A stretch of DNA of 64,000 bases from an uncultured Desulfobulbus sp. Lineage in GTDB: Bacteria > Desulfobacterota > Desulfobulbia > Desulfobulbales > Desulfobulbaceae. Within the stretch, counting starts at the first letter, position 1. The number at the start of each line of letters is the position of its first letter. The notes beneath the pieces are model-generated. The model did not search any database and was not told the origin of the DNA. It saw nothing but the letters and a program-made list of their open reading frames with translations. Positions 1 to 64,000 of this stretch are shown here, in pieces. The translations under genes were made by a program, and so were the position numbers. Where the stretch lies: assembly GCA_963664075.1 (NCBI GenBank), contig OY760916.1, positions 4,124,710 through 4,188,709 of the forward strand, written 5' to 3'.

Positions 1-277
1 TGGCCGCCTCTACCCCAAGCTGTGCCAGCGTGCCGGCCACCGCCGCCATTGGGCCGAGTCCGGTCAGCTGGCTGGCAGCGGCCATACGGGTGGCCGCTTC
101 CGGTGCATTTTTCAAGAGGGCAACCGGCACCAGGCTGGTCTGAAACTCGGGGTGGCGCGCTATATAGCGCTCCAACTGCCTGCGGTGATCCACCACCGCC
201 CGGGTGACCAGATCAAACTCACGACAACAAACCCGCAGGTTACTCTCTTTCCAGGAAAAAGATCGATAGGTCCGCAT
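1..277 (-). CDS. UPF0280/COG2122 ApbE-superfamily protein (MA1715-like), runs off the window start
   Basis: Manual translation from ATG at 277: MRTYRSFSWKESNLRVCCREFDL...LTGLGPMAAVAGTLAQLGVEAA. GPMAAVAG is characteristic of this family. Not in the ORF track because its stop lies outside the window. Confidence 0.85.
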   Translation of the reverse strand, partial: MRTYRSFSWKESNLRVCCREFDLVTRAVVDHRRQLERYIARHPEFQTSLVPVALLKNAPEAATRMAAASQLTGLGPMAAVAGTLAQLGVEAA

Positions 278-302
278 TCAGGCCACCCCAATTCACTCAA
301 TA

Positions 303-713
303 CTAAAACTTTGAGGAACAGGCCCCAAAGGGACAGGCAGCAACACAGGCAAGACACTCGACACAGGCGCTGTCATTAAAGGCGATACGGCGTTGCTCCC
401 GGTCCGCCATGTAGAGCGCACCTGTGGGACAGTGGACCAGACAGGCTCCACACTGGCCGCATTGCTGCTCATCCCAGACCATGCCTGTGTTTCCGGCATG
501 GATGTCCACATCAAAGCCACCCAGATAGGCAAAGGCCTTATCCATATTTTCCTGGGTGCCAGTGAGTTCCAGGCTGAGGTAGCCAGCGGCTTCGTTCACC
601 ACCTTGGCCCGAAAAATATTGACCACCAGATCAAACTGTTTGATCAGTTCATAGACGATCGGTTTCTCGGTCTCACTCTGGGGGAAATAGAGGTACACTT
701 TTTTAGTGATCAT
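303..713 (-). CDS. NIL domain + 2x[4Fe-4S] ferredoxin (MA1822-like partner of DUF39)
   Basis: N-terminal NIL domain (LVVNIFRAKV...GYLSLELTG) and two CxxCxxCxxxCP motifs; 4-nt overlap with the DUF39 gene. Confidence 0.9.
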   Translation of the reverse strand: MITKKVYLYFPQSETEKPIVYELIKQFDLVVNIFRAKVVNEAAGYLSLELTGTQENMDKAFAYLGGFDVDIHAGNTGMVWDEQQCGQCGACLVHCPTGALYMADREQRRIAFNDSACVECLACVAACPFGACSSKF

Positions 714-1903
714 TTTGCCGCTCCTTTGATGTTCAGAGACTTCATCCCCTGATTCAATGGAAGCCGCTGAATATGTTCGGCAAGAAGAAAACGACCGGCT
801 TCGATTTCAGCCTTCAGTAAATTACATATCTTCAAGGCTTTGTTATAACTCGACATTGAGGTTACCGGCACCTTCTTGCCCATCAGCTCCACCTCTCCCG
901 AACGCAACTCTTCATAACTGTACCGGGCCAGCACCTTACCGGTTTTCTGGGGATAATCTGTAGAGTAGTCAATGACGCAGGCCTGAATATCCCGATCGCG
1001 TACTGCGGCACGCTGCAGAATCTGGGGGTTCAAAATAGGAATAGGAATACCCACGCCGACAGCCAGGGATACCCCATAGCCTTTAAAGCTTAATCCCCGA
1101 ACAAACTCGGGAAGCATCTCTTTCATATTGCCGCTCAAGGCAAGGGTCCCCGCACCTTCGACCGGCACACCGTTGTCCCCACGTTCCACCGCTGAACAGT
1201 GCTGGGTGCCCTCGGCATAGACCAGACCACGCGCACCCGCCAGCCAAACCGGCGTCCCCACACCAATGGTTTCATAGAGGGGGTCATTTAAGAGTGGCGA
1301 GAGTTGCCCGGCAGAACTGTAGGCTATATTGCGCATATTGGCCTTGAGGATACCCATATAGGTGTAGATGCGCTTATCAGAACAGTTCACCGCAACGTTA
1401 TAATTCTGGTAGCAGTTCCGCGGATTGACCATGATTGCCTGGTTCAGATCATTGATATCGAGCATGGTCCGGATTTCCCGGCGGGGATAGTCGTCTGTGC
1501 CATAGGAAAGCCCGCGAAACTCAACCTGGCGGCCTGCGACCAGATCTTCAATGACGTGCCCACCACCGTAGCGAAAGTCCCCGGGATGATCCATGTTGGC
1601 TGGATCATTCTGCCTGAGCTGAGTTGCCCCCAGGTAGGCATCAACTGCAGCAATACCGCTGTAGGCCATAACATCATTGAGCCAGGCCTCGGTGATACGC
1701 ATTTTGGGTGTACTGTGGCCAAAGTTGAGGAAGCAGCCCGATGAACACATGGGGCCAAAGGTGGCGGTGGTGACCACGTCCACCTCCTTGGCGGCGGCTT
1801 CCAGCCCTCGTTTATCCACGTAATCGATCACCTCTTCAGCGGTGAGGACCACCGCCTTCCCCGAGGCAATTTTCTCGTTAATTTCCGCATACGTTTTGGT
1901 CAT
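710..1903 (-). CDS. DUF39 homocysteine biosynthesis protein (L-aspartate semialdehyde sulfurtransferase, MA1821-like), no CBS domains
   Basis: MTKTYAEINEKIASGKAVVLTAEE and VDVVTTATFGPMCSSG signature; adjacent NIL-ferredoxin. Confidence 0.9.
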   Translation of the reverse strand: MTKTYAEINEKIASGKAVVLTAEEVIDYVDKRGLEAAAKEVDVVTTATFGPMCSSGCFLNFGHSTPKMRITEAWLNDVMAYSGIAAVDAYLGATQLRQNDPANMDHPGDFRYGGGHVIEDLVAGRQVEFRGLSYGTDDYPRREIRTMLDINDLNQAIMVNPRNCYQNYNVAVNCSDKRIYTYMGILKANMRNIAYSSAGQLSPLLNDPLYETIGVGTPVWLAGARGLVYAEGTQHCSAVERGDNGVPVEGAGTLALSGNMKEMLPEFVRGLSFKGYGVSLAVGVGIPIPILNPQILQRAAVRDRDIQACVIDYSTDYPQKTGKVLARYSYEELRSGEVELMGKKVPVTSMSSYNKALKICNLLKAEIEAGRFLLAEHIQRLPLNQGMKSLNIKGAAK

Positions 1904-2019
1904 ATTGCATTCTCACAGAGAAAGGTTCTTGGTTTCGTCGCAAAAGCCTTACTATAGACGATTGAAAAAAAACAGCAAGGTGTCAGCATAACTCATGGAA
2001 AAAAGGGGAAAAAAGATCC

Positions 2020-2082
2020 ATACATGAAATTTTCTTGTGCAAGATGCGTTGTTCAGAACCCATCCGCCGTCGCGGATTCAGG
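2020..2082 (+). repeat. Right-end fragment of the 218-bp MITE-like family
   Basis: 2041-2082 matches 22162-22203 at about 35/42 nt (ATGCRTTGTTCAG...CCGCCGTCRCGGATTCAGG). The upstream ATACATGAA is also shared with the full element. Confidence 0.7.
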
Positions 2083-2175
2083 AAAATAACTGTTATCCTC
2101 CTCCCTTATCTGGCAAAATCATCCAAGAAGACTTATCTTCCTAGGATCTGTCCCTCTGACCACAAGGAGAATTGT

Positions 2176-4854
2176 ATGAGCGCCCCCCAGGATTTCAGTC
2201 AGTTCAATCCCCAAGTCACTCTCGAGGCCGGCGGTACCCGCTACACCGTCTTTTCGGTCAAAGCCCTAGAAAGCCTCGGTTACGACTCCATTGATCGCCT
2301 CCCGTACAGCCTTCGCATTCTGCTGGAAAATCTCTTACGCCACTATCCTCAAGGGTTGGTAACGGACGCTGATATTGACAATCTCGCCAGCTGGCAACCA
2401 GAATCCATCAGCTCTGAGGCAGTGCCATTGATGCCCGCACGGGTCATCCTTCAAGATTTCACCGGCGTTCCCGCCCTGGTCGATCTAGCGGCCATGCGCT
2501 CTGCTCTTGCCCGCAGTGGTGGCGATCCAACCACGATGAATCCTTTTATTCCAGCGGATCTGGTCATTGATCACAGTGTCCAGGTGGACAAGTCTGCAAG
2601 TGCCGACTCTTTGGACGTCAATGTCGATATGGAGATGCAGCGCAATCGCGAGCGCTACACCATGCTCCATTGGGGGCAACAGGCGTTTCGAAACTTTCGT
2701 GTGGTCCCCCCGGGGACAGGTATTGTCCACCAGGTAAACCTGGAATACCTGGCCTCTGTCGTGGCCCAAAGGGAGGTCGATGGTGTGCCTGTACTCTTCC
2801 CGGACTCCGTCCTTGGAACAGATTCGCACACCACCATGGTGAACGGCCTGGGGGTTATGGGCTGGGGCGTGGGCGGTATTGAGGCAGAAGCCGTTCTTCT
2901 GGGACAGCCTTACTCGCTGCAGATCCCGGAAGTGGTTGGCGTTCGCCTCAGCGGTGCATTGCCAGCCGGAACCACTGCCACGGATCTGGTACTGACCATC
3001 ACCCGATTTTTACGGCAGAAGGGCGTGGTTGGCCGTTTTGTCGAATTCTTTGGCCCGGGCCTGGCTGCACTGAGCCTGCCTGATCGTGCCACCATCGCCA
3101 ACATGGCTCCTGAGTATGGCGCGACCATGGGCTTTTTCCCGGTGGATAATGAAACCCTGCGCTACCTGCGTGCCAGCGGTCGCCCTGAATCTCTGGTTAA
3201 TCTGGTCGAACAGTACAGTCGAGCCCAGTCCTTTTTCTTTGCCCCGGAAAATCCAGAGCCCAACTATTCGGTGGTCTATGACATTCTGCTGGATGAGGTG
3301 GTTCCCAGTCTGGCTGGCCCCAAACGTCCTCAAGATCTTCTCCCTCTCTCAGCGGTGCGTAAGGATTTTCAACGTCAGTTTGAGACTGAACTGGCAGCCT
3401 CAGCCGCCCCGAAAACCAAAGACATCGTTGGCCGCTTAACGAACGGATCTGTGGTTATTGCCGCTATTACCAGCTGTACCAATACATCAAACCCAGACGT
3501 CATGATTGGTGCGGGGCTGCTGGCGCGCAAAGCTCGCGAGCGTGGTCTCACGCCCAAGTCCTGGGTTAAAACCAGCCTTGCTCCCGGATCCCGGGTGGTG
3601 ACCCGTTATCTCGAGCAAAGTGAGCTCTTGCCTGATCTGGAAGCACTCGGTTTTCAGGTAGTTGGCTATGGATGCACCACCTGTATTGGTAACTCTGGTC
3701 CCCTTGACGAAAATATCGCCACACCTATTCGTGAACAAAACCTGGTGGCAGCAGCAGTCCTTTCAGGCAACCGCAACTTCGAGGCCCGAATTCACCCCAT
3801 GGTCCAGGCAAACTACCTGGGATCGCCTCCGCTGGTGGTGGCATATGCCCTGGCCGGAACCGTCCTGATTGATCTCGAAAAAGAACCACTGGGGACCGAC
3901 GATGACGGTCAGCCAGTTTTTCTTAAAGACATCTGGCCCAGTGCGGAGGAAATCCGTGAGGCAGTACGCCAGAGTATCAAGCCCGATCTCTTTACCGTGA
4001 GTTATGGTTCGGTCTTTGACGGCGATGCCCGCTGGAATGGACTTTCTGCGGGCTCTTCCAACCTCTACCCCTGGGACGGGGAATCCTCCTACATTCGCGA
4101 GCCTCCCTTCTTCCAGGATATGAGTGCCACCCCTGCGCCGGTAACCAACATCGAAGGCGCCCGGGTACTGGCCCTCTTTGGTGACTCCATCACCACGGAC
4201 CATATCAGCCCGGCCGGTGCCATTGGTCCGCAGACACCAGCGGGGCTTTACCTCCAGAGCCTTGGTATTCAACCAACTGACTTTAACAGCTACGGCTCAC
4301 GCCGTGGCAACCACGAAGTCATGATGCGGGGCACCTTTGCCAATATTCGCATTAAAAACCGCATGGTAGACAAAGAGGGAGGACTCACTAAAGCCTGGCC
4401 TGAAGGAGTAGAAATGCCCATCTATGATGCGGCCATGCATTACCAGGAGGCGGGCACACCACTGGTAGTCTTTGCCGGCAAGGATTACGGCACAGGTTCC
4501 TCTCGTGACTGGGCAGCCAAGGGAACCATGCTGCTTGGAGTCAAGGCAGTGATTGCAGCCTCCTTTGAACGTATCCACCGCTCAAACCTGGTCGGTATGG
4601 GGGTTCTGCCGCTTCAATTTAGCGAAGGTGTCGATGCCCAGAGTTTGGGGCTTGAGGGCAGCGAAACCATCACCATCACCGGAATCGATGGCGAGCTGCA
4701 GCCTGGCCAAAAGGTGAATGTACGCATTGATCGGGCCGACGGTCGCACGGAAACTGCCGAGGTTGTGCTCCGCCTGGATAACGCCATGGAGATCGACTAC
4801 TACCGTCAGGGAGGTATTCTCCACAAGGTGCTGCGGCAACGGATTAACGGCTGA
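2176..4854 (+). CDS. acnA: Aconitate hydratase A
   Basis: LQDFTGVPA, DSHTTM, AAITSCTNTSNP, GYGCTTCIGNSG, YGTGSSRDWAAKG. The likely start is ATG 2176 after AAGGAG; the ORF track start at 2035 is probably too long. Confidence 0.97.
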   Translation: MSAPQDFSQFNPQVTLEAGGTRYTVFSVKALESLGYDSIDRLPYSLRILLENLLRHYPQGLVTDADIDNLASWQPESISSEAVPLMPARVILQDFTGVPALVDLAAMRSALARSGGDPTTMNPFIPADLVIDHSVQVDKSASADSLDVNVDMEMQRNRERYTMLHWGQQAFRNFRVVPPGTGIVHQVNLEYLASVVAQREVDGVPVLFPDSVLGTDSHTTMVNGLGVMGWGVGGIEAEAVLLGQPYSLQIPEVVGVRLSGALPAGTTATDLVLTITRFLRQKGVVGRFVEFFGPGLAALSLPDRATIANMAPEYGATMGFFPVDNETLRYLRASGRPESLVNLVEQYSRAQSFFFAPENPEPNYSVVYDILLDEVVPSLAGPKRPQDLLPLSAVRKDFQRQFETELAASAAPKTKDIVGRLTNGSVVIAAITSCTNTSNPDVMIGAGLLARKARERGLTPKSWVKTSLAPGSRVVTRYLEQSELLPDLEALGFQVVGYGCTTCIGNSGPLDENIATPIREQNLVAAAVLSGNRNFEARIHPMVQANYLGSPPLVVAYALAGTVLIDLEKEPLGTDDDGQPVFLKDIWPSAEEIREAVRQSIKPDLFTVSYGSVFDGDARWNGLSAGSSNLYPWDGESSYIREPPFFQDMSATPAPVTNIEGARVLALFGDSITTDHISPAGAIGPQTPAGLYLQSLGIQPTDFNSYGSRRGNHEVMMRGTFANIRIKNRMVDKEGGLTKAWPEGVEMPIYDAAMHYQEAGTPLVVFAGKDYGTGSSRDWAAKGTMLLGVKAVIAASFERIHRSNLVGMGVLPLQFSEGVDAQSLGLEGSETITITGIDGELQPGQKVNVRIDRADGRTETAEVVLRLDNAMEIDYYRQGGILHKVLRQRING

Positions 4855-4866
4855 AACATCTTCTAA

Positions 4867-4907
4867 AACAAGTCAAGCCGGGCAAATGTCACCCGGCTTG
4901 ACTTGTT
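4867..4907. terminator. Bidirectional intrinsic terminator between acnA and the convergent M48 gene
   Basis: Perfect 16-bp inverted repeat AACAAGTCAAGCCGGG/CCCGGCTTGACTTGTT with a 9-nt loop. Confidence 0.8.
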
Positions 4908-4985
4908 ATGATGTATGGACGAGCAAAATGCAGGCATTGTACATCCACCAAAAAAGCTCCTCACTACCAATGAGTGTTCCCTAAT

Positions 4986-5810
4986 TTAGGACTTTTTCGC
5001 CAATGCTGGCGGCAAAGCACGAACCTGGCCTGCAGTATAGCCCTGTTTCCTGCTCAACTCCCCAAGCCGTTTTATCCGTTCCACCGCCTCGGGATGCGAG
5101 GCAAAATAGCTCGTAATCCCTCGTCCTCGCTCCTCATTCTGCATGGCGCTGAAAAATTCCGTCGCCCCGCCCACATGGCCATAACGACAGTTCAGCGCTG
5201 TCAAGGCCAGACTGTCCGCCCGGGATTCCCGTGATCTGGAGTAGCTTGCCGTCCCCAACCCCACGGCCGGCGTGGCTAATTTGGTCAAACCGGAATCCGA
5301 TCCTGTCAAAAAGGCCATCATGGCGGTCAAGACGATGCCGCGCCCCATGCCACTTAAATGATCGCGATGCTTGAAATGCGCCAGCTCATGGGCCAGCACA
5401 AAGGCGAGACCGTTTTCAGATTGAACCTTGTCGAGAATCCCGGAGAGAACGATAATCCGTCCTCCGGGCAAGGCCAGTGCATTCGCGGTATCTGCCTCCA
5501 CCAGATGGACCGTGACTGGATAGCCGACATCGATACAGCGACCAAGTTCGTACACCAACTGCTGAATATCAGCCTCTCCAGGGAGAGGTTTCCCCACAGA
5601 CTCTTTCACGGTAGGGGAGAGGGCCGTAAAAATCTGGGCCTCCATTTTGGGAGAAATCCACATCACTGCCCTGTCCACCAACCAACCGGAGATGACAAAG
5701 ACAGCTATACAGGTCAGTATCACCCCCGCTAGAAGGACTGCAAATTCCTGCAAGGGGCTGTTGTGACTGACGTTGTTATTCTTCTGAGGATAGGAAGGTT
5801 TGAACTCCAT
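4986..5810 (-). CDS. M48 family zinc metallopeptidase, membrane-anchored
   Basis: ANALALPGG, VLAHELAHF (HExxH), YSRSRESRAD, FASHP; N-terminal TM helix. Confidence 0.9.
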   Translation of the reverse strand: MEFKPSYPQKNNNVSHNSPLQEFAVLLAGVILTCIAVFVISGWLVDRAVMWISPKMEAQIFTALSPTVKESVGKPLPGEADIQQLVYELGRCIDVGYPVTVHLVEADTANALALPGGRIIVLSGILDKVQSENGLAFVLAHELAHFKHRDHLSGMGRGIVLTAMMAFLTGSDSGLTKLATPAVGLGTASYSRSRESRADSLALTALNCRYGHVGGATEFFSAMQNEERGRGITSYFASHPEAVERIKRLGELSRKQGYTAGQVRALPPALAKKS

Positions 5811-5816
5811 CTTTTT

Positions 5817-6281
5817 TTATTGAGGCGACGATTGAAAATAGATAGCAGTTCCGTAGGCCAAAACCTCCACACTCCCCAACTGCTTCTTGCCCCCCTTGGA
5901 AATAGAGGAGGTCTCCAGACGGAGATTGATTATCTGATCAGCCTGTGGGCAGGACTCCAGAAGACGGAGCATCGCCTCGCGTCGGGCACGGTCCACCAGG
6001 GTCTCGTAGGCCTGGACCCGCCCGCCAAAAATATTTCGCAGACCAGCCAAGATCTGTTTAAAGTAATCCACAGAGATAACCACGCTTCCCATGACCAATT
6101 CGCTTCGATCAACGGGGCGATCATCCCCCATAACAGTACGCGCTGCGGTGGTTGGACGGCCAAGTTGCTCCTGCTCCCGGCTGATGATCGAGTTGTAATG
6201 CCGTTTTTCAGCAATGCGCCCGACGAAAAAGCCGAGGCTGACGAGGACAAGTAAAAATCCAAGTTGTATGAGCGCTTCCAT
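5817..6281 (-). CDS. YbjQ/UPF0145-family protein with N-terminal TM helix
   Basis: LAGLRNIFGGRVQAYETLVDRARREA...EVLAYGTA. Confidence 0.88.
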   Translation of the reverse strand: MEALIQLGFLLVLVSLGFFVGRIAEKRHYNSIISREQEQLGRPTTAARTVMGDDRPVDRSELVMGSVVISVDYFKQILAGLRNIFGGRVQAYETLVDRARREAMLRLLESCPQADQIINLRLETSSISKGGKKQLGSVEVLAYGTAIYFQSSPQ

Positions 6282-6284
6282 GGG

Positions 6285-6599
6285 CTACTCCACGGTCACA
6301 GCTGTACCGTAGACATACAGCTCCGAGGCCCCCGCAGCGACGGAGCTGGTGGAAAAACGTACATTGACCACTGCGTTGGCCCCCATCTGGGTTGCCTGGG
6401 CTTTCATGCGGGCAATGGATTCGTCCCGGGACTCCTGAAGCAATTCTGTGTACCCTTTGAGTTCACCCCCAACGATATTTTTCAGGCTGGCCATGAAATC
6501 CCGGCCCACATGTTTGGCCCGGACGGTACTGCCGGAGACAATCCCGTGAAAGGCGACGATAGTTTTGCCAGGAATTCCTTCTGTGTTGGACAGCAACAT
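6285..6599 (-). CDS. YbjQ/UPF0145-family protein
   Basis: RDFMASLKNIVGGELKGYTELLQESR...ELYVYGTAV. Confidence 0.92.
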   Translation of the reverse strand: MLLSNTEGIPGKTIVAFHGIVSGSTVRAKHVGRDFMASLKNIVGGELKGYTELLQESRDESIARMKAQATQMGANAVVNVRFSTSSVAAGASELYVYGTAVTVE

Positions 6600-6705
6600 A
6601 GTTCTTCTCCTTCAAGTAAGGCGTGAATAGAAAATTATTTGCTCTTCTGTTATATGCCTACCATAGTCAGTCTCCAAAGAAATTTTACTGTCCTCCAGGA
6701 AGCGT

Positions 6706-8220
6706 ATGTCGACCATCATTCTCACAACAATTAATGCCCGCTATATTCATGCAAGCCTTGGTCTACGCTGGCTCTATGGCAACCTGGGCGAGTTACAGCA
6801 GGAAGCGGCCATTCAGGAGTATACGCTTACGGATCAGATCACCGATATGGCCGAAAAAATATTGGCTTCCCGACCACGGGTGATTGGTCTTGCGGTCTAT
6901 ATCTGGAATGCGGAACAGTTACGAAAGCTCGTCAGTGTACTCAAACGGGTTGCCCCGGAGACGGTTGTGGTTCTGGGAGGCCCCGAGGTCAGTCATCTGC
7001 CCCTGCGCGTGGATATGCGTGAGGCGGATTACCTTATCCAGGGAGAAGGTGAGTTTGCCTTTGCAGCACTCTGCCGCCAGGTGCTTGCGGATCAGCCTCC
7101 CCGAGAGCGCATAATCAAGGCCGAACCGGTTGCGGTGGAAACGCTCAAGTCTGCCTACCCCTTTTTTACTGAACAGGATCTGGCGCACCGGCTGATCTAT
7201 GTCGAGGCCTCGCGCGGTTGCCCCTTTCGCTGCGAATTCTGCCTCTCCTCCATTGATCCGCGAGTCCGTCCCTTTCCCCTCGACTGGTTTTTGAACGAGA
7301 TCGAGTCACTTTGGCAGCGGGGCGCGCGCACCTTTAAGTTTGTGGACCGAACCTTTAACGCCAATCCTGCCACCGCCGAGCGAATCCTTGATTATTTCCT
7401 GACAAAGGAGCCTCCCTATCATGTTCACTTCGAGGTCATTCCCGATCATTTTCCGGAAACGGTCAAAGAACGGTTAACCAGATTTCCTGAAGGTGCCCTT
7501 CAGCTTGAGGTGGGCATTCAGACCCTGGATCCTCAGATTGCCGATAATATTTCAAGACGCCTCAACTTTGAACGTATTCAGGAAAATCTCGCCTTTCTTG
7601 AGCAGGAGACCACAGCCCATCTTCACGTGGATCTGATTGTTGGTCTTCCCGGGGAGTCCATTGAAGGATTTGGTCGTAACCTCAACACCCTGATGTCACT
7701 TGCCCATGGAGAGATCCAGATCGGTATTCTCAAGAAACTCTCCGGCACCGCCATCAACCGCCACGACCAGATTTTCGGCATGGTCTATTCACCTGATCCT
7801 CCCTACGAAATATTACAAAACGATCTCATTAATTTTCAACAGATGCAGGAGATGAAGCGACTGGCAAGGTTCTGGGACCTGGTCTACAACAGCGGCAACT
7901 TCCGTCACACAGCACCGCTGATCTGGAAGGATGGGGATGTATTTAACGGCTTTTTCGACTTCAGCCGCTGGCTTTATAGCCAGACCCTGGCCACCTGGCA
8001 GATCGGCCTGCCTCGGTTGAGTGAACTGCTCTTTACCTATCTCACCCAAGAACAGGGGATGGAAAAAAGTGCGGTTGCCGACAGTCTGGCCGCAGATATT
8101 CTGGTGATTAAAGGGAGGGTACTCCCTAAAACCGTACAGCAATACGTGACCCAGATGCCCGAAACCCGACGCAGCCTGGGAGATTCACTGATGAAACGTC
8201 AAAAACGGCATACAAGCTGA
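6706..8220 (+). CDS. Cobalamin-binding radical SAM protein (C-terminal DUF4080-like domain)
   Basis: N-terminal B12-binding region (VVVLGGPEVS), EASRGCPFRCEFC (CxxxCxxC), DLIVGLPGE. Confidence 0.9.
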   Translation: MSTIILTTINARYIHASLGLRWLYGNLGELQQEAAIQEYTLTDQITDMAEKILASRPRVIGLAVYIWNAEQLRKLVSVLKRVAPETVVVLGGPEVSHLPLRVDMREADYLIQGEGEFAFAALCRQVLADQPPRERIIKAEPVAVETLKSAYPFFTEQDLAHRLIYVEASRGCPFRCEFCLSSIDPRVRPFPLDWFLNEIESLWQRGARTFKFVDRTFNANPATAERILDYFLTKEPPYHVHFEVIPDHFPETVKERLTRFPEGALQLEVGIQTLDPQIADNISRRLNFERIQENLAFLEQETTAHLHVDLIVGLPGESIEGFGRNLNTLMSLAHGEIQIGILKKLSGTAINRHDQIFGMVYSPDPPYEILQNDLINFQQMQEMKRLARFWDLVYNSGNFRHTAPLIWKDGDVFNGFFDFSRWLYSQTLATWQIGLPRLSELLFTYLTQEQGMEKSAVADSLAADILVIKGRVLPKTVQQYVTQMPETRRSLGDSLMKRQKRHTS

Positions 8221-8232
8221 AACCACGATACG

Positions 8233-8310
8233 CAGCCTGGTGCCTACGCTCCGCGTGGGTACCTCACCAGCACGCTCTGCGTGGCCCTGTCACCACTCCC
8301 GGCAGACCTC
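8233..8310. repeat. Direct-repeat copy 1: two REP hairpins plus the 3' end of the RAYT gene
   Basis: 70/78 nt identical, ungapped, to 8891-8968; contains TACGCTCCGCGTG and CACGCTCTGCGTG hairpins. Confidence 0.9.
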
Positions 8311-8823
8311 CACCAGCCCCGGCAACCCGGCGTAATTACGTGCACTCGAATAGCGCCAATGCAGGGGATCGTCTACATAGCCCCGCCTGACCGGATTGTT
8401 GTGGATGTACTCCACCTTCTGCCGCATCATCGCCTCGCCCTGGATCTGTTGCGGGTGGGCCCCCTCCTGCCAAAGCTGATACTGGCGATCCGTCTTAAAG
8501 CCCGCCTTACGCAGGGCCAACTGCTGCAAGATCCACTCAGCCTTGCTTTCCCTGAGCCGATCAATCATTTTCCTGGCTGTGAAGGACTTGAAGTCGCCGA
8601 TCTCCTTGCCCAGATTTTCGGCAGCACCGACCAGGTGCAGATGATTTTCCATAATCACATAGGCATACAGGGTCAACCGCCCATGGTTTTGCAGAAAGCG
8701 CCAGGAATCCAGGAGGATCTCCACCAGGGCCGGGTTACTGAACAGGGGGAGCCAGTTGACCACGGTACAGGTGAGGAAATGGGGGGCTCGGGCGTCAGAG
8801 ATGGTGTAGCGGCTTCTGGCCAT
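8290..8823 (-). mobile_element. REP-associated tyrosine transposase (RAYT/TnpA-REP, Y1 HUH family)
   Basis: HFLTCTVVNW, YVIMENHLHLV (HUH), KVEYIHNNPV (catalytic Tyr); flanked by ACGCTC[CT]GCGT palindromes. Confidence 0.92.
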
Positions 8824-8833
8824 GGGTTCCTCT

Positions 8834-8846
8834 GACGCGGAGCGTC
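8834..8846. repeat. REP-like palindrome just upstream of the RAYT start
   Basis: GACGCGGAGCGTC, the same core as the flanking hairpins in the opposite orientation. Confidence 0.75.
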
Positions 8847-8890
8847 TAGTTTATGTTCCCAACGAGACAAAAAAACTGAGGAGCAAATTC

Positions 8891-8968
8891 CAGCCTGGTA
8901 CCTACGCTCCGCGTGGGGACCTCACCTCCATGCTCTGCGTGGACCTGTCACCACACCCGACAGACCTC
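8891..8968. repeat. Direct-repeat copy 2: two REP hairpins plus a relic RAYT 3' end
   Basis: 70/78 nt identical to 8233-8310. The minus strand reads VEVCRVW-stop, against VEVCREW-stop in the RAYT. Confidence 0.9.
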
Positions 8969-11916
8969 TACAATGTATCAAGCAGCATCCGCACTTTATT
9001 CGCAAGAGCCGTATGGGAAAAGGGTTTTTGAATGAACTGAATCCCCTGCTCAAGCACCCCCTGATGAGCAATAATATCAGCCGTATATCCAGACATGAAC
9101 AAACTCTTTGCATGAGGGTGTTCTTCCAACACCCGCTGCACCAGCTCACGACCATTCATCTCCGGCATGACCACATCGGTGAGGACAAGATCGATGTTTC
9201 CGGCATAGACAGTGCTTTTATGCACCGCATCATGGGGAGAGGTTGAGGCGATGACCGTATACCCCAGGTGTTCCAGCATGGCCTTTGTCATTTCTAAAAT
9301 TTCTGGCTCGTCTTCCACCACCAGGATTGTTTCTGTCCCCCCCACCGTCTGTACGACTGTCTCCCTGACCTCCTCGTGGGCAGATTCTTCAACCCGGGGG
9401 ATATACACTGTAAAAACGGTTCCTTGTCCCGGCTCACTATAGACATTCACAAAACCGTCATTCTGGCGGACAATGCCATAAACCGTGGCCAGCCCCAGAC
9501 CTGTCCCCTGGCCCACAATCTTTGTGGTGAAAAAAGGTTCGAACACCTGAGTCACGGTGTCCTTATCCATACCGCTTCCGTTATCGGCCACGGAAATCCG
9601 AACATAGTCACCGGGAACAAATCCTGTATGCGCCGCACAGTAGGTTGCATCAAAACTGCAATTTTGTGTCTCCACTATAATGGTGCCAACTCCTGCAATG
9701 GCATCCCGCGCATTGACACAGAGATTGGCCAGGATCTGATCAATCTGTGAAGGATCCGCCTTCACTGACCCAAGCTCCTCTTCGGGCAACCAGGTGAGGG
9801 TAATATCCTCGCCGATGAGCCGCCGCAAAATCGAAAGCATATTTTCGATGGTGGTATTGAGGTTCAATAACTTAGGGGCAATGGGTTGTTTTCGGGCAAA
9901 AGCGAGCAGCTGGCGGGTCAAATCAGCAGAACGATCCACAATGGTGCGGATGGCCTGAAAACGATGATAATCGGGATCTGTGGGGTCACGTTTGAGCATG
10001 GCCATATCGGCATGGCCCTGGACCACCATGAGCATATTATTAAAATCATGGGCTATGCCACCGGCAAGCCGGGCAACGGATTCCATCTTCTGTGATTGCA
10101 GCAGCTGGGCTTCCAGGGTTGCATGTTCTTCTTCAGCCTGCTTGCGCTCACTGATATCGACATGGGTACCGACCATACGCAGGGCCTTTCCGTTCTCATC
10201 CCGTGCTGCCGCTTTGCCCCGCCCCTGAATCCATTTCCAACTTCCGTCTCGACTGCGCAGTCGATACTCAACAATAAAGGATTCGCATCGTCCTTCAATG
10301 CAGTCCGTGTTGGCAGCTATAACGGATTCCCGATCCTCTGGATGAAGCATCTCCATCCAGACATTGGCATCCTGGGGTTTTTCCTCCCCCTCGTACCCCA
10401 GCATGGCCCAGTAATTGGGACTGTAATAGACCGAGTTTTCCTGAATGTTCCAGTCCCAGAGACCATCCTTGGTGGCCTCCATGGCCAGCCGAAACCGCTC
10501 TTCACCAACCCGCAGTGCCTCCTCGGCCTGTCTGCGTTCGGCCATGGCCCGTGCCTGCTGCATATTCTGATAGGCAGAGAGGGAGAGTTGGTTGGCAAGG
10601 GTATGCAGGGCATTAGCTATCTGTTCAAAACGTTTTCGCTCCATTGAAGGAACTTCCGCGTAGGCCTCCATGAAGACCTCTTCATCAACGCCGATTTTCT
10701 GCGCATACTGTCGTAGAGAGGGCTCATCCTGATGCTCGTTGCGCACCTGCCCGATAAGCCAGTTGGCCACGTGATGCCCGCCCACGCTGATACTGGCCCC
10801 TGCATCCCAAAGCCCTCCACTGAGACAGAGCTGGACAATGGGGCCCTCGGGATGATGTCGTCCTAAAATCGCATCAGATCTGAAACAGTTGGCACAGCCG
10901 ACCTCTGTCTGACGGATGATACCGCTGCACAGACGTGTAAAATTACTGGGCCGGGTTATGGGGACGCCATCGGTCCTGGTAATGATGGAGGCAACATTGG
11001 TGGCATTGGCGAACTCATCCTGAATCTGCTGAATACGATCGAGATCAAAAAGTTCTTCAAAACTGAACGAACTCTCCCGGGTCGCTGGACAGGTGAGGGC
11101 GACAAGACGTTTTTCCAGAGCTTCTTCCAGCTGTTTAAATTCGGTGATATCACGAAATTCGACCACCCGTACCGTCTTCCCTTTGTAGGGAATGTTGGCA
11201 CCACGCAGACGGACAGGATACTGGCTGCCGTCTTTACGCTCAGCCAAAGCCTCATAGGCTGCATCATAACCCCTTTGTATATTTCGCCTGACCAAATCGC
11301 GCGTTTTTGCAGCAATGAGTTGCAGTCCATCCATGCCGATCAGTTCATCCAGGGGGTATCCGGTCTGCTCGGCCAATCCCTGGTTACAATCAAGAATCAC
11401 CCCTTGATCATGAATGGCGATACCACCAAAGGAGGCATTGTGCAGGGCTCGAAACCTCTCTTCACTTTCACGTAAAACCTGCTCATGTTCTTTTTGCTGA
11501 GTAATATCCTGAAAAAAACAGTGGGTTTGGAGAAAAGTTCCATCTTGTGCTGTGGCAATTTTCCCATGAAAAGAGACAAAAATGCGACTGCCGTCCTGCT
11601 TGAGCAGAGCAAATTCCACCCCGGAGATTTCACCTGCCTGTTTAAAACGAGCAAAGTTGACCTGAAACGCTGCGTGGGCCTCAGGAGAGAGAAAAACGGT
11701 AAAATTTTTCCCCAAGACCTCTTCACGAGACCACCCCAGTATGTCGAGCCAGCGCTGGTTTACATCAATGAGATCACCATCAATGCTGAGCGATTGATAG
11801 GCCAATGAAGATTGCTCATGCAGCTGACGAAGTTGTTGACACTCTGCGCGCAAGGCATCAATCTGCTGATGCAATGCAATGTACTGCTGTGATTCCTGCC
11901 CGGTTATTGTATCCAT
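8968..11916 (-). CDS. Hybrid sensor histidine kinase/response regulator (PAS-PAS-PocR-PAS-HisKA-HATPase-REC)
   Basis: PocR-like region (IQDEFANAT...CLSGGLWDAGASISVGG), GIAHDFNN H-box, GQGTGLGLA G2 box, VLTDVVMPEMNG receiver. Confidence 0.92.
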   Translation of the reverse strand: MDTITGQESQQYIALHQQIDALRAECQQLRQLHEQSSLAYQSLSIDGDLIDVNQRWLDILGWSREEVLGKNFTVFLSPEAHAAFQVNFARFKQAGEISGVEFALLKQDGSRIFVSFHGKIATAQDGTFLQTHCFFQDITQQKEHEQVLRESEERFRALHNASFGGIAIHDQGVILDCNQGLAEQTGYPLDELIGMDGLQLIAAKTRDLVRRNIQRGYDAAYEALAERKDGSQYPVRLRGANIPYKGKTVRVVEFRDITEFKQLEEALEKRLVALTCPATRESSFSFEELFDLDRIQQIQDEFANATNVASIITRTDGVPITRPSNFTRLCSGIIRQTEVGCANCFRSDAILGRHHPEGPIVQLCLSGGLWDAGASISVGGHHVANWLIGQVRNEHQDEPSLRQYAQKIGVDEEVFMEAYAEVPSMERKRFEQIANALHTLANQLSLSAYQNMQQARAMAERRQAEEALRVGEERFRLAMEATKDGLWDWNIQENSVYYSPNYWAMLGYEGEEKPQDANVWMEMLHPEDRESVIAANTDCIEGRCESFIVEYRLRSRDGSWKWIQGRGKAAARDENGKALRMVGTHVDISERKQAEEEHATLEAQLLQSQKMESVARLAGGIAHDFNNMLMVVQGHADMAMLKRDPTDPDYHRFQAIRTIVDRSADLTRQLLAFARKQPIAPKLLNLNTTIENMLSILRRLIGEDITLTWLPEEELGSVKADPSQIDQILANLCVNARDAIAGVGTIIVETQNCSFDATYCAAHTGFVPGDYVRISVADNGSGMDKDTVTQVFEPFFTTKIVGQGTGLGLATVYGIVRQNDGFVNVYSEPGQGTVFTVYIPRVEESAHEEVRETVVQTVGGTETILVVEDEPEILEMTKAMLEHLGYTVIASTSPHDAVHKSTVYAGNIDLVLTDVVMPEMNGRELVQRVLEEHPHAKSLFMSGYTADIIAHQGVLEQGIQFIQKPFSHTALANKVRMLLDTL

Positions 11917-12052
11917 TTACCTGTGGTCATACCGTTCATAGTGGAAGGGTATCGGCATTTTAGATCAGTGCTTTTTTTGCAGTTAATCTGTACTTTTACT
12001 ATTACAAACCTTAGAGCTCTGCCATAACACGAGTCGCAATAAATTTCTGTAT

Positions 12053-12095
12053 AAAAAAAAAGCCACCAGCGACACTCAAAGGTCGAAGGTGGCTT
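12053..12095 (-). terminator. Intrinsic terminator downstream of the MCP gene
   Basis: AAGCCACC...GGTGGCTT stem followed on the minus strand by a 9-T run. Confidence 0.65.
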
Positions 12096-12141
12096 GTAGA
12101 GTTGTGCTGAACAATAGGCAGAAGAGTGGAGAGTGCTTTCT

Positions 12142-13935
12142 TCAGACCGTAAATTTTTCAATCATCTTCTTCAGTACCTCCGCCATCGCATCAAGTTTGG
12201 AGACATTGTCTGAAATCTGCCGACTCCCCTCTGTTACATCCTTTGCGGCCTGATTGACCTCGTTCAGATCCAGATCTATTTGCCGAGACATGGCGCTACT
12301 TTCTGCAATCCGTTCGTTAATCTCTTCGACGACGCTGGATGCCTGACTGATATTGCTTGAAATTTCATCGGTTGCGGCCGTTTGCTCTGTCACAGATTCC
12401 GCGACCAGCAGAGTAATCTGATTTATCTCCGTAATTACCTCTGCCATACCACTTATTTCTGTCAATGTGCTACCAATTGCACGCTGTACCGTCTCGATTT
12501 GCTGTTGTATCTCGCTAGTGGCACTGGCTGTCTGGACAGATAGATCTTTGATTTCATTGGCCACAATGGCAAAACCTTTGCCCGCCTCTCCAGCACGGGC
12601 AGCTTCAATGGTCGCGTTCAAGGCAAGAAGATTGGTCTGATCCGATATTTCGGCGATGGTGGCGGTCACCTTATCGATATCCTGAGCAATGGACCGGAGT
12701 TGATCAATCTGCAGGGTCGCCTGCTCCGAACGTTTCACCCCCTGTTCAGATACCCGCCTGGCATTATCGCTACTATGGGATATTTCCTGCAGGGTGGTAC
12801 TCATCTCCTCGGTTGCCGAGGCCATAATCGCAATGTTGGAAGACGCCTCTTCCATGGCGGCTGCGATGGCATTCATGTTATCGCTCATCACCGTACTTGA
12901 GGAGGAGACCCTGTCTGTTTTTGAGGAAGCAGCCACAGAGGTTCCTGAAATATCTTGTGATATATTCAAAAGATGGGCCGACGCATTGGTGATGGTATCG
13001 GTGTTACCGGCAACCTGGCTGATCATCTTTTGCAGGTTTTCAATGAACTTGTTGAAATTGTCTACCAGCACACCAATTTCGTCGTTATTGAAGGCATCAA
13101 GTCGCTGGGTCAGATCAGCATCCCCGGAGGCAATATTTTCCAGGCTTTTTGTCACCGAGCTAATGGGTTTGGCCACCGCATAGTGGACAAGAAAATAAAA
13201 GGCAAACATGGCACACCCCAGCCCGACCAAGGTAATGACAAACGCCTTGATCAGGTCTTTGCGCAATTTGCTGTCAGCTGGTTTCAGTGACTGCACAATT
13301 TCAAAGGCACCATGAATTTCCCCAACCTGCCAATTTTCCATGGTTCCCCCGGTGGGATCCTTCCCTCCCTCAAGTCCCCAGAGTTGTACCGAGGTAGCTG
13401 GATCGCCATGGCACATCAAACAGGTTTGGCTCAGACGAATAGGTAAAAAATAACGAACCGCATTCTGCTCTTCATCTATGACGAAATACTCGTCGAGGTT
13501 CTCCTCTTTGATTTTCTTTAATGCCGGGGCCTCTATCTTATATTGCAGCCCATAGTCAGGTAAATTCTTAGGGTTTCGAGGCTCAAATTTAGGAACCCGC
13601 AAGACATAGTCGCCCTGTTCCGCCTTTTTCATGGCCGCTTTCCAGGCGGTAACCACAGGGACCATATTGAGCACGTGGTCCAATTTTCCTTCCTGCGACA
13701 ATGTGCGGACCTGTTCGGTCGTGAACAATCCCTGCTCCCATTTATCATCCATCTCCTGGCGTACAGATTCAGCCGCCAAAGCTATACTTCGCGCTTTGTC
13801 AACATAGGCCGTCACCGTATTATTATGGATCATGCGGGCAAAAAAGGACATCAGCCCAAAGCCAAGCAAGGCGACGATAATAATCCCTATGGATAAAAAC
13901 TTGCTTGTCAGGGAGAGGTTGCGCAGAAATTTCAT
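12142..13935 (-). CDS. Methyl-accepting chemotaxis protein with periplasmic DUF3365-like heme-c domain
   Basis: Two TM helices, CLMCH (CxxCH) in the periplasmic part, HAMP domain, [31 protein letters not shown] signalling motif. Start at 13935 (alternative 13953). Confidence 0.92.
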
Positions 13936-14273
13936 AAGCCTCCGGCAAATCACAAGGTTGCTGACGAGGAGATACTCAATTCTGAGGGTCTCACTGTTCG
14001 AATAAAATCTATCTCAATGAAGAAATATTATCACAGCCCATCACCAGCAGGCAATGGGACCTATTTAAAAAATAACGAATTACCAAATAGTTACCTTGCC
14101 AGATATCTGAAATATAACCTTATGAAACTACAGGAAAAGTCCCATTTTTTAGTGACCGGCCATCAATTTATAGCAAATAATTCAAGGAATTTTGTATGCA
14201 TTCCAGCGCCTCCTTCAGCGCACAGTCCTGACACAACAGGAGAATTTTTCTTGTGTCCCTTAACCTGACCGAT

Positions 14274-14299
14274 TAAAAATCGACCAGAGTCGATTTTTA
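14274..14299. promoter_or_regulatory. Probable TetR operator
   Basis: Perfect 11-4-11 palindrome TAAAAATCGAC-caga-GTCGATTTTTA ending 22 nt upstream of the tetR-family ATG. Confidence 0.7.
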
Positions 14300-14321
14300 T
14301 TTTTCAATACGAAGAGGGGAG

Positions 14322-14941
14322 ATGGCCGATAAACGGGAACAAAAAAAACAGCAGACCAGAAATGCCATCCTTCAGGCGGCACTGACACTTTTTCCTGCAA
14401 AAGGGTACAAGGCGACCACCATGGATGAGCTGGCCAGGCAGGGATCGGTAAAGGAACCCTCTACACCTACTTTCCAGGGAAAAGTTCCATTTTCCTCACC
14501 ATTATTGAAGAGCAGCTCACTGTTATTGCAGCAACCATCAGCGAAGCGCTTCAGGCCCCTCAGCCGCTCTTGCAGCGCCTGGTGGCAATTTACCAAACAG
14601 AATTTCAATTTATCGCTCAATATCCTGAGTTTGGGCGAATACTCATGCGTGAGACCTACTTTCCCCGCGACCTCGATCCCGACCTGCTTCAACGCCAGAA
14701 GCAACGCTACATAGACCTTCTCCTGCCCCTACTTAGAGAGGCGCAGCTGGCTGGCGAGCTGCGGTCTGATCTGGAGCTTCCCTTTGTTCTGGGGCATCTC
14801 TATGGATTGTATACCGTTGTCCTTTCGGCCTGGTTTCGAGATCGATTGACCACAGAAAAAGAGTGCATCACCTTACTGACCATCCTGTTTGAACAGGCCC
14901 TTCAGGGCCTCATGCCTCAGCCCCAGAATGCCCATGAATGA
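14322..14941 (+). pseudogene. TetR/AcrR-family repressor, frameshifted within the HTH
   Basis: The first frame gives ...TTMDELARQ. The shifted frame continues GIGKGTLYTYFPGKSSIFLTIIEEQ... through to the stop at 14941. The break is at CAGGCAGG (14435-14442). Confidence 0.85.
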
Positions 14942-16094
14942 TCCAAATACTCCCCGGCAGATACATCCCCAAAGAAAAAACAGTTGGCGCTTCATCCTCT
15001 GGAAATATTTACCGCAACTGATCCTGGTGCTTCTGCTCGTCAGTATTGCCTTGGTTTCCCTGGTGGTGAAACAGCGAAAGCAGGAGCTGGAAGCGGCAAA
15101 AAAAGCAACCCACGCGACCGAAAAGCCTCTGGTAAACACCGTCGCTCTCAAACTGAGCCCCCGTACCATGGTCGATGCGATCAATCTGCCCGGTACCATT
15201 GAGCCCTGGACGCGGCTGGAACTGAAAGCCAAAGTCAGCGGGGCCATTGTCGAGGTCTTGGCGCAGGAGGGAGAGCAGGTGAGGGCGGGGCAGGTGCTTG
15301 CCCGTATCGAGGAGGAGGATTTCCGCATCGCCGTTGCAGCGGCACGTGCCGCCTATGCGCTGGCCAGATCCGACTATGCCCGGAGCCAGTCCATGCATAA
15401 GACCAAGGTCGTCGCCCAGGCGAACCTCGAGGCAGCGTCTGCCCACCTCCAGGCAACAAAAGCGGAATTGGAGCGAGCAGAGTTGCAGTTGTCTCGTTGC
15501 GCCATTACCGCCCCCATGGATGCGGTCATCAAGCGACTGGATGCCAAGATTGGTGCCTACCTCAGCGTAGGCGATCCCCTGGCGGAACTCCTGAATATAG
15601 ACAAGGTCAAAGCCGTGATCGGCATTCCAGAATCCGATGTGGATGCTGTCAGGCGGATTACAACCGTGGACCTGAGCATACCGGCGCTGGGCAACAAACA
15701 GCTCCGCGGCAGCAGTCTCTTTGTGGCCCCATCCCCGGACAGTACGGCCCATCTCTTTCGTTTTGAGGTGGCTCTTGATAACCCGCAACATGCAATTCTG
15801 CCAGGCATGTTCTTTCGAGCCCAGATCATCAAACGCACGCTTGCGCAGGCGATTGCCGTGCCCCTTTATGCCATTATCAGCCGTGATGACGAGCAGTATG
15901 TCTTTGTGGTGGAGGACAACAAGGCCCGGAAGCAACCTGTTTCCCTGGGTGTAATTGAACAGTGGCAGGTGGAGGTCACCCGCGGCCTCGGTCCGGGTCA
16001 GGAAATATTGATCGAGGGACACCGGGAGGTTGAAGACGGCCAACCGATCAAACTGATGCGCGTGGTCAACGACCCGAGTCAACTCGTGCCATGA
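14934..16094 (+). CDS. RND efflux periplasmic adaptor (membrane fusion protein)
   Basis: TM anchor, LKAKVSGAIVEV...GEQVRAGQVLARI, ITAPMDAVI. The start overlaps the tetR stop. Confidence 0.92.
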   Translation: MNDPNTPRQIHPQRKNSWRFILWKYLPQLILVLLLVSIALVSLVVKQRKQELEAAKKATHATEKPLVNTVALKLSPRTMVDAINLPGTIEPWTRLELKAKVSGAIVEVLAQEGEQVRAGQVLARIEEEDFRIAVAAARAAYALARSDYARSQSMHKTKVVAQANLEAASAHLQATKAELERAELQLSRCAITAPMDAVIKRLDAKIGAYLSVGDPLAELLNIDKVKAVIGIPESDVDAVRRITTVDLSIPALGNKQLRGSSLFVAPSPDSTAHLFRFEVALDNPQHAILPGMFFRAQIIKRTLAQAIAVPLYAIISRDDEQYVFVVEDNKARKQPVSLGVIEQWQVEVTRGLGPGQEILIEGHREVEDGQPIKLMRVVNDPSQLVP

Positions 16095-19000
16095 TTATCT
16101 CCAACACAGCTGTTAAAAATTCGACCACGGTGGTGGTGCTTTCTCTCTTGATCATCACCTTTGGTGTCTACTCCTACCTGATTCTCCCCCGGGAGTCCGA
16201 TCCGGACATCACCATCCCCAATGTCTTCATCTCCACCAATTATCGCGGTGTCTCTCCCAAAGACATGGAGACAGCGGTGACCGTGGAGATAGAGAAAAAA
16301 CTCAAAGGTCTTGATGGATTAAAAAAGATTCAATCGGTCAGTTCCGAGGGCAACTCCTCCATCAACGTCGAGTTTGTCACCGGAACGGACATTGATCAGG
16401 CCCTGCAGGATGTCAAGGACAAGGTAGACGAGGCCATGGGCGAGCTGCCCACGGATCTGGATGAAGATCCTTCGGTCTTTGAGGTCAACTTTTCCGAGAT
16501 GCCCATCGTTGTGTTTTCCCTCTCCGGAGACTCTGCGCTTGCCCAACTCAAAGAAATCGCCGACGATCTGGAAGATGACATCGAGGCCATTACCGGTGTC
16601 CTTGAGGTGGATGTCACCGGCGGGGTGGAGCGTGAGATTCGCGTAGAAGTCGATCCGGACAAACTCTCCTTTTACGGACTTAGCTTTGGCACCCTGCAGC
16701 AGGTGGTTCAAAGTGAAAACCAGAACACCTCCGGCGGGGCCATACGCCTTGGTTCCGGTCGCTTTCTCCTGCGGGTACCCGGTGAGTTCAGCACACCTGA
16801 GGACATTTTCTGGCTGGTTGTCGCCACCCATGAGGGGCAACCGGTCTATCTCAAGGATGTGGCCCGGGTTGTGGATGACTTCAAGGAGGAAACCAGTCGC
16901 GCCCGGCTTGATGGACGAAGCGCGATCAACCTGGCAGTAAAAAAACGCTCGGGGGAAAACATCATCGACATCAGCCGTGCAATCGACCAAGTCATTGCAC
17001 AGCGGCAGGCCACCTGGCCCCAGGGAACCGAGGTGACCAAGGTCATGGATAAGGCCAAGGATATCGGCATCATGGTCGCCGACCTGGAAAACAATATCCT
17101 CTCCGGGTTGGTGCTGGTGCTGATCGTGATTTTCTTTGCCATGGGCCTGAGAAACGCCATCCTGGTGAGCCTCTCCATTCCCTTTTCCATGCTGCTCACC
17201 TTCACCGCGCTCTCGATCATGGGCATCACCCTCAACATGGTGGTCCTCTTTAGCCTGACCCTGGCTCTGGGCATGCTGGTGGATAACGCCATTGTTATCA
17301 TAGAAAATATTCACCGCTTCATGGAACAGGGAGCAAACCGTCGAGATGCGGCGATGCAGGCGACCTCGGAAGTCGCCTACCCGGTCATTGCCTCCACTCT
17401 GACAACCCTTGCCGCCTTTGCCCCCATGCTCTTCTGGCCGGGTATCATGGGCGAGTTCATGAGTTATCTGCCGCTCACTCTGATCGTTACCTTAAGCTCC
17501 TCGCTCTTTGTGGCCCTGGTAATCAATCCGGCTTTGGCCTCCCTGCTGATGCGAGCACCCGAGGGCGTTGTTTCCACCCCAGATGACATGGAAACACCTG
17601 CAGCAGTGGAGCAACCCGTGGGTCTCGATGGCCCGGTCCTGCGGCGCTACGGAGCATTGCTGAAATTCTCACTCAACAATCCTTTCACCGTACTTCTCGG
17701 TTCTTTTGGGGTACTGGTGTTGATGGTCCAGGGCTGGCTTCTGGTGATCGGCCTGGAAAAACCGGTGGAATTCTTTCCGGAAATTGACCCCAAGGGCATA
17801 TATGTCAATGTGGAGACACCTGAGGGTGCCGACCTGGAGTATATCGACCGGGTCATGCAGCGCCTTGAGATGGTCATTGCCGGTGCGGATCCTGCGCTGG
17901 TGGAAGCGGACAACTTCACCCGAGATGACTACAAAAAGACGCTTACAACCCAAGCGTACACCACCAAAACCGGGTACCGCTATCAGGGGCCCAGCGATCT
18001 GAAAAATATCGAGACTCTCTACATGAAGGGGGTGGTGACCGCGCCCCCGGGATCGAGTTTTGATCCCAACACGCCAACCCACATCGGCGTTCGTTTTCTG
18101 GATCTGCAGGACCGCTGGGAGTCTTCCCTGGACACGGTGGAGCGTATCCGTCAACGGGTGGCGCCCATTGCGGGCGGTAAAATCACCATAGCCATGGAAG
18201 AGCAGGGCCCCCCAACTGGTTCTCCGATCAATATTGAAATTGCGGGGGATGATTTTGCCGTCTTAGGGGCGCTGGCAAAAAAGGTCAAAGCAATCCTGGC
18301 CGACATGCCCAACGTGGAGGATATTCGCGATGATTTCAACGAGGGCACTCCAGCGGTTAAGATCCTGATCGACCGGCAGAAGGCCGCCCTTTTTGGTCTG
18401 ACCACCGACGCCATCGGTTTTGCTCTGAAAACCGCGTACAACGGGCTGGATGTCTCCACCTACCGGGAACGTGATGATGATTACGATATCACCGTTCAGC
18501 TGGCCGAGGATGACAGACGGGTGGTGGATGTACTCCATCAGCTTATTATTCCAGCACCCAACGGGACCATGGTGCCACTCTCCACCCTGGCCCAGGTACG
18601 ATTCACCGGTTCCATCGGTGATATCACCCGCATCAACAATGAGCGGGTGGTAACGGTCCAGGCCAATGTTAACGAAACCCAAACCACAGGACCGGTCATG
18701 CGCCAGCAGGCCGAGGAGCTGCTGGCCAAGTTCCCGCTGCCACCGGGGTACCGCATCACCTTTACCGGCGAGTTTGAATTTCAGCAGGAATCCGAGCAGT
18801 TTCTCTCCAAGGCCTTTGTGGTGGCCCTGCTGTTGATCTTTCTGGTCCTGGTAGCCCAGTTCAACTCGGTGAGCCAGCCCTTTCTCATCATGACTTCGGT
18901 GGTTCTCTCTCTGGGAGGCGCTTTTTTGGGACTCATGGTCTTTCGCCAACCCTTTGGCATTATCATGACCGGGGTCGGGGTGATTTCCCTTGCCGGGGTC

Positions 19001-19402
19001 GTGGTCAACAATGCCATTGTCCTCATTGACTATATCAACAAGCTGCGTGAACGGGGCATGGAGCTTAACGAGGCGGTGATCAATGGCGGGGCCACCCGCC
19101 TGCGCCCGGTACTGCTCACCGCGGTTACGACCATTTTAGGGCTGATCCCCATGATCACGGGTATTTCCTTTGATTTTCATAACCTGAGTATTGCCTGGGT
19201 CAGTGAATCCAGCCAGTGGTGGCGCTCCATGGCCGTGGTCGTTGCCTTTGGCCTGATCATTGCCACCTTTCTCACCCTGGTGGTGGTCCCCACCATGTAC
19301 TTTCTCATGCAGCGCGGGAAAGATCATTCCCGGTACTGGAAGGACAGGGTACACAAGGCCTACTGGGGACTTTTTGAACGGTTGTTTGGAGAAAACGCAT
19401 GA
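16091..19402 (+). CDS. RND efflux transporter (AcrB/AcrD/AcrF family)
   Basis: GMLVDNAIVIIENI, GVVVNNAIVLID, RLRPVLLTAVTTILGLIP; ATGA coupling to the adaptor gene. Confidence 0.95.
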   Translation: MIISNTAVKNSTTVVVLSLLIITFGVYSYLILPRESDPDITIPNVFISTNYRGVSPKDMETAVTVEIEKKLKGLDGLKKIQSVSSEGNSSINVEFVTGTDIDQALQDVKDKVDEAMGELPTDLDEDPSVFEVNFSEMPIVVFSLSGDSALAQLKEIADDLEDDIEAITGVLEVDVTGGVEREIRVEVDPDKLSFYGLSFGTLQQVVQSENQNTSGGAIRLGSGRFLLRVPGEFSTPEDIFWLVVATHEGQPVYLKDVARVVDDFKEETSRARLDGRSAINLAVKKRSGENIIDISRAIDQVIAQRQATWPQGTEVTKVMDKAKDIGIMVADLENNILSGLVLVLIVIFFAMGLRNAILVSLSIPFSMLLTFTALSIMGITLNMVVLFSLTLALGMLVDNAIVIIENIHRFMEQGANRRDAAMQATSEVAYPVIASTLTTLAAFAPMLFWPGIMGEFMSYLPLTLIVTLSSSLFVALVINPALASLLMRAPEGVVSTPDDMETPAAVEQPVGLDGPVLRRYGALLKFSLNNPFTVLLGSFGVLVLMVQGWLLVIGLEKPVEFFPEIDPKGIYVNVETPEGADLEYIDRVMQRLEMVIAGADPALVEADNFTRDDYKKTLTTQAYTTKTGYRYQGPSDLKNIETLYMKGVVTAPPGSSFDPNTPTHIGVRFLDLQDRWESSLDTVERIRQRVAPIAGGKITIAMEEQGPPTGSPINIEIAGDDFAVLGALAKKVKAILADMPNVEDIRDDFNEGTPAVKILIDRQKAALFGLTTDAIGFALKTAYNGLDVSTYRERDDDYDITVQLAEDDRRVVDVLHQLIIPAPNGTMVPLSTLAQVRFTGSIGDITRINNERVVTVQANVNETQTTGPVMRQQAEELLAKFPLPPGYRITFTGEFEFQQESEQFLSKAFVVALLLIFLVLVAQFNSVSQPFLIMTSVVLSLGGAFLGLMVFRQPFGIIMTGVGVISLAGVVVNNAIVLIDYINKLRERGMELNEAVINGGATRLRPVLLTAVTTILGLIPMITGISFDFHNLSIAWVSESSQWWRSMAVVVAFGLIIATFLTLVVVPTMYFLMQRGKDHSRYWKDRVHKAYWGLFERLFGENA

Positions 19403-19413
19403 GGAGATAAGGG

Positions 19414-19477
19414 GTAAGCGATCACGGGGGACCGAATATACAGGGAGCGTCCGGAGATTCCCCCCCTGATCGGTTAC
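19414..19477 (+). repeat. GTAAGCGAT hairpin repeat, copy 1
   Basis: 19414-19440 matches 46641-46667 at 24/27 nt; the element folds back (GTAA.CGATCA.GGGGG / CCCCC.TGATCG.TTAC). Confidence 0.7.
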
Positions 19478-19574
19478 GATAAGGGAAGTGGTTGCAGCTT
19501 GCGACCAATCTCATTTACTGGTATTGAGCAGCGTCCCGCTCTCGCCCTCATCCCTTTTCTTCTTTATCACCATC

Positions 19575-20942
19575 ATGCGTCTTTTCTCACTTATCCTTAA
19601 TGAGGCCGCAACACTGCTGCGTCTCACTGGGCCCCTGCTTGTGGCCCAGCTGTCACAAACAGCGATGGGCTTTGTCGATACGGTCATGGCCGGTCGCTAC
19701 TCTTCTATCGATCTGGCGGCAGTCGCGGTGGGCTCCTCGATTTTCTTTCCTGTCTACCTCTTCCTCATCGGCCTTCAGAGCGCGGTAACACCGTTGGTGG
19801 CTCAGGCCCATGGACGGGGGAACCTGGAAGAAATCCGCTCTTCCATTCGTCTGGGCATGGTTATGGGCGGTGTTATCGGTCTGCTGCTCATGCCGCTTCT
19901 CTGGTCACTGGAACCCCTGATGCTCTGGCTGGGAGTCAGTGGAGAGGTCATTCCCATCACCCATCGCTATCTGGTTGCCGTTTCCTGGGGCCTACCTCTG
20001 GGGGGCATCTTTTACGGACTCAAAGGGGGAGGTGATGGCCTTGGTAAAACCCGCATTTCCATGTTTGCCGGATTTCTTGGCCTGGGGACCAATATCGGCG
20101 CCAACTATCTCCTGATTTACGGCAAGCTGGGATTGCCCGAACTTGGCGGGGCCGGATGCGGCTGGGCAACCTCGATCTCGATCCTGGTGATGCTGCTCAT
20201 TACCGGCCATCTGCTCCATCGCAGCCGCCTGGGGGGGACGGAAGGGTTATTTGTCCCGACACTGAACCCAGGCAAGAACAATATTAGCGAAACCTGGGCG
20301 TTTCTCCGACTTGGCATGCCACTTGGGGTCCAGATGTTCATCGAGTGTTCCATCTTCACCGTCATCGCCCTGTTCATCGCCAAGCTTGGAGCCGATGTGG
20401 TGGCAGCGCACCAGATTGCCCTCAACTTCACCTCCATGCTCTATATGTTGCCCTATAGTCTGGCAACAGCACTCACCGTCCGGGTTGGTTTTACCATCGG
20501 ACGCGCGCGCATACGACGCCTGCGCCGAATCGTGGGGACAGGTCTTGGCCTGGCCCTGTCCGGTGCTGTCCTCACCTGTCTGGGGATTGTAATTTTTTCC
20601 AACGAAATAGCTGCTCTCTACAGTAACGATCCGGTAATCCAGTCTTTGGCCGTGGGGTTGCTTGGCTTTGCGGCGCTCTTTCAGTTGCCGGATGCGATGC
20701 AGGTTAATTTCAGTGGCATTCTTCGGGGCTGCAAGGACACCCGGGTGCCGTTGCTGCTGATGCTCTGTGCCTATTGGGGGATTGGGCTGCCGCTGGGATA
20801 CGGCCTGGGACTGGCTGGCCTTGGGGGCATGGAGCCTGGCCCCCAAGGATTCTGGATTGGTCTGATCTGTGCGCTGGTCACCGCAGCCCTCTTGATGGGC
20901 ACACGGGTGGTGATCATGATACGACGGCTGCAACGAGGATGA
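19575..20942 (+). CDS. MATE family efflux transporter (NorM-like)
   Basis: AMGFVDTVMAG, GGAGCGWAT, VAAHQIAL, GILRGCKDT; about 12 hydrophobic segments. Likely start ATG 19575. Confidence 0.92.
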   Translation: MRLFSLILNEAATLLRLTGPLLVAQLSQTAMGFVDTVMAGRYSSIDLAAVAVGSSIFFPVYLFLIGLQSAVTPLVAQAHGRGNLEEIRSSIRLGMVMGGVIGLLLMPLLWSLEPLMLWLGVSGEVIPITHRYLVAVSWGLPLGGIFYGLKGGGDGLGKTRISMFAGFLGLGTNIGANYLLIYGKLGLPELGGAGCGWATSISILVMLLITGHLLHRSRLGGTEGLFVPTLNPGKNNISETWAFLRLGMPLGVQMFIECSIFTVIALFIAKLGADVVAAHQIALNFTSMLYMLPYSLATALTVRVGFTIGRARIRRLRRIVGTGLGLALSGAVLTCLGIVIFSNEIAALYSNDPVIQSLAVGLLGFAALFQLPDAMQVNFSGILRGCKDTRVPLLLMLCAYWGIGLPLGYGLGLAGLGGMEPGPQGFWIGLICALVTAALLMGTRVVIMIRRLQRG

Positions 20943-20952
20943 GGTCAAAGCA

Positions 20953-20998
20953 GCTCGAATTGCTCCATTTGAGACAAAATGTTCATGAGAAATTCGGG
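20953..20998 (-). repeat. CCCGAATTTC stop-codon-abutting repeat, copy after metF
   Basis: 20968-20998 is the exact reverse complement of 34324-34354 (31/31) and starts immediately after the metF TAG; degenerate right arm at 20953-20967. Confidence 0.85.
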
Positions 20999-21871
20999 CT
21001 AAAACTGTCCCTCCATAACCTGCAAACACATATCCGCCTTGTTGAGGGTATAGAGGTGGACACCGGGGGCTCCACCGTCAATGAGTTCTTTCACCTGTTG
21101 GCGCGCATAGGCCACACCGATCTCATAGACCGCCTTGGCACCGCCATCTTCATGGGCCTTGAGGAGTTTATTGATCAGCTTGCCTGGAATGCGCGCGTTA
21201 CACATCTCCAGGATAAAGCGCAATGATCCAAGGTTACGAATCGGGAGAACGCCGGGAACGACCGGCACTTCAACCCCACGTCGCTTCAGTCGCTCGACGT
21301 AATCGAAATAGATGCGGTTATCAAAATAGAGCTGGGTGATCACGAAATCCGCGCCGCTTTGCACCTTGCGCCGCATCACCTCAAGATCAGCGGCAAAGGA
21401 GGGCGCCTCCGAATGGGCCTCAGGGAAGCCGGCAACTCCAATGGCAAACTCAGGATGATACTGGCGAATATGGCGCACCAGATCTTCTGCATAGGGAAAA
21501 TTGGCAAACAGCTCCGCGTCTGTGCCGCTAAAGCCGGTGGGACGATCGCCACGCAGGGCTAAAACGTTTTCAATGCCGAGTTTTTTGATTGCCTCTAAAA
21601 AACCGTCGATCTTGTCCTGATCGGCAGTCACACCGGTTAAATGCGGCATGATCTCAAACCCGCAGGTCTTGATCAACTGGCCACATATTTCCAGGGTGTT
21701 AGACTGGGTGGAACCACCAGCACCATAAGTGACCGAGGCAAAAAGAGGATTAAGTTGCCCCAGGTTTTGAGCGACCTCAAAAAATCCCGGCCATTCTTCT
21801 TTATTTTTTGGAGGAAAAAATTCTAACGAAACAAAAGGTTTGTGCGTTTTTATCAGTTGAGGAATCTGCAT
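20999..21871 (-). CDS. metF: 5,10-methylenetetrahydrofolate reductase
   Basis: VSLEFFPPK, SVTYGAGGS, LALRGD, GADFVITQLYFDN, GVHLYTLN. Confidence 0.95.
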   Translation of the reverse strand: MQIPQLIKTHKPFVSLEFFPPKNKEEWPGFFEVAQNLGQLNPLFASVTYGAGGSTQSNTLEICGQLIKTCGFEIMPHLTGVTADQDKIDGFLEAIKKLGIENVLALRGDRPTGFSGTDAELFANFPYAEDLVRHIRQYHPEFAIGVAGFPEAHSEAPSFAADLEVMRRKVQSGADFVITQLYFDNRIYFDYVERLKRRGVEVPVVPGVLPIRNLGSLRFILEMCNARIPGKLINKLLKAHEDGGAKAVYEIGVAYARQQVKELIDGGAPGVHLYTLNKADMCLQVMEGQF

Positions 21872-21985
21872 CCCCGTACTCCTTGGTTGAAGGTACGGTG
21901 GAGGCGCAGGGTCGTGCAGGATGCGCCTTCACCCTAAATATCTCGTTGAAATAGGTCGATACGTAGAGCAGGAACGTTATTCACC

Positions 21986-22203
21986 CCTGAACCCGTGAGC
22001 ATTCATCAGGGCGTCAATTTTGTTGTTTGTGACCTGACGATTAAAGTAAACTTTATCGGCAGGTTGCAGACAATGAAAGTGGCGTGCTGATGGGTGCCCC
22101 AGAGGGCGGCGGGTGAAACTGAACAATACATGAATTTGTAAAAAAACGTTGTCTCGTTAAAAAAATGCATTGTTCAGTGACCACCCGCCGTCACGGATTC
22201 AGG
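21986..22203. mobile_element. Putative 218-bp MITE, full copy, two internal hairpins
   Basis: 13-bp terminal inverted repeats CCTGAACCCGTGA / TCACGGATTCAGG (12/13); flanks TCACC and TCATC resemble a 5-bp target duplication; related fragments at 2020, 40549, 42740 and possibly 62799. Confidence 0.75.
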
Positions 22204-22226
22204 TCATCTACCACGGAGGGAAGACA

Positions 22227-22385
22227 ATGACACCGCGCCAAGCCTTACGTATTCTCATGCTCAGCCCCTGTTACTGGCTCATGAGTCTTGCCGATCGAAA
22301 ACGGTTAATCCGTGACTTTTGCAGTTCTTTTGCATCTGCCTGGTTCCCGGAGTCGGTACTGCGCAAGAAGGAAACCACCGGGTAA
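22227..22385 (+). CDS. Small hypothetical protein (52 aa, MTPRQALRILMLSPCYW...)
   Basis: GGAGGG ribosome-binding site 6 nt before ATG 22227; the stop converges on the J-domain gene. Confidence 0.6.
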   Translation: MTPRQALRILMLSPCYWLMSLADRKRLIRDFCSSFASAWFPESVLRKKETTG

Positions 22386-22396
22386 TTACTCAAGCC

Positions 22397-22723
22397 TTAG
22401 CGCTTCCTCTTTTTGCCGCTCCAGAGGGGATCCTGACCAAAACGTGCCTGCCACCAGTCTTCTGGATCGTAAATATCCAGATCATCCTCACCGGCATTCT
22501 CCCGTTTGAGCGGGTAGCGATAACTATCGCAGTAGCGGGTGAGGGTTTCATAGGCAGCGGTGATGCGGTACATCTTTTCACCGTTCGTGTCACCGCCGGT
22601 GTCGGGATGATGGAGCTTACTCAGGCGGTGAAAGGCCCGCTTGATCTCTCCCAGCGTGGCGCGCTCATTCAACCCCAAAACCTGAGCCGCCTTTTCAATG
22701 GCCTGCCACTCTTTGCTGTTCAC
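22397..22723 (-). CDS. Small DnaJ (J-domain) protein
   Basis: EIKRAFHRLSKLHHPD...ITAAYETL. Confidence 0.88.
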   Translation of the reverse strand: MNSKEWQAIEKAAQVLGLNERATLGEIKRAFHRLSKLHHPDTGGDTNGEKMYRITAAYETLTRYCDSYRYPLKRENAGEDDLDIYDPEDWWQARFGQDPLWSGKKRKR

Positions 22724-23337
22724 TCCTTATCCTCGGCCTTACCCTTCCATGATTTTTCGGTGCCTCGAATCAGCCGCCCGATATTCTGGTAATGCTTGCC
22801 CCAGATCATGAGCACGACAAACACGGCCAACCACATTTTCCATGCCGGTACATGGAGAAGCGGCAGCCAGAGCAGCATGGAAAGCGACCCCAGAAGCGAA
22901 CCGAGTGAGACAAATCCAGAAAAATAGACAGCACCAAGAAAAACTATCAGGCAACCGAGCACGGCCAGCGGTGCCAGGTAGAGAAAAGCCCCAAGTGCGG
23001 TGGCCACCCCTTTGCCGCCTTTGAAGCCCAGGTAAACTGGAAACATATGTCCCAAAACCGAGGCAGCGCCACAGAAGGCTATAATAACCTCGTGGCCAGC
23101 AGATTCCCCAAGGGCTAGCCCCACGACAAACATGGGCAGGAATCCTTTCAAGAGATCACAGAGCAGGGTCAGCGCTCCCAGCTTTTTTCCTAAAAGGCGA
23201 GTAACATTGGTGGCGCCAATATTTTTACTTCCCTGATTCCGAATATCTATGCCGCTACCGCGGGAGAGAACCAGGCCAAAGGGGACAGCTCCCAGCAGAT
23301 AAGATAAAACGACACAAAGAATTCCAATACTGTTCAT
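22720..23337 (-). CDS. plsY: Glycerol-3-phosphate acyltransferase PlsY
   Basis: GSKNIGATNVTR, GHMFPVYLGFKGGKGVAT, HYQNIGRL. Confidence 0.95.
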   Translation of the reverse strand: MNSIGILCVVLSYLLGAVPFGLVLSRGSGIDIRNQGSKNIGATNVTRLLGKKLGALTLLCDLLKGFLPMFVVGLALGESAGHEVIIAFCGAASVLGHMFPVYLGFKGGKGVATALGAFLYLAPLAVLGCLIVFLGAVYFSGFVSLGSLLGSLSMLLWLPLLHVPAWKMWLAVFVVLMIWGKHYQNIGRLIRGTEKSWKGKAEDKE

Positions 23338-23369
23338 AGGCGTAAATAAAGGATTAAAATTACAGGGAC

Positions 23370-24230
23370 TCAGGCCTTATTCTGGCGAAAAAACATTTCC
23401 AGTTCACAGGCCGCTGCATAAGCGTTGATTTCCTCTTTGAGTTCCTGGACATAAGGACAATCAACCACGGCAAGCAGCGCTTGACGCAAGCGGTAGCTTT
23501 TCTGGCTCCCCCCATCCAGGGGTTCCAGCATATAGGGGAAAATCTGAGGTCGACGGCAAACCTGGGGGCGATCCGGATAGATCAGGCAACGGCCGGACTC
23601 CTCCTGGTTGGGACAGCGACTTTCCGTGGGAAGCACCAGACTCCAGCCGGACTGCCAATGCACCAGCGCCGGATCGGAACGCAGGTAGAAGTCCTGCCCG
23701 TTCACCTGCAGGGGCGGCTCGGCATCGATACGCAGACTGCGTGAGGCTGTCGTATCAATCTGGTCTACAGCAAAATGCGCCTCCTCCCCTGGTCCCAGGG
23801 GAATCTCAAAATAGGCCTGGTGCATATCGCTCTCCGGGCCAACGCAGCAGAGAGTGCAATGACAGGGAGCACAGAGCAGGCTGTTGATGGGCTCAAGCTC
23901 ACGGGTCAGCACCTGCTGCGCGATCAGAGCTGTGGTGGCTGACATGGGATCAAGAGGAGTATCCTCTGCATCGACCACTGTTACCTCAGGGGCCTGGCCA
24001 GCCTTCAAGCCGACCAATGGTTGCAACAGATCCGCATAGGGGACTAAGGCGCTGACCGGATCAGCATAGGTGGCAAATCCGGTTTCAATATCCGGAGGCA
24101 TCTCCTTGATGACCTCCTCAACCGTGGCAAAATCACCGGTTAAATAGAGAAACTGGACCATGGACACCAGCGGTAAAACCGGCTGAGCCAGCAGGGCCAT
24201 TCCTTCCTGTAATTGATCCTTTGCAACCAT
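23370..24230 (-). CDS. YkgJ-family cysteine cluster (putative Fe-S/Zn) protein
   Basis: CAPCHCTLCC and RCLIYPDRPQVC motifs. Likely start ATG 24230. Confidence 0.8.
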   Translation of the reverse strand: MVAKDQLQEGMALLAQPVLPLVSMVQFLYLTGDFATVEEVIKEMPPDIETGFATYADPVSALVPYADLLQPLVGLKAGQAPEVTVVDAEDTPLDPMSATTALIAQQVLTRELEPINSLLCAPCHCTLCCVGPESDMHQAYFEIPLGPGEEAHFAVDQIDTTASRSLRIDAEPPLQVNGQDFYLRSDPALVHWQSGWSLVLPTESRCPNQEESGRCLIYPDRPQVCRRPQIFPYMLEPLDGGSQKSYRLRQALLAVVDCPYVQELKEEINAYAAACELEMFFRQNKA

Positions 24231-24512
24231 AGCGCTCCCTGTTTTGTAAACTTCCTGCATCCGTGAGGGAACTTGGTACACTACACAATAAAACGCCGAA
24301 AAACAAGCGGCCACGGGCCAAGTCGATACAGGAGAGAACTTTACTTTACCAGCCAAACTGATTACATACCCAAAGAACATGGGAGTTGAACTCTCTGGTA
24401 CCCACGTATTTTATCGACAGCATCCCCAGCCGCTTTTCTGACACCTGCTCGGGAAACATGCGGGCGATGCAGTATCTTTTTTTGGTGCCTGGCGCCACAT
24501 ACAGACAAGACT

Positions 24513-25022
24513 ATGGCCATACGAGAAATTATTACCTTTCCGCACCCTGTTCTTCGCGAAAAGGCTGAAACTATCACTGAGTTTGACGATGCTCTGAAAC
24601 AACTGGTCGAGGACATGGCGGACACCATGTACAAGGCCCCAGGCGTTGGCCTTGCTGCCAATCAGATTGGCCTTGCCAAGCGCGTGGTCGTTATCGACCC
24701 GGAAGCTGACGAAGAAAAACGCGATTACCTTGTCCTGATCAATCCGGAAATTACCCAGGGCGAAGGCTCCATGGTCGGCGAAGAAGGATGCCTGAGCGTG
24801 CTTGAGTGCTACGACAAGGTCAAACGGTTTCAGAAAATACACGTTACCGCGCAGAACCTTGAGGGAAAACCGCTGGAGTTTGACGCAGAGGATCGCTTTG
24901 CCCGTATTATTCAGCACGAGGTGGACCACCTTCTGGGCAAGCTCTTTATCGATCACCTCAGCACCCTCAAGCGAACGCTGTATAAGAAAAAACTGAAAAA
25001 AATCCTCAGGAATCAAGAGTGA
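24513..25022 (+). CDS. def: Peptide deformylase
   Basis: GVGLAANQ, EGCLS, QHEVDHL. Confidence 0.97.
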   Translation: MAIREIITFPHPVLREKAETITEFDDALKQLVEDMADTMYKAPGVGLAANQIGLAKRVVVIDPEADEEKRDYLVLINPEITQGEGSMVGEEGCLSVLECYDKVKRFQKIHVTAQNLEGKPLEFDAEDRFARIIQHEVDHLLGKLFIDHLSTLKRTLYKKKLKKILRNQE

Positions 25023-25960
25023 GCGGACCATTGAAGATTGTGTTCATGGGCACACCGGATTTTGCCGTCCCGTGCCTCCAGGCCCTGATCGACTCATCCC
25101 ATGAGGTGGTCGGGGTGGTCTGTCAGCCGGACCGCCAGCGTGGCCGCGGCAAGAAGCTGAGCCCACCTCCTGTCAAAGTCCTGGCGATGGAGCACGACCT
25201 CCCGGTCCTGCAACCGGATTCAGTGCGCACCGATGCATTTTACCAAGAGCTGCAGGCCTTAGCTTCTGATCTTCTGGTGGTGGTTGCCTACGGGAAAATT
25301 TTACCGGAATCCATTCTTCAGCTTGCCCGCCTTGGTGCCATCAATGTCCACGGCTCCATTTTGCCCAAGTATCGTGGTGCCGCTCCCATTCAATGGGCGG
25401 TCATTAACGGGGAAGTGGAAACCGGGATTACCATCATGCAGATGGACAAAGGCATGGACACCGGCGACATCCTCTTGATTGAGCGGACCCCCATCGGTAT
25501 CCAGGAGACCGCTGGCCAACTCTTTGAACGACTCTCCGCCATGGGTGGGGCAACCCTGGCTGCAGCTGTGGATAAACTGGCAGACGGTGCTCTCGCCCCC
25601 CACCCCCAGGATCACGACCAGGCAACCGTCGCCCCCATGCTCGACAAGAAAATGGGACATATCGACTGGACACTGGCGGCAAGCAAGCTGCAAAGCCTCA
25701 TTCGCGGGCTTGATCCCTGGCCCTCCGCCTACGGCTTTATCAACGAAAAACGATTCCGCTTTTTTCAGCCCGAAGTCGTTCTCCAGCACTCGAGCGAACA
25801 GCCTGGGACCATACTCCGCGCCGACGAACAGGGATTGCTTGTGGCTACCGGCCAGGACTGCCTGCTGCTGCGTGAAATACAGCCCGAGGGGAAAAAACGG
25901 ATGGAGGTGGCCACCTGCCTGCGGGGCAACCCAATTGAACCACTGAGCCTGATCAGTTGA
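25019..25960 (+). CDS. fmt: Methionyl-tRNA formyltransferase
   Basis: VFMGTPDFA, NVHGSILPKYRGAAPIQWA, MDTGDI; coupled to def. Confidence 0.97.
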   Translation: MSGPLKIVFMGTPDFAVPCLQALIDSSHEVVGVVCQPDRQRGRGKKLSPPPVKVLAMEHDLPVLQPDSVRTDAFYQELQALASDLLVVVAYGKILPESILQLARLGAINVHGSILPKYRGAAPIQWAVINGEVETGITIMQMDKGMDTGDILLIERTPIGIQETAGQLFERLSAMGGATLAAAVDKLADGALAPHPQDHDQATVAPMLDKKMGHIDWTLAASKLQSLIRGLDPWPSAYGFINEKRFRFFQPEVVLQHSSEQPGTILRADEQGLLVATGQDCLLLREIQPEGKKRMEVATCLRGNPIEPLSLIS

Positions 25961-25985
25961 TGTTTACCTCCACCAGCGTGTTACC

Positions 25986-26444
25986 ATGAATCGCATCCAC
26001 ATGTTCATAGCCACTGGAGCCTACAGTGGCTATCTCCCCAAAGCTCCGGGCACCTGGTGCTCCGCCTTCACGGTCCTCCTCTGGTTTGGACTTGGTCGCC
26101 TGCCCCTTGCTCCCTACTGGGGCCTGGTCGCCCTTCTTTTCGTGCTGGGTGTCTTCAGTGCCGGAGCAGCGGAAAAAATCGTCGGCAACGGCGATCCGGG
26201 CCTGGTCGTCATTGACGAAGTTGTGGGCCAGCTCATCACCCTGGGCTTTGCCCCGGTAAATCCAACTATCGCTTTCTGCGGATTTGTTCTTTTTCGAATC
26301 TTTGATATACTCAAACCATTCCCGGTAAACTGGCTGGATGAGCACATCCACGGTGGATTGGGAATCATGCTGGATGACTGTATGGCTGGCTGCTATGCTT
26401 TTCTCGTGCTTCAGCTTGGCCTGTATCTGATCAAATTCTTCTAA
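25986..26444 (+). CDS. pgpA: Phosphatidylglycerophosphatase A
   Basis: APGTWCS, VVIDEVVG, FRIFDILKPFP, GIMLDD. Confidence 0.92.
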   Translation: MNRIHMFIATGAYSGYLPKAPGTWCSAFTVLLWFGLGRLPLAPYWGLVALLFVLGVFSAGAAEKIVGNGDPGLVVIDEVVGQLITLGFAPVNPTIAFCGFVLFRIFDILKPFPVNWLDEHIHGGLGIMLDDCMAGCYAFLVLQLGLYLIKFF

Positions 26445-26564
26445 GGCGTCTTGATTACGAGTTGCCCCCCGCCCACTTCCCAAGGGAAACTGGACATTCC
26501 CCCTCGAAGAAGCTGGGAGCATTCAAGATCATCTCTGTCTGTTGATCGAGCCCGAGGAGCAGCT

Positions 26565-27362
26565 ATGGCTGGTGCCATTGATTTCCATACCCATGCCTTC
26601 CCCGATCAGATTGCCCGCATCGCTATTCCCGCACTGGAACGCGAGGGGCAGATCAAGGCCTATCTCAACGGAACCATTGACGACCTGCTTAAATCCATGG
26701 ACAGAAGCGGGGTCGACTGTTCCGTTGTCTGCTCCATCGCCACCCGCCGGGAACAGTTTCAGCCCGTTCTCGACTGGTCCAAAGAAATCCGCAGCGAACG
26801 CATCATTCCCTTTCCCTCACTGCACCCGGATGATCCCGATATCATCGCCCACCTTGAACTCCTCCATAACGAGGGATTTAAAGGGGTGAAAATGCACCCC
26901 TACTATCAGGATTACTTCATTGATGACTACAACCTCTTCGCCCTCTATGAGCGCATGAGCGAGTTAGGGATGATCCTGGTTATCCATGCCGGCTATGACA
27001 TAGCCTACCCCCGCATCCGCCGGGCCGATCCCCAGCGAATTCTCGATATCAGCAAAGAATTCCCCCAACTCAAACTCATTGCCACCCATCTGGGCGGCTG
27101 GGATGAATGGAAGGATGTCCGTAATCTGCTTACCGGACAGCCCATACACATGGAAATTTCCTTTGCCCTGGATTTTCTCGATCAGATTCGCCTGCGCGAT
27201 ATTATCCTCAATCATCCGCCTGAATACCTGCTTTTAGGGACAGACTCTCCCTGGTCCGACCAGGCGACAACCATCAAGATGCTGACCAAATTAAACCTTC
27301 CGGACAGTCTTCTTGAAAACATGCTATCTAAAAACGCACGACGCCTGTTGCACCTTGACTGA
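26565..27362 (+). CDS. Amidohydrolase family protein (TIM-barrel metallohydrolase)
   Basis: IDFHTH, GVKMHP, VIHAG, ATHLGG, LLGTDSPW. Start ATG 26565 after GAGGAG. Confidence 0.88.
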   Translation: MAGAIDFHTHAFPDQIARIAIPALEREGQIKAYLNGTIDDLLKSMDRSGVDCSVVCSIATRREQFQPVLDWSKEIRSERIIPFPSLHPDDPDIIAHLELLHNEGFKGVKMHPYYQDYFIDDYNLFALYERMSELGMILVIHAGYDIAYPRIRRADPQRILDISKEFPQLKLIATHLGGWDEWKDVRNLLTGQPIHMEISFALDFLDQIRLRDIILNHPPEYLLLGTDSPWSDQATTIKMLTKLNLPDSLLENMLSKNARRLLHLD

Positions 27363-27476
27363 CGCAGGCATTCCCTGCCACCTCTTCCTCTCTCCCTGGC
27401 CGCCGAAAACTGCCCGCCCACTTCCTGTTGCTATAAATGGGCCACCTTGCCCATTTACCCCCATAAAAAATGGGTA

Positions 27477-27721
27477 GCATAAAATTTTATGCCTTTTGTG
27501 CAATGCACAACAATTCACTCTCCCTGCTCACCCCCCACACCCACCCACGTTGAAAGTTTCTAAAAAAAGGCAACTTTTTCATTTTCCCTAGACACCAACC
27601 ACTCAAGACTCTCCATACCCCATCAATTTTAACGATGTTATTTCAGCTTTTTATCAGCAACTTTCCACACTGGAACAACATTCATGTGCCACTTGTGCAA
27701 AGTGTAGAAATTTATTGCACA
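27477..27721. promoter_or_regulatory. Cluster of palindromic candidate operators upstream of the hdr operon
   Basis: GCATAAAATTTTATGC (27477-27492), TTGTGCA-A-TGCACAA (27496-27510), TGTGCAA-N14-TTGCACA (27694-27721). Confidence 0.45.
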
Positions 27722-27811
27722 GTTTCCCCAGCAATTCTATAGAGAAGGCGAACAAGGCAATTCCTGAATGCAAATTCAGCAAAATAGATAGGAAATATCA
27801 GTAAAAAAGAA

Positions 27812-27954
27812 TGCGGAGTGTGCGCCGGGGGACGAGCCCTCGGGCTCGATAGGCGCACACCTCGGTCACATTACCGCACTCACCAGCAGGCGAATTACTG
27901 CTTGAACAGGGCAACGGAAAAGGCTTTGCTCGGCGACTGTTCGAACCGCTGGTG
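27812..27954 (+). promoter_or_regulatory. Candidate structured 5' leader of hdrA
   Basis: Nested stems TGCGG/CCGCA, GTGTGCGCC/GGCGCACAC, CGAGCC-ctcg-GGCTCG, followed by CACCAGC/GCTGGTG, GAACAG/CTGTTC, GGGCAA/TTGCTC. Confidence 0.45.
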
Positions 27955-27992
27955 GGGCATCATGATTTATCCTCATCAAGAAGGAGGCCTGT

Positions 27993-30002
27993 ATGGCAAA
28001 AGTCGGTGTGTACGTCTGTCATTGCGGTTCCAATATTGCCGGCGTCGTCGATGTGGCGGCGGTTCGCGACTATGCGGAAACGCTCCCGGACGTGGTCATT
28101 GCGCGCAAAGACCTGTTCATGTGTTCGGATTCAGGGCAGGAGATGGTGAAGCAGGATGTTCGCGACGGCCTGGTTGACCGGGTTGTGGTTGCTGCCTGCA
28201 CCCCTCGTACCCATGAGCCTATCTTTCGGGCCGCCATCGAAAAGGCTGGCCTCAACAAGTACCTCTTCGAGATGGCCAATATTCGGGACCAAGACAGCTG
28301 GGTCCATGGCCATGACCACGAAGGGGCCACGGAAAAAGCCAAGCTGATTGTTGCCTCAGCGGTTGCCAAAGCACGTAATCTGGAGCCCCTGGAAGACAAG
28401 TTCACCCCGGTCACTGACGCCGCCCTGGTTGTCGGTGGCGGTATTGGCGGGATCAGCGCCGCCCTTGAGCTGGCCAACATGGGCCACAAGACCTATCTGG
28501 TCGAAAAAAAACCCTCCATAGGAGGTGTCATGGCTCAACTGGATAAAACCTTTCCCACCAACGACTGTTCCGCCTGTATCCTCACCCCGATGATGGTCGA
28601 GGCCTACAACCACCCTAACATTGAAACCATGACCTATTCCGAGGTTGATGATGTTGAGGGATACATCGGTAACTTTAAGGTCAAAGTGCGCCGCAAGCAG
28701 ACCTATGTGGACTGGAACAAATGCACCGGTTGTGGTGATTGCGCCTCCAAATGCCCCTCAAAAACACCGGACGAGTTCAACGCCGGACTCTCCGACCGAC
28801 GGGCAGCCTTTATCATGTTTCCCCAGGCGGTGCCCAAAAAGGCAGTGATCGATATCGACCACTGCATCAACTGTGTTGGCCGGGAAATAGGCACCGAACC
28901 CAAGATCAACCAGAAAACAGGAAACCCGATTCTCGCGCCCTGTGAGCGAGCCTGCCCAGCCGATGCCATCAACCGTACCCTTGCTCACGATCCAAACGGG
29001 TCCATCACCGAGATCGAGGTTGGCTCCATCGTTGTTGCCACCGGCTACCAGGTCATGGAGAAAGACTGGTTCAAGGAGATGGCCCCAGCCTCGCCCAACG
29101 TCATCACCGCTCTCCAACTTGAGCGTATCATTTCGGCAACCGGTCCTTCCGAAGGGAAACTGCTGCGGCCCTCGGACAACGAAAAGCCCCATACCATTAC
29201 CTTTGTCTCCTGTATGGGCTCGCGGGACGAGAATTTCCACACCTACTGTTCCCGCTTCTGCTGCATGTACATGATCAAGCAGGCGCGTCTGCTCAAGGAG
29301 AAGTACCCGCAGCTGACCATCAACATGCATTTCATCGATGTGCGCGCCTTTGGTAAGGGCTACGAGGAGTACTACACCGGTGCCCGCAAAATGGGGATCA
29401 ACTTCTTTAAGGGCAAGGTTGGCGGTCTGGAGATGCTCCCTGGCGACAAACTCCGCGTCCTGGCCTACGACATGGAGTCTGCCACCAACATCGAGTACGA
29501 GTCCGATCTGGTTGTTCTCGCAACCGCAGTCGAGCTGCCCAAGGATTCCGTTGGCCTGGCCCAAAAACTCGGCCTCCAGTTCTGCGGCAACAACTTTTTC
29601 CGCGAGTTGCATCCCAAACTCGGACCGGTTGAGACCGCTGTCCAGGGGCTGTTTGTCGCCGGTTGCTGTCAGGGCCCCAAAGACATTCCTGATACCGTTG
29701 CCCAGGCCAAGGGAGCTGCTGCCGCTGCCGCCGTCCCGCTGGCGCAGGGCAAGGTCAAGATCGAGCCGATCATCTCTGAAGTGCATCCTGAAGTCTGCAG
29801 TGGCTGCGGCATCTGTGTTCCCCTCTGTCCCTACCACGCCATCAGCATGAAACCCTATGCAGATCGCCCCAGAGCTGAAATCGAGATGTCCGCCTGTAAG
29901 GGCTGCGGTGTCTGTACCTCGGCCTGTCCTTCAGGCGCCATCGTGCTCCACGGCTACGAGGAATCCCAGATATTTGCCCAGATTCAGGCACTGACCGCTT
30001 AA
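27993..30002 (+). CDS. hdrA: Heterodisulfide reductase subunit A (FAD, Fe-S)
   Basis: KVGVYVCHCGSNI, VVVAACTPRTHE, LVVGGGIGG, LDKTFPTNDCSACI, CSRFCCMY, AGCCQGPKDI, ferredoxin motifs. Confidence 0.97.
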   Translation: MAKVGVYVCHCGSNIAGVVDVAAVRDYAETLPDVVIARKDLFMCSDSGQEMVKQDVRDGLVDRVVVAACTPRTHEPIFRAAIEKAGLNKYLFEMANIRDQDSWVHGHDHEGATEKAKLIVASAVAKARNLEPLEDKFTPVTDAALVVGGGIGGISAALELANMGHKTYLVEKKPSIGGVMAQLDKTFPTNDCSACILTPMMVEAYNHPNIETMTYSEVDDVEGYIGNFKVKVRRKQTYVDWNKCTGCGDCASKCPSKTPDEFNAGLSDRRAAFIMFPQAVPKKAVIDIDHCINCVGREIGTEPKINQKTGNPILAPCERACPADAINRTLAHDPNGSITEIEVGSIVVATGYQVMEKDWFKEMAPASPNVITALQLERIISATGPSEGKLLRPSDNEKPHTITFVSCMGSRDENFHTYCSRFCCMYMIKQARLLKEKYPQLTINMHFIDVRAFGKGYEEYYTGARKMGINFFKGKVGGLEMLPGDKLRVLAYDMESATNIEYESDLVVLATAVELPKDSVGLAQKLGLQFCGNNFFRELHPKLGPVETAVQGLFVAGCCQGPKDIPDTVAQAKGAAAAAAVPLAQGKVKIEPIISEVHPEVCSGCGICVPLCPYHAISMKPYADRPRAEIEMSACKGCGVCTSACPSGAIVLHGYEESQIFAQIQALTA

Positions 30003-30017
30003 GAGGAGAGACACGCT

Positions 30018-30521
30018 ATGATCATCGACCAGCAAAAAATCGACGAGGCCGTCTCCACCATTGTCGGGTACGGCGGCCAGAACATTCTCAACTGTATCCA
30101 GTGCGGCGCCTGTTCCTCTGTCTGCCCGGGCATCAAGGCTGGATTCCCCTTACTCTGCCGGAACCTGATCCGTCACCTGCTCAACGGGGAGCTCGAGGAG
30201 ATCATTGAAGATTCCTCCAGCTGGGGCTGTCAGGCCTGCAACCGCTGCACTGAAATCTGCCCGCGTGACGTACGCCCGCAGGAGGTTGTCTTTGCCTTCC
30301 GTCGCTATCAGGCAAACGAACTGGCCTTTTCCACCTCTTCAGTGACCAGCCAGATGAACTTGTATGAAACCGGCCATGCGGTTTTCACCGACCCCAGCGC
30401 CCTGCGCAAACAGGTAGGTCTGCCGGAAAAAACACCAACCTCTGCCTATGACGACAAGGCCAAAGAGGAAATTCAGACCCTGATCAACAACGGCCCCATG
30501 GGCGAGTTGGGACTCTTTTAA
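30018..30521 (+). CDS. hdrC: Heterodisulfide reductase subunit C
   Basis: CIQCGACSSVCP and CQACNRCTEICP; lies between hdrA and hdrB. Confidence 0.92.
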   Translation: MIIDQQKIDEAVSTIVGYGGQNILNCIQCGACSSVCPGIKAGFPLLCRNLIRHLLNGELEEIIEDSSSWGCQACNRCTEICPRDVRPQEVVFAFRRYQANELAFSTSSVTSQMNLYETGHAVFTDPSALRKQVGLPEKTPTSAYDDKAKEEIQTLINNGPMGELGLF

Positions 30522-30526
30522 GGAAG

Positions 30527-31453
30527 GTGAGCAACATGGAAAAAATAGGATTATATCTTGGCTGCAACATTCCGATGAAGGCACCCGACATCGAGCAGTC
30601 CATTCGTCAGATCATGCCGCCGCTGGGCATTGAGCCGGTAGACTTACAGGGGGCCTCCTGCTGTCCGGCCTGGGGAACCGCCCCTTCCTTTGATCTCAAC
30701 ACCTGGTGTGCGATCTCCAGCCGCAATATCACCATCGCCGAGGAGCAGGAGGTCGACATCATGACCGGCTGCAACTCCTGCTTTGGCGTACTTTCCGAGG
30801 CCAAACACTTTCTCGATGATCTCGAGCGGCGTAAGGCGGTGAACACCAGCCTCGCAGCCATCAACCGTGAGTTCAAAGGCACCTCGGACATCTACCATGT
30901 GGCCCATGTGCTCCATAAAAAGGTGGGCCTGGAGAAGATTCGGGAAAATCTCAAGTACAACCTGGCTGGACTCAAGATCGCGGTGCAGACCGGCTGCCAC
31001 ACCCTCTGGCCCTCGGATGTCTATAAGGTGAAAGAGGAAAACCCCTTCTATCCGAGCATACTCAAGGATCTCTGTGAGGCCACCGGTGCCACCGTGCCTC
31101 ATTATTCACGCCTGGAGAGTTGCTGCGGTATGGGGGGCATGCGTTCCACCGACATGGAAAAATCGCTGGTCCTCTTTAAAGACAAGCTGATGTCCATCAA
31201 GGAGGAAACCGATGCCGATCTGGTGGTCACCACCTGTTCCTCCTGTTTCCTCCAATTCGATATGTCACAGCCCATTCTTAAGGAACGCGGCCTGATCGAC
31301 TTCGAACCGATTCCGACCCTCTACTATACCCAGTTGCTGGCCCTGGCCATGGGCTGTGATCCGAGCCAGGTGGCTGCCATCTCGCAGATCGACCGCAGCT
31401 CCATCATCAGTGAGATTCAAAGCGAAAAACGTCTGATCAAGGAGGTGGCCTGA
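30527..31453 (+). CDS. hdrB: Heterodisulfide reductase subunit B (CCG domains)
   Basis: YLGC, SCCP, GCNSC, TGCH, CCGMGG, TCSSCFLQFD. Confidence 0.93.
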   Translation: MSNMEKIGLYLGCNIPMKAPDIEQSIRQIMPPLGIEPVDLQGASCCPAWGTAPSFDLNTWCAISSRNITIAEEQEVDIMTGCNSCFGVLSEAKHFLDDLERRKAVNTSLAAINREFKGTSDIYHVAHVLHKKVGLEKIRENLKYNLAGLKIAVQTGCHTLWPSDVYKVKEENPFYPSILKDLCEATGATVPHYSRLESCCGMGGMRSTDMEKSLVLFKDKLMSIKEETDADLVVTTCSSCFLQFDMSQPILKERGLIDFEPIPTLYYTQLLALAMGCDPSQVAAISQIDRSSIISEIQSEKRLIKEVA

Positions 31454-31878
31454 TGTCCTTTATGCCCAATATCGTAGGCTTTGCCTGCCAGTGGTGTACC
31501 TATGCCGGTGCAGATCTTGCCGGTAACCTTCGGGCCAAATATCCGCCCTCGATCAAACTGATCAAGGTGCCCTGTTCCGGGCGAGTAGAACCGGAGTATG
31601 TCCTGGAGGCCCTGGCCAACGGCGCCGACGGTGTGCTCATCGGTGGCTGCCATTTTGGCGATTGCCATTATAAAACCGGCAACTACAAGGCGGCCAACCG
31701 CATGAAGATCCTGAAAAAACTGATCGAAGATGCCGGCTTTGACTCGCGCCGCTTCCGCCTGGAATGGATCTCCGGTGCTGAAGGCTACCGCTTTGCCGAG
31801 GTGGTGGAAGAGTTTACCAAGGAGTTGCAGGAGCTGGGCCCCAACCCGCTTAAAGGAGGAAATGGCAATGGCAAATAA
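31453..31878 (+). CDS. mvhD: Methyl-viologen-reducing hydrogenase delta subunit
   Basis: FACQWCTYAGAD, VPCSGRV, GGCHFGDCHY. Confidence 0.96.
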   Translation: MSFMPNIVGFACQWCTYAGADLAGNLRAKYPPSIKLIKVPCSGRVEPEYVLEALANGADGVLIGGCHFGDCHYKTGNYKAANRMKILKKLIEDAGFDSRRFRLEWISGAEGYRFAEVVEEFTKELQELGPNPLKGGNGNGK

Positions 31879-32860
31879 AGTAAAAACCGCCTTTCTGCTG
31901 GCCGGTGGCTGCGCGGGCTGCGAGATGGCTGTGGTCGATCTCTCTGAAAAGCTGGTGGACGCCCTGGAGCATCTGGAAATCGTTTTCTGGGCACCGACTG
32001 TGGCCGATGTCAAATATAAGGATCTGGAAGAGATGGAAGACAACTCCATCGACCTGGCCTTTGTTGACGGCATGATCCGCAACACCGAGAACCTGCATAC
32101 CGTCGAGGTCCTGCGGAAAAAATCAAAGGTCCTGGTAGCCTTTGGCGCCTGCGCAACCCTGGGTGGTATTGCCGCTCTGGGGGATCTTCATACCAACGAG
32201 GAACTGATGGAACAGGCCTACAAAAAGTCCTTTTCCACTGATAATCCCGACAATGTCATGCCGACCCCGGAGTATCTTCTGGATGGTAAGTACGACCTCA
32301 CCATTCCCGCGCTGTTGCCCAACTGTTCCACCATCGATCAGGTGGTGGATGTCGACTACTACGTGGGGGGCTGTCCGCCCCATCCATCCTTTGTCGGTCA
32401 GCTGGTTGGCGCCATTGTCGCAGGAGATCTGCCGCCCGCAGGCTCCTGGCTCACCGGCGGCAAGGCGGTTTGCGATACCTGCAAGCGCAACCCAGCCCTC
32501 ACCGGCCAGGAACGACTGCCCATCGGCGAGATCAAGCGAACCATCGATGGTCGCCCGGATCAGAATGTCTGTCTCCTCCAGCAGGGCTACATGTGCTTTG
32601 GTCCAGTGACCCAGGGCGATTGTGGGGCATCGTGTCTCAATGTGAACATACCCTGTCGCGGCTGCGGTGGCCCCATCCCTGGTATCAAGGATTTTGGCGC
32701 CCGCTGTGTCTCCACCCTGGCCTCCAGCATGGAGAGCGAGGCGGTTGCCGAGCAGTTCATTGAAAAATACAACGATATGGCCAAGATGTTCTACCGCTAT
32801 AGCCATACGGCCTCGAAACTGAACCACCGGGTCGCCCAGCGTAAGGAGAAAGCAGCATGA
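31868..32860 (+). CDS. mvhG: Group 3c [NiFe] hydrogenase small subunit
   Basis: GGCAGCE, AFGACA, GGCPP, CLLQQGYMCFGPVTQGDCGASC, PCRGCGG. Start ATG 31868. Confidence 0.93.
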   Translation: MANKVKTAFLLAGGCAGCEMAVVDLSEKLVDALEHLEIVFWAPTVADVKYKDLEEMEDNSIDLAFVDGMIRNTENLHTVEVLRKKSKVLVAFGACATLGGIAALGDLHTNEELMEQAYKKSFSTDNPDNVMPTPEYLLDGKYDLTIPALLPNCSTIDQVVDVDYYVGGCPPHPSFVGQLVGAIVAGDLPPAGSWLTGGKAVCDTCKRNPALTGQERLPIGEIKRTIDGRPDQNVCLLQQGYMCFGPVTQGDCGASCLNVNIPCRGCGGPIPGIKDFGARCVSTLASSMESEAVAEQFIEKYNDMAKMFYRYSHTASKLNHRVAQRKEKAA

Positions 32861-34323
32861 AAAAAATCGAAATCAGCCCAATTACCCGCCTCGAGGGACA
32901 TGGCAAGATTGCCATCTTCCTGGACGATGCCGGCAATGTGGACGACGCCTTCTTCCAGACCGTTGAGTTTCGCGGCTTTGAGAAATTCCTCCAGGGTATG
33001 CCCATGGAGGAGGTGCCCCGTACCGTCTCCACCGTCTGTGGTGTCTGTCGTGGTGTCCACTTCACCGCCTCGATGAAGGCTTCCGACGGTGTCTTCGGCG
33101 TCACCCCGCCGCCAGCTGGCCGTAAACTGCGTGAACTGTTCTTTAACGCCCACTATGTTGAGGATCATTCGGTTATTTTGTACGCCCTTGGCCTGCCTGA
33201 CTTTGTGGTCGGCCCGGAGGCCAATCCGGCTGAACGCAACGTGGTCGGTCTGATCAACGCTGTTGGGGCTGATGTGGGCCGGGAGGTCCTGCGCAAACGC
33301 GGTCTGGCGGTCAAAATATTCGAGCTTCTGGGCGGCAAGCCCAACCATCCGGTGGCTGCAATTCCCGGTGGCTGGTCCAAGCAGCTCAATGAAGAGGAGC
33401 GCAAGCAGATCGAGGAGTGGTCCGAGGAGTTGGTGGGCCTGGGGGAGCTGACCCTGAAGGTCTTTGAGGATGTGGTCCTCAAAAATGACAAGTACATGGA
33501 GCTGGTCACCGGCGATATGTACAAGGTCGAGGTCGGCTACATGGGCTCGGTCGATGAGAATGACAACATCACCTACTATGACGGCACCCAGAAGATTATC
33601 GACTCCGCAGGTAACCACGTGGGCTCCTTCAAAGGGAAAGAGTACCTCGACTTCATCTCCGAGCGGGTACAGCCCTGGACCTATCTCAAGTTTCCCTACC
33701 AGAAGAAGATCGGCCCCTGGAAAGGTATTGTCGAAGGCCCCGGAACCAATATCTACAGTGTTGGTCCGTTGGCACGAATGAACATCGTCAAAGGGATGGA
33801 TACCCCGCTTGCCCAAAAGCATTTCGAAAAATTCCACGCCACCTTTGGGGCCAAGCCGGTGCATAACGTTCTGGCTTACCACTGGGCGCGTGCCATCGAG
33901 CTGCTCAATGCAGCCGAAAAGTGCCTCCAGCTCTCCCGAGATCCCGAGATCACCTCAAAGGATACCTGGAACAAACCCACCTCCTGCCCGGGCGAGGGTG
34001 TGGGCGTGATCGAGGCCCCGCGCGGAACCCTGATTCACCACTACTGCACCGACGGCAAGGGTATTGTCACCGATGCCAACCTGATCGTGGCAACCACCCA
34101 CAACAACGCCCCGATCAACCTGGCGGTGAAAAAGGCGGCCAAGCACTTCATCAAAAACGGTGATGTCTCTCCGGCCATGCTCAATTATGTGGAGATGGCT
34201 TTCCGCCCCTACGACCTCTGCCTGGCCTGCGCCACCCACACCGTGACCGGTGGCGGCTCACCGCTGTTGGTGGAAATTTTTGACAAGGATGGCAAGCTCT
34301 ATAAGACTCTGAAAAACTTCTAA
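32857..34323 (+). CDS. mvhA: Group 3c [NiFe] hydrogenase large subunit
   Basis: ITRLEGHGKI, CGVC, EAPRGTLIHHY, DLCLACATH plus a cleavable C-terminal tail. Confidence 0.94.
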   Translation: MKKIEISPITRLEGHGKIAIFLDDAGNVDDAFFQTVEFRGFEKFLQGMPMEEVPRTVSTVCGVCRGVHFTASMKASDGVFGVTPPPAGRKLRELFFNAHYVEDHSVILYALGLPDFVVGPEANPAERNVVGLINAVGADVGREVLRKRGLAVKIFELLGGKPNHPVAAIPGGWSKQLNEEERKQIEEWSEELVGLGELTLKVFEDVVLKNDKYMELVTGDMYKVEVGYMGSVDENDNITYYDGTQKIIDSAGNHVGSFKGKEYLDFISERVQPWTYLKFPYQKKIGPWKGIVEGPGTNIYSVGPLARMNIVKGMDTPLAQKHFEKFHATFGAKPVHNVLAYHWARAIELLNAAEKCLQLSRDPEITSKDTWNKPTSCPGEGVGVIEAPRGTLIHHYCTDGKGIVTDANLIVATTHNNAPINLAVKKAAKHFIKNGDVSPAMLNYVEMAFRPYDLCLACATHTVTGGGSPLLVEIFDKDGKLYKTLKNF

Positions 34324-34371
34324 CCCGAATTTCTCATGAACATTTTGTCTCAAACTGATGAGAAATCCGGG
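34324..34371 (+). repeat. CCCGAATTTC stop-codon-abutting repeat, complete palindromic copy after mvhA
   Basis: Arms CCCGAATTTCTCAT / ATGAGAAATCCGGG (13/14); the first 31 nt are identical to the metF copy. Confidence 0.85.
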
Positions 34372-34388
34372 CGAAGGCTGATCGTACC

Positions 34389-34475
34389 GGTGGGCACAAA
34401 AAACGTGCCCACCCTACGCTCTCACGGTTTTAACCTGAAGTAGTGACAAGGGTAGGCAGGTTGTTTCTGCCCACC
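34389..34475. repeat. Inverted doublet of GTAG-type REP hairpins
   Basis: The minus strand reads GTAG-GGTGGGCAC-gtttttt-GTGCCCACC; a degenerate plus-strand partner GGTAGGCAG-gttgttt-CTGCCCACC lies at 34451-34475. Confidence 0.65.
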
Positions 34476-34659
34476 GTTTCAAATCTACTTGCATAAGATG
34501 CCCCATTTTCGTTTGGTCTTGGCACCCACGTAAAATAGGGCGACCACTCACCTGGGTGTTATCCAGGCTTGAGAACCTTTTGTTGCATGAAAAAAGACCC
34601 GAGTCTGTGATCAGGGGATCGATCACAGACTCACCCTTGCACCCTAAAGAGGTCAAACA

Positions 34660-35124
34660 ATGAAAACAGTGGTCGTTGGAATCGGTAATCCGTATCTGCA
34701 GGATGATCGTGCCGGTGTTGTGGTCATCGAGCGGCTAGAAGAGGAAGGTATTGGTTGCCAGACCGAGATGGTCCTCACCGTTGGTTTTGAAGTGATGGAT
34801 AAAATCAAGGGCTATGATCAGGCGATCATTGTTGATGCCTGTATGCTGGGCCGGGAACCGGGTGAGATTCTCGATGTCAACGTGGATGATATCTTCACCA
34901 CCCACGCCCTGGTCAATTCACACGCAGTCACCTTGGGCACGACGCTGAAGACCGGGTATGTCTGTTTTCCCGACGAGATGCCTGCAAACATTCGTATCCT
35001 GCTCATTGAGGTCAAAGATATCAAAGAATTCACCCAGCAGATGTCCCCTGAAGTGGAAGCTGCGGTGGATATCGTGGTGGAAAAAATAAAGACAATGGTC
35101 GCGGAGCAAGCGGTGGCTGGGTAA
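34660..35124 (+). CDS. Hydrogenase maturation protease
   Basis: VVVGIGNPYLQDDRAG, IIVDA, NSHAV. Confidence 0.93.
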   Translation: MKTVVVGIGNPYLQDDRAGVVVIERLEEEGIGCQTEMVLTVGFEVMDKIKGYDQAIIVDACMLGREPGEILDVNVDDIFTTHALVNSHAVTLGTTLKTGYVCFPDEMPANIRILLIEVKDIKEFTQQMSPEVEAAVDIVVEKIKTMVAEQAVAG

Positions 35125-35126
35125 AT

Positions 35127-35166
35127 AAAAAAAGGGCTTCCGTCATCATAGCGGAAGCCCTTTTTT
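35127..35166. terminator. Bidirectional intrinsic terminator
   Basis: AAAAAAAGGGCTTCCG...CGGAAGCCCTTTTTT between convergent genes. Confidence 0.88.
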
Positions 35167-35188
35167 CAATTCAGGATGGTTCAGAGCC

Positions 35189-36415
35189 TTACTTCTTCAT
35201 AGCTTCTTTCAGACGCTCCATAGCCTTGATAACGTTTGCCTCGGAGTTAAACGCAGAGATACGGATGTAGCCCTGACCGCATTTACCAAAGCCCGCTCCC
35301 GGCGTGCAGACCACTCCAGCCTTGTTCAGGAGCAGGTCAAAAAATCCCCAGGAATCCTGGCCACCGTCAATCCAGACATAGGGCGAGTTATCCCCTCCCA
35401 CATAGTCATAGCCAAGCTCGCTCATCGCTTTGCCGATCAGTTTGGCATTGCTTAAGTAGCCATCAATCAATGCGGTGCACTGCGCCTTACCAGCCTCCGA
35501 ATAGACAGCCTCTGCAGCACGTTGAACCGGGTAGGAGACACCGTTAAATTTGGTGCAGTGACGGCGGTTCCACAGGGGGTGAATTGCCTGTTTGTTCCCG
35601 GCGGCATCATAGGCCATACACTCTTTGGGCACCACGGTATAGGCGCAACGAGTTCCGGTAAAACCGGCACTTTTGGAGAAGCTGCGGAACTCGATGGCAA
35701 CCTCGCGGGCACCCTCGATCTCATAGATGGAATGGGGCAGCTCCTCATCACGGATAAAGGCCTCGTAGGCGGCATCAAAGAGAATCAACGCCTTATTCTC
35801 ACGAGCATAATCAACCCAGACTTTCAGCTGCTCCTTGGTGGCGGTGGAGCCGGTGGGGTTGTTGGGGAAACAGAGGTAAATCAGGTCGACCGGCTCTTTG
35901 GGCAGGTCGGGGACAAAATTGTTTTCCTTGGTGGAGTCCAGGTAGACAATGCCCTCAAAACGTCCGTCTTTAAAGGCCCCTGTGCGACCGGCCATGACAT
36001 TGGTGTCCAGGTAGACAGGGTAGACCGGATCAGGAATGGCAATCTTGGCCTCGATGGAGAACAGTTCCTGAATATTTCCGGTATCGCACTTGGCACCATC
36101 GGAGACAAAGACCTCATCAGCGGCCACTTCAGCCCCACGGTCCTGAAAATCGTTCTTGGCAATAGCCTCGCGCAGGAAGTCATACCCCTGCTCAGGCCCA
36201 TAACCACGAAAGCTGGAAGCAGATGCCATCTCGTCAACGCCCTTATGAAAGGCCTCTACACAGGCAGGGGGCAGGGGATTGGTCACATCACCAATGCCGA
36301 GCTTGATTACCTCTTGCTCTGGATTCGCTGCCTGAAAGGCGGCAACGCGTTTGGCGATGTCGGAAAACAGGTAAGAAGCCTGCAGCTTGAGATAATGCTC
36401 GTTAATTGTCAACAT
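35189..36415 (-). CDS. dapL: LL-diaminopimelate aminotransferase
   Basis: [44 protein letters not shown]. Confidence 0.95.
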
Positions 36416-36671
36416 GGCACATGTCCCTTCAAATGTTAGCCGCGATACGCGGTTTTCGGTTTATCAATGAATTGTCGTTCTCGTAAAAAGCACCGAGAAC
36501 GACGTTCAGAGCTTCGTAAAAGGCTGATTTCACAATGGAGTGATGTTCAGCAGTTTTACTTTTCACGAGATTCTCATGATTGGTTGCTGAAAAAAGCTAA
36601 GAAAAAGTGCCATTTTTTATCTTTTGAAGCAACAAAAACAGCCACTTTTTTCAGGTGAAAACTGTTGGGTG

Positions 36672-36775
36672 TCTTGAATAATTAGATTATTCAAGCAAGG
36701 CCTGATACGCGCAGGCTCTGAAAATACAATTTAAAACGTGAGGCCGGGATTGGAAGGAAAAGCAATTATTCAAGA
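36672..36775. repeat. 12-bp inverted-repeat-bounded element (TCTTGAATAATT...AATTATTCAAGA)
   Basis: Perfect 12-bp terminal IR and an internal palindrome at 36673-36695. The 17-mer 36761-36777 recurs exactly at 48956-48972. Confidence 0.45.
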
Positions 36776-36807
36776 TTCCCTGTTTGCGGGGAGGCTATAA
36801 ACAATTT

Positions 36808-37380
36808 TTACAGGGTGACTTTGACCCGATCTGTAAAATCAAAATCGCCGGAATTGAAATCATAGTTCATATGTCCGGCATCAATTTTCATGTTCGGGGC
36901 CTGGATATAGACCTTGCCCGGGCTGATCAACGTTTTTTTGGCGTCGTCATACTCCAGCCGTTCGGACAGCAGAACCTGATCCACAGAGGGCTTTGTGATA
37001 CGCACATCATCGCGCAATACCAGAAAACGGGTATCCATGCGGTAGGAGCCCACGCGACTTTCGATATCAATGGGCTCCCGCTTGGCACCAACATACTTGG
37101 CGCTGACGCCTTCCATGTCAATCTGCTGATCAAGCTCTCCGGTAAAGGCCCTTTTGGCCGTAATCCGCCACTCTTCCATACCCTGGCTGGCCAACGTCAT
37201 CGTTACTTCGTCCATAACGAAGTTTTCGGTTGAAGATTCTTCCTGGGGGGTGGAGAGCTTGGCGTTGTAACCGCCACGCGGAGTAAGAAAGGCACCTAAA
37301 AGCGGATGCCAGACAGGACTTGTCAGGAATAACACAAGGGGCAGCAGCCAAAGCAGGTTGCGCGGATTTTTCAGCATCAT
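36808..37380 (-). CDS. lptC: LPS export ABC transporter periplasmic protein LptC
   Basis: N-terminal TM helix and beta-jellyroll-like repeats; follows kdsC as in the usual kds-lpt operon. Confidence 0.85.
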   Translation of the reverse strand: MMLKNPRNLLWLLPLVLFLTSPVWHPLLGAFLTPRGGYNAKLSTPQEESSTENFVMDEVTMTLASQGMEEWRITAKRAFTGELDQQIDMEGVSAKYVGAKREPIDIESRVGSYRMDTRFLVLRDDVRITKPSVDQVLLSERLEYDDAKKTLISPGKVYIQAPNMKIDAGHMNYDFNSGDFDFTDRVKVTL

Positions 37381-38015
37381 CGATCGAATTTAGCCCGCAT
37401 TTTTACAAGATTGCCCTGGGCTTCCATAATGAGATCGCATACCTCTCGCACCGCCCCCAAGCCACCGGATTGCTCTGTGGTGTAATGGACACGCTGGCGA
37501 ATTTCAGCCACTCCATTGGCAGGGGCAACCGCCAGGCCGACCCGGTTGAGCAGGGGCATATCCATGAGGTCATCCCCCATATAGGCCGTTTGCGGGGGGC
37601 GAAGACCGGTTTCCTTGAGAATACTCTCATAGGCCACCAGCTTGTCCGAATGGCCCTGAAAGACATAGCTCAGGCCAAGATCCTTGGCGCGACGCTCCAC
37701 CATGGGCGAAGTGCGGGCGGTGATAATGCCCACCTTCACCCCACTATCCTGGAGCAAGCGCAGCCCTAGACCATCCTGGGTGTTGAAACACTTGGATTCA
37801 ACCCCATCAGAGGAATAGATCAGGGTACCGTCGGTCAGCACGCCGTCCACGTCGAGCAGCAAAAGCTCCACCTGTTTGGCGCGAACCAGGACCGATTTCC
37901 AGGCATCGGAACGCACCAGGGGCGCATTCCGATACATGGCCCTGTTGCGCAGGGCCTCGGTTAGTTCACAGTCGGTGGGATAGCCACCGGAACCAGGGTG
38001 ACCGCAATCAGCCAT
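37377..38015 (-). CDS. kdsC: KDO 8-phosphate phosphatase (HAD) with an N-terminal extension
   Basis: [39 protein letters not shown]. Confidence 0.93.
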
Positions 38016-38853
38016 TAACCACGCCCTCCACGGCCTGGCGGACCGCCAAGAGTTGTTTCAAGAGCGACTCGACCTGTCCCAGAGGCAGGGAATTGGGGCC
38101 ATCACAGAGCGCCTTATCCGGATCGGGATGTACCTCGATAAAGAGACCATCAATGCCCACGGCCATGGCTGCCCGGGCAAGCGGTGGGATAAACTCGCGC
38201 TGGCCTCCAGAGCTGCCACCGGCACCGCCGGGTAACTGCACCGAATGGGTGGCATCATAGACCACGGGGTAACCAAAGGAGCGCATCACCGCCAGAGAAC
38301 GCATATCCACCACCAGGTTGTTGTACCCAAAGCTGGCGCCGCGCTCGGTGAGCATGATCTTCTCGGTTCCCGATCCCTTGAGCTTATTGACCGCGTTTTC
38401 CATATCCCAGGGGGAGACAAACTGGCCCTTTTTGACGTTGATCACCTTACCGGTTTTGGCGGCAGCGGCGAGCAGATCGGTTTGGCGGCAGAGAAAGGCT
38501 GGAATCTGAATGATATCAAGACATTCTGCGGCCAAAGGAGCCTGGGCAGGCTCATGGATATCCGAGACCACAGGGACCGACATCTCCTCACGCAGACGCC
38601 CCAGAATTTCCAATCCTTTTTCAAGGCCTGGGCCCCGGTACGAGGAGAGTGAGGTCCGGTTGGCCTTATCAAAGGAGGCCTTGAACACGTAATTGATCCC
38701 CAGACGGCCAGTGATGGCCTTCATCTCCGTGGCCACCTCGCGCGCCAATCCTTCACTCTCGAGAGCACAGGGACCGGCCAGCAAGAGCAGGGGAGCACCA
38801 GGACCAACCTGCAGTGATCCCACAGGGGTGGGCGCAATCTCTACATTTTTCAT
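38008..38853 (-). CDS. kdsA: KDO 8-phosphate synthase
   Basis: [35 protein letters not shown]. Likely start ATG 38853. Confidence 0.96.
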
Positions 38854-38857
38854 GCAA

Positions 38858-40615
<1,758 letters not shown>

Positions 40616-40730
40616 CTATGTGATCGGGATCAAAGTATACCCGATGATGCTTGGCTTGACAAGTCTAGCGGGATGGGAATCCGTGAGAACTATTTTTATG
40701 AAGTGACGCCAAATAGAGGAGCTACGCCGA

Positions 40731-41177
40731 TCAGCGACCAGTTCCCTGTGCTGACCAGATTTCTGTAACCTTCTCGATCAACGCACGATGCTGGGCATCA
40801 CTCAAATCAACAAAAGGTGAGTTATCATAGGTGGTATCGCGATTTTCCACCACCAAGACCTTGGCATCTTCACTTAAGGTATGCGTATGCCAGACCGCCT
40901 TTTTCACGTTGTACACCTGGCCAGGAACCAGGGACTCGGCATACACCTGCTCAACGGTTTCTGCGCCCTCACCGACAAAAAGAATGCAGCGCCCGCTCAA
41001 AAGCACAAAGACCTCATCGGTCTCGTTGTGGCGCTGCATGCGGGTCAGATGTTCAGGCAGCAGGTCCTCACTGAAATTGAGAATCGCCACCCGCCAGGAT
41101 TCAAAGTCAACCAGGGGTTGGTAACTGGCAGCGTCGTGGCGTTTAACCTCAAGGATCCTCTCTGGAGCGTTGATCAT
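40731..41177 (-). CDS. Cupin-fold protein of unknown function
   Basis: [14 protein letters not shown] and [11 protein letters not shown] cupin motifs; ATGA overlap with the ABC ATPase gene. Confidence 0.75.
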
Positions 41178-41929
41178 CGATTTGCAGGTGCCAGAATCTG
41201 TTGCAAAAAGAGCTGACTGCGCGGATTCTGCGGGTTGGTGAAAAAGGTATCTGGAGGAGCGACTTCGACAATGGCTCCGGCATCCATAAAGACGACCTTA
41301 TCGGCGACCTCGCGGGCAAAGCCCATCTCATGGGTCACCACCACCATGGTCATGCCTTCCTTGGCCAGGGCAACCATAACCTCGAGCACCTCATTGATCA
41401 TCTCAGGATCAAGGGCTGAGGTGGGCTCGTCAAAGAGCATGATCTTGGGCTCCATGGCAAGTGCGCGAGCAATGGCCACCCGCTGTTGCTGACCACCGGA
41501 GAGCTGAATGGGAAAATGGTGGGCCCGGTCACTCATGCCCACCTTTTCCAGCAGGTTCATGGCCAGGGACTCGGCCTGGGCCCGCTCCATTTTTTTGAGT
41601 TTGATCGGAGCCAGGGTCAGGTTATCCAGAACCGATTTATGTTTAAAGAGGTTAAAGCTCTGGAAAACCATGCCTACCTCCATGCGAATCTGATTAATAT
41701 CCTCGTCGGCACTGTACAAATTATGACCATCAACCACGATAGCACCGGAGTCAATGGACTCAAGACGATTGATGGTACGCAGCAGGGTCGACTTTCCCGA
41801 ACCGGAGGGTCCGAGTACCACCACCTTTTCACCCTGCTGGATATCCATATTGACATCACAGAGAGCTCGGTAGCTGCCGAAATATTTATTGATCTGCTGG
41901 AGTTGAATGATGGGTTCAGCGGCGTTCAT
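41174..41929 (-). CDS. Polar amino acid ABC transporter ATP-binding protein
   Basis: [42 protein letters not shown]. Confidence 0.95.
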
Positions 41930-42704
41930 AATGACTTAACCTGTTCTCCATGATGGAGATGAGCTTGGAGAGAATGAGGGTGATCAGCAGGTAGATCAGG
42001 GCAATCATCGTGTAGGTCTCAAAGTAGTTAAAACTCTCTGAGGCATACTCGCGACCGCGACGTAAAATATCAGCTACCGCCAAAATCGAAACCAGTGAGG
42101 TGTCTTTCAAAAGGGCAATGAACTCATTACCCACCGGAGGAAGAATAGTCCGCCAGGCCTGCGGCAGAATGACAAAGGCCATGGTTTGCCGGGGATTGAA
42201 TCCCAGCGACAGGGCAGCCTCAGTCTGCCCCAGATCAATGGACTTGATACCGGCACGAAAGACCTCCCCCATGTAGGCGCCGTAACAGAAAGCCATGGCA
42301 ATGACCGCGGCCACAATATCCGGCACCCGAACAAACCTTCCCAAGGCAAAATAGATGTAAAACAGCTGCACCAACAGGGGGATACCGCGCACCACCTCGA
42401 CATAGAGTGAGGCAATCAGGTTGATGAAACGGTTTTTCGACAGGCGACCCAGCCCGGTCAAAAGACCGATAACAATCGCCAACCCGATGGAAAGAACCGT
42501 TACCTCAAAGGTGACAAAGATACCGTCGGGAACAAACTTGAGGATATCGAGGTAAGGATCCGGTTTGACTAGAACAAGGGTGATGATCGTGCCCAGCGCC
42601 CCGAAAAGCGCAATCCACCAGGCATTGACCAGCCCTTTATCGTCCTTACGGGGAATAGCGGCACCATCACCGACATCGATTTTTGTGTTTTCAGATTCAG
42701 ACAT
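41916..42704 (-). CDS. Polar amino acid ABC transporter permease
   Basis: [38 protein letters not shown]. Confidence 0.95.
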
Positions 42705-42739
42705 GGGACTATCGCAAAATATTTTTTTAAAACCAACAC

Positions 42740-42851
42740 CCAGAATTCATGAGCGTTCATCGGTGCGTCAGTTTCATTGCCTGCAATCTGCCGATTAAAG
42801 TAAACTTTATCGGTAGATTGCAGGCAATGAAGGTGGCGTACTGATGGGCAC
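42740..42851 (+). repeat. Left half (first hairpin) of the 218-bp MITE-like element
   Basis: Ungapped 89/112 identity to 21986-22097. Confidence 0.85.
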
Positions 42852-42857
42852 TTATGG

Positions 42858-42892
42858 AAAAAGAAATGCCGGGCACTTAGGCCCGGCATTTC
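42858..42892 (-). terminator. Terminator or stabilising hairpin after the substrate-binding protein gene
   Basis: GAAATGCCGGGC/GCCCGGCATTTC 12-bp stem followed by a T run on the minus strand. Confidence 0.75.
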
Positions 42893-42909
42893 AAGCTCGA
42901 CTCAGCAGA

Positions 42910-43644
42910 TCACTGACCGATCCATTTCTTTTTCAGCTCCTGGTCAATCCCTTTGGCTTTGACCGCGGCGATGCCCTTGTTGATCAGCGCCAGTGCCTTT
43001 TTGTTCCCCTTGTGCACGGCGATGCCGTAATTCTCAGGCGTATCAGATTCGATGACCGTGGCGATCTTCAGATTTTCTTTATATTTATCAAGTGCGTAGT
43101 TGGCAGCAACCGGATCATCGCAAACAACGGCAGCAATACGGCCGACGTTCAGGTCTTCCATGGCCAGGCCAACCTCGTCGTAGGATTTAGGTACAACCCC
43201 ATCTGCAGCCTTAATAGCGAAATAACCGGTGGTGCCAATCTGGCCACCGACTTTCTCCCCTTTGAGATCTGCGAGACTCTTGGCAGTTGATTTTTTATTT
43301 ACGATCAACGCCTGACGTACGGTAAAGTAAGGATCAGAGAAATCCATGGCTTTTTTCCGCTCTTCGGTGATGGTCACCGAACTGGAAACCGCATCGTATT
43401 TGTTGGCAGCAAGTCCTGCAAAAATACCATCCCAGGCAGTATTCTTGAACACAGCCTTAAACCCGGCTTCTTTGGCAACGGCATTCATGTAATCGATCGC
43501 ATAGCCAACAACCTGTTTATCGCTGTTCACAAACTCCATAGGCGGCCAGGTAGCATCAGTGGCAAAAACGATGGTGGTCTCAGCAACAACCGGACTACAC
43601 AGGGCTCCGACCAAAAGCAAAGCGCTGACTATTCTCTTCAACAT
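42910..43644 (-). CDS. Basic/polar amino acid ABC transporter substrate-binding protein
   Basis: Signal peptide, ATDATWPPMEF, WDGIFAGL, ITEERKKAMDFSDPY. Start ATG 43644. Confidence 0.93.
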   Translation of the reverse strand: MLKRIVSALLLVGALCSPVVAETTIVFATDATWPPMEFVNSDKQVVGYAIDYMNAVAKEAGFKAVFKNTAWDGIFAGLAANKYDAVSSSVTITEERKKAMDFSDPYFTVRQALIVNKKSTAKSLADLKGEKVGGQIGTTGYFAIKAADGVVPKSYDEVGLAMEDLNVGRIAAVVCDDPVAANYALDKYKENLKIATVIESDTPENYGIAVHKGNKKALALINKGIAAVKAKGIDQELKKKWIGQ

Positions 43645-43908
43645 TGGGGGTCTCCTTATTGGAATGGTTGTAAATAAACTGTCCATCTACCATTTGAAGA
43701 AACCACCCGCAAGAAAAAGGTGAGATAGAGCAAGGGCAAATAACGGAAAATCAAATTACTGCTTCCCCTTGAAAACCAAGGTTTTTCTTGACCTTTTCAG
43801 AAACTTGCAGGTATACATCCACTATGATCACCTGGTATATTCTTCAACTTTTTACCTGATTTTTCTCACTGCACTCACCCCCTTTTACTTCGTCCTTATG
43901 AGGCCCCT

Positions 43909-44514
43909 ATGTCCATTCACACCCGTTTTTTTGTTGCGGCATGTGTCACCAGCTCCCTGTTTTTTCTCGTCAGTTGCGGCAAGAAACAGGTTGCTCCCTA
44001 TTCTGGCAGCGGCAGCCAGGCCGAAAGCCAGGAAACGAGCCAGCCCACCATGGGAACCATCACCGAAGAAATGCTTCCGGCGGTGGAAAGCCTTGATGCG
44101 ACAGGGCAGGGGAGTAACGGTAGCTTTGCTGAAGGAATAGACCAACAAAGCGAGGCCTATAAGCGCACCTACGGGCGCTCTACGCCTAATTTTAAGCCGA
44201 TCTACTTTGATTACGACCAGTCTCTTGTCCGCAGCGATCAGATCCCAACAATGGAATATAACGGCAATCACCTCCGCGATACCCCAGGATTGCGTGTACT
44301 CATTGAAGGCAACACCGATGCTCGCGGAACGAACGAATACAATCTGGCGCTGGGAGAACGCAGGGCGGCAAGTGCCAAAAAATATCTCATTGAATACGGT
44401 ATTGAAGAAAACCGCATTCGCACCGTCAGCTATGGCGAGGAACGGCCGCTCTTTCCAGGCACCAGTAAAGATGACTATGCCCAAAACCGAAGGGATGACT
44501 TTATCCTGGAATAA
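43909..44514 (+). CDS. pal: Peptidoglycan-associated lipoprotein (OmpA-like domain)
   Basis: Lipobox LVSC, IEGNTDARGTNEYNLALGERRA, SYGEERP, NRR. Confidence 0.88.
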   Translation: MSIHTRFFVAACVTSSLFFLVSCGKKQVAPYSGSGSQAESQETSQPTMGTITEEMLPAVESLDATGQGSNGSFAEGIDQQSEAYKRTYGRSTPNFKPIYFDYDQSLVRSDQIPTMEYNGNHLRDTPGLRVLIEGNTDARGTNEYNLALGERRAASAKKYLIEYGIEENRIRTVSYGEERPLFPGTSKDDYAQNRRDDFILE

Positions 44515-44552
44515 GTTTTCCCTGCTCCAACTCTGAACCTCTCCTCCATACC

Positions 44553-44592
44553 CGGCAGCTCTCCACTCGAGAACTGCCGTTTTTTTTTTTTG
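44553..44592 (+). terminator. Intrinsic terminator after pal
   Basis: CGGCAG...CTGCCG stem followed by a long T run. Confidence 0.8.
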
Positions 44593-44652
44593 ATTACCAC
44601 TGAACCTCCAAACAACCTGAAATTTTCCCTGCAATGCTGGATTGATTTTTTC

Positions 44653-44681
44653 TTGACATGCGAATGATTATTAAATACATT
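44653..44681 (+). promoter_or_regulatory. Sigma70-like promoter of the oxidative-stress cluster
   Basis: TTGACA (44653-44658), 17-nt spacer containing AATGATTATT, then TACATT (44676-44681). Confidence 0.6.
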
Positions 44682-44706
44682 TAGGAAAAATTTTCACAGA
44701 GGGATA

Positions 44707-45360
44707 ATGGAAGCTAAATTACGAATGACCCATCAACGCGAGATTATTCTCGAGGAACTGCGCCACTGCCGATCACACCCGACGGCTGACGAACTCTACG
44801 AGCGAATCAAGAAAAAACTCCCTCGTATCAGTTTGGCGACTGTATATCGCAACCTTGAGATTCTCTCTGAAGTGGGACTCATAAATAAACTGGAGATCAG
44901 CGGACGCCAGAAACGCTTTGACTGGGACCCCCAGGACCATGACCACGTCTACTGCACCGAGTGCCACCGGGTGGATAACATCCCCACATCAACGACTACC
45001 TGCTTGTCTGTGGATCTCGAACAGCAAAAGGGCTACCAGATTACAGGTTGCAGAATTGAATTTTACGGACTTTGTCCAAATTGCCAAAAACCACAGAAAT
45101 TAGAAAAATCTACAGGAGAAACGAAAATGGCCTGCAAATCATGCGCAACCAGCTTGAGCGATACCCAACGTCAAGTCCTCGAGGCTTTTGCTCAAAGTGA
45201 GGAGGCTTGTGGCTCTAAAGAGATCGCTGCTGCAACTGGTATGGAGTCCAAAAAAGTGAGCTGCCAGATTACCGCTTTAAAAAAGAAGGGGTTCGTCTGC
45301 AGTCCTGTACGTTGCAAATATGAGATCACAGATGAAGGGAAAAGTCAGCTTTCAGCTTAA
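44707..45360 (+). CDS. Fur/PerR-family regulator with an in-frame C-terminal Cys-rich winged-HTH module
   Basis: LRMTHQR, HPTADELY, ISLATVYRNL, HDHVYCTEC, CPNC. The extra 77 aa start at an internal ATG 45127 that has its own AGGAGA. Confidence 0.88.
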   Translation: MEAKLRMTHQREIILEELRHCRSHPTADELYERIKKKLPRISLATVYRNLEILSEVGLINKLEISGRQKRFDWDPQDHDHVYCTECHRVDNIPTSTTTCLSVDLEQQKGYQITGCRIEFYGLCPNCQKPQKLEKSTGETKMACKSCATSLSDTQRQVLEAFAQSEEACGSKEIAAATGMESKKVSCQITALKKKGFVCSPVRCKYEITDEGKSQLSA

Positions 45361-45417
45361 ACGCTGACCTTGCACAACTCACCTTTATCAACCATTTATA
45401 AAGAAGAGGAAACTCTC

Positions 45418-46011
45418 ATGTCATTTCTCGTTACCCAGGAAGCACCAGACTTTACCGCCACAGCAGTCATGGCTGATAACTCCATGAAAGCGGATTTCAA
45501 ACTCTCGGATTTTCGTGGTAAGTATGTCATTCTCTTTTTCTATCCGCTGGACTTCACCTTTGTCTGTCCTTCGGAGATTATCGCCTTTGACCGCGCTCTT
45601 GAAAAATTCAAATCAAAAAATTGCGAGATTATAGGTGTTTCCATCGACTCCCAGTTTTCTCACTGGGCCTGGAAGAACACCCCCATCAAACAGGGGGGCA
45701 TCGGCAATATACAATACCCTCTGGTTGCTGATCTCGATAAGAATATCTCACGCCAGTACGGCGTACTGCTTGAGGCTGGTATAGCCCTACGTGGCACCTT
45801 TCTGATTGATCGCGATGGTATTGTCCGCCATGCGGTCGTCAACGATCTGCCTCTGGGCCGAAATATCGATGAGGCCCTGCGGATGGTTGATTCGCTTCAA
45901 TTTCACGAAAAACATGGTGATGTCTGCCCCGCCAACTGGCAGGAAGGTAAAGATGCCATGACCCCCACGGCAGAAGGCGTTGCCGATTACCTGACAAAAC
46001 ACGACAAATAA
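45418..46011 (+). CDS. ahpC: 2-Cys peroxiredoxin (AhpC/TSA)
   Basis: FYPLDFTFVCPSE and VCPANW. Start ATG 45418. Confidence 0.95.
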   Translation: MSFLVTQEAPDFTATAVMADNSMKADFKLSDFRGKYVILFFYPLDFTFVCPSEIIAFDRALEKFKSKNCEIIGVSIDSQFSHWAWKNTPIKQGGIGNIQYPLVADLDKNISRQYGVLLEAGIALRGTFLIDRDGIVRHAVVNDLPLGRNIDEALRMVDSLQFHEKHGDVCPANWQEGKDAMTPTAEGVADYLTKHDK

Positions 46012-46263
46012 GACCGTTCATCTCCGGCAAAACACAAAGAAAGACAACTTGTCCCTTTCATATCAAGGGAATATGATTTATTCTTTTTAGTGTTTTGCCG
46101 GTAAAGGGTAAAGATCGCGGAGATTTTTACCCCCAAGCGTCTCGTGCTCGCATACGGAGCGACGGCGATGTGTTGCCTCCACAGGGACAACTCTGTGGCA
46201 TGGACTTTCCGCTGCCCAACCGAGCGAGACCGCCAAAAATTCTTCAAACTGAGGAGAAAAGCC

Positions 46264-46638
46264 ATGACGAAAGTAAACGAAGTGTACAAATGCGCACTCT
46301 GTGGAAACATTGTTGAAGTACTGCATGCCGGTGCCGGCGAACTGGTCTGTTGCGGCCAGGCCATGGGGCTGATGACCGAGAACACCGTTGACGCTGCCAA
46401 AGAAAAACATGTACCGGTCATTACCAAAGTGGCAGAAGGCTACAAGGTCGCTGTTGGCTCCGTGGCCCATCCCATGGAAGAGAAACACTATATTGAATTC
46501 ATCGAACTGATTGCCGACGGCAAGGTCTACCGCCAGGCTCTGAAGCCCGGCGAGGCCCCGGAGGCAACCTTCTGCATTCAGGCGGAAAACGTATCCGCCC
46601 GTGAATACTGCAATCTGCACGGGTTGTGGAAAGCCTGA
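46264..46638 (+). CDS. dfx: Desulfoferrodoxin (2Fe superoxide reductase)
   Basis: [10 protein letters not shown]...[25 protein letters not shown]. Start ATG 46264. Confidence 0.96.
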
Positions 46639-46639
46639 T

Positions 46640-46752
46640 TGTAAGCGATTACGGGGTACCGAATCTAAGGTGTTATCGGCCTGTTTACGTACATGTGTAC
46701 GCTTAACAGGCCGATGCCTAGCAGCTCCGGCACCCCACAACAACCGCTTACA
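46640..46752 (+). repeat. GTAAGCGAT hairpin repeat, copy 2 (about 113-nt rod)
   Basis: TGTAAGCG/CGCTTACA outer stem and ATCGGCCTGTT/AACAGGCCGAT inner stem; the 5' 27 nt match 19414-19440 at 24/27. Confidence 0.7.
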
Positions 46753-46819
46753 GATTCCATCACAGGGGTTCTTTCAGAGGCCTCTGATCTTTTGATCCAA
46801 ACCAATAAAAGGAAAAAAA

Positions 46820-46978
46820 ATGAAGAAATACGTTTGTGTTGTATGTGACTACGAGTACGACCCCGCAGCCGGTGATCCGGACAACGGTGTAGCAGCAGGA
46901 ACCGCCTTCGAAGATATCCCTGAAGATTGGGTCTGCCCGGTCTGTGGTGCTGGTAAAGATCAGTTCGAAGAGGCCTGA
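46820..46978 (+). CDS. rub: Rubredoxin (52 aa; below the ORF-track cutoff)
   Basis: Manual translation [52 protein letters not shown]. Confidence 0.97.
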
Positions 46979-46985
46979 TTGTATG

Positions 46986-47022
46986 AAGTCCTCCTTCCTC
47001 CCCGGGAAGGGGGACTTTTTTT
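46986..47022 (+). terminator. Intrinsic terminator after rubredoxin
   Basis: AAGTCCTCCTTCC/GGAAGGGGGACTT stem plus T run. Confidence 0.75.
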
Positions 47023-47148
47023 AAACAAACCTGCCTCTTGGCGGGTAACCCTGTCTCATTGTTCCATGGCCTCTTGCATGGAACCCTCAGTATCGTTCCT
47101 CTCCTCTTCTTTCTTCTTATTCACACACCACTCATCGAGGTGAGTACC

Positions 47149-47496
47149 ATGCAGAAAACTGTTTTTTTCGCATTCCGGGATAATCCTCTCTGTTTCATTC
47201 ATGTCCTTTTAAATGCGTTGGATATGGCCGAAAAGGGCATGGAAGGAAAAATTGTCCTGGAAGGGGAAGCCGTCACCCTGGTCCCGATCATGGCGGAGCC
47301 CGGTCATTTTCTCCACCCCCTGTACACCAAGGCAAAAGCGCAGGGGTTGATTGTCGGCGCCTGTAAGGCCTGCTCCGCCAAACTTAAAGTGACCGAGGCT
47401 GTAACGAAAGAAGAAATACCGCTTATCGGTGAACTGGCCGGCCATCCTGCGATGTCCGATTTCATCAGCCAGGGCTATACCATCCTCACCTTCTAA
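47149..47496 (+). CDS. DsrE/DsrF-like small cytoplasmic protein
   Basis: CFIHVLLNALDM, IVLEGEAV, ACKACS, GHPAMSDFISQGY. Start ATG 47149 after GAGGTG. Confidence 0.75.
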   Translation: MQKTVFFAFRDNPLCFIHVLLNALDMAEKGMEGKIVLEGEAVTLVPIMAEPGHFLHPLYTKAKAQGLIVGACKACSAKLKVTEAVTKEEIPLIGELAGHPAMSDFISQGYTILTF

Positions 47497-47521
47497 CCCG
47501 AATTTCACCAGAGCATTTTGT
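47497..47521 (+). repeat. CCCGAATTTC stop-codon-abutting repeat, diverged third copy
   Basis: 20/25 identity to 34324-34348; directly after TAA. Confidence 0.6.
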
Positions 47522-47669
47522 TTTTTAGGGCATAATGCTGCCTGAGCTCGCGACCAATCGAGCTCCGAATACCTTTCGAGTCTTGTGCATGCCTGTCGCT
47601 TCTTGTATTCCCTGGAGACGATCGGCATGCATAACACCCTAAAACAACCTCGATTCATCAAGGAAAGCC

Positions 47670-48890
47670 ATGAAAACGATCCAACTTGCTGACAATGTCT
47701 ACTGGGTAGGTGCCATTGACTGGAACATTCGCGACTTTCACGGTTACTCAACCAACCGTGGGACCACCTACAACGCCTTTTTGATCATCGATGAAAAAGT
47801 CACCCTGATTGACACGGTGAAAAAGCCCTACAGAAGCGAGCTGATGCATCGCATCCACAACATCATTGATCCCAAAAAGATTGACTATCTGGTGGTCAAC
47901 CATGTGGAAATGGACCATTCCGGATCCATTCCTGAGGTGGTCGAGGCCATTAATCCTGAAAAAATCATCTGCTCCAAGATGGGAAAGAAGGCGCTGATCC
48001 AACATTTTCACCGGGAAGACTGGCCCTATCATGTCGCAGCTCCGGGAGAAGAGCTCAGCCTGGGAAAAAAGACGCTTTCTTTTCTGGAAACCCGCATGCT
48101 CCACTGGCCAGACTCCATGTTCACCTACCTGAAGGAAGATCAGATCGTCTTCACCTCCGATGCCTTTGGTGAACACCTGGCGACCAGCGAGCGATTCGAT
48201 GACGAGGTCGATCAATCCGTGCTGATGCATGAGGCCACCAAGTATTACGCCAATATTCTCACCCTCTACTCGCCGTTGGTAAAAAAACTGCTGGCCAAGG
48301 TCCAGGAGATGGAATTGCCCATCAAGATGCTCGCACCTGATCACGGAGTTATCTGGCGCTCCAATCCGGGTAAGATCATCGAGGCCTACAGTCGCTGGTC
48401 CAACCATCAGGGCAATGGTCGGGCACTGGTTATCTACAATACCATGTGGGAATCCACTAAAAAAATGGCCAAAGCTGTCGCCGAAGGGTTGCATGAACAG
48501 GGCGTTGAGTACAAACTCTTTGACCTGGCAGTAAACCATCGCAGTGACGTCATGACCGAAGTCCTTGAAGCCTCTGCCGTGGTACTTGGTTCGCCCACCC
48601 TCAACAACGGCATGCTGCCGCGTATGGCAGATTTTCTCATGTATATGCGGGGTCTGCGCCCCACCAATAAGGTTGGCGCATCCTTTGGCTCCTACGGCTG
48701 GTCAGGCGAGTCGGTGAAAATGATGAATGAGATCCTTAAAGAGATGAACATTGTGGTCTGTCATGAGGGCGTCAAGGTTCAGTATGTGCCTGAGCATGCT
48801 CAGCTCGGTGCCTGCGTCCAGCTGGGCCAGAGCGTCGGCAAGGCCATGCAGGCGATGATGGCCGGTGAAGAGGTTGAATCGGTGGTCTGA
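47670..48890 (+). CDS. fprA: Flavodiiron protein (FprA / rubredoxin:oxygen oxidoreductase)
   Basis: GTTYNAFLI, NHVEMDHSG, LHWPDSM, SDAFGEH, flavodoxin domain TMWEST and SYGWSGE. Confidence 0.95.
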   Translation: MKTIQLADNVYWVGAIDWNIRDFHGYSTNRGTTYNAFLIIDEKVTLIDTVKKPYRSELMHRIHNIIDPKKIDYLVVNHVEMDHSGSIPEVVEAINPEKIICSKMGKKALIQHFHREDWPYHVAAPGEELSLGKKTLSFLETRMLHWPDSMFTYLKEDQIVFTSDAFGEHLATSERFDDEVDQSVLMHEATKYYANILTLYSPLVKKLLAKVQEMELPIKMLAPDHGVIWRSNPGKIIEAYSRWSNHQGNGRALVIYNTMWESTKKMAKAVAEGLHEQGVEYKLFDLAVNHRSDVMTEVLEASAVVLGSPTLNNGMLPRMADFLMYMRGLRPTNKVGASFGSYGWSGESVKMMNEILKEMNIVVCHEGVKVQYVPEHAQLGACVQLGQSVGKAMQAMMAGEEVESVV

Positions 48891-48912
48891 AGTCTCCTCT
48901 CTCCATGAACGC

Positions 48913-48949
48913 AAAACGCCCTGCATTCTGATGAATGCAGGGCGTTTTT
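48913..48949. terminator. Bidirectional intrinsic terminator
   Basis: AAAACGCCCTGCATTC/GAATGCAGGGCGTTTT. Confidence 0.88.
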
Positions 48950-48976
48950 CTTACCAGCAATTATTCAAGATTTCCT

Positions 48977-49675
48977 TCAATCGTCTCGACAGCAGGAGGT
49001 CTGCAAAACATGTTGGTACATGGTTTCCACAACCTCCTCAGCGGAGAGTTTGGTGGAATCTATGGTTATCGCATCCAGGGCCGCTGCCAGCGGTGCCAGG
49101 CTGCGTTCCCGGTCATCCTTGTCGCGTTGAATGATCTGGGCAAGCAGTTCCGCCTCATTGACTGACTCCCCTTTGCTTTTCAGCTGGGCCGCTCGGCGTT
49201 GGGCTCGCTCTTCAGGGCTGGCATCCAAAAAGAATTTCCAGGCCGCTTCCGGAAAAACCACGGTACCGGTATCACGTCCTTCGGCAACGATACGTCCCCC
49301 TTTTCCAATCTCCTGCTGAAGACGAGTCAGGGTCTTGCGGACGGCGGGCAGGCTGGAATATTTGGAGGCAAGCATCCCCATCTCGGGGGTCCGCAACTCC
49401 GGGCCTATCTCATTCCCATTCACGACCACCCGCACGTCATCGCCACCTGCTTGGGGCGGCAAAAGCTCCATGCGTATGGAAGCGAGCAGTTGATTGAGTT
49501 CTTCTGTTTCTTCCGGGGCTACCCCATTATTTGTACACTGATAGGCGACAGCCCGGTACATGGCTCCCGTATCCAGGTAGGTAAAATAGAGCTTAGCCGC
49601 CAGGGCCCGGGAGGCGGTTGATTTCCCGCCCCCTGAGGGACCATCAATGGTGACAATACGTTTACGAATGGACAT
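48977..49675 (-). CDS. cmk: Cytidylate kinase
   Basis: IDGPSGGGKST, LDTGAMYRA, EGRDTGTVVFP. Start ATG 49675. Confidence 0.96.
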   Translation of the reverse strand: MSIRKRIVTIDGPSGGGKSTASRALAAKLYFTYLDTGAMYRAVAYQCTNNGVAPEETEELNQLLASIRMELLPPQAGGDDVRVVVNGNEIGPELRTPEMGMLASKYSSLPAVRKTLTRLQQEIGKGGRIVAEGRDTGTVVFPEAAWKFFLDASPEERAQRRAAQLKSKGESVNEAELLAQIIQRDKDDRERSLAPLAAALDAITIDSTKLSAEEVVETMYQHVLQTSCCRDD

Positions 49676-50780
49676 AGCCGAGATCCTGCAGACACTCGCC
49701 AAGAGCTGTTGCAAAACGTTGATTCTCGGCCTCAGTCCCCACGGTAATTCGAATAAAATTGGGATACCCGTAGGCCTTCATAGAACGAACAATCACACCT
49801 TTATAGAGCATGGCCTCATAGAGTTTAGTGGCATCCCCCTGGACATCAATTAGAAAAAAATTGGTGTGCGAAGGGTAGGGGATGCAGCCCAATGTACGCA
49901 CCTCTGCACTGAGCCAGGCGCGGCCATCGCGGGTCCCGTTGAGGGTACGCTCGTAGTGATCAACGTCCTCTAACGCGGCCAGAGCTCCAGCCTGGGCGGG
50001 CAGGTTGATGTTAAAGGGCTGTCGCACCCGGTGGAGCATGGAGGCGAGATCACGGTGCATGATTCCAAAGCCAACCCGCAGACCAGCCAGACCAAAGGCC
50101 TTGGAAAAGGTGCGCAGGCCAACGACGGCAGGAATATCCGCGCAGTTGGCAATATAGCCCAACAGGTCAACCCGTTCTTCAGGATCGACAAAATCCACAT
50201 AGGCCTCATCAAGGACCACTATCACCGACTGGGGCAGCGACCGCAAAAAGCTGTCAAACTCTGCCTTGGTAATCAGCGTCCCGGTGGGGTTATTGGGATT
50301 ATCAATAAAAATCAGACGGGTACGATCCGTCACCGCAGCAGTGATCGCTTCCAGATCATGGCGCATATCCTTCAGCGGAACAACCACGTTTTCTCCACCA
50401 CGGACCTGGACAAACTTCTGGTACATCAGAAAAGAAGGGTGGCTGGTGATAACCATATCGCCACTGCCCACACAGGCCTTGACCAGAAATTCAATTACCT
50501 CATTGGAACCGTTGCCCAGGACAATTTCTTCCGGCGCACAACCAACCCATGTTGCCAAGGCATCGGTGAGATAATAACTCGATCCATCCGGGTAACGGTG
50601 GAGGTTGCTCAGCATCTGAGCAATGGCTTCCACGGCCTTGGGCGAAGGGCCCCAGGGATTCTCGTTGGAGGCCAGTTTGATTGCGTTTGTTACCCCGTAC
50701 TCCCGCTCCAGCTCATCCATGGGTTTGCCAGGGGGGTAAGGGACGATATCACGAATATTTTGGGGAACTGTGAGTTGCAT
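49662..50780 (-). CDS. hisC: Histidinol-phosphate aminotransferase
   Basis: KLASNENPWG, NGSNE, NPNNPTG, LDEAY, RTFSKAFGLAGLRVG. Confidence 0.95.
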   Translation of the reverse strand: MQLTVPQNIRDIVPYPPGKPMDELEREYGVTNAIKLASNENPWGPSPKAVEAIAQMLSNLHRYPDGSSYYLTDALATWVGCAPEEIVLGNGSNEVIEFLVKACVGSGDMVITSHPSFLMYQKFVQVRGGENVVVPLKDMRHDLEAITAAVTDRTRLIFIDNPNNPTGTLITKAEFDSFLRSLPQSVIVVLDEAYVDFVDPEERVDLLGYIANCADIPAVVGLRTFSKAFGLAGLRVGFGIMHRDLASMLHRVRQPFNINLPAQAGALAALEDVDHYERTLNGTRDGRAWLSAEVRTLGCIPYPSHTNFFLIDVQGDATKLYEAMLYKGVIVRSMKAYGYPNFIRITVGTEAENQRFATALGECLQDLGYVHS

Positions 50781-50782
50781 AA

Positions 50783-52243
50783 TCAGGCGATGACCGGTTT
50801 CTTACCGACCACTCCGGCACGTTGTTCAAGGTTATAGGCTGCTCTCAAGAGAATCTCTTCATTGAAGTGCGCCGCCTGCAGTTGCATGCCAATGGGCAGA
50901 CCGGTACTGCTGAAGCCACAGGGGACCGACATACCGGGAATTCCAGCAAGGTTGGCTGAGAGCGTTAGAATATCAGAAAGATACATGGCTAGGGGATCAT
51001 CGGCTTTCTCTCCCATCTTCCAGGAAGGCGTGGGGCAGACCGGGGAAACCATCAAATCACACTGGCCAAAGGCCTTGGCAAAGTCATTCTTGATCAGGGT
51101 CCGTACCTGGGAGGCCTTCTTGTAAAAGGCGTCATAATAGCCTGAGGAGAGGGCGTAGGTCCCGATAAGGATACGACGCTTGACCTCATCACCAAACCCC
51201 TGGGAACGGGAACGGTTATACATTTCGATTAAGGAGTCGGCCCCCTTATCGCGAAAACCGTAGCGCACACCATCAAAGCGCGCCAGGTTGGAGCTGGCCT
51301 CGGCGGGCGCGATAAGATAGTACACGGCAACGCAGTAATCGGTATGGGGCAGGTTGACCTCAACGATCTCAGCGCCAGCCTCCTGGAGCATGGTGATACC
51401 ATCACGCACGGATTTTTCGACCTCGGGATCAAGTCCCTGGCCGAAGTACTCCTGGGGGATGCCCACCTTCACGCCCTTGAGTCCCTCTGTGAGTGAGGCG
51501 GTGAAATCGGGGACATCAATCTTGATGGAGGTCGAATCCAGGGGATCATGGCCGCTGATGGCATTCATCATCAGGGCACAGTCACGCACATCTTTGGTCA
51601 GCGGGCCGACCTGATCAAGTGAGGAGGCAAAGGCCACCAGGCCATAGCGGGAAACCCGGCCATAGGTCGGTTTCATCCCCACGGTGCCGCAGAGCGAGGC
51701 TGGCTGGCGAATGGAGCCACCGGTATCAGAGCCCAGAGTTGCAAAACACTCATCGGCCGCTACTGCCGCTGCTGAGCCACCACTGGAGCCACCGGCCACA
51801 TAGCCAAGCTTCCAGGGATTGTGCGGGGTTGAGAAGGCACAGTTTTCACTGGTGGAGCCCATGGCAAACTCGTCCATGGCCAACTTCCCCAGGAGCACGG
51901 AACCCGCATCTTTGAGCTTAGAGACCGTGGTCGCGTCGTAGGGAGCAACAAAGTTTTCCAGCATGCGGGAGCCACAGGTGGTGGGCATGGTGGTGGTGCA
52001 GAGCACATCTTTAATCGCCAGGGGCACGCCGCAGAGCGAACCTCCCTGACCATTTTTTCGCTGTGAATCGGCTTCCTCGGCCTGGCGCAATGCGCCTTCG
52101 CGATCCAGGGCCAGATAGGCTTGAACCTTGGGTTCCACCTGGTCAATGCGGTTGAGCACGGCTTCGGTAAGTGCCACCGAGGTGGTCTCACCGGAGTCAA
52201 GCAGATCCAGGGCCTCATGTACGGTTAATGCAGAGAGTTCCAT
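50783..52243 (-). CDS. gatA: Asp/Glu-tRNA amidotransferase subunit A
   Basis: AIKD, GGSSGGSAAAV, GSDTGGSIRQPA, ILIGTYALSSGYYDA. Start ATG 52243. Confidence 0.97.
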   Translation of the reverse strand: MELSALTVHEALDLLDSGETTSVALTEAVLNRIDQVEPKVQAYLALDREGALRQAEEADSQRKNGQGGSLCGVPLAIKDVLCTTTMPTTCGSRMLENFVAPYDATTVSKLKDAGSVLLGKLAMDEFAMGSTSENCAFSTPHNPWKLGYVAGGSSGGSAAAVAADECFATLGSDTGGSIRQPASLCGTVGMKPTYGRVSRYGLVAFASSLDQVGPLTKDVRDCALMMNAISGHDPLDSTSIKIDVPDFTASLTEGLKGVKVGIPQEYFGQGLDPEVEKSVRDGITMLQEAGAEIVEVNLPHTDYCVAVYYLIAPAEASSNLARFDGVRYGFRDKGADSLIEMYNRSRSQGFGDEVKRRILIGTYALSSGYYDAFYKKASQVRTLIKNDFAKAFGQCDLMVSPVCPTPSWKMGEKADDPLAMYLSDILTLSANLAGIPGMSVPCGFSSTGLPIGMQLQAAHFNEEILLRAAYNLEQRAGVVGKKPVIA

Positions 52244-52292
52244 GGGAGCGTGTATGTAAAAGGGGAAAGGAATATTTATAAAGCAGAGTCGA

Positions 52293-52580
52293 TCAGCTGA
52301 TAACGCGGGGAACGACAAAGGCCTCACCGTTCTGTTCCGGACCGTTTTGGAGGGCACGATCACGATCCAGGGAGGGACGAACCTCGTCTTCACGGAAGGC
52401 GTTCACCACATTCTGGGTATGGGTGGTTACCGGGACGCCTGTGGTATCAAGCTCATCAAGTTTCGCCACATAAGACAAAATGGAATCGAGTTGACCGGTC
52501 ATGCGGTCCACATCGGCCTCGGACAGGTCAAGACGGGCCAGTTTGGCCACATGCTGTACTTCTTCACGGGTAATTTTCAT
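52293..52580 (-). CDS. gatC: Asp/Glu-tRNA amidotransferase subunit C
   Basis: MKITREEVQHVAKLARL...FVVPRVI. Confidence 0.96.
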   Translation of the reverse strand: MKITREEVQHVAKLARLDLSEADVDRMTGQLDSILSYVAKLDELDTTGVPVTTHTQNVVNAFREDEVRPSLDRDRALQNGPEQNGEAFVVPRVIS

Positions 52581-52637
52581 AGCTATTTCAGGAATAAGAC
52601 TCAGAGGACTTTTGCGGTGTTGTTCACAAGAAAACAG

Positions 52638-53693
52638 CTACTGTTTATACAGCGAACGCTCGGAAAGAACAACCCCTGCAAAAATCTCTACCAATTCGGG
52701 GTCAAATTGGGTTCCTGCGCAGCGACGCAGCTCACCAATGGCCTCGGGGATGGAAAGATTTTTGCGGTAATTACGGCGGGAGGTCATGGCATCATAACTG
52801 TCGACGATGGTGATAATCCGGGTCAGGGTATCAATATCATCACCGCTAATTCCATCGGGATAGCCCGTCCCATCGAGTCGCTCATGGTGATGACGGATGA
52901 TTGCCTGTTCACGATCCATGAAACTCAGCGGTTCTATGATGCTGGCTCCAATGGCGGGATGTTTTTTAATTAAGGACCATTCTTCGGGAGTCAAATTGCC
53001 GGGTTTTCGTATGCAGGAGAGATCAATCACCAGCTTACCGATATCATGAAACTGGGAAGCGCGTTGGAGGACTAAGAGATCTTCTGCATTAAGCCGGGCA
53101 GACTGACCAAGAAGCATGGCAAGTTCTGTGACGCGCACGGTGTGCCCGGCTGTGTACCCATCTTTTTCTTCCATGGCTGCCTGCAGGCTGGACATGATCT
53201 GGACAGTAGCGTCCTCAAGATGGTTGCTATAGCGCTCGAGAAGTTGGTTTTTTTCCTCAAGCTCCCGGGTCTTGGCCTCAACCTCGACTTCGAGATTTTT
53301 TTTATAAGCCTTTTCCTGCAAAAGAAACCGACGTTTTTCCACCGCCTGCTTCACCTTGACATGAAACAACTCGATATCGGCTATGGGTTTGGTCAGGAAA
53401 TCGTAGGCCCCCAGGTGGATAGCTTTAACAGCGTAATCCATAGAGCCGACACCGGTTAAAAATAGAACGGGGATATCAACAGAGAGCTCATTGAGCTGCT
53501 CAAGAGTTTCAAACCCATCCATGCCTGGCATATTGATATCGAGAACAATGACGTCAAAATCATCGGAGACCTGCTCCAATACCTCTCGCCCCGACTCAAC
53601 GGCCACCACCTCATGATCAAAAAGGTGGAGGATTTTTTGAATCGCCAAACGAACTAGACTATCATCATCGGCTACGAGTATCTTTGACCCCAT
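52638..53693 (-). CDS. Response regulator with HD-GYP cyclic-dinucleotide phosphodiesterase domain
   Basis: REC (LDINMPGMDG), HTVRV, FHDIGK, HHERLDGTGYP, DSYDAMTS. Confidence 0.92.
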   Translation of the reverse strand: MGSKILVADDDSLVRLAIQKILHLFDHEVVAVESGREVLEQVSDDFDVIVLDINMPGMDGFETLEQLNELSVDIPVLFLTGVGSMDYAVKAIHLGAYDFLTKPIADIELFHVKVKQAVEKRRFLLQEKAYKKNLEVEVEAKTRELEEKNQLLERYSNHLEDATVQIMSSLQAAMEEKDGYTAGHTVRVTELAMLLGQSARLNAEDLLVLQRASQFHDIGKLVIDLSCIRKPGNLTPEEWSLIKKHPAIGASIIEPLSFMDREQAIIRHHHERLDGTGYPDGISGDDIDTLTRIITIVDSYDAMTSRRNYRKNLSIPEAIGELRRCAGTQFDPELVEIFAGVVLSERSLYKQ

Positions 53694-53918
53694 ACATCAT
53701 CCTGAACGATCGGGAACAATAAAATGCGCTAAAAGGTTGGCACACAGAGCCTGCCAGGCCACGAACTGTCGTCAGCTTAGTTTCCCACAAAACGGAGATT
53801 GAGAAAAGATTAAATCTCATCCGCCTTCATCTTCTGGACAATTTTTTTGAATTTATTGGAAAAAGGAGACAGCCCTGTTCAGTTGATGGAGATATATTTA
53901 TCCGGGACTTCTCCCTTT

Positions 53919-54608
53919 TTAGGGGCTCAGTAAGGAAATCCTGGTTTCCGGAACACCAGGGGGGCCATGGGTTCCCCGATAACGTACAAAAAGATTATCA
54001 TCTTTTCGAAACCAATATTCCGCCGACCAGATTGCCGAGAGCAGCCCCTCCAGGCGAATAACGACCTTATTGGCCCACACCTCCTTACCATCACTCTCCA
54101 GCAAACGCCCACTCCCTCCTCGCTTTGCCTGCAGGGTCAATGCTTCGAGATTGTCTGGACGAACTGTCCAGAAACTGACTGTATCCTCTTGACGCTCTTC
54201 CATGCAACGCAGAGAAAAAGACAGGGGTTGATACCAGGGGCGTTTATCAATTTTTTCTCTTTTATCTATCTTTTTCCCTTCAAAAACACCCGAGTACACC
54301 AGAAAGTTTCCCGTTCGCTCCACTCGAATATCGATGTCAGGGGTTCTGGTATAATGCCAGGACAGTGTCCCTCCCTGAGGCGTATTCACACTGACAAAGA
54401 CCTCCTCTTTCTGCCGTTGGGTAACTGTAAGCGTGACTTCTTCGGGTTCTTTCTCAAGTTGCCAGACAAAAACAAAGCTGTCATCACCCGTCTGCTCCTG
54501 ATAGCGCACTTCCTGAATAGAGCCAAAAGCCTCTGAAAAGGGAAAAGCGACGAGGGTAACAACCCAAATAAACAAACAGAGAGGACAAGGACTCATTGTA
54601 GTTTTCAT
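53919..54608 (-). CDS. Exported hypothetical protein
   Basis: N-terminal signal-like hydrophobic stretch; ATGA overlap with the phoH stop. Confidence 0.75.
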   Translation of the reverse strand: MKTTMSPCPLCLFIWVVTLVAFPFSEAFGSIQEVRYQEQTGDDSFVFVWQLEKEPEEVTLTVTQRQKEEVFVSVNTPQGGTLSWHYTRTPDIDIRVERTGNFLVYSGVFEGKKIDKREKIDKRPWYQPLSFSLRCMEERQEDTVSFWTVRPDNLEALTLQAKRGGSGRLLESDGKEVWANKVVIRLEGLLSAIWSAEYWFRKDDNLFVRYRGTHGPPGVPETRISLLSP

Positions 54609-55942
54609 AGGAGTTCACTCGCAAGCATGGCCAGTTCGGAGCGCTCGCCTTTTTCAAGATTGACATGGGCATAGAGCGGCTGTCCCTGCATTTTTTCGAT
54701 CAGATGGCTCAGACCATTGGACTGGGTATCGAGATAGGGGTGATCAATTTGATGAATATCGCCAGTAAACACAACCTTGGTGCCCTCTCCAGCTCGAGTG
54801 ATAATGGCTTTGACCTCATGTGGGGTGAGGTTTTGGGCCTCATCCACAATCATGTACATCTGCACCAGGCTGCGTCCACGAATGTAAGCCAGTGGTTCGA
54901 TAATCAGCCGCTTCTCTTCCTGGAGCCTCTCTAAACTCTGCCCCATTTCGCTGTGCTCGGAGAATTGTCCACGAATCACAGACAAGTTGTCGTAAAGTGG
55001 CTGCATATACGGACCGATTTTCGAGTTAATGTCTCCGGGGAGGTAGCCTATATCTTTATTAGATAACGGAACAATAGGTCGAGCCAGCATGATCTGACGA
55101 TACTGGGATCGTTGCTCTAATGCGGCAGCCAGAGCCAAAAGTGTTTTTCCGGTCCCCGCCTTTCCAGACACAGTGACCAAAGGCACCTCCGAGTTACACA
55201 GGGCATGCACCGCAAAACTCTGCTCGGCATTGCGAGGAGTAATACCATAGACCGTGGCCCGCTGAATTTTTTCAAGAAGTTTGTCTTCCCCTTTATGGGT
55301 CGCTAAAACGGATTTTCGTCCGTTGCGCAGGATCAAATACTCGTTAGCCAGAAGCTCTTCTTCCTGTGCTAAAAGATTGAGAGCAATCCCTTCCGGGTTT
55401 GCGTGCAGAGCATCTATCAAGTTGGGATCCACGTCTTCCATGAGGCGACAACCACTGTACAATCCACCGATATTTTTGACATGATCGGTGGTGTAATCCT
55501 CCGCCATCAAGCCAACAGATTTGGCTTTCATCCGCAGGTTTACATCTTTGGTCACCAGAATGTAGCGCCTGGAAGGATTTTCTTTTGCAAGCCAATAGCC
55601 GATATTAAGTATCTGATGGTCCGGCTTGGAAGCTGAAGGAAAATGCTGACGCAAATCTTCATGAGTGAGCTGCTCAAGCTTGATAGAGACCCGCCCCTTA
55701 TCCGGTCCGATCTGGACGCCTCCATTGAGCAGTTTGCCCGCACTGAGATTGTCCAGAGTACGAACAAATTCTCGAGCATGAAAATTTACCGTTTGGTTCC
55801 CTTTTTTGAATTGATCGAGTTCCTCGAGAACGGTGATGGGAATAACAACGTCATGTTCCTGAAAATGATTTATGCAGGTCGAATCATGAAGAATGACATT
55901 GGTATCCAGGATAAAGGTTTTTGGGGAGGAGCTGTTGGTCAT
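54605..55942 (-). CDS. PIN-PhoH (PhoH2-type) protein
   Basis: ILDTNV PIN domain, LVTKDVNLRMKA, GKAGTGKT, YIRGRS, VDEAQN, GDIHQID. Start ATG 55942. Confidence 0.92.
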   Translation of the reverse strand: MTNSSSPKTFILDTNVILHDSTCINHFQEHDVVIPITVLEELDQFKKGNQTVNFHAREFVRTLDNLSAGKLLNGGVQIGPDKGRVSIKLEQLTHEDLRQHFPSASKPDHQILNIGYWLAKENPSRRYILVTKDVNLRMKAKSVGLMAEDYTTDHVKNIGGLYSGCRLMEDVDPNLIDALHANPEGIALNLLAQEEELLANEYLILRNGRKSVLATHKGEDKLLEKIQRATVYGITPRNAEQSFAVHALCNSEVPLVTVSGKAGTGKTLLALAAALEQRSQYRQIMLARPIVPLSNKDIGYLPGDINSKIGPYMQPLYDNLSVIRGQFSEHSEMGQSLERLQEEKRLIIEPLAYIRGRSLVQMYMIVDEAQNLTPHEVKAIITRAGEGTKVVFTGDIHQIDHPYLDTQSNGLSHLIEKMQGQPLYAHVNLEKGERSELAMLASELL

Positions 55943-56660
55943 GGGCGACTCGTTCCTCGGATTTAGGGGATTGACAGGGGAGAGTGAACCGGTGGAGGCA
56001 TCGCAGAGGTTGCCCGGGTTCCGGTTCAACGAAAAGACAGAGTGCGTCAATGAGCAGGGGCTCGTCAAGTAATGGTTCAAAAAGTTCCAAAAGACAGGTG
56101 TGAACTCGATCTTTTGTTTTATTGCTGGCCATTCGTACGGTCAGGGTAAAATGAAACCGATATTGCTCAAACACATACGGATACCCCCAGAGCTCAAGAT
56201 TTTTCTTTTCCTGGCCCGTAAGCTGAACTGCTTTTCTTCTGGCCAGCTCACTGGGTTTCAGCGGAGCTCTGAATCGATCAAAGGCTCGGGTACACAGAGA
56301 AGATAATCCCTGCAGTGTAGCGGAATGCCGGGTGGGACGAAGGCAAAAAAAGTTATCCAGCTGGGAAACTGTCAGGGGAGGGATAGTTATCTGTCGCTGA
56401 CTGGCAACAAAGTGTTCAACCGCCTGAAACAAATCCTGCTCCCGCAACCCTTCTTTTAACCTGAACGGAGCGACAATGGTCGCATGAAACCCATACCTGG
56501 AAGGTGCGCGGGTTATATCGACAATGGTCTCTCCATCCAGTCGGCGAAAGGCAGGCGGTGTTAACGACACCCCACTCACAGCATCCCTCCCCAGCCAGCG
56601 GCAGCCCTGAAGCCAGAGTGGTGAGGTAGGGGGTGGAGCAAAAAATAGAGCGTATCTCAT
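55884..56660 (-). CDS. DUF1045 protein (2H phosphoesterase-like, usually phn-linked)
   Basis: RYALFFAP, RYGFHAT, WGYPYV, FHFTLT. Confidence 0.85.
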   Translation of the reverse strand: MRYALFFAPPPTSPLWLQGCRWLGRDAVSGVSLTPPAFRRLDGETIVDITRAPSRYGFHATIVAPFRLKEGLREQDLFQAVEHFVASQRQITIPPLTVSQLDNFFCLRPTRHSATLQGLSSLCTRAFDRFRAPLKPSELARRKAVQLTGQEKKNLELWGYPYVFEQYRFHFTLTVRMASNKTKDRVHTCLLELFEPLLDEPLLIDALCLFVEPEPGQPLRCLHRFTLPCQSPKSEERVAHDQQLLPKNLYPGYQCHSS

Positions 56661-57077
56661 AAGAACTCAGCAGAAATAATAATTTGGAGCCAAGAGACTT
56701 CAGGCATGCCCCTGAACCAGAACAGAGGATGGAAAACGAAAAATCCCTTATTCAGGGAAAAGTACAATTTTCAAAAGAACGTTTTTGATACGCTTTCCTT
56801 TTTCCATATTCCGGTGAGGACTCTTCAAGTACCTTTGTACTGTGCGCACTATGCTCCTAAGTTTTTACCCCTCTGTTATAAAAGTATTATGATTCTGTAA
56901 AAAAGAATCTTTCTCAAATCTTCCTGACCAAAATATAACAACGGATTAACCCCAATATAATAACAGCCCACTAGATAAGGACCACATCTGCTTGGTTTCC
57001 TGATTGCCCTCTTCAATCCATGTGTTCTTAAGAGTGTATCGCCATCAGGCAAGCGCAAAATTAGCAAGGAGCGCTCC

Positions 57078-57944
57078 ATGTCCAAACTGCTTGTGGTCAT
57101 TATCGACGGACTCTGTACTGAAACGCTGTCCTGTGCCCACGTCCCCAGCCTGGACGGGCTGGCCAGACTCGGCATTCAGGGGGAACACCTGCAATCTCAA
57201 CAGGCGGCCCTCACCCTCCCAAATCTTATCAGTCTCTTTACCTCCCTTCCTCCCGAGGAGCATGGAGTGCTTTCCAATAGTGGTTCTGCGATTCTCTCGC
57301 CACTTGCGATCCCCCTCTTTTCTCTACTTCGCTATCGCCAACAGAATATTGCCGCCTTTTACAGCAGCGATCGTCTGCGAAATATTTTCCCCATGGGTTC
57401 TTTACAAACAGGGGTACTCATAAACTCGCAATCAATTCGAAACGTTGACCAGGAACTCAGCCAGCAGACAGCCCGCCATCTCCAACGGGAAAAACCAGAC
57501 TGCTGCCTGTTGTATCTAGAAGGCCCCAATATCACCGGAACTCATTTTGGCTTCTCCTCAGAACCCTATCTGGAGGCAGTGGAACAGGCTGGACGTTCCA
57601 TCAGCGTCATTATAGAACACCTGGCTTTTGTTGGTGCCGAACAGGAGTATTGCACCCTGGTTGTAGGTTGCTGTGGGGCGGCAGCCCAGCAGAGAGAGAA
57701 CAAATGTAGCTCACCGGTGTTTCTTTGCGGACCTGGTGTTCTCCAGGGACGAGTTGAGGAACAACCGCTCTCGCTCCTGGATCTGACTCCAACCATGGCC
57801 TCACTTCTAAATGTCGCCCCCCATCCCGATTGGCGTGGTCGAACCCTTTGCGAATGGTTTTATCCCAAAACTCTGGAGATGCGGCCTCTTTCGTCAAGAT
57901 TTACTCAGGCAGGGCACAGGCAAGAACAGCCACTTGCTGCCTGA
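57078..57944 (+). CDS. Alkaline-phosphatase-superfamily protein with degenerate metal ligands
   Basis: VIIDGL, TLPN, HGVLSN, DLTPT retained; the usual D..GH and SDHGG positions read PNITGT and GCCGA. Confidence 0.75.
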   Translation: MSKLLVVIIDGLCTETLSCAHVPSLDGLARLGIQGEHLQSQQAALTLPNLISLFTSLPPEEHGVLSNSGSAILSPLAIPLFSLLRYRQQNIAAFYSSDRLRNIFPMGSLQTGVLINSQSIRNVDQELSQQTARHLQREKPDCCLLYLEGPNITGTHFGFSSEPYLEAVEQAGRSISVIIEHLAFVGAEQEYCTLVVGCCGAAAQQRENKCSSPVFLCGPGVLQGRVEEQPLSLLDLTPTMASLLNVAPHPDWRGRTLCEWFYPKTLEMRPLSSRFTQAGHRQEQPLAA

Positions 57945-58037
57945 GACAAAAACTCTGTCTCTCTTCGTCTCTCCCTGGACATCCTTGAGTGTTCCCGGGC
58001 TTTCAATAAAGAATTTAACCCGTGGAGATAGCATCAA

Positions 58038-58814
58038 ATGTTTCGAATAGCCACTCTCAGCAATCCATGCGATCACATGCGCCCCGAGGAACTCACCTTA
58101 AAACTATCCCCGCTGCTCTCCCAGGGACTTGACCTTTTCTGCTGTCAGTCCGTGGGACAAAGCACCTCTCTACAAGGGGCCCCCCAGGACAACGAAGCCA
58201 TGCTTCTTGCCCAGCACATGGGATTGACCCACAGCTGCTTTGCTTCAGATCGAAAAAGAAAAAAATTGGGTAAAGATTCCTCTCTCCGTGGCCAGGTTAT
58301 TTTCTCTGGTCCTGGAGTCTGGGTACTCAATAGTGGAAGTTTCATCATTGGGGATGGGGACAACAAGGAAACCGTCCTCTTTGCTTTGGTCCGTAAAAAT
58401 GGATCTTCTGTTCTTGTCTTCAACTTTCACCTGGCAGGTACCGCCAAAAGACAGGAACAGCAGTTGTTACAGATTTTTCAGCAAAACATCCTGAAGGAAG
58501 CCTACGGTGCTGTGGCTATCTGTACTGACCGCCCCTCACTCCTTTCTCAAAAAAAATGGTTCAACATTGCTTCTCATTCCAACTATCTGCCCTTTCACTG
58601 TGAGACCAGCAACCAGGGTATGTTAGGCCTGTTCAAAGCTGCAAACGGCTCTATCACCCAATACCCCCTCGATTTCGATCAGGATACACTCCCAGGCTTG
58701 AGCATGCTGGTGGATGTGAAACGGACCCAAAAAAGTAGACGTTCCCGTCCTTCTTTTCCCCTCTCGTTTCGTGAGCAATGGCTTGGATACCGCGATAATC
58801 GCGTTTTTGCCTAA
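58038..58814 (+). CDS. Endonuclease/exonuclease/phosphatase-like protein, degenerate
   Basis: RIATLS, DLFCCQSV, VFNFHL, ICTDRP align with the usual ATxN, DxxCLQE, NTHL, GDFN motifs, but the key N/E/N/H residues are absent. Confidence 0.55.
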   Translation: MFRIATLSNPCDHMRPEELTLKLSPLLSQGLDLFCCQSVGQSTSLQGAPQDNEAMLLAQHMGLTHSCFASDRKRKKLGKDSSLRGQVIFSGPGVWVLNSGSFIIGDGDNKETVLFALVRKNGSSVLVFNFHLAGTAKRQEQQLLQIFQQNILKEAYGAVAICTDRPSLLSQKKWFNIASHSNYLPFHCETSNQGMLGLFKAANGSITQYPLDFDQDTLPGLSMLVDVKRTQKSRRSRPSFPLSFREQWLGYRDNRVFA

Positions 58815-58844
58815 ATATTTTCTATATGTTTCAAGGAGCATCTG

Positions 58845-60563
58845 ATGTTCACCGTCGACGATATCCTGCATCAGTACTACCCAAAATTCAGTGATCGCCC
58901 TCTGATTACACCGCCGTTGCGCATATTGCTTCGCCGTTTACTGCGAGAACGAGAGTTTGTTCGCTTTGCCCTGGAGTATCCCCATCTTCAAGGGATGGAT
59001 TTCGTTGAGCAGGTTTTAGAAACCCTACAGGTCACCTACGCACTCAACGACCGTGAACGGGAAAACATCCCCGTCAGTGGCCGGGTGATGATTGTGGCCA
59101 ATCATCCCATTGGCAGCCTGGACGGTCTGGCGCTCCTGAAGCTGATACACGAGGTACGCTCGGATGTACGCATAGTTGGTAATGATCTTCTGGAGGCAAT
59201 CAAACCTTTACGTCCCTGCCTGCTCTCGGTCAAGGTCATGACAGGGAACACACTCAAGGCACAGATCGCTCAAATCGATCAGGCACTAGCCAATGAAGAG
59301 GCGGTGATTATTTTTCCTGCTGGTGAAGTTTCCCGCTTCGGCACCAAGGGAATCAAAGACGGGCGTTGGCAAAAAGGATTTCTTCGCCTGGCCACCCGGG
59401 CTAAGGCACCAATTCTCCCCATCCATATTCGCGGTCGTAATTCGCTCTCCTTTTATACAACCTCAGCCGTTGCCAAACCTCTCTCTACTCTGATGCTGAT
59501 TGGTGAAATGTTTCGTAAGCAGAAAAAACCGCTGCACATGACCATTGGAGGACTCATTCCCTACAGCGCCTATGAGGGGCTCAAACTCCGCCCAAAAGAC
59601 AAACTGGCCCTGTTTCGAAAACACCTTTATCGGGTGGGTGCCGGCAAAAAAGGCATTTTTGCCACAGAAACTGCCATTGCTCGCCCCGAGCGACGGATTG
59701 TGCTCAAACAAAATATAAACCAGGGGGAACTCCTGGGAAAAACACCCGATGGAAAAGAGATTTACCTCTTTCGTGGTAATGAACATTCCTCGGTAATGCG
59801 GGAGATTGCTCGCTTACGGGAAATAACCTTTCGATCCGTGGGGGAGGGGACCGGAAAACGCAGAGATACTGATAGCTACGATCGCTACTATCACCATCTG
59901 GTGCTCTGGTCGACTGAGGATCTGGAAATTGTCGGGGCCTATCGTTTTGCCGACGTAGGCAAAGTGATGCAGAAACACGGGGTGGAAGGACTCTACAGTC
60001 ACAGCCTCTTTCATTTTCAACCGAGCCATGTTCCCTACCTCGAACAGGGATTAGAACTTGGACGCAGCTTTATTCAGCAAAAATACTGGGGAAAACGGAG
60101 CCTGGACTATCTCTGGTACGGTATTGGCGCTTTTTTACGCAATAATCCGCAGTACCGCTATCTCTTTGGACCTGTAAGCATCAGTAATACCATGCCGCAG
60201 ATGGCTAAAGAACTGCTCATTTTCTTTTACAAGCTCTACTTCACCGACAGTGGTTATCAGCCCTGTTCACGTAACCCTTTTCGTTTTTCTCTGCCAGTGA
60301 CTGATCTTGCAGCATCTTTTGTCGGTAATAATTACCGGCAAGATCTGGTGCATCTCAAATCATTGCTTGGCTCCATGGGGGTATCCATTCCTACCCTCTA
60401 TAAACAGTACACCGAACTCTGTCCCCCCGGTGGTGTTCTCTTTTTGGATTTCAATGTCGATCGAGATTTTGGAAACTGCGTAGATGGACTGGTCGTTGTC
60501 GATATCATGCAACTCAAACCTCAAAAACGTAAACGCTATATTGAAGAATCCTTAAATCATTAA
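58845..60563 (+). CDS. Bifunctional acyltransferase (PlsC-like + GNAT), OlsF-like ornithine lipid synthase
   Basis: N-terminal VANHPIGSLDG and FPAGEVSR; C-terminal LREITFR, VGAYR, LELGRSFI, DFGNCVDG. Confidence 0.8.
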   Translation: MFTVDDILHQYYPKFSDRPLITPPLRILLRRLLREREFVRFALEYPHLQGMDFVEQVLETLQVTYALNDRERENIPVSGRVMIVANHPIGSLDGLALLKLIHEVRSDVRIVGNDLLEAIKPLRPCLLSVKVMTGNTLKAQIAQIDQALANEEAVIIFPAGEVSRFGTKGIKDGRWQKGFLRLATRAKAPILPIHIRGRNSLSFYTTSAVAKPLSTLMLIGEMFRKQKKPLHMTIGGLIPYSAYEGLKLRPKDKLALFRKHLYRVGAGKKGIFATETAIARPERRIVLKQNINQGELLGKTPDGKEIYLFRGNEHSSVMREIARLREITFRSVGEGTGKRRDTDSYDRYYHHLVLWSTEDLEIVGAYRFADVGKVMQKHGVEGLYSHSLFHFQPSHVPYLEQGLELGRSFIQQKYWGKRSLDYLWYGIGAFLRNNPQYRYLFGPVSISNTMPQMAKELLIFFYKLYFTDSGYQPCSRNPFRFSLPVTDLAASFVGNNYRQDLVHLKSLLGSMGVSIPTLYKQYTELCPPGGVLFLDFNVDRDFGNCVDGLVVVDIMQLKPQKRKRYIEESLNH

Positions 60564-60599
60564 AATAATATCAAAATTAATGGGGGATGGGCTTTCCCC

Positions 60600-62768
60600 T
60601 TACCGTTTTTTACCCATCATTGCCTTTTTCATATTTATTCTGCTGGCCTCGGCCAATCGTTTTTCCGTCTGTTTGATCAGTTGACGATGGATACAGATTG
60701 TGCCGATTCGGCCAGTTGAAACCCGCTGCGCATAACTGCCATCGGCCTGCATCTCCCATACATTACGCTTATTGGCCAGCTGTAAATCAAGCCATTGCCG
60801 CAACTGCTTACGCAGTTTAGGCGCCTCCACTGGTGTGCAGATCTCAACCCGACTCTCAAGGTTGCGCTGCATCAGGTCGGCTGATCCGATGAAATACTCC
60901 TCATCCCCCTGGTTACGAAAATAAAATAACCGTGCGTGCTCAAGAAAGCGCCCCACTAGAGAAATAACTCGAATATTTTCAGAGAGGCCGAGAATACCAG
61001 GACGCAGCCGACAGGTATCCCGAATAATCAGATCGATCTGTACCCCGGCCTGTGAAGCCTTATACAAGGCAGCAATGACCTCTCGATCTTCCAGAGCGTT
61101 GGTTTTAAGCTGAATAAGGCCTGGTTGTTCCGGGGTATGCCCACGGACCTCACGTTCAATTTTTTTAATCAACGCCTTTTTAAACATCCGCGGCGAAGGT
61201 AACAGCTTGCGGTAATGGCGCATGGGAGTGTAGCCGGTGGTGAGATAGTTAAAGAGTTCTGTCAGGTCCGCTCCAATATCACTATCACAGGTAAAGAGCC
61301 CCAGGTCACTATACATACGAGCAGTTCCCGAGTGGTAGTTACCGGTACCGATATGAGCGTACCGGCGTAATCCGTTAAAATCTTTTCGAATTACAAAAAT
61401 AACCTTACAGTGAGTCTTCAGTCCGACAACACCGTAGGTTACATGGATCCCTGCCTCTTCAAGATACTCTGCCCAGCGGATATTGGCCTGTTCATCAAAG
61501 CGGGCTTTCAACTCAACAACCACAGCAACCTGTTTGCCGTTGCGGGCAGCGTCAATGAGGTATTCAATAACTCGAGAATCGCCAGCGGTTCGATAAAGCG
61601 TCATTTTGATAGCCCGCACCTTGGGATCAGTACTAGCCTCACGCAGATAGCGCTCTACCGAGGTGTTAAACGATTCATAGGGATGCTGAACTAAAATCGA
61701 TCCGTTTTTACGGATCACATGAAAAATATTAGGATCTTCATCGAGCAGTACCGGGTGATCCAAGGGTTTATGCGGTTCGTATCGCAGTTCAGGCCTGTCG
61801 AGTTTGGCAATCTGAAACAGATCTCTCTTCCCTATAATTCCATCAACTTCAAAAACATCACGAAACTCATCTACACCTAACTCTGCAGCCAACATACCTC
61901 GGTGGAGCGGTTCCATATCTTTATCTACTTCCAGGCGCACAATCTCGGCAAATTTCCGTTCACGCAGGGCCGACTCAATCACTTGCAAAAGGTCGTTTGC
62001 CTGCTCCTGATGGGGTTCGGTAATGGCATTTCTTGTTACTCGAAAAATCTCGCAGCTCTCCACCACCATCTCTGGAAATAAAACTTCAAGGTTATTTGAG
62101 ATCAGGTCTTCCAGAGTAATGAAATGACCGTTTTCACCAAAGGAAAGAAAACGGGGCATATCCTCGCTGACCGGTACCTTGATACGGTTCATATAGGTGT
62201 GTTCACTATCGGGATAACGCACACTGACAAGCAGGTTGATCGAAAGATTTGAAATAAAGGGGAAAGGGTGTGCCGGATCCATCCCCTGGGGTGTGAGCAT
62301 AGGATAGACCTGATCAAGAAAATATTGTTCAGCCTCTTCTTTTTCCTCAGGATTCAAATCGGCATAAGCTACGAGACGAATATGTTTACGACTGAGATGC
62401 CGTTTCAACTCTTCTTCGAGTTCTTCCTGCTGCAGCAGAATATCTCGCACTTCAATATGACAGGCATCAATCTGCTCTTGGGGTAAACGACCATCAACCG
62501 AAAGTTCACGTACACCGGCGCCCACCTGTTGCTTGAGGCCACCGATACGTTTCATAAAAAACTCATCCAGATTGGACCCCACCACTGCAAGAAAAAAAAC
62601 ACGATCCAGAAGCGGTACTCGCTCATCCTGACCTTCATGGAGGACCCGACGGTTAAACGCAAGCCATGTTAACTCCCGGTTCAGGTACCATTCCGGAGAT
62701 TCCAGGTCTGTGATCAACTTGGGAGCTTCTTCTTTTGTAACTTCAGGCTCAGACACTATTTCTTCCAT
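60600..62768 (-). CDS. ppk1: Polyphosphate kinase 1
   Basis: NRELTWLAFN, HPFPFISN, QHPYESF, KMTLYRT, KTHCK, GRFLEHAR, SADLMQRN. Confidence 0.96.
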   Translation of the reverse strand: MEEIVSEPEVTKEEAPKLITDLESPEWYLNRELTWLAFNRRVLHEGQDERVPLLDRVFFLAVVGSNLDEFFMKRIGGLKQQVGAGVRELSVDGRLPQEQIDACHIEVRDILLQQEELEEELKRHLSRKHIRLVAYADLNPEEKEEAEQYFLDQVYPMLTPQGMDPAHPFPFISNLSINLLVSVRYPDSEHTYMNRIKVPVSEDMPRFLSFGENGHFITLEDLISNNLEVLFPEMVVESCEIFRVTRNAITEPHQEQANDLLQVIESALRERKFAEIVRLEVDKDMEPLHRGMLAAELGVDEFRDVFEVDGIIGKRDLFQIAKLDRPELRYEPHKPLDHPVLLDEDPNIFHVIRKNGSILVQHPYESFNTSVERYLREASTDPKVRAIKMTLYRTAGDSRVIEYLIDAARNGKQVAVVVELKARFDEQANIRWAEYLEEAGIHVTYGVVGLKTHCKVIFVIRKDFNGLRRYAHIGTGNYHSGTARMYSDLGLFTCDSDIGADLTELFNYLTTGYTPMRHYRKLLPSPRMFKKALIKKIEREVRGHTPEQPGLIQLKTNALEDREVIAALYKASQAGVQIDLIIRDTCRLRPGILGLSENIRVISLVGRFLEHARLFYFRNQGDEEYFIGSADLMQRNLESRVEICTPVEAPKLRKQLRQWLDLQLANKRNVWEMQADGSYAQRVSTGRIGTICIHRQLIKQTEKRLAEASRINMKKAMMGKKR

Positions 62769-62798
62769 GGTGGTGGCACATATAGGTAAAAAAAGGGG

Positions 62799-62836
62799 CT
62801 AGAATCCGGGTGCAACCACTCTGTCACGGACTCTAA
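62799..62836. repeat. Possible degenerate short MITE derivative upstream of ppk1
   Basis: TAGAATCCG...GTCACGGACTCTA palindrome resembling 40549-40588. Confidence 0.35.
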
Positions 62837-63155
62837 TAAATATTTAAGGGATTTATCTTTACACCAAAAAAATTTGGTTTTGATTAAATTTAGCCTTTTC
62901 CGACAAAACTCGAGAAAAATATTTTCAGTGATTTTTTTATTGCGGCATTTTTTGGAGCGACAGGGTAGTTTTGATTCCGAAAAAGAGGTATAATTACTCG
63001 AATACTCAGACAAACGACCAAGTTACTCTTTTTTATCTTATCCTGACGTATCCTTAATGGGTTTATGTTTTTTCTTTCCCTTGAAAAAACACTTTGCTAG
63101 GTCTAATTGTCAAATTTCTGGCATCCCTCTACCCCTATATCTGCCTTGAAATTCT

Positions 63156-64000
63156 ATGGGTAAAACGACTCAAACGCCTATATTTCTCTTTTTTATCACC
63201 CTTCTTCAGGCTCAATTCCTGAATGCTACCCCACATACCTCGCAAATCAAGCAAGTTAGCCCCGAATCTGCGATCGAGTGGCACGACGATTTTGTCAGCA
63301 ATAATACAGTTACTGTCCAGCTTCTAGCCATTAATGAGGCGAATGACACAACACTTGCGCCTTCCCTAAGTTCCCAGTCTTATGATACAAGCAAACCAAT
63401 TATTGCTGGCTACCTGAAAAAAGTCGAAGCCCAAATGCCCGGTGCTACCTTCTTTCTCCACACTGGATATCAAACTCAGATGCACCAGGCAGGGCTTATT
63501 CAACATTCAACCAAGTTTGAAAGGAACCTGTTCACCATGCTTGGCAATTCGCACTGTCATCCGAGTGGTGGATATGATAGAGAATGTAATTTTATAGGGA
63601 TTCCAGATAATAACGAATTTCTCCAGGGGGTAGAAGAGATATCGCATCTGCTGTATGGCTCTCAATCTGGGCAATCCAATTATCAGCAAAACTCATTTCC
63701 CTCTCTCTGCACCAACCTTGTAGAAACAGAAAGTAAACGCCCGGTTTTCCTTCCCTATGTTGTTCGCTTGGTGGACGGAGTTCCCATTGGCTTTATTGGC
63801 GTACTGCTCAAATCAGAACACAACGAAAAACTAGTCAATGATAAGGAGCACCTGACAATCAGAGACGAAGCCGAGTCTGTCAATGAGTATGTTACAATTC
63901 TTCAAGGCCTGGGAGTGCATACCATTGTGGTTATGATCCACCAGGGAAATAAAGATCAGACTGAAGTAACACCTCAAAAAACGGCAGAGGATAATCCCCA
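63156..64000 (+). CDS. Exported 5'-nucleotidase-like metallophosphoesterase, degenerate, runs off the window end
   Basis: Manual translation is open from ATG 63156 to the window end: VQLLAINE, AGYLKK, DNNEF, PYVVRLVDGVPIGFIG, DEAESVN, GVHTIVVMIHQG. Confidence 0.75.
   Translation, partial: MGKTTQTPIFLFFITLLQAQFLNATPHTSQIKQVSPESAIEWHDDFVSNNTVTVQLLAINEANDTTLAPSLSSQSYDTSKPIIAGYLKKVEAQMPGATFFLHTGYQTQMHQAGLIQHSTKFERNLFTMLGNSHCHPSGGYDRECNFIGIPDNNEFLQGVEEISHLLYGSQSGQSNYQQNSFPSLCTNLVETESKRPVFLPYVVRLVDGVPIGFIGVLLKSEHNEKLVNDKEHLTIRDEAESVNEYVTILQGLGVHTIVVMIHQGNKDQTEVTPQKTAEDNP

Follow-up and report, generated by a model that had tools for sequence, protein, structure and literature searches.

RAYTs (REP-associated tyrosine transposases) are regarded as immobile, single-copy and vertically inherited genes, whose only visible activity is the spreading of REPINs. 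The window analysed here, a stretch of 64,000 nucleotides from an uncultured Desulfobulbus sp., raises the question of whether such a gene has moved, been replaced or been duplicated, as its RAYT is bracketed by a direct repeat of which both copies carry a RAYT 3′ end. An earlier note on this DNA had proposed that an earlier or tandem RAYT stood here and was overwritten by the kinase region, or that the RAYT had inserted anew at a REP site of its own. The features of the locus are listed in Table 1.

Table 1. Features of the RAYT locus (positions in the window)
Feature	Position	Strand	Remarks
B12-binding radical SAM / DUF4080 gene	6706..8220	+	Pfam PF02310, PF04055, PF13311; left neighbour of the RAYT unit
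Repeat copy A	8233..8313		lead CAGCCT (6 nt), direct-type REP doublet, RAYT stop and last 7 codons
Copy A hairpins	about 8239-8263 and 8271-8283		RAYT stop and last 7 codons at 8290-8313
RAYT	8290..8823	-	177 aa, intact, single-copy
Inverted REP doublet remnant I2	8834..8861		hairpin GACGCGGAGCGTC (8834-8846) intact, second hairpin lost
Spacer	8862..8890		29 nt; first 9 nt (ACGAGACAA) orthologous to the relatives' I2 flank
Repeat copy B	8891..8971		CAGCCT, direct-type REP doublet, relic (RAYT stop and 7 codons, VEVCRVW-stop, 8948-8971)
Hybrid sensor histidine kinase	8968..11916	-	PAS-PocR-PAS-HisKA-HATPase-REC (Pfam)

The RAYT matched the NCBIfam model NF047646 (REP_Tyr_transpos) with 97 bits against a cutoff of 80 (E = 9e-28), and H61 and H63 of the HUH motif and Y139 were invariant in an alignment of 22 sequences. 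A phmmer search of PDB with the single RAYT sequence found nothing; the family profile matched E. coli TnpArep (4ER8) with E = 3e-5, and both motifs aligned. With the family model, the HUH/Tyr motifs and TnpArep homology, and one tblastn match in the whole genome at a fixed locus, the gene has the features of a RAYT. Its dN/dS against the ortholog of Desulfobulbus rhabdoformis is about 0.13, and it is under purifying selection. Identity as an IS200/IS605 insertion sequence was considered and rejected: the score for Pfam PF01797 (Y1_Tnp) was 15.7 bits, below the cutoff of 23, the gene is single-copy, and it occupies a fixed site in relatives.

The repeat search gave a direct repeat of 81 nt (8233-8313 versus 8891-8971) with 72/81 identical positions (89%); the 70/78 repeat of the earlier note is the same repeat trimmed by 3 nt. 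Genome-wide blastn-short found the 81-mer only as copies A and B in 4,775,109 bases, and since the two copies match each other with E = 8e-20, the repeat is not due to chance. Folding of the + strand as single-stranded DNA bore out two REP hairpins per copy, around ACGCTCCGCGT and A(C/T)GCTCTGCGT. The core ACGCTC[CT]GCGT occurs three times in the 4.78 Mb genome, and searches with the core and the 81-mer found no REP doublets beyond the RAYT locus; the most frequent 16-mers of the genome are CRISPR-like, with at most 31 copies. Flanking REP or REPIN sequences highly repeated across the genome were therefore not found here, although they are present in the outgroup genome G041 (96 matches). Copy B together with the I2 remnant has the geometry of a REPIN, as has D2 with I1 in D. 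rhabdoformis, but there is no population, and the lack of a dispersed REP population in the genome rules out copy B as an ordinary REPIN copy. Scanning positions 8000-9200 against Rfam and for promoters and terminators gave nothing informative.

A third REP hairpin, GACGCGGAGCGTC, which the earlier note did not mention, lies in inverted orientation immediately 5′ of the RAYT start codon and is the leftover of an inverted doublet. Comparison with the four relatives described below revealed that this doublet lost its second hairpin through a deletion of 14 nt, located between 8861 and 8862. Inverted-orientation palindromes flank the RAYT, with intact doublets in D. rhabdoformis and in contigs L116 and L117, and with a 5′ doublet lacking one hairpin in the source genome. 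The remainder of the spacer, including its A7 run, had no significant match elsewhere.

The radical SAM-RAYT-kinase locus was also found in D. rhabdoformis and in three metagenome contigs (L116, L117 and L118), and the radical SAM gene is syntenic in D. rhabdoformis and L116. Since the locus recurs in these four relatives, the RAYT has not moved but occupies a fixed orthologous site between the radical SAM gene and the kinase. Its re-insertion or movement, as proposed earlier, finds no support, the gene being at this orthologous site in every relative found, and overwriting of a RAYT by the kinase region is contradicted by the kinase lying syntenically beside the RAYT in all four. The relic does overlap the kinase stop codon, as the earlier note claimed and as the sequence and ORF list confirm (TAG at 8968-8970). 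It is the relic, however, that intrudes on the variable last codons of the kinase, and not the kinase on the relic. The kinase ends in MLLDTL-stop here versus MLLDASQYL-stop or MLLDEPQAP-stop in the relatives, and its outgroup orthologs have 2 to 12 residues after LLD, which is too variable to polarise the C-terminus.

In the four relatives the kinase stop codon is followed by 11 to 22 nt, then TTGTCTCGTT, an intact I2 and the RAYT; copy B is missing in 4/4. Because the source genome is the outgroup to these four, a gain of copy B in it is inseparable from a loss in the others. The left part of copy A adjoins the flank on the radical SAM side without a break, and doublet D1 of D. rhabdoformis does likewise. 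On that other side, D. rhabdoformis and L116 carry in tandem an extra RAYT-less mini-unit, [I1 - 81 nt - D1], and it follows that this locus is one where the unit undergoes tandem duplication with loss of its interior. The architecture therefore varies among relatives; identical architecture would have spoken against the earlier note. The 81-nt interior of the D. rhabdoformis mini-unit had no similarity to RAYT, and the spacer between B and I2 had no significant similarity to the D2-I1 junction of D. rhabdoformis (p = 0.35) or L116 (p = 0.07). REP sequences in D. rhabdoformis are confined to the RAYT locus, and a pattern scan of the genome collection returned this species only; the palindromes at the locus amount to 2-4 doublets in this genome and D. 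rhabdoformis. Of two pattern scans of metagenomes, the first gave 0 matches and the second 6, all unrelated. No empty site was found at the radical SAM-kinase junction: the next-closest genome with a radical SAM ortholog (G020, 79% amino acid identity) has other genes downstream and no REP.

About 10% of the homologous loci contain tandem RAYTs, RAYT fragments or arrays of tail plus REP. In the congener G001, two RAYTs stand in tandem with a period of 2,952 nt, accompanied by a C-terminal relic of 68 aa and N-terminal relics of 28 aa; the idea of an earlier or tandem RAYT thus gains support from a congener, even as overwriting by the kinase falls away. Among 80 homolog loci, at least 12 coding nucleotides are repeated along with REP in 6, and longer RAYT fragments are found in 5. 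In an Anaerolineae MAG (L036), five tandem units of [I doublet - 15-nt RAYT tail - D doublet] lie directly upstream of the RAYT.

The intact RAYT ends in CTG GTG GAG GTC TGC CGG GAG TGG TGA, and the upstream copy at 8948-8974 reads (ATT) GTA GAG GTC TGT CGG GTG TGG TGA, with 21/24 identical positions over the 24 nt within the repeat. The earlier note read this relic as IVEVCRVW-stop; VEVCRVW-stop holds, but the repeat does not include the I codon (8972-8974), which leaves 7 codons and the stop. The differences TGC/TGT and GTG/GTA are synonymous, as claimed, and GAG/GTG is the one non-synonymous change; a reading of the synonymous changes as coding selection on the relic was rejected, since two of three carry no statistical weight. 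The relic codon GTG (Val) is that of the intact genes of L116, D. rhabdoformis and L118, and the GAG (Glu) of the source genome's RAYT is the derived state. It might be supposed that the 24-nt tail is part of the REP/REPIN unit into which the RAYT ORF merely reads, with nothing RAYT-derived upstream. The REP doublet does begin 1-6 nt past the stop codon, the L036 stop codon itself sits in a hairpin stem, and coverage by the NCBIfam model stops at residue 159. The C-terminal motif GL[ILV]xVxTxW-stop, however, is kept across phyla by about 60 of 80 homologs, whatever the REP sequence, which argues for a coding origin of the tail; D1 of D. rhabdoformis and L116 has no tail; and in L036, the closest outgroup genome, it is missing from about 90 dispersed REPs but present in the RAYT-adjacent copies, so the tail is not shared by all REP doublets. 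This supposition is thus largely refuted and very improbable, and the tail of copy B is true RAYT coding sequence and a genuine 3′ relic, as the earlier note proposed.

On balance, the RAYT unit was probably duplicated head to tail, after which one copy was mostly deleted. The resident unit in RAYT orientation would be inverted REP doublet, RAYT and direct REP doublet, and copy B, the spacer and the damaged inverted doublet would be the leftover junction of the tandem duplication. The kinase-proximal copy would have lost all but its last 24 coding nucleotides and REP doublet, in a deletion that may have reached the final, dispensable codons of the kinase, which now ends at the TAG inside the relic. 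REP-REP recombination or slippage, and not catalysis by the RAYT, would have produced the rearrangements. Since the source genome retains nothing of a second RAYT body, we infer rather than see a full second copy; the order of events, too, is an inference. The A-B distance is only 9/81, and selection on the hairpins blurs dating. A less probable but still serious alternative is that about 100 nt (the 24-nt RAYT end, REP doublet and a few flanking bases) were copied to the kinase side by template switching or slippage as the REP hairpins were replicated, or by REP-seeded ectopic gene conversion, with no complete second RAYT at any time. The lack of any surviving RAYT-body remnant, the left edge CAGCCT common to B and A, the downstream tandem copies of short [tail + REP] without a second gene in L043, L053 and L057, and the nearby 14-nt hairpin deletion, a sign of slippage at the locus, all fit such a copy; the longer relics and full tandem RAYTs of the family, the whole-unit tandem with internal deletion at the same locus in D. 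rhabdoformis and L116, and the unexplained spacer of about 20 nt accompanying B speak against it.

Catalysis by the RAYT itself appears quite unlikely. Here single-stranded DNA would be cut near the REP hairpins and the 3′ end of the unit joined to its 5′ side, giving a junction of circle or head-to-tail type like those of IS200/IS605 excision, and B-spacer-I2 would be a fossil of self-mobilisation. Y1 transposases form a circular intermediate in which right and left ends are joined, as established for IS608, and by analogy a RAYT might do the same; the HUH and Tyr residues are intact in a gene under purifying selection, and the order tail, direct doublet, short spacer, inverted doublet and RAYT is found independently in the source genome and the Anaerolineae MAG. 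Against this, there is a single RAYT copy, which all relatives have at the same site, the repeat has no copies elsewhere in the genome, the flank boundaries of A and B share no cleavage motif, and the L036 units differ in tail length. It is likewise unlikely, if conceivable, that this order is a RAYT-made junction fossil and that the tail-bearing mini-units are REPINs caught at birth through internal deletion of a RAYT element; if so, the sequence would directly attest that REPINs originate from RAYT flanks, as has been proposed, and that a 'domesticated' RAYT has some self-mobilising activity left.

The locus is thus a footprint of local duplication and decay while the RAYT otherwise stayed put, a modest and fairly ordinary finding, incremental for specialists and not a new system. 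It indicates that a RAYT unit can duplicate locally and then erode while the gene keeps one chromosomal address, that erosion leaves mini-units resembling starting material for REPINs, and that a RAYT can be conserved under purifying selection without a REP population, a point relevant to why genomes retain RAYTs.

Among the closest known systems are the RAYT-REP/REPIN systems of E. coli (TnpArep with REP/BIME) and Pseudomonas fluorescens SBW25 (RAYTs with REPINs) (PMC3116915, PMC5581495). Shared with these are a single-domain HUH/Tyr Y1 transposase, single-copy and vertically kept at one locus, short inverted-orientation palindromes flanking the gene, and a low substitution rate compared with neighbouring genes, as reported for some RAYT groups (PMC5581495). 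Unlike them, this genome and D. rhabdoformis have no dispersed REP/REPIN population, the palindromes being found at the RAYT locus only, and one flank here adds a direct copy of the other, including 24 coding nucleotides. IS200/IS605 elements such as IS608, with subterminal LE/RE hairpins, also have a Y1 HUH transposase and hairpins of both ends recognised on one strand, and copies A and B resemble them in placing similar hairpins in direct arrangement either side of the gene; the sub-threshold Pfam match, the single copy, the lack of evidence for transposition and the inverted rather than direct flanks of the relatives set the locus apart. Finally, as in the formation of MITEs by internal deletion of an autonomous element, the mini-units of D. 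rhabdoformis and L116 and the five of L036 keep both ends and lose the gene, copy B being one such mini-unit's 3′ half; unlike MITEs, they remain in tandem beside the parent gene without dispersal, at least in Desulfobulbus.

The RAYT (REP-associated tyrosine transposase) gene is single-copy in the Desulfobulbus genome (G000) and is flanked by two copies, A and B, of an 81-nt direct repeat, which a repeat search of the window found to be identical at 72 of 81 positions. The encoded protein scored under the threshold of Pfam Y1_Tnp; H61 and H63 (HUH) and Y139 were invariant across 22 aligned homologs, and the profile of this alignment matched E. coli TnpArep (4ER8) with E = 3e-5, spanning both motifs. 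The antisense open frame over the gene is probably a by-product of composition.

Features of the RAYT locus in window coordinates
Feature	Position	Strand	Remarks
B12-binding radical SAM/DUF4080 protein gene			Neighbour of RAYT
Repeat copy A	8233-8313
Antisense open frame, 184 aa	8281-8835	+	Spans entire RAYT gene
RAYT, 177 aa	8290-8823	-	NCBIfam NF047646, 97 bits against a cutoff of 80
Third REP hairpin	8834-8846		GACGCGGAGCGTC, inverted, just upstream of RAYT ATG
Repeat copy B	8891-8971
Hybrid kinase PAS-PocR-PAS-HisKA-HATPase-REC	8968-11916	-	Other neighbour of RAYT; stop TAG 8968-8970
MCP gene	12142-13953

Searching all 4,775,109 bases of the genome with blastn-short recovered A and B only (mutual E = 8e-20), the remaining matches being all of 16 nt or less. 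Folding of the + strand as ssDNA gave two hairpins in each copy, on ACGCTCCGCGT and A(C/T)GCTCTGCGT, and G-T wobbles favour this strand. The final 24 nt on the minus strand, the RAYT stop and last seven codons, read GTG GAG GTC TGC CGG GAG TGG TGA in A and GTA GAG GTC TGT CGG GTG TGG TGA in B (21/24 identical). All elements of the direct repeat seen in the earlier note as a 78-bp unit with REP hairpins and RAYT end codons were thus confirmed, as was the overlap of the upstream relic with the kinase stop, which falls within B. The relic had been read as IVEVCRVW-stop; its codons lie within the repeat except for the Ile codon (8972-8974), and the inventory of two hairpins per copy was correct but missed the third, inverted one.

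The core REP sequence occurs three times genome-wide, always at the RAYT locus, and neither a core search nor blastn-short found other REP doublets in the G000 genome. Its commonest 16-mers are CRISPR-like and reach no more than 31 copies, and the genome has no REP-like high-copy family; the top 16-mers (27-31 copies), e.g. CCCCTTCACGGGGGCG..GGATTGAAAC and ATCGGGGCATTCCTTC, resemble two CRISPR repeat families. The C-terminal peptide GL[ILV]xVxTxW-stop is kept in most of 80 homologs (Anaerolineae, Planctomycetota, Cyanobacteria, Chromatiaceae and others), and the REPs differ among homologs sharing it. The second direct doublet of D. rhabdoformis (D1), adjoining the radical SAM gene, lacks the tail. 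The closest outgroup homolog comes from an Anaerolineae MAG (locus L036; RAYT 70% aa identity), whose genome has 96 matches to its RAYT-flanking repeat; only those on the contig that carries the RAYT run on into the coding tail, and dispersed copies begin past the stop codon. Because the peptide is conserved and both D1 and the dispersed copies are tail-less, these comparisons showed the tail to be RAYT coding sequence, which bears out the proposal that the relic is a RAYT 3′ end.

Relatives were taken from a 90%-identity protein cluster of five members, and the contexts compared were those of Desulfobulbus rhabdoformis DSM 8777 (G006), an ENA contig (L116) and two JGI contigs (L117 and L118). 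Since the kinase flank, the radical SAM flank or the pair of them is present in each, all four share the radical SAM-RAYT-kinase locus, showing that, as judged from synteny, the RAYT has not moved and its position is fixed; the suggested movement or re-insertion was not borne out. Scans of the protein cluster and pattern scans of the genome collection and metagenomes found no genome closer to G000 than D. rhabdoformis. The kinase-RAYT spacer of all four relatives reads kinase stop, 11 to 22 nt, TTGTCTCGTT, an intact inverted doublet (I2), RBS and ATG, and lacks copy B (4/4). In G000, I2 has lost 14 nt (one hairpin), and B with a 20-nt spacer, together about 100 nt, stands where the relatives have about 20-30 nt. 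The G000 kinase ends in ...MLLDTL*, against ...MLLDASQYL* or ...MLLDEPQAP* in the relatives, its TAG being aligned with CAG. In more distant kinase orthologs the protein continues for 2-12 residues beyond the same point, so the shortened end is probably harmless and gives no polarity. Overwriting of a RAYT by the kinase region likewise finds no support: the relic adjoins the variable kinase end and takes the place of a small part of it. Towards the radical SAM gene, D. rhabdoformis and L116 have an additional mini-unit without a RAYT, [I1 - 81 nt - D1], which separates the RAYT's direct doublet D2 from that gene, while G000 has one doublet there, its left part contiguous with the radical SAM flank; thus the REP array has been rearranged differently in each lineage. 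The radical SAM ortholog of L116 (1756-3273) was called as two ORFs (DUF4080, 265 aa; B12-binding, 133 aa), possibly owing to pseudogenisation or misassembly.

At the nucleotide level the G000 RAYT is 91-93% identical to those of the four relatives, which are 94-97% identical to one another. Because G000 is the outgroup, gain of B in G000 and its loss in the relatives are equally parsimonious. The relic has GTG (Val) where the G000 gene has GAG (Glu); Val is also found in G006, L116 and L118, and the relic TGT codon agrees with L116, so B preserves the end of the gene in an earlier form. A and B differ at 9/81 positions overall and 3/24 in the tail, numbers too small for dating, and about half the RAYT synonymous divergence between G000 and G006 (pS 0.19, dS 0.22). 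This dS is 3-5x below the values for the two flanking genes, radical SAM (0.72) and kinase (1.10; genes within 4986-13953), and that of the MCP gene is likewise low (0.31), reflecting either unusually slow RAYT evolution or a recombination mosaic in the region.

Across the RAYT family, the 3′ flank was repeated within 3 kb at 71 of 80 homolog loci, the repeat taking in 12 nt or more of coding end at 6/80, and longer RAYT fragments were found at 5/80. Copies of tail plus REP lie in tandem downstream at L053, L043 and L057, and upstream of the L107 gene lies a 34-aa C-terminal relic in inverted orientation. The congener G001 has two RAYTs (55% aa identity to that of G000) in a 2,952-nt tandem repeat, with a 68-aa C-terminal fragment past the second and 28-aa N-terminal fragments ahead of each. 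Such relics recur in the family. The tandem RAYTs of G001 (G001:C3:1583000-1593000, 2100-7200) are surrounded by a dense cluster of REP-like palindromes of at least four kinds, e.g. GGTACCCATGCGTCGCATGGGTACC and TTCCCATGCGGCGCATGGGA, which resembles a BIME-like REP nursery. Directly upstream of its RAYT, L036 has five tandem units [inverted doublet - ~15 nt - direct doublet], whose ~15 nt resemble the RAYT's last five codons; they look like internally deleted RAYT units, and B, spacer and I2 remnant in G000 match the geometry of a junction between two of them. Comparison of L036, L107, G001, G006 and window 8834-8861 found the inverted REP left end TCGTTCC-N-ACGCTCC(A)GCGT-N-GGAAC nearly identical in Desulfobulbus, the Anaerolineae MAG and a Planctomycetaceae MAG, which suggests that the REP sequence is co-conserved with this RAYT subfamily across phyla.

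The most economical account, which we somewhat favour, has the unit [I - RAYT - D] duplicated head to tail, an event for which the inverted and direct doublets would have supplied the homology, followed by a deletion in the kinase-proximal copy that would have run from the kinase's last codons to 24 nt before the RAYT stop. We infer the former presence of a full second RAYT copy, the order of events and the enzymology. A short patch of ~100 nt copied by slippage or conversion at the hairpins is a less probable but serious alternative, as no RAYT body is present and tail-plus-REP duplications occur downstream of the RAYT at other loci. Joining of ends catalysed by the RAYT itself is improbable, given the fixed gene position and the lack of common boundary motifs, and the reading of the tail as belonging to the REP unit is essentially refuted.

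Set beside known systems, the G000 gene is a RAYT by its model score and catalytic motifs, its copy number and vertical inheritance, and the REPs that flank it in inverted orientation, but a dispersed REP/REPIN population, a commonly cited feature, is missing in the G000 and D. rhabdoformis genomes. Bertels et al. 2017 (PMC5581495) described groups of RAYTs that evolve unusually slowly and whose flanking 16-mers are of low abundance, and an origin of REPINs from RAYT-flanking palindromes has been proposed (PMC3116915). The locus therefore adds a modest point to a known kind of RAYT biology: tail-bearing mini-units beside RAYTs resemble internally deleted RAYT units.

Follow-up and report, generated by a model that had tools for sequence, protein, structure and literature searches.

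The 218-bp segment at 21986–22203 of the window, the whole 64-kb stretch of DNA analysed here, is a real mobile element, a bacterial MITE, and shows every feature by which membership in that class can be tested. The explanation that best covers all observations is that of a non-autonomous MITE of the IS1380 type with an interior that folds on one strand and appears to have been kept by the element lineage; we give this reading a probability of about 0.88. The MITE family is apparently undescribed, its kind (a MITE with IS1380 ends) is already known, and its conserved fold is unexpected. The assignment to mobile elements is ordinary, and the strand-biased fold that spans phyla is the part worth following up.

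The window copy and its empty site

In terms of boundaries, direct reading of the sequence confirms the 218-bp element with terminal inverted repeats and near-duplicated flanks that was proposed in the preliminary description. The left repeat, CCTGAACCCGTGA (21986–21998, plus strand), for which the family consensus is CCTGAATCCGTGA, and the right repeat, TCACGGATTCAGG (22191–22203, plus strand), are complementary at 12 of 13 positions, compared with 13 of 13 in many relatives. The target-site duplication reads TCACC on the left (21981–21985) and TCATC on the right (22204–22208), a match at four of five positions.

The element sits between metF (20999–21871, minus strand) and an ORF of 52 aa (22227–22385, plus strand) that starts 23 nt past the element and has no Pfam or other family match; plsY (minus strand) is next after this small ORF. 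A sequence at 22304 within the small ORF, GTTAATCCGTGAC, resembles the terminal repeat, probably by chance. The lack of coding capacity was judged solely from the small size of the ORFs that overlap the element, which occur on the minus strand, are mechanical and encode 43–54 aa. The earlier statement that the element has no ORF holds in the sense that no sizeable one is present, and has to be amended for these mechanical minus-strand frames.

Mobility of the element was assessed in public sequencing runs, of which X1 and X2 contain the window and X3–X10 represent relatives that share about one-fifth of the sampled words or fewer; contigs were compared over window positions 21300–22900. A contig of 967 bp from X3 and one of 9,252 bp from X4 span both flanks and omit 21981–22203. 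The gap of 223 bp corresponds to the 218-bp element plus one 5-bp copy of the flank, so that the precise empty site sought as a check on the element is present in both strains. In run X1, the read depth is 165–312 over the element versus 9.5–12.3 in its flanks, which suggests that the source genome carries roughly 15–30 copies, and numerous contigs stop matching at 21986 and at 22203/4 and then continue into unrelated sequence. Repeats of this family thus fragment short-read assemblies. Two window sites, that of the 218-bp copy and that of a 40-bp copy described below, are polymorphic for presence and absence between close relatives, and the 218-bp copy probably reached the intergenic region between metF and the small ORF once its lineage had separated from the nearest sequenced strains. 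Through such insertions, the family generates differences between strains beside housekeeping genes, here metF, pyrG and the aconitase gene.

Relatives in the window and in other genomes

Three relatives of the element were verified within the window, all of which had been reported in the preliminary description. The first, at 42740–42851 (plus strand; nhmmer E 1e-21), is truncated and comprises a degenerate left end and the P2 hairpin described below, with no right end. Its gapless identity to the window copy, 89 of 112 positions, reproduces the earlier count exactly. On one side it has a solute-binding-protein gene, with its stop codon and terminator, and on the other the start of a permease gene, both genes on the minus strand; it is an older copy, as it is common to strains X3, X4 and X7. 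In X4, about 28 additional letters are found immediately to its left (window 42728–42740), and the left boundary of this old copy therefore differs between strains.

The second relative, at 2021–2082 (plus strand; nhmmer E 2e-4), is truncated at its 5′ side and retains the distal part of the P4 hairpin and the right end CCGTCGCGGATTCAGG; it matches the window copy at 42 of 63 positions without gaps, and the aconitase start codon is 93 nt downstream. The third, at 40549–40588 (minus strand, that is, in the opposite orientation to the window copy), is a 40-bp hairpin made up of both ends and a 14-nt spacer, with the pyrG start codon 29 nt downstream. In X4 this ends-only copy is absent, and 16 diverged letters stand in place of 40531–40588. 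All three relatives are best viewed as probable older copies that have been truncated or have collapsed.

A fifth copy had been suggested at 62799–62836. This degenerate hairpin has partial likeness to the ends, no profile match and an unchanged sequence in related strains; its membership is not demonstrable, and it stays an unconfirmed candidate. The 15-mer of the right end occurs in the window as three exact matches and one site with two mismatches (24255–24269), and shuffled sequences give 0.19 matches at two or fewer mismatches. At a separate stretch, 41240–41551, contigs from several runs pile up to a depth in the thousands at 85% likeness. This is no repeat of the source genome; it is a conserved section of an ORF (41174–41929) next to an ABC permease gene and draws in contigs from other organisms.

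Beyond the window, at least 120 loci in species-representative genomes match the right end CCGTCRCGGATTCAG. The matches listed concentrate in Desulfobulbales, and the hosts among them include Desulfobulbus alkaliphilus DSM 24258 (at least 17 right ends among the matches listed), D. rhabdoformis DSM 8777, the bacterium BMS3Bbin14, and MAGs of Desulfocapsaceae and Desulfurivibrionaceae; copies from the PVC group are also among the matches listed, in MAGs of Verrucomicrobiota, Kiritimatiellia and Lentisphaeria. At least 46 elements among the matches listed are bounded by both ends, which supplies the further repeat-bounded copies that the preliminary description had called for. In these 46 elements, the 5-bp target duplications are perfect in 23 and have one mismatch in 11 (a control at a 7-nt offset gave 0 perfect and 1 with one mismatch), and the target sites are 76% A+T. 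The same 46 elements fall into size classes of 212–221 bp (19 copies), about 105–140 bp and 36–55 bp, and the short forms overall span 36–142 bp. A copy in D. rhabdoformis (L088) matches the window copy from end to end at 77% identity and has unrelated flanks. Every copy inspected has housekeeping genes as neighbours, copies are frequently situated within operons, and the adjoining genes are unrelated from copy to copy. The sulfate-reducing Desulfobulbales, in which mobile DNA is poorly charted, thereby gain a MITE family that is widespread and still active.

One 8-kb locus of D. alkaliphilus (L011), which holds at least five family copies, contains a tandem pair between a glcD-like and a glcF-like gene; the two members (5049–5158 and 5164–5273) are without P2 and P3, and each is flanked by ATCAT.

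The arrangement of copies relative to genes bears on whether the element mainly donates outward promoters or 5′ leaders to the genes at its right end, as had been proposed. Three copies in the window do place their right end 23–93 nt upstream of a start codon, as originally noted, and ISEcp1, a member of the IS1380 family, drives neighbouring genes. However, no sigma-70-like site was found inside the window copy or two copies at another locus (L029), and among 40 oriented copies the right-end gene runs in the same direction in 16 and in the opposing direction in 19, with all four arrangements of left and right neighbours represented (co/co 9, anti/anti 10, co/anti 8, anti/co 5). With no such site and an unbiased orientation, the proposal is unsupported, and we consider donation as the main role of the element to be very doubtful.

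IS1380-family elements with the same ends

The CC-starting ends and short duplications had led to the guess of a link to the IS1380 family. Transposase genes were looked for, and none is present within the 64-kb window, beside unpaired ends or in MITE-dense loci (where housekeeping genes only were seen), or beside any MITE among the matches listed in the 120 genome loci. A tblastn search of the genome loci with the ISEcp1 transposase also gave no match; the query is 100% identical to annotated plasmid records. The ends of ISEcp1 read CCTAGATTCTACG and CCTAAATTCCACG.

Two further searches were made outside these loci. An alignment of three IS1380 transposases, searched against metagenomes, recovered 80 elements (L131–L210) of the IS1247 clade and of that clade only. 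Their right end is found at a fixed 183 bp past the transposase stop codon and reads CCTGAATCCGACC, CCTGTATCCGAGC, CCTAAATCCGCTT and similar, and its outer 10 nt, CCTGAATCCG, are common to the MITE and the IS1247-clade right ends. With that pattern, the left ends of these 80 elements proved much less easy to locate. In the second search, viral contigs were scanned for 14-nt MITE ends, and the matches were then searched with IS1380 transposases. Viral-contig matches to the 16-nt right end were set aside as chance, one of them lying inside an integrase gene.

Complete IS1380-family elements with the ends of the MITE were found in this way. An element of 1,725 bp (L264, 6904–8628) has CCTGAATCCGTGA at both ends, is flanked by CTAA on either side as a 4-bp duplication, and encodes a 458-aa ORF that scores 312 bits on the model NF033539, "IS1380 family transposase" (cut-off 180). 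A second element of 1,699 bp on an IMG/VR contig (L283, 3420–5118; protein P0002) scores 380 bits on NF033539. Its transposase is identical to a protein of Heliomicrobium modesticaldum Ice1 annotated "transposase, IS4 family", a name that looks wrong in light of the 380-bit score. Two more elements, L320 and L221, start with the same end sequence and run off the end of the contig or locus, and two that were reached through a protein search, L435 and L438, measure 1,730 and 1,721 bp and are bounded by CCTGAATCCGTGA or CCTGAATCCGTTA. The transposases of L264, L283, L320 and L221 are 36–46% identical to one another and about 22% identical to those of ISEcp1, IS1247 and IS1678, and the clade typified by L264 numbers more than 7,300 proteins at E ≤ 1e-30.

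The family end consensus is identical to the ends of L264 and L283, and since the same ends occur on elements that encode an IS1380 transposase, the ends of the MITE are those of one particular, large clade within the IS1380 family. The guess of an IS1380 link is thereby borne out through identical 13-bp ends on complete elements elsewhere, and the transposase gene with the same ends that was to be looked for exists in other organisms (L264, L283, L435 and L438). The MITE family is in this manner tied to an IS1380 clade of more than 7,000 proteins, partly misannotated as IS4.

As for the marks of an IS1380 derivative, CC-starting ends that match those of elements with an IS1380 transposase were found, as was a duplication of 4–5 bp; an interior derived by internal deletion was not found in the six sampled IS. 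With three MITE profiles, nhmmer detected no interior likeness in L264, L283, L320, L221, L435 or L438, which are a few members of a clade with more than 7,000 proteins; within this sample, the idea that the interior arose from such an IS through internal deletion finds no support.

The preliminary description had the element as non-autonomous and mobilised in trans. The empty site, the duplications and the IS1380 elements with the same ends speak for this, and the step in trans within the host is drawn by analogy, since no transposase is present in the window or beside the listed MITEs; mobilisation in trans in the source genome is on these grounds probable. A DDE transposase of the IS1380 clade, encoded elsewhere in the genome or formerly present there, would bind the 13-bp ends CCTGAATCCGTGA and would cut the element out or copy it. 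Insertion would take place at A+T-rich intergenic sites through a 5-bp staggered cut, the repair of which would give rise to the 5-bp duplication.

Two of the IS-bearing loci have features of their own. In L221, two different IS1380-type elements adjoin (5802–7019 and 7143–7971), the second of which starts with CCTGAATCCGTGAG and runs off the locus end. In L264, the left end is a 55-bp hairpin (6904–6958) in which the terminal repeat is joined through a loop to its own inverted copy, and it resembles the 40-bp ends-only copy of the window. A hairpin at the left end was considered as a general trait of the clade and rejected, as it is seen only in L264 among the six sampled members.

The family shares with the IS1380 family (ISEcp1, IS1247, IS1678; NF033539/PF13701) its CC-starting ends and 4–5-bp duplications, and more closely with the clade of L264, L283, L435 and L438 the identical 13-bp inverted ends; with the IS1247 clade it has the outer 10 nt of the right end in common. 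It differs from these IS in its length of 218 bp, the absence of a transposase and an interior unlike that of the sampled members. Small, non-coding, intergenic, multicopy MITEs with inverted ends, in which the whole element is able to fold into a long stem, include Correia/NEMIS in Neisseria, ERIC in enterobacteria and BOX/RUP in pneumococci. The present family resembles them in all of these respects, whereas its ends, its 5-bp duplication (Correia elements duplicate TA), the associated IS family, the four-helix junction, the retention of length and fold across phyla, and the wobble bias toward one strand set it apart.

A non-mobile origin was also weighed, in which the segment would be a fixed cis-regulatory RNA such as a riboswitch-like leader, or a REP/REPIN repeat handled by a RAYT (HUH) enzyme. 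The intergenic position and strong hairpins are what such a repeat would show, and the copy at 42740–42851, between binding-protein and permease genes, recalls classical REP elements, which likewise form hairpin repeats between the genes of an operon. However, the precise empty site, 5-bp duplications as the rule, unrelated neighbouring genes from copy to copy and ends identical to those of IS1380 elements all run counter to a fixed or REP-like sequence. REP elements are not known to leave a target duplication, nor are REPINs known to have target duplications or true inverted ends matching a DDE-type IS; the duplications and DDE-type ends therefore place the family outside REP/REPIN, and a non-mobile origin is extremely improbable.

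With regard to novelty, Rfam gave 0 matches at the gathering threshold in the window and in five loci with copies of families A, B and C, and at E up to 10 it returned only long-hairpin look-alikes, such as miRNA precursors far below threshold. E. coli genomes gave no match to the element, a blastn search of a plasmid collection with family A and B copies found none, and full-text literature searches yielded no description under the end sequences, under IS1380 with MITE, or under Desulfobulbus with MITE. The claim of an undescribed family agrees with these results from Rfam, the literature and the plasmid collection.

A one-strand fold in the element interior

As a single strand, the window copy is predicted to fold into a four-helix junction in which helix P1 is formed by the two ends paired with each other. 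P2 (21999–22097, plus strand) is a hairpin that spans about 99 nt, contains a conserved purine–purine mismatch and carries the strongest covariation. P3 (22098–22106, plus strand) is a 9-nt GC mini-hairpin, CCC-AGA-GGG, within GCCCCAGAGGGC, after which comes the conserved GGCGGGTGAA. P4 (22107–22190, plus strand) consists of a GC closing helix, GGCGGGTG/CACCCGCC, around an A+T-rich hairpin whose sequence differs between families. The two long hairpins of the preliminary description are thus both present, at 21999–22097 and about 22107–22190. The predicted RNA fold has an energy of −112.5 kcal/mol versus −57.7 ± 4.9 for shuffled sequences (z −11.2; 0 of 200 shuffles as good), and the opposite strand reaches −94.5 kcal/mol.

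One plan recurs across taxa despite great difference in sequence. The left end and GAGCGTTCG are followed by a hairpin of about 100 nt with the purine–purine mismatch at a constant stem depth, and then by GCCC-NNNN-GGGC, GGCGG(G)TGAA, a variable A+T-rich hairpin and AAGCCGTCACGGATTCAGG. Both the length of about 216 bp and the four-helix fold are kept across Desulfobulbales and Verrucomicrobiota. The motif GGCGGGTGAA was also considered as the relic of a transposase start and dropped, the downstream codons not being conserved between families.

Covariation was evaluated on plain MAFFT alignments with no structure fitting. In ten family-A copies, 94.7% of the cells in 66 consensus pairs are paired, and double-sided changes are observed at 21 of the 66 pairs, compared with 10 ± 2.1 in shuffles (0 of 500 reach 21) and 5–8 pairs in controls with slid partners. 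The left halves of 23 copies from families A–E align nearly without gaps, with double changes at 23 of 26 consensus pairs. The pairing is biased toward one strand, with 97 G·U versus 14 A·C cells, although the cells counted in these pair statistics are non-independent events. Of 25 copies, 21 have the more stable fold on the top strand, and mean energies are −92.4 versus −77.9 kcal/mol. We read this asymmetry as selection on the top strand, because the two orientations of the copies should average out any mutational strand bias. With DNA energy parameters the same strand asymmetry is obtained (−62.8 versus −52.8 kcal/mol), and RNA and single-stranded DNA are therefore not separable by this comparison.

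On the reading favoured here, P2, P3 and P4 make up a module, folded on one strand, that has been kept by the element lineage. No P2- or P3-like feature is present in the six sampled IS with the same ends, and the 5′ leaders of ISEcp1 and IS1247, in contrast to the MITE interior, are not significantly structured (z −1.2 and −0.8). Subfamilies that are without P2, or without P2 and P3, have common deletion junctions and their own duplications at different sites, and the interior is therefore dispensable for transposition. Selection on the fold would most probably act on RNA from read-through transcription, with single-stranded DNA as the alternative. That the module of about 190 nt has a function as a single-stranded nucleic acid, RNA or DNA, for the transposon or its host is a tentative idea that we regard as doubtful.

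One version of this idea holds that the interior is a functional structured RNA, an sRNA or a cis module, that uses the MITE as its vehicle; this would add to the MITE reading and not replace it. Transcribed from the strand that runs from the left to the right end, such an RNA might act on the host or the transposase, as a regulator, decoy or processing signal, for example. It would account for the constant length of 212–221 bp in 19 full copies from different taxa among the matches listed, for the heavy compensatory changes, for the excess of G·U over A·C cells, and for the conserved unpaired motifs, namely the purine–purine mismatch of P2, the P3 stem and GGCGGGTGAA. It is at odds with the lack of an internal promoter-like site from which the RNA could be made and with the random orientation of copies to host transcription, as a result of which only about half of them can be read on the right strand. 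It also fits poorly with the continued spread of subfamilies that have lost P2, or P2 and P3, and with the absence of a match in Rfam. We consider a functional RNA of this kind possible, albeit somewhat unlikely.

The other version has the strand-specific fold act as single-stranded DNA, for example when the top strand is exposed at a replication fork, to bring the two ends together or to time transposition. Comparable strand dependence is known for IS200/IS605 elements. The asymmetry is equally visible with DNA parameters, and folding would juxtapose the ends, as the P1 stem consists of the ends themselves. Against this, IS1380 transposases are DDE enzymes that act on duplex ends and leave target duplications, the short forms without P2 or P3 transpose, and the copies show no bias with respect to gene direction, which is a rough proxy for the direction of replication. 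A role as single-stranded DNA is thus improbable.

If the module does work as a single-stranded nucleic acid, the family would reveal either a class of structured RNAs dispersed by a DDE-type MITE or a step specific to one strand in the transposition of IS1380-type elements. With this fold, the question whether selection can act on a DDE-type non-autonomous element in its single-stranded form becomes cheap to test.

The build of P2 itself varies in one copy from D. alkaliphilus (L054, 2594–2729), in which an inverted left end takes the place of the normal right arm in closing the hairpin, and the variant is one long palindrome.

Follow-up and report, generated by a model that had tools for sequence, protein, structure and literature searches.

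A plus-strand rod hairpin in a putative IS1380-type MITE of Desulfobulbus

The element and its copies in the window

The window considered here is the whole 64,000-nucleotide stretch from an uncultured Desulfobulbus sp., and the feature of interest is a repeat of 218 bp (21986-22203) whose neighbours are metF (MTHFR, 20999-21871, minus strand) and a J-domain ORF/plsY, also on the minus strand (Table 1). The repeat begins at 21986, 13 nt before a near-perfect hairpin of 99 nt at 21999-22097, which forms its left module and is called the rod in what follows. A second copy neighbours the genes of an amino-acid ABC transporter, with the permease at 41916-42704 and the binding protein at 42910-43686, both on the minus strand. 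Because all of these neighbouring genes are minus-strand genes, the plus strand of these two rods is antisense to them, as an earlier note on this DNA had stated for metF and the ABC genes.

The element at 21986-22203 is a true MITE, which is also what that note had called it: it has TIRs, a 5-bp target-site duplication (TSD), an empty site in a relative and many copies, and it carries no transposase gene. The empty site is found on a contig of a related organism, about 92% identical and recovered from public reads, which skips exactly 21981-22203 (218 + 5 nt), and the window MITE was therefore inserted at 21986-22203. Copies aligned with their flanks show that elements of the family are 213-220 bp long, with the termini CCTGRATCCGTGAGC ... 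(C)GTCACGGATTCAGG and TIRs of 13-15 bp. The TIR pair CCTGRATCCGTGA ... TCACGGATTCAGG was present in 49 of 56 extracted copies, and the stem formed by the two ends holds Watson-Crick pairs in 716 of its 782 cells. The TSD is 5 bp long, perfect in 36 of 60 full copies and with one mismatch in a further 12 of the 60, and it is AT-rich (79% A+T vs 48% in the background).

The whole plus strand is predicted to fold into a four-way structure made up of the TIR stem, the rod, a mini-hairpin and a second long hairpin. The mini-hairpin has a stem of 3-4 bp and, across copies, one of the loops GAA, GCA, GTA, AAA and AGA. Three forms of the element circulate, namely the full one, a short form of ~125 bp that has no rod, and a rod-only form of ~126 bp; the short form shows several distinct deletion junctions, which fit the repeated loss of a palindrome. 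The second window copy, at 42740-42864, is of the rod-only form and is also present at the orthologous site of the related organism. A proposed orthology between this copy and a rod-only copy of D. alkaliphilus (L101) was rejected, as the 262-aa proteins that flank them are unrelated.

Table 1. Features of the MITE, further copies in the window, and insertion sequences with the same ends
Feature	Position or locus	Strand	Basis or remark
Right-end remnant of the same MITE family (...CCATCCGCCGTCGCGGATTCAGG)	2031-2082	+	nhmmer match to profile positions 168-219
Left target-site duplication, TCACC	21981-21985		4/5 bases equal to TCATC at 22204-22208
Left TIR, CCTGAACCCGTGAGC	21986-22000	+	family consensus CCTGRATCCGTGAGC; kept at the left end of all copies
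Rod hairpin	21999-22097	+	44 pairs and 3 purine mismatches; bulged T at 22042; TAAA loop
Mini-hairpin, CCC-AGA-GGG	22098-22106	+	predicted folds; family consensus C(GNA)G on the plus strand, which is cUNCGg read on the minus strand
Right-module hairpin, CGGCGGGTG...CACCCGCCG	22107-22190	+	predicted folds; encloses a variable AT-rich loop
Right TIR, TCACGGATTCAGG	22191-22203	+	alignment of copies
Right target-site duplication, TCATC	22204-22208		TSD comparison; empty site
Second copy, older 'rod-only' form	42740-42864	+	left TIR decayed (CCAGAATTCATGAGC); rod 42753-42851 intact; right end decayed
Third, diverged rod-only relative	46633-46762	-	degenerate TIR-like ends TGGAATCTGTAAGCG ... CGCTTACAATCAGG; covariance-model match of 21.4 bits, E 0.0014
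Full-length ISs with the same 13-15-nt ends	L085, L152, L169, L171, L061, L144, L102, L110		1.4-1.7 kb

A fold kept on one strand

As RNA, the plus strand of 21999-22097 folds at -58.1 kcal/mol (its shuffles average -23.3 kcal/mol; z -11.4, 0/200 shuffles), whereas the minus strand reaches only -30.5 kcal/mol. The rod at 42753-42851 gives -72.6 kcal/mol on the plus strand vs -48.0 on the minus, and the diverged relative at 46633-46762 gives -70.7 kcal/mol vs -62.6 on the opposite strand. A covariance model scores the first of these rods at 122.5 bits on the plus strand and 44.7 bits on the minus, and the second copy at 112.6 and 68.8 bits; on rods, its sense scores are 110-142 bits and its antisense scores 35-60 bits.

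Scripted pairing over 47 positions per copy found the hairpins of the first two copies at the coordinates given by the earlier note and reproduced its pair counts exactly, namely 35 Watson-Crick, 9 G-T, 1 G-G, 2 A-G and 0 A-C in the first, and 38 Watson-Crick, 7 G-T, 1 G-G and 1 C-A in the second. The bulged T and the TAAA loop are identical in both, as had been described. The three positions at which both arms were said to change are present too: from the first copy to the second, A-T becomes G-C at 22001/22095, T-A becomes C-G at 22026/22070, and C-G becomes T-A at 22033/22063. At a fourth position, G-G becomes T-A.

Across deeply diverged subfamilies the rod fold is shown to be kept by compensatory and wobble substitutions, and the covariation by which the earlier note proposed to test the fold is strong across many copies. 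In 23 diverse representatives, compensatory changes occur in 29 of the 45 predicted pairs and 93.9% of cells are paired, vs 79.7% when the sequences are shuffled and 35-44% when they are slid; 0 of 500 shuffles matched the observed values on any of five measures.

The rod is a plus-strand structure, formed as a single strand. The claim that the plus strand folds had been drawn from an excess of G-T over A-C, and these two classes prove far from balanced in larger samples. The 49 close full copies, over 43 scored pairs, hold 1617 Watson-Crick, 443 G-T, 11 A-C and 28 other combinations, and the 23 representatives hold 787, 180, 16 and 47, respectively; in the latter set G-T recurs in at least two sequences at 27 pair positions, and A-C at 3. 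The RNAalifold energies are -69.9 kcal/mol on the plus strand and -21.2 on the minus; taken copy by copy, 63 of 63 fold better on the plus strand, by 29.3 +/- 5.5 kcal/mol. This strand asymmetry is confined to the rod, the right module being symmetric in 63 copies; mismatches in the TIR stem lean the same way, towards the plus strand (42 G-T vs 10 A-C). A fifth of the rod pairs are wobbles, which include a conserved tandem 5'-UG/GU and runs of three U.G pairs.

Two motifs of the rod are kept in both sequence and structure in all rod types. One is a conserved internal G.A mismatch, CAGNU/AGAUG, of which 21999-22097 carries the A.G variant CAAUU/AAGUG, and the other is the apical stem GAU[U]A/UAUC with its bulged U. 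Both look like recognition motifs. A sister rod type has a self-complementary GCAGAUGC/GCAGAUGC with a tandem G.A.

IS1380-type termini and spread of the family

The 15-nt terminus of the MITE is identical to the ends of full-length IS1380-family ISs from many phyla, and by this terminal sequence the rod element is assigned to the IS1380-type MITEs. The transposases of the full-length ISs listed in Table 1 are of the DDE_Tnp_1 and DDE_Tnp_1_4 kinds (IS1380 type) and share 38-45% mutual identity; the one 283-aa transposase fragment that was scanned matched PF01609 above its cut-off (34.7 vs 23 bits) and PF13701 just below its own (34.5 vs 34.7 bits). The target duplication of the IS1380 family is 4-5 bp (PMC12116815). 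Full-length elements such as ISEcp1/ISEc9 thus resemble the MITE in the shared terminal 15 nt, in termini that begin with CC and in the 5-bp duplication. Unlike them, the MITE is without a transposase and has no significant similarity to them beyond the termini, and the rod is in none of those examined; for the IS1380 family, an interior with a strand-specific structure has not been described. MITEs with the same termini at three other loci (L145, L163 and L159) are also near-palindromes.

The rod was absent from the ~90 full-length IS1380 relatives examined, which were gathered by a TIR scan, by tblastn and by a protein-guided scan giving 80 loci, and nhmmer found nothing similar beyond the termini in 90 IS loci. 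No transposase match was found in ~100 Desulfobulbus loci or in the window, which sample ~10% of each genome. The right module was considered as a homologue of the transposase leader (TCACCCG..AGGTGA) and set aside, as nhmmer found no significant similarity and the resemblance is by eye only. Also by eye, the rod begins with ~10 bases that are similar to those beside the terminus in one IS (L169/L171). The RAYT of the window is an unlikely partner, although the earlier note had proposed to test RAYT for binding or cleavage: the gene, at 8290-8823, belongs to a different repeat system, with its own REPs at 8233-8313 and 8891-8971 (region 8233-8971), and these REPs are unrelated to the rod.

The fetched loci yielded ~95 copies with a rod, from D. 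alkaliphilus, D. rhabdoformis and Desulfobulbia MAGs, besides ~45 rod-less short forms. In a species-representative collection, 57 occurrences of the invariant apical 22-mer were found, spread over three genomes: Desulfobulbus alkaliphilus DSM 24258, D. rhabdoformis DSM 8777 and a Desulfobulbaceae MAG. Scanning again, this time with the terminus, led to diverged relatives in MAGs of Desulfocapsaceae, Desulfurivibrionaceae and other Desulfobacterota; little or almost no arm sequence is common to their rods, while the architecture and the motifs are kept. A search with the element core gave 3 matches in metagenome contigs and 0 in viral contigs. At the gathering threshold Rfam had no match in the window or in 8 related loci, and at an E-value threshold it returned only generic miRNA-precursor matches far below the cut-off (32 bits vs 150). 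Full-text literature searches found no description of this rod MITE family.

Level of selection and its interpretation

The fate of single copies was read from private substitutions, defined as single-copy changes scored against the five nearest relatives; this neutral-decay test covers ~100 private substitutions in draft assemblies. They include 12 changes from Watson-Crick to G.U, 11 from Watson-Crick to A.C and 37 from Watson-Crick to a transversion mismatch. Their rate per paired column, 1.1, is not below the 0.7 of unpaired columns, and the share of non-disruptive changes is 19%, vs ~22% estimated for unconstrained change. Inserted copies, those of the window included, thus decay neutrally. 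The picture changes with the number of copies that share a pair state: 80% of singleton states are disruptive, as are 43% of the states found in 2-5 copies, many of which are parallel changes in unrelated copies, and 4% of the states found in at least 6 copies, with G.U over A.C at 20 to 1. Rods with one inherited mismatch have still spread to 2-3 copies, and any requirement for the fold is therefore quantitative.

Orientation with respect to the flanking ORFs is near random, the upstream gene being antisense in 32 cases and sense in 29, and the downstream gene antisense in 33 and sense in 23; flanking GC skew reveals a weak excess of copies with the plus strand on the C-rich side (52:32, p 0.04). 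Neutral private mutations together with near-random orientation place selection on the lineage that propagates rather than on every copy, and host-level selection on each copy is ruled out by the same two observations. The earlier note had argued for selection on a strand-specific RNA or ssDNA structure, and this is supported with one amendment, that individual copies decay neutrally and only the lineage that gives rise to new copies shows the selection. A one-strand fold selected along a lineage is the signature expected of a cis-acting propagation feature.

The rod MITE is best filed with structured MITEs such as bcr1, ERIC and REPIN. The bcr1 repeat of the Bacillus cereus group is MITE-like, ~155 bp long and transcribed, with 5-bp direct repeats, and compensatory changes keep its structure at the RNA level (PMC3184786). 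It is like the rod MITE in its MITE-like form, its 5-bp repeats and the compensatory changes that preserve its fold; it is unlike it in sequence and host, which are unrelated, in having two stem-loops instead of one rod of 45 pairs, and in a parent IS that is not IS1380. To our knowledge, selection on the lineage only has not been described for bcr1. ERIC, Correia/NEMIS and YPAL are short TIR-bounded repeats that form long RNA hairpins when co-transcribed and have orientation-dependent effects on mRNA (PMC3184786, in part). These act locus by locus through host transcripts, whereas the rod copies show no individual constraint and almost no orientation preference. REPINs share with the rod MITE that they are non-autonomous and hairpin-forming, with a structure kept in master sequences, but they lack TIRs and TSD, contain a GTAG motif and depend on an HUH enzyme (RAYT). 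Bertels and Rainey reportedly found in 2011 that the REPIN stem is kept by compensatory change in 'master' sequences, which is said to imply a single-stranded intermediate. The same lineage-kept pattern is seen in SINE master genes, in the structure of their RNA, and in REPIN hairpins.

Several other identities were considered for the element and rejected. A REPIN or REP-RAYT reading fails on the TIRs and TSD and on the REPs that flank the RAYT, which are unrelated to the element in sequence, and an ssDNA element of the IS200/IS605 type (PATE) fails on the presence of TIRs and TSD. An integron attC site was rejected, as reading of the rod base found no R''/R' core sites (RYYYAAC / GTTRRRY) and the copies are single and dispersed, with TSD; a retron msr-msd was rejected on the dozens of dispersed copies with TSDs and on the neighbours, which are metF, the J-domain ORF and ABC transporter genes. 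RNA-OUT of IS10 is driven by a promoter of its own, and it overlaps the transposase start. Like the rod, it and other IS antisense RNAs are IS-borne, strand-specific and very stable stem-loops with mismatches, but the rod MITE has no promoter, transposase or target sequence.

The explanation that we place first, and hold as a whole only tentatively, is that the rod fold acts in cis for the propagating MITE lineage by way of a folded plus-strand transcript. A cis role for the element lineage is suggested because the fold is preserved deeply while copies decay and orientation is almost random; the fold would matter to the source lineage, for its mobilisation or its survival as a source, and not to the host locus. 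The plus strand of a source copy would be exposed in a transcript that starts outside the element and reads into it, since promoter scans found no sigma-70-like promoter inside the element. Such a transcript may fold into the four-way structure, with the TIRs paired to close it; a protein, either an IS1380-type transposase or a host factor, would then bind the rod and favour mobilising that very copy. Soda-lake and sediment metatranscriptome contigs, which are undirected and may include DNA, contain the element with flanks that diverge at both ends, and these varied flanks fit read-through from many loci. Terminator scans of the element were negative, and as no U-tract follows the rod, it was rejected as an intrinsic terminator.

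RNA is slightly favoured over ssDNA because the tandem and triple wobble runs of the rod are tolerated in RNA helices and poor in DNA; established thermodynamics makes such runs ordinary in the former. The loops of the mini-hairpin, on the other hand, are a better fit to a DNA GNA triloop on the plus strand, or to an RNA UNCG loop on the minus strand, than to a plus-strand RNA motif. Against the preferred explanation also speak the full-length IS1380 relatives, none of which has a rod among the ~90 examined, and the fetched Desulfobulbus loci, in which no autonomous partner of the MITE was found. The combination of TIRs with a 5-bp TSD is the signature of a double-strand DDE reaction and counts against both RNA and ssDNA, and we know of no DDE or IS1380 transposition mechanism that uses RNA or a folded single strand. 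It is doubtful that IS1380-type mobilisation depends on a strand-specific folded single strand, be it an RNA cofactor or an ssDNA fold-back, recognised through the G.A and bulged-U motifs. If this were true, a DDE (piggyBac-related) transposase family would have an undescribed structure-dependent, single-strand-sensing step.

The same covariation and strand-asymmetry data apply to a folded ssDNA substrate, which we consider rather unlikely. Here the plus DNA strand would be exposed at a replication fork or during uptake or transfer, the TIRs would pair, the rod would form, and a transposase or structure-specific enzyme would recognise the fold-back. DNA parameters yield the same four-way fold of the whole plus strand (-62.8 vs -52.8 kcal/mol), and the mini-hairpin loops GAA, GCA and GTA match, on the plus strand, the DNA GNA triloop, which is stable. 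That no internal promoter was found agrees with a DNA substrate, the repeated deletion of the rod at differing junctions is expected if the hairpin extrudes in vivo, and REPIN/RAYT, IS200/IS605 and attC are precedents. The TIRs and the fixed 5-bp TSD nevertheless indicate a double-stranded DDE reaction, and 20% G.T with tandem and triple runs weakens a DNA stem. Moreover, ssDNA transposons have a strong replication-strand bias, whereas the orientation bias seen here is weak (52:32, p 0.04) and favours the C-rich strand, not the lagging-strand template.

Neutral decay of copies, with constraint on deep branches only, would also follow if the rod had no role in transposition and a few host-co-opted copies stayed intact as RNA hairpins and seeded later bursts, an improbable course of events under which the family history looks structure-constrained because only host-conserved copies stay intact. 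The second copy of the window keeps the best rod there (-72.6 kcal/mol) despite its decayed TIRs, and is retained at an orthologous site, which is in line with such co-option; the structured repeats ERIC, Correia and bcr1 do act in host transcripts (PMC3184786). However, both window copies have their plus strand antisense to the genes on either side, no orthologous, sense-oriented conserved copy was identified, and a domesticated copy need not retain functional TIRs. The architecture and motifs kept across many genomes and subfamilies would, in addition, need many domestications or one very old one.

Little credence is given to a trans-acting RNA of the element, in which one or a few copies would express the rod as a stable small RNA that serves, for example, as a regulator of, or decoy for, the transposase, a host protein or a defence protein. 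The conserved internal-loop and bulge motifs do resemble protein-binding sites, short high-depth metatranscriptome contigs (undirected, and possibly including DNA) fall inside the rod, and redundancy of copies would explain the weak constraint on each; but neither a promoter nor a terminator was found beside the rod, Rfam has no match to it, and a redundant trans product should not by itself link structure to the copies that multiply. Scarcely credible, and close to refuted already by the mutation spectrum, the covariation and the pair classes, is a rod without function, left as a DNA palindrome by the fusion of two IS ends and given its G-T excess by mutational bias: the near-palindromic L145, L163 and L159 MITEs with the same termini, and the likeness by eye of the first ~10 rod bases to terminus-adjacent sequence in one IS (L169/L171), speak for it, but private mutations are without a bias of G-T over A-C (12 vs 11), copies lie in both orientations, which excludes a consistent replication or transcription bias of the element strand, and deeply diverged rods that are nearly unlike in arm sequence are still 94% paired, with 29 covarying pairs.

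The earlier note had seen in the rod a candidate for an undescribed system. No Rfam family or published description was found for it, but the phrase is too strong, as bcr1 MITE-like repeats with compensation at the RNA level are known (PMC3184786). What is new is the IS1380 affiliation of a structured MITE, judged by its termini, together with the size and conservation depth of a one-strand-only rod with two conserved motifs, and direct evidence that constraint follows the propagating lineage alone. Resistance genes of clinical importance are mobilised by elements of the IS1380 family (ISEcp1 and relatives), whose transposition mechanism is poorly understood. If the rod is needed for mobilisation, as the preferred cis-acting reading allows, it would reveal that a DDE family has a step involving RNA or ssDNA, and wild-type vs strand-flipped rods would provide a simple test system; if it is not needed, the family would be a clean case of 'master copy' dynamics that imitate functional constraint. 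The rod is also a new structured repeat for the annotation of Desulfobulbia genomes, including those of cable-bacteria relatives.

Relatives of the rod in the window and in other genomes

Besides its two copies, the window holds a third relative of the ~218-bp miniature element (MITE), which is diverged and of the rod-only form and folds at -70.7 kcal/mol, compared to -62.6 on the opposite strand; the covariance model of the rod family gives it 21.4 bits on the minus strand. An isolated right-end remnant is also present. A sister rod, here called type 2, occurs in other Desulfobacterota MAGs, and is marked by a self-complementary GCAGAUGC/GCAGAUGC segment with tandem G.A and by a conserved CAAGG internal loop, with additional insertions within the rod in some copies.

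Features in the window and in fetched loci (L numbers; coordinates without a locus label are window positions)
Feature	Position	Strand	Remarks
Third MITE relative	46633-46762	minus	Rod-only, diverged; TIR-like ends degenerate
MITE right-end remnant	2031-2082		Ends …CCATCCGCCGTCGCGGATTCAGG; left part absent
Terminator-like hairpin	42863-42892	minus	12 pairs, then TTTTTCC; directly after solute-binding-protein gene
RAYT-like ORF	8290-8823	minus	REP-associated tyrosine transposase; HLHLV and YIHNNPV motifs
REP-containing repeats (two, 81 nt)	8233-8313; 8891-8971		Either side of RAYT-like ORF; mutual identity 89%
Type 2 rods	L172, L076, L091, L066, L170, L121, L114, L132, L146, L159
Rod-less short forms	L028 1834-1947; L005 4329-4441; L041 3215-3333; L040 3173-3296; L014 6341-6459		Among others
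REP-like palindromes at MITE ends	L044 ~2060-2100; L050 ~5420-5450		D. rhabdoformis

Genomic surroundings and orientation

The intrinsic-terminator-like hairpin directly follows the solute-binding-protein gene, so that the rod-only element of the window (copy 2) is placed between this hairpin and position 42704, where the permease gene starts. Across all rod copies, considered with 8 kb of flanking sequence, orientation bias is weak: 52 of 84 copies have their plus strand on the C-rich strand, which is mostly antisense to genes (p about 0.04 before any correction, with some loci counted twice). One MITE copy lies ~70 nt from a tRNA gene (L162 5164-5523; tRNA 5451-5523). Within plsY, contig depth over a stretch of ~44 nt (23000-23043) is about 4-10-fold above its surroundings in three runs; the stretch may be a short repeat or, alternatively, a segment so conserved that other organisms in the samples share it.

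REP repeats and loss of the rod

Judged by sequence, the RAYT/REP unit (8233-8971) is a repeat system apart from the rod, to which its sequences are unrelated. In D. rhabdoformis, one end of MITE copies is replaced or abutted by GC-rich REP-like palindromes (GTGGGCAC...GTGCCCAC), which suggests REP insertion into or beside these elements.

Short forms of the MITE in the fetched loci, ~125 bp in length, are without the rod and have several, differing deletion junctions, and the same deletion, in which 84 nt are skipped, also occurs in three metatranscriptome runs; together, these suggest that the rod palindrome is lost recurrently from MITE copies.

What the first reader, a model, noticed from the sequence alone, without database searches (positions are those of the whole stretch)
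57078..64000. Three intact ORFs of three phosphoesterase folds, all missing their metal ligands, around olsF-like and ppk1
Seen: (1) the AP-superfamily protein keeps the first Asp and the Thr nucleophile, but D..GH reads N..GT and SDHGG reads GCCGA. (2) The EEP-like protein has S for the N and E ligands, TDRP for GDFN and no terminal DH. (3) The exported 5'-nucleotidase-like protein has NEAND for NDFHG, GY for GD and DNNEF for GNHEF. None has a stop or frameshift over 258-288 codons. They surround intact phosphate-economy genes. Inference: either a coordinated set of pseudo-enzymes repurposed as phosphate or nucleotide binders or regulators, or parallel early decay of a scavenging island. Loss focused on catalytic sites would favour repurposing.
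Basis: partly seen in the sequence, partly recalled or inferred. Interest (0 to 1): 0.65.

Follow-up and report, generated by a model that had tools for sequence, protein, structure and literature searches.

The report
Three conserved dead phosphoesterases in Desulfobulbus
Three neighbouring genes in a Desulfobulbus phosphate-starvation gene cluster encode proteins that keep the folds of three phosphate-cleaving enzyme families but lack most canonical catalytic residues, and all three have been preserved by selection, so they are repurposed proteins of unknown role rather than decaying genes.

Summary
The window comes from a Desulfobulbus close to D. rhabdoformis.

- **ORF 57078-57944:** a minimal, cytoplasmic alkaline-phosphatase-fold protein. 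It keeps D10 and T46 but lacks five of the seven canonical zinc-site residues.
- **ORF 58038-58814:** matches no Pfam or NCBIfam family, but its model folds as an endonuclease/exonuclease/phosphatase (EEP) domain. It lacks the Mg-binding Glu, the Asn of GDFN, the aspartate of the IDY block and the terminal Asp-His.
- **ORF 63156 onward:** 396 aa in full. It is the N-terminal domain of an exported 5'-nucleotidase, without motifs I and V and without the C-terminal domain.

None of the three is decaying. dN/dS is 0.04-0.25, and independent assemblies reproduce the open frames.

The histories differ. The AP-like and EEP-like genes form a genus-wide pair, adjacent in all 16 loci examined, and the degenerate sites are family-wide. 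The pair sits beside PhoH2-DUF1045 and usually upstream of olsF. The truncated nucleotidase is a single-origin clade nested inside canonical Desulfobulbus 5'-nucleotidases at the same position next to ppk1.

"Repurposed pseudo-enzymes" is therefore supported, "early decay" is refuted, and "one coordinated set" is not supported. What the proteins do remains inferred. A residual Asp/Thr/Cys/Cys metal site in the AP-like protein cannot be excluded.

The parts
53919..54608 (-). Conserved exported hypothetical protein (229 aa), last gene of the hyp-PhoH2-DUF1045 leftward unit
   Evidence: ORF. No Pfam or NCBIfam hit. Orthologues in the same position in L001-L005 and in L015, L021, L023-L025.
54605..55942 (-). 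PIN-PhoH2 RNA helicase/RNase. The likely start is the ATG at 55942, which gives 445 aa as in relatives; the longest ORF runs to 56080.
   Evidence: PF13638 PIN_4 at 9.6e-36 and PF02562 PhoH at 1.7e-49. Genes called in relatives are 445-446 aa and overlap DUF1045 by about 59 nt.
55884..56660 (-). DUF1045 / putative phosphonate-operon protein (2H-phosphoesterase-like), with both H-x-T motifs readable in the sequence
   Evidence: PF06299 at 2.3e-52 and TIGR03223 at 250.5 bits against a 248.95 cut-off. FHAT and FHFT are visible in the translation.
56875..56950 (.). Two inverted GTTAY-N6-RTTAY boxes 60 bp apart (56875-56890 on +, 56935-56950 on -) in the divergent control region. Candidate operator.
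   Evidence: The same pair at the same 60-bp spacing occurs in L001, L002, L003 and L021; the spacing is 79 bp in L019. The stricter pattern gives 3 matches in 64 kb against 0.6 expected.
57078..57944 (+). AP-like protein: minimal cytoplasmic alkaline-phosphatase/NPP-fold protein, 288 aa. D10 and T46 are kept; N151, T155, C198 and C199 replace zinc ligands; the segment carrying the last zinc His is absent; the C-terminus is -LAA.
   Evidence: dN/dS 0.04-0.25.
58038..58814 (+). EEP-like protein: 258 aa with an endonuclease/exonuclease/phosphatase fold and no canonical Mg or catalytic residues. CCQS is invariant, and the conserved C-terminal tail PLSFREQWLGYR..FA replaces the SDH strand.
   Evidence: dN/dS 0.08-0.21.
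58845..60563 (+). OlsF, bifunctional ornithine-lipid synthase. It starts 30 nt after the EEP-like stop.
   Evidence: NF052615 at 843 bits against a 620 cut-off, full length. dN/dS 0.03-0.04.
60582..60600 (.). Hairpin between the convergent ends of olsF and ppk1. It is terminator-like on both strands.
60600..62768 (-). Polyphosphate kinase 1
   Evidence: TIGR03705 at 752 bits against a 466 cut-off, with all four PPK domains. dN/dS 0.014-0.023.
63156..64000 (+). NT5-like protein: exported, truncated 5'-nucleotidase N-domain without motifs I and V. It runs past the window end; the full protein (P0247) is 396 aa.
   Evidence: dN/dS 0.18-0.23.

Best explanation
The three ORFs are long-lived pseudo-phosphoesterases. 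They keep the fold, lack the ancestral catalytic machinery, and are kept by purifying selection. They have two separate histories inside a Desulfobulbaceae phosphate-starvation and lipid-remodelling island.

(a) AP-like and EEP-like form a fixed two-gene module. Neither has a signal peptide, so both should be cytoplasmic. The module lies divergent from hyp-PhoH2-DUF1045, across a conserved operator-like spacer, and in most lineages olsF follows within 20-45 nt. I infer that they act without hydrolysis, as binding or regulatory partners in the phosphate-starvation response. The most likely target is the switch from phospholipids to ornithine lipid made by OlsF. The strongly conserved but poorly modelled C-terminal tail of the EEP-like protein would then serve as a docking motif.

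(b) The NT5-like protein descends from the canonical exported 5'-nucleotidase next to ppk1. A single event placed a stop in the inter-domain linker, and the metal motifs were lost. The periplasmic N-domain has since been retained in at least four sublineages with some new, non-nucleotidase role.

Shown here: the folds, the missing residues, selection, synteny and the single origin of the NT5-like clade. Inferred: the lack of catalysis, co-transcription with olsF, and any binding or regulatory role.
For: **Folds.** AF2 plus Foldseek for AP-like and EEP-like. Profile links to PF01663 and PF03372.

**Family-wide loss of catalytic residues.**
- AP-like, 55 sequences: the Zn2 Asp position is never Asp and the Zn1 His position is never His. 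The nucleophile position holds Pro, Ile, Leu or Val, which cannot act as a nucleophile, in 8.
- EEP-like, 57 sequences: Glu 0/57, Asn of GDFN 1/57. No His aligns at the SDH position among the commonest residues listed, and the IDY-block Asp is a gap in 56/57.
- NT5-like, 8 clusters: motif I 0/8 and the first His of motif V 0/8. All share the same C-terminal stop in the linker.

**Selection.**
- Against L001, dN/dS is 0.04, 0.08 and 0.18 for the three ORFs, compared with 0.04 for OlsF and 0.02 for PPK1.
- Against L014 it is about 0.25, 0.18 and 0.23, with binomial p between 1e-6 and 4e-9 against neutrality.

**Synteny.** AP-like is directly followed by EEP-like in all 16 loci. olsF lies directly downstream in all but L019/L020 and L027.

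**Island content in relatives.** PhoA, a PlcP-like Metallophos gene with a GT4 glycosyltransferase, PS-decarboxylase-like and LGT-like genes, ppk1, 5'-NT and phnCD.

**NT5 tree.** The truncated forms make one clade (100/100) nested among canonical Desulfobulbus enzymes, on long branches.

**Published background.** OlsF matters under phosphate limitation in a sulfate reducer (PMC5193443), and a pho box precedes olsF in Serratia (PMC12971839).

**Sequence check.** An independent assembly reproduces the region.
Against: - No activity, metal-content, expression or interaction data exist.
- In the window's AP-like protein, D10, T46, C198 and C199 could still hold one metal, and H156 (53/55) sits next to the lost His.
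- The EEP-like protein keeps N129, H131 (41/57) and D164 (50/57).
- The pair persists without an adjacent olsF in two lineages (L019/L020, L027). Its most constant neighbour is PhoH2-DUF1045, which weakens the lipid-specific reading.
- A terminator-like hairpin lies in the last codons of the EEP-like gene.
- dS against L001 is about 1-1.5, close to saturation. The L014 contig carries frameshifts that look like long-read errors, including in olsF. The AP-like estimate against L014 therefore rests on 169 codons.
Confidence: 0.6

Rival explanations
1. Remodelled enzymes rather than pseudo-enzymes. The AP-like protein uses a single metal held by D10/T46/C198/C199, or a Cys-based site. The EEP-like and NT5-like proteins have acquired a different chemistry or substrate that does not need the canonical residues.
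For: Cys is a good zinc ligand. C198 is present in 43/55 family members and position 199 is Cys or His in 28/55. D10 (54/55), H156 (53/55) and many other polar residues (D98, D124, H134, D141, E162) are conserved. The EEP-like protein keeps N129, H131 and D164 and has invariant C35/C36. Purifying selection is as strong as on OlsF in the comparison with L001.
Against: - Position 199 is Gly, Ser, Pro, Arg, Tyr or Ala in 27/55. The nucleophile is Pro, Ile, Leu or Val in 8/55. Position 151 is not a ligand residue in 16/55. No complete site is therefore conserved across the family.
- H156 lies at i+5 from position 151 on a helix, whereas the canonical pair is i and i+4.
- The EEP-like family has no Glu or His at the essential positions in the sequences aligned.
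- The NT5-like protein lacks the substrate-binding C-domain.
Confidence: 0.2
2. Parallel early decay: the three ORFs are young pseudogenes that have not yet acquired stops.
For: They evolve faster than OlsF and PPK1. The NT5 gene has been deleted outright in some relatives: L004 keeps a 25-aa remnant and L002 keeps nothing.
Against: dN/dS is 0.04-0.25 and significantly below neutrality. Frames are intact in every genome-derived orthologue. The degenerate motifs are shared across families that have diverged to 33-55% identity. The truncated NT5 clade has diversified into at least four sublineages.
Confidence: 0.03
3. One coordinated three-part system: the three pseudo-enzymes work together as a set of phosphate or nucleotide binders.
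For: They lie within 7 kb around olsF and ppk1 in the window and in L001, L014 and L021. All three derive from phosphoesterase folds.
Against: The predicted compartments differ: the AP-like and EEP-like proteins have no signal peptide, whereas the NT5-like protein has one. Most genomes with the AP/EEP pair carry a canonical 5'-NT (L005, L006, L015, L025) or none (L002, L004) at that place. The NT5-like gene is on the far side of the oppositely oriented ppk1 and has its own upstream region.
Confidence: 0.07
4. The AP-like/EEP-like pair serves RNA or nucleotide turnover together with PIN-PhoH2 and the 2H-phosphoesterase-like DUF1045 rather than lipid remodelling. For example, it could bind RNA ends or nucleotides released during phosphate starvation.
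For: PhoH2-DUF1045 is the most constant neighbour and shares the conserved divergent spacer with its inverted repeat boxes. The pair persists without olsF in L019 and L027. The best structural matches of the EEP-like model are nucleic-acid enzymes such as TDP2, nocturnin, CNOT6L and ANGEL2, and the AP-like protein is closest to nucleotide pyrophosphatases.
Against: Foldseek ranks reflect the general fold (TM 0.55-0.59), not substrate. olsF follows within 20-45 nt in most lineages. Lipid genes (PlcP-like with GT4, PS-decarboxylase-like with LGT-like) flank the same unit.
Confidence: 0.12

Closest known systems
Bacterial nucleotide pyrophosphatase/phosphodiesterase (Xanthomonas NPP, PDB 2GSN/7MW8) and ENPP4-7, alkaline-phosphatase superfamily, PF01663
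   Same: Core alpha/beta fold (TM about 0.71). N-terminal IDG...T-x-P...HG block with the Zn2 Asp and the Thr nucleophile. C-terminal D-x-x-P-T-M...P-H-P motif shared with ENPP4.
   Different: 288 aa against 380 or more. The roughly 100-aa segment carrying the last zinc His is absent. D210 becomes N, H214 becomes T, D257 and H258 become C and C. There is no signal peptide. The family is restricted to Desulfobulbus-type genomes.
Endonuclease/exonuclease/phosphatase superfamily (PF03372): TDP2, nocturnin, CNOT6L, and an uncharacterised bacterial NTWK...CCQEV...GDFN...SDH subfamily
   Same: Fold (138 PDB matches at E<=1e-3). Profile-level homology to canonical PF03372 proteins, with the CCQ, N-x-H-L and D-of-GDFN positions shared.
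   Different: No Pfam hit of its own. The Mg Glu is Ser in 55/57. The Asn of GDFN, the IDY-block Asp and the SDH His are lost. A new invariant C-terminal tail, PLSFREQWLG..FA, is present.
UshA-type periplasmic 5'-nucleotidase (PF00149 + PF02872), in particular the canonical Desulfobulbus orthologues next to ppk1
   Same: Orthologous position, signal peptide, conserved Cys pair and the fold-core residues of the N-domain. Nested in their tree.
   Different: Stop in the inter-domain linker, so there is no nucleotide-binding C-domain. Motifs I (DxH) and V (GHxH) are lost in the whole clade; motifs II and III are variably lost. Branches are long.
Known fold-retaining pseudo-phosphoesterases used as scaffolds or sensors, recalled from memory and not tested here: Vps29 (metallophosphoesterase fold, retromer scaffold) and PbgA/YejM (AP-superfamily domain that controls LPS and lipid homeostasis)
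   Same: A phosphoesterase fold kept for binding or regulation rather than hydrolysis. PbgA/YejM links such a domain to membrane-lipid homeostasis.
   Different: No sequence relationship was shown. The compartments and partners differ. The analogy is a lead for function, not a classification.

Membership tests
Alkaline-phosphatase superfamily / NPP (PF01663) | AP-type alpha/beta fold and a Pfam score above the gathering threshold | tested here: met
   54.5 bits against a 23 cut-off, with the best aligned stretch covering residues 4-68. Foldseek TM about 0.71 to NPPs and sulfatases.
Alkaline-phosphatase superfamily / NPP (PF01663) | Zn2 Asp after strand 1 and the Thr/Ser nucleophile | tested here: met
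   D10 and T46 align to the IDG Asp and the T-F-P-N Thr of Xac NPP. Across the family, D10 is present in 54/55 and Thr or Ser in 47/55.
Alkaline-phosphatase superfamily / NPP (PF01663) | Zn1 ligands Asp-x3-His and the distal His | tested here: not met
   N151 and T155 occupy these positions. The position is never His in 55 sequences. The segment carrying the distal His is absent.
Alkaline-phosphatase superfamily / NPP (PF01663) | Zn2 Asp-His pair (S-D-H-G) | tested here: not met
   The window reads G-C-C-G. The position is never Asp in 55 sequences, and His occurs at the second position in 11/55. Whether Cys-Cys binds metal is not testable here.
Endonuclease/exonuclease/phosphatase superfamily (PF03372) | EEP four-layer alpha/beta sandwich fold | tested here: met
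   AF2 pLDDT 84.6. 138 PDB matches at E<=1e-3, and the matches listed are all EEP domains.
Endonuclease/exonuclease/phosphatase superfamily (PF03372) | Match to the Pfam family model | tested here: not met
   None of 57 family members hits PF03372. Homology appears only through a family profile that reaches canonical members.
Endonuclease/exonuclease/phosphatase superfamily (PF03372) | Catalytic set: strand-1 Asn, Mg Glu, Asp and Asn of GDFN, terminal Asp-His | tested here: not met
   The window has S8, S38 and T-D-R-P, with no SDH. Across the family, Glu is 0/57, the Asn of GDFN is 1/57 and no His aligns at the SDH position among the commonest residues listed. Only the Asp of GDFN is kept, in 50/57.
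UshA-type 5'-nucleotidase (PF00149 + PF02872) | Metallophosphoesterase motifs I-V (DxH, GD, GNHE, H, GHxH) | tested here: not met
   The window reads I = NEAN, II = GY, III = DNNE, IV = His kept, V = GQSQ.
UshA-type 5'-nucleotidase (PF00149 + PF02872) | C-terminal nucleotide-binding domain (5_nucleotid_C) | tested here: not met
   The full protein P0247 is 396 aa and ends in the linker. No Pfam domain is on record for it or its clade.
UshA-type 5'-nucleotidase (PF00149 + PF02872) | Descent from the family (orthology) | tested here: met
   Same place next to ppk1 as the canonical genes in L005, L006, L015 and L025. Nested in their tree with 100/100 support.
OlsF ornithine-lipid synthase (NF052615) | Full-length equivalog score above the cut-off, with both acyltransferase domains | tested here: met
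   843 bits against 620, covering 1-567 of 570. PF19576 and PF13444 both match.
Polyphosphate kinase 1 (TIGR03705) | Equivalog score above the cut-off, with four PPK domains | tested here: met
   752 bits against 466. The N, middle, C1 and C2 domains are all present.

The most novel reading that the evidence does not exclude
The AP-fold and EEP-fold proteins form a dedicated pseudo-enzyme pair that senses a phosphorylated ligand, such as a phospholipid head-group, a nucleotide or polyphosphate. Through the conserved PLSFREQW tail and the ssrA-like -LAA/-FA ends, the pair would gate OlsF or the wider lipid-remodelling response by docking and regulated proteolysis. This would be a previously unknown control layer for making phosphorus-free membranes in sulfate reducers.
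Probability: 0.15. Interest if true: 0.75.

Novelty: new variant of a known kind. Interest (0 to 1): 0.5.

Why it matters
Bacterial pseudo-enzymes are rarely recognised. Annotation pipelines call these proteins "alkaline phosphatase family protein", "hypothetical protein" or nothing, so phosphatase and nucleotidase capacity would be over-counted in Desulfobulbus genomes and metagenomes.

The locus offers two tractable cases.

- **A fixed pair beside a lipid gene.** Two dead phosphoesterases of different folds sit next to the ornithine-lipid synthase, inside the cluster that sulfate reducers are expected to use under phosphate limitation.
- **A natural series for one gene.** The same position holds a canonical enzyme, a truncated ligand-less form, or nothing, depending on the lineage. 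This shows how a periplasmic enzyme domain can be kept after catalysis is lost.

If the pair regulates or assists OlsF, that would add a missing component to models of phosphorus-free lipid synthesis.

Tried and rejected
- **Exact look-up of the window's PPK1.** Nothing on record.
- **Sequence searches for the EEP-like family.** Profile-to-PDB search gave nothing and Pfam gave nothing for any of the 57 members. Only structure prediction and the exhaustive profile search linked it to EEP.
- **RNA-seq.** I looked for runs to test expression and co-transcription, but only runs of unstated kind turned up and no RNA-seq library could be identified among them.
- **A general Pho box.** The conserved GTTAY-N6-RTTAY boxes are specific to the DUF1045/AP-like spacer. 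They were not found before phoA, the PlcP-like gene or the 5'-NT gene of L015, so I do not call them a Pho box.
- **H249 as the missing distal zinc His.** Rejected, because it aligns to the non-catalytic P-H-P motif of ENPP4 after the last helix.
- **The 268-aa gene after NT5-like as a specific partner.** Rejected, because the same zinc-ribbon acidic protein follows ppk1 in L002, where NT5 is absent.
- **Frameshifts in L014.** They affect AP-like, EEP-like and also olsF. I treated them as likely long-read errors, not decay.
- **Canonical EEP relatives.** They gave no informative name or gene context.
- **Model coordinates.** None are returned, so alternative-ligand geometry and docking of the tail could not be inspected.

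Full report
**What is there.** The last 10 kb of the window hold these genes in order:
- on the minus strand: an exported hypothetical (53919-54608), PIN-PhoH2 (54605-55942/56080) and DUF1045 (55884-56660);
- on the plus strand: an AP-superfamily ORF (57078-57944, 288 aa), an unassigned ORF (58038-58814, 258 aa) and OlsF (58845-60563);
- on the minus strand: ppk1 (60600-62768);
- on the plus strand: an ORF cut by the window end (63156-63998).

OlsF and PPK1 pass their curated equivalog cut-offs, at 843 against 620 bits and 752 against 466 bits. A scan of species genomes with OlsF places the window in Desulfobulbus, with 93% identity to D. rhabdoformis DSM 8777. It returned six syntenic Desulfobulbus or Desulfobulbaceae loci, L001-L006. 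Contigs of an independent sample cover 56764-64000 with four SNPs and no indel, so the unusual sequences are not assembly errors.

**The AP-like protein.**
- Pfam Phosphodiest scores 54.5 bits, with the best aligned stretch over residues 4-68.
- Against Xanthomonas NPP and ENPP4, D10 and T46 align with the Zn2 Asp and the nucleophile.
- The helix D-x-x-G-H reads N151-I-T-G-T155, and S-D-H-G reads G-C198-C199-G.
- Only about 11 residues separate that strand from the P-x-x-L-x-G-P-G strand. NPPs carry about 100 residues there, including the last zinc His, so that ligand is absent.
- H249 aligns instead with the non-catalytic P-H-P motif that ENPP4 has after its last helix.
- The AF2 model (pLDDT 84.8) matches NPPs, ENPPs and sulfatases at TM about 0.71.
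- The first strand starts at residue 3, so there is no signal peptide.

Across 55 family members the catalytic positions look like this:

| Position | Residues found |
|---|---|
| Zn2 Asp | never Asp (Cys in 43) |
| Zn1 His | never His |
| Zn1 Asp | Asp 24, Asn 15, other 16 |
| Zn2 His | Cys 17, His 11, other 27 |
| Nucleophile | Pro, Ile, Leu or Val in 8 |
| D10 | kept in 54 |
| H156 | kept in 53 |

D10, T46, C198 and C199 of the window's protein could still hold one metal. H156 is at i+5 from position 151 on the helix, whereas the canonical ligand pair is i and i+4, so it probably does not replace the lost His. That last point is inference.

**The EEP-like protein.**
- Neither it nor any of 57 relatives hits a Pfam family, and a family profile finds no PDB sequence.
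- The AF2 model (pLDDT 84.6) gives 138 PDB matches at E<=1e-3. The matches listed are all EEP domains: TDP2, nocturnin, CNOT6L, ANGEL2 and INPP5K.
- An exhaustive profile search of 1.8 billion representatives found 101 proteins. The distant ones are canonical PF03372 members carrying N-T-W-K, C-C-Q-E-V, N-T-H-L-T-H-L, G-D-F-N, I-D-Y and S-D-H.
- Aligned to these, the window's protein has S8 for Asn, S38 for the Mg Glu, T-D-R-P for G-D-F-N, a gap at the I-D-Y Asp and no S-D-H.
- Family-wide, Glu is 0/57 (Ser in 55) and the Asn of GDFN is 1/57. No His aligns at the S-D-H position among the commonest residues listed.
- In place of the S-D-H strand the family has an invariant tail, P-L-S-F-R-E-Q-W-L-G...F-A. 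It is modelled with low confidence (pLDDT about 51-54).

**The NT5-like protein.** The window's own full protein is P0247, 396 aa.
- In L005, L006, L015 and L025 the same position next to ppk1 holds a canonical 583-590-aa 5'-nucleotidase. It carries INDFH, GD, GNHE, H and GHTH and has both Pfam domains.
- The window's protein, its orthologues in L001, L014 and L021, and four further clusters are 367-398 aa.
- They end at the same point in the inter-domain linker, ...P-x-x-R/A-E-T/K-x-M.
- They lack motif I (0/8) and the first His of motif V (0/8), and they vary at motifs II and III.
- They keep the signal peptide, the Cys pair and the fold-core Gly, Pro, Leu and Asn residues.
- Retention of canonical-invariant residues is 0.30 at the eight catalytic positions and 0.53 elsewhere.
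- A maximum-likelihood tree puts all eight in one clade (100/100) nested among canonical Desulfobulbus enzymes, on long branches. This indicates one truncation event followed by diversification.
- Other lineages lost the gene. L004 keeps a 25-aa remnant and L002 keeps nothing.

**Decay or function.** All genome-derived orthologues are open. dN/dS by the Nei-Gojobori method is:

| Comparison | AP-like | EEP-like | NT5-like | OlsF | PPK1 |
|---|---|---|---|---|---|
| Window vs L001 (dS about 1-1.5) | 0.04 | 0.08 | 0.18 | 0.04 | 0.02 |
| Window vs L014 (dS 0.23-0.38) | about 0.25 (169 codons) | 0.18 | 0.23 | 0.03 | 0.014 |

L014 is the closest contig. The share of nonsynonymous changes is below the neutral expectation, with p between 1e-6 and 4e-9. 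The three genes are therefore less constrained than their neighbours but clearly selected. Simple decay is refuted.

**Context.**
- AP-like is directly followed by EEP-like in all 16 loci read.
- olsF follows within about 20-45 nt everywhere except L019/L020 and L027 (D. alkaliphilus).
- The hyp-PhoH2-DUF1045 unit lies divergently upstream wherever the contig reaches that far. In L024 a hybrid kinase gene is inserted between DUF1045 and the pair.
- Relatives add PhoA, a PlcP-like Metallophos gene with a GT4 glycosyltransferase, PS-decarboxylase-like and LGT-like genes, and phnCD around the same core.
- Together these make a phosphate-starvation and lipid-remodelling island.
- OlsF mutants of Desulfovibrio alaskensis are impaired under phosphate limitation (PMC5193443). 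A pho box precedes olsF in Serratia (PMC12971839).
- Neither paper mentions accessory AP-like or EEP-like genes, and my literature searches found no description of them.

**Reading.**
- **Shown:** three fold-retaining, ligand-poor proteins under purifying selection, with two separate histories.
- **Inferred:** they no longer hydrolyse phosphoesters by the ancestral mechanisms.
- **Inferred:** the cytoplasmic pair acts as a binding or regulatory module of the phosphate-starvation response, most likely linked to OlsF-dependent lipid replacement.
- **Inferred:** the periplasmic NT5-like N-domain has a new non-nucleotidase role.

The main rival is that one or more of them are remodelled enzymes, with the Cys-Cys site of the AP-like protein the best candidate. 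A second rival ties the pair to PhoH2-DUF1045 and RNA or nucleotide turnover, because that unit is the most constant neighbour.

The NT5-like protein is predicted to sit in a different compartment, arose later and has a different distribution.

**Limits.**
- No RNA-seq run could be identified.
- Model coordinates are not returned, so site geometry and complexes could not be examined.
- dS against L001 is near saturation.
- L014 carries probable long-read frameshifts.

Noticed in passing
window 56875-56890 (+) and 56935-56950 (-): Two inverted GTTAY-N6-RTTAY boxes lie exactly 60 bp apart in the DUF1045/AP-like divergent spacer. The same pair and spacing occur in L001, L002, L003 and L021, with 79 bp in L019, while the rest of the spacer is not conserved. 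This is a candidate operator of an unknown regulator. It was not seen before the other phosphate genes of L015.
   Followed up: partly
window 57936-57944 and 58806-58814 (C-termini of AP-like and EEP-like): The AP-like protein ends in -LAA in 27/55 family members (31/55 end in -AA). The EEP-like protein ends in -xFA or -FAA in 45/57. These ends resemble the ssrA-type ClpXP degron and may point to regulated proteolysis.
   Followed up: partly
window 58791-58803: A terminator-like hairpin (CGCGATAATCGCG followed by TTTTTG) lies within the last codons of the EEP-like gene, 40 nt before the olsF start. It could attenuate read-through into olsF or be a chance match: 13 such sites were found in the region against 7.8 expected.
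   Followed up: no
window 55884-56660 and 54605-56080: DUF1045, a fourth phosphoesterase-type fold in the locus, keeps both H-x-T motifs. It overlaps the PIN-PhoH2 gene by about 59 nt if PhoH2 starts at 55942, as in relatives. The longest PhoH2 ORF, with a TTG start at 56080, is probably too long.
   Followed up: partly
L004:14314-14388; L002:14001-14729: L004 keeps only a 25-aa remnant (84% identical) of the 5'-nucleotidase C-domain beside ppk1. L002 has no trace of the gene between ppk1 and a zinc-ribbon acidic protein gene. The nucleotidase position is therefore canonical, truncated or empty in different Desulfobulbus lineages.
   Followed up: yes
L014:164-796, 1932-3660, 4020-5564: The closest metagenome contig has apparent frameshifts in the AP-like and EEP-like genes and in olsF, which look like long-read errors. 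It also has a Cthe_2159-family gene inserted between olsF and ppk1.
   Followed up: partly
L024:3285-5807: In a D. elongatus-like genome, an 840-aa hybrid histidine kinase/response regulator (dCache-PAS-HisKA-HATPase-REC) is inserted between DUF1045 and the AP-like gene.
   Followed up: no
L017:450-2630: A distant, also degenerate EEP-like relative (P0176, which still has the Glu) sits directly downstream of a Phytase-like (PF13449) gene instead of an AP-like gene.
   Followed up: no
L015:2226-4095; L023:1-2756; L027:368-4440: Relatives carry a PlcP-like Metallophos gene with a GT4 glycosyltransferase, and a PS-decarboxylase-like gene with an LGT-like gene, next to PhoH2. The window has a response-regulator/HD-GYP gene (52638-53693) and an amidase there instead.
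   Followed up: partly
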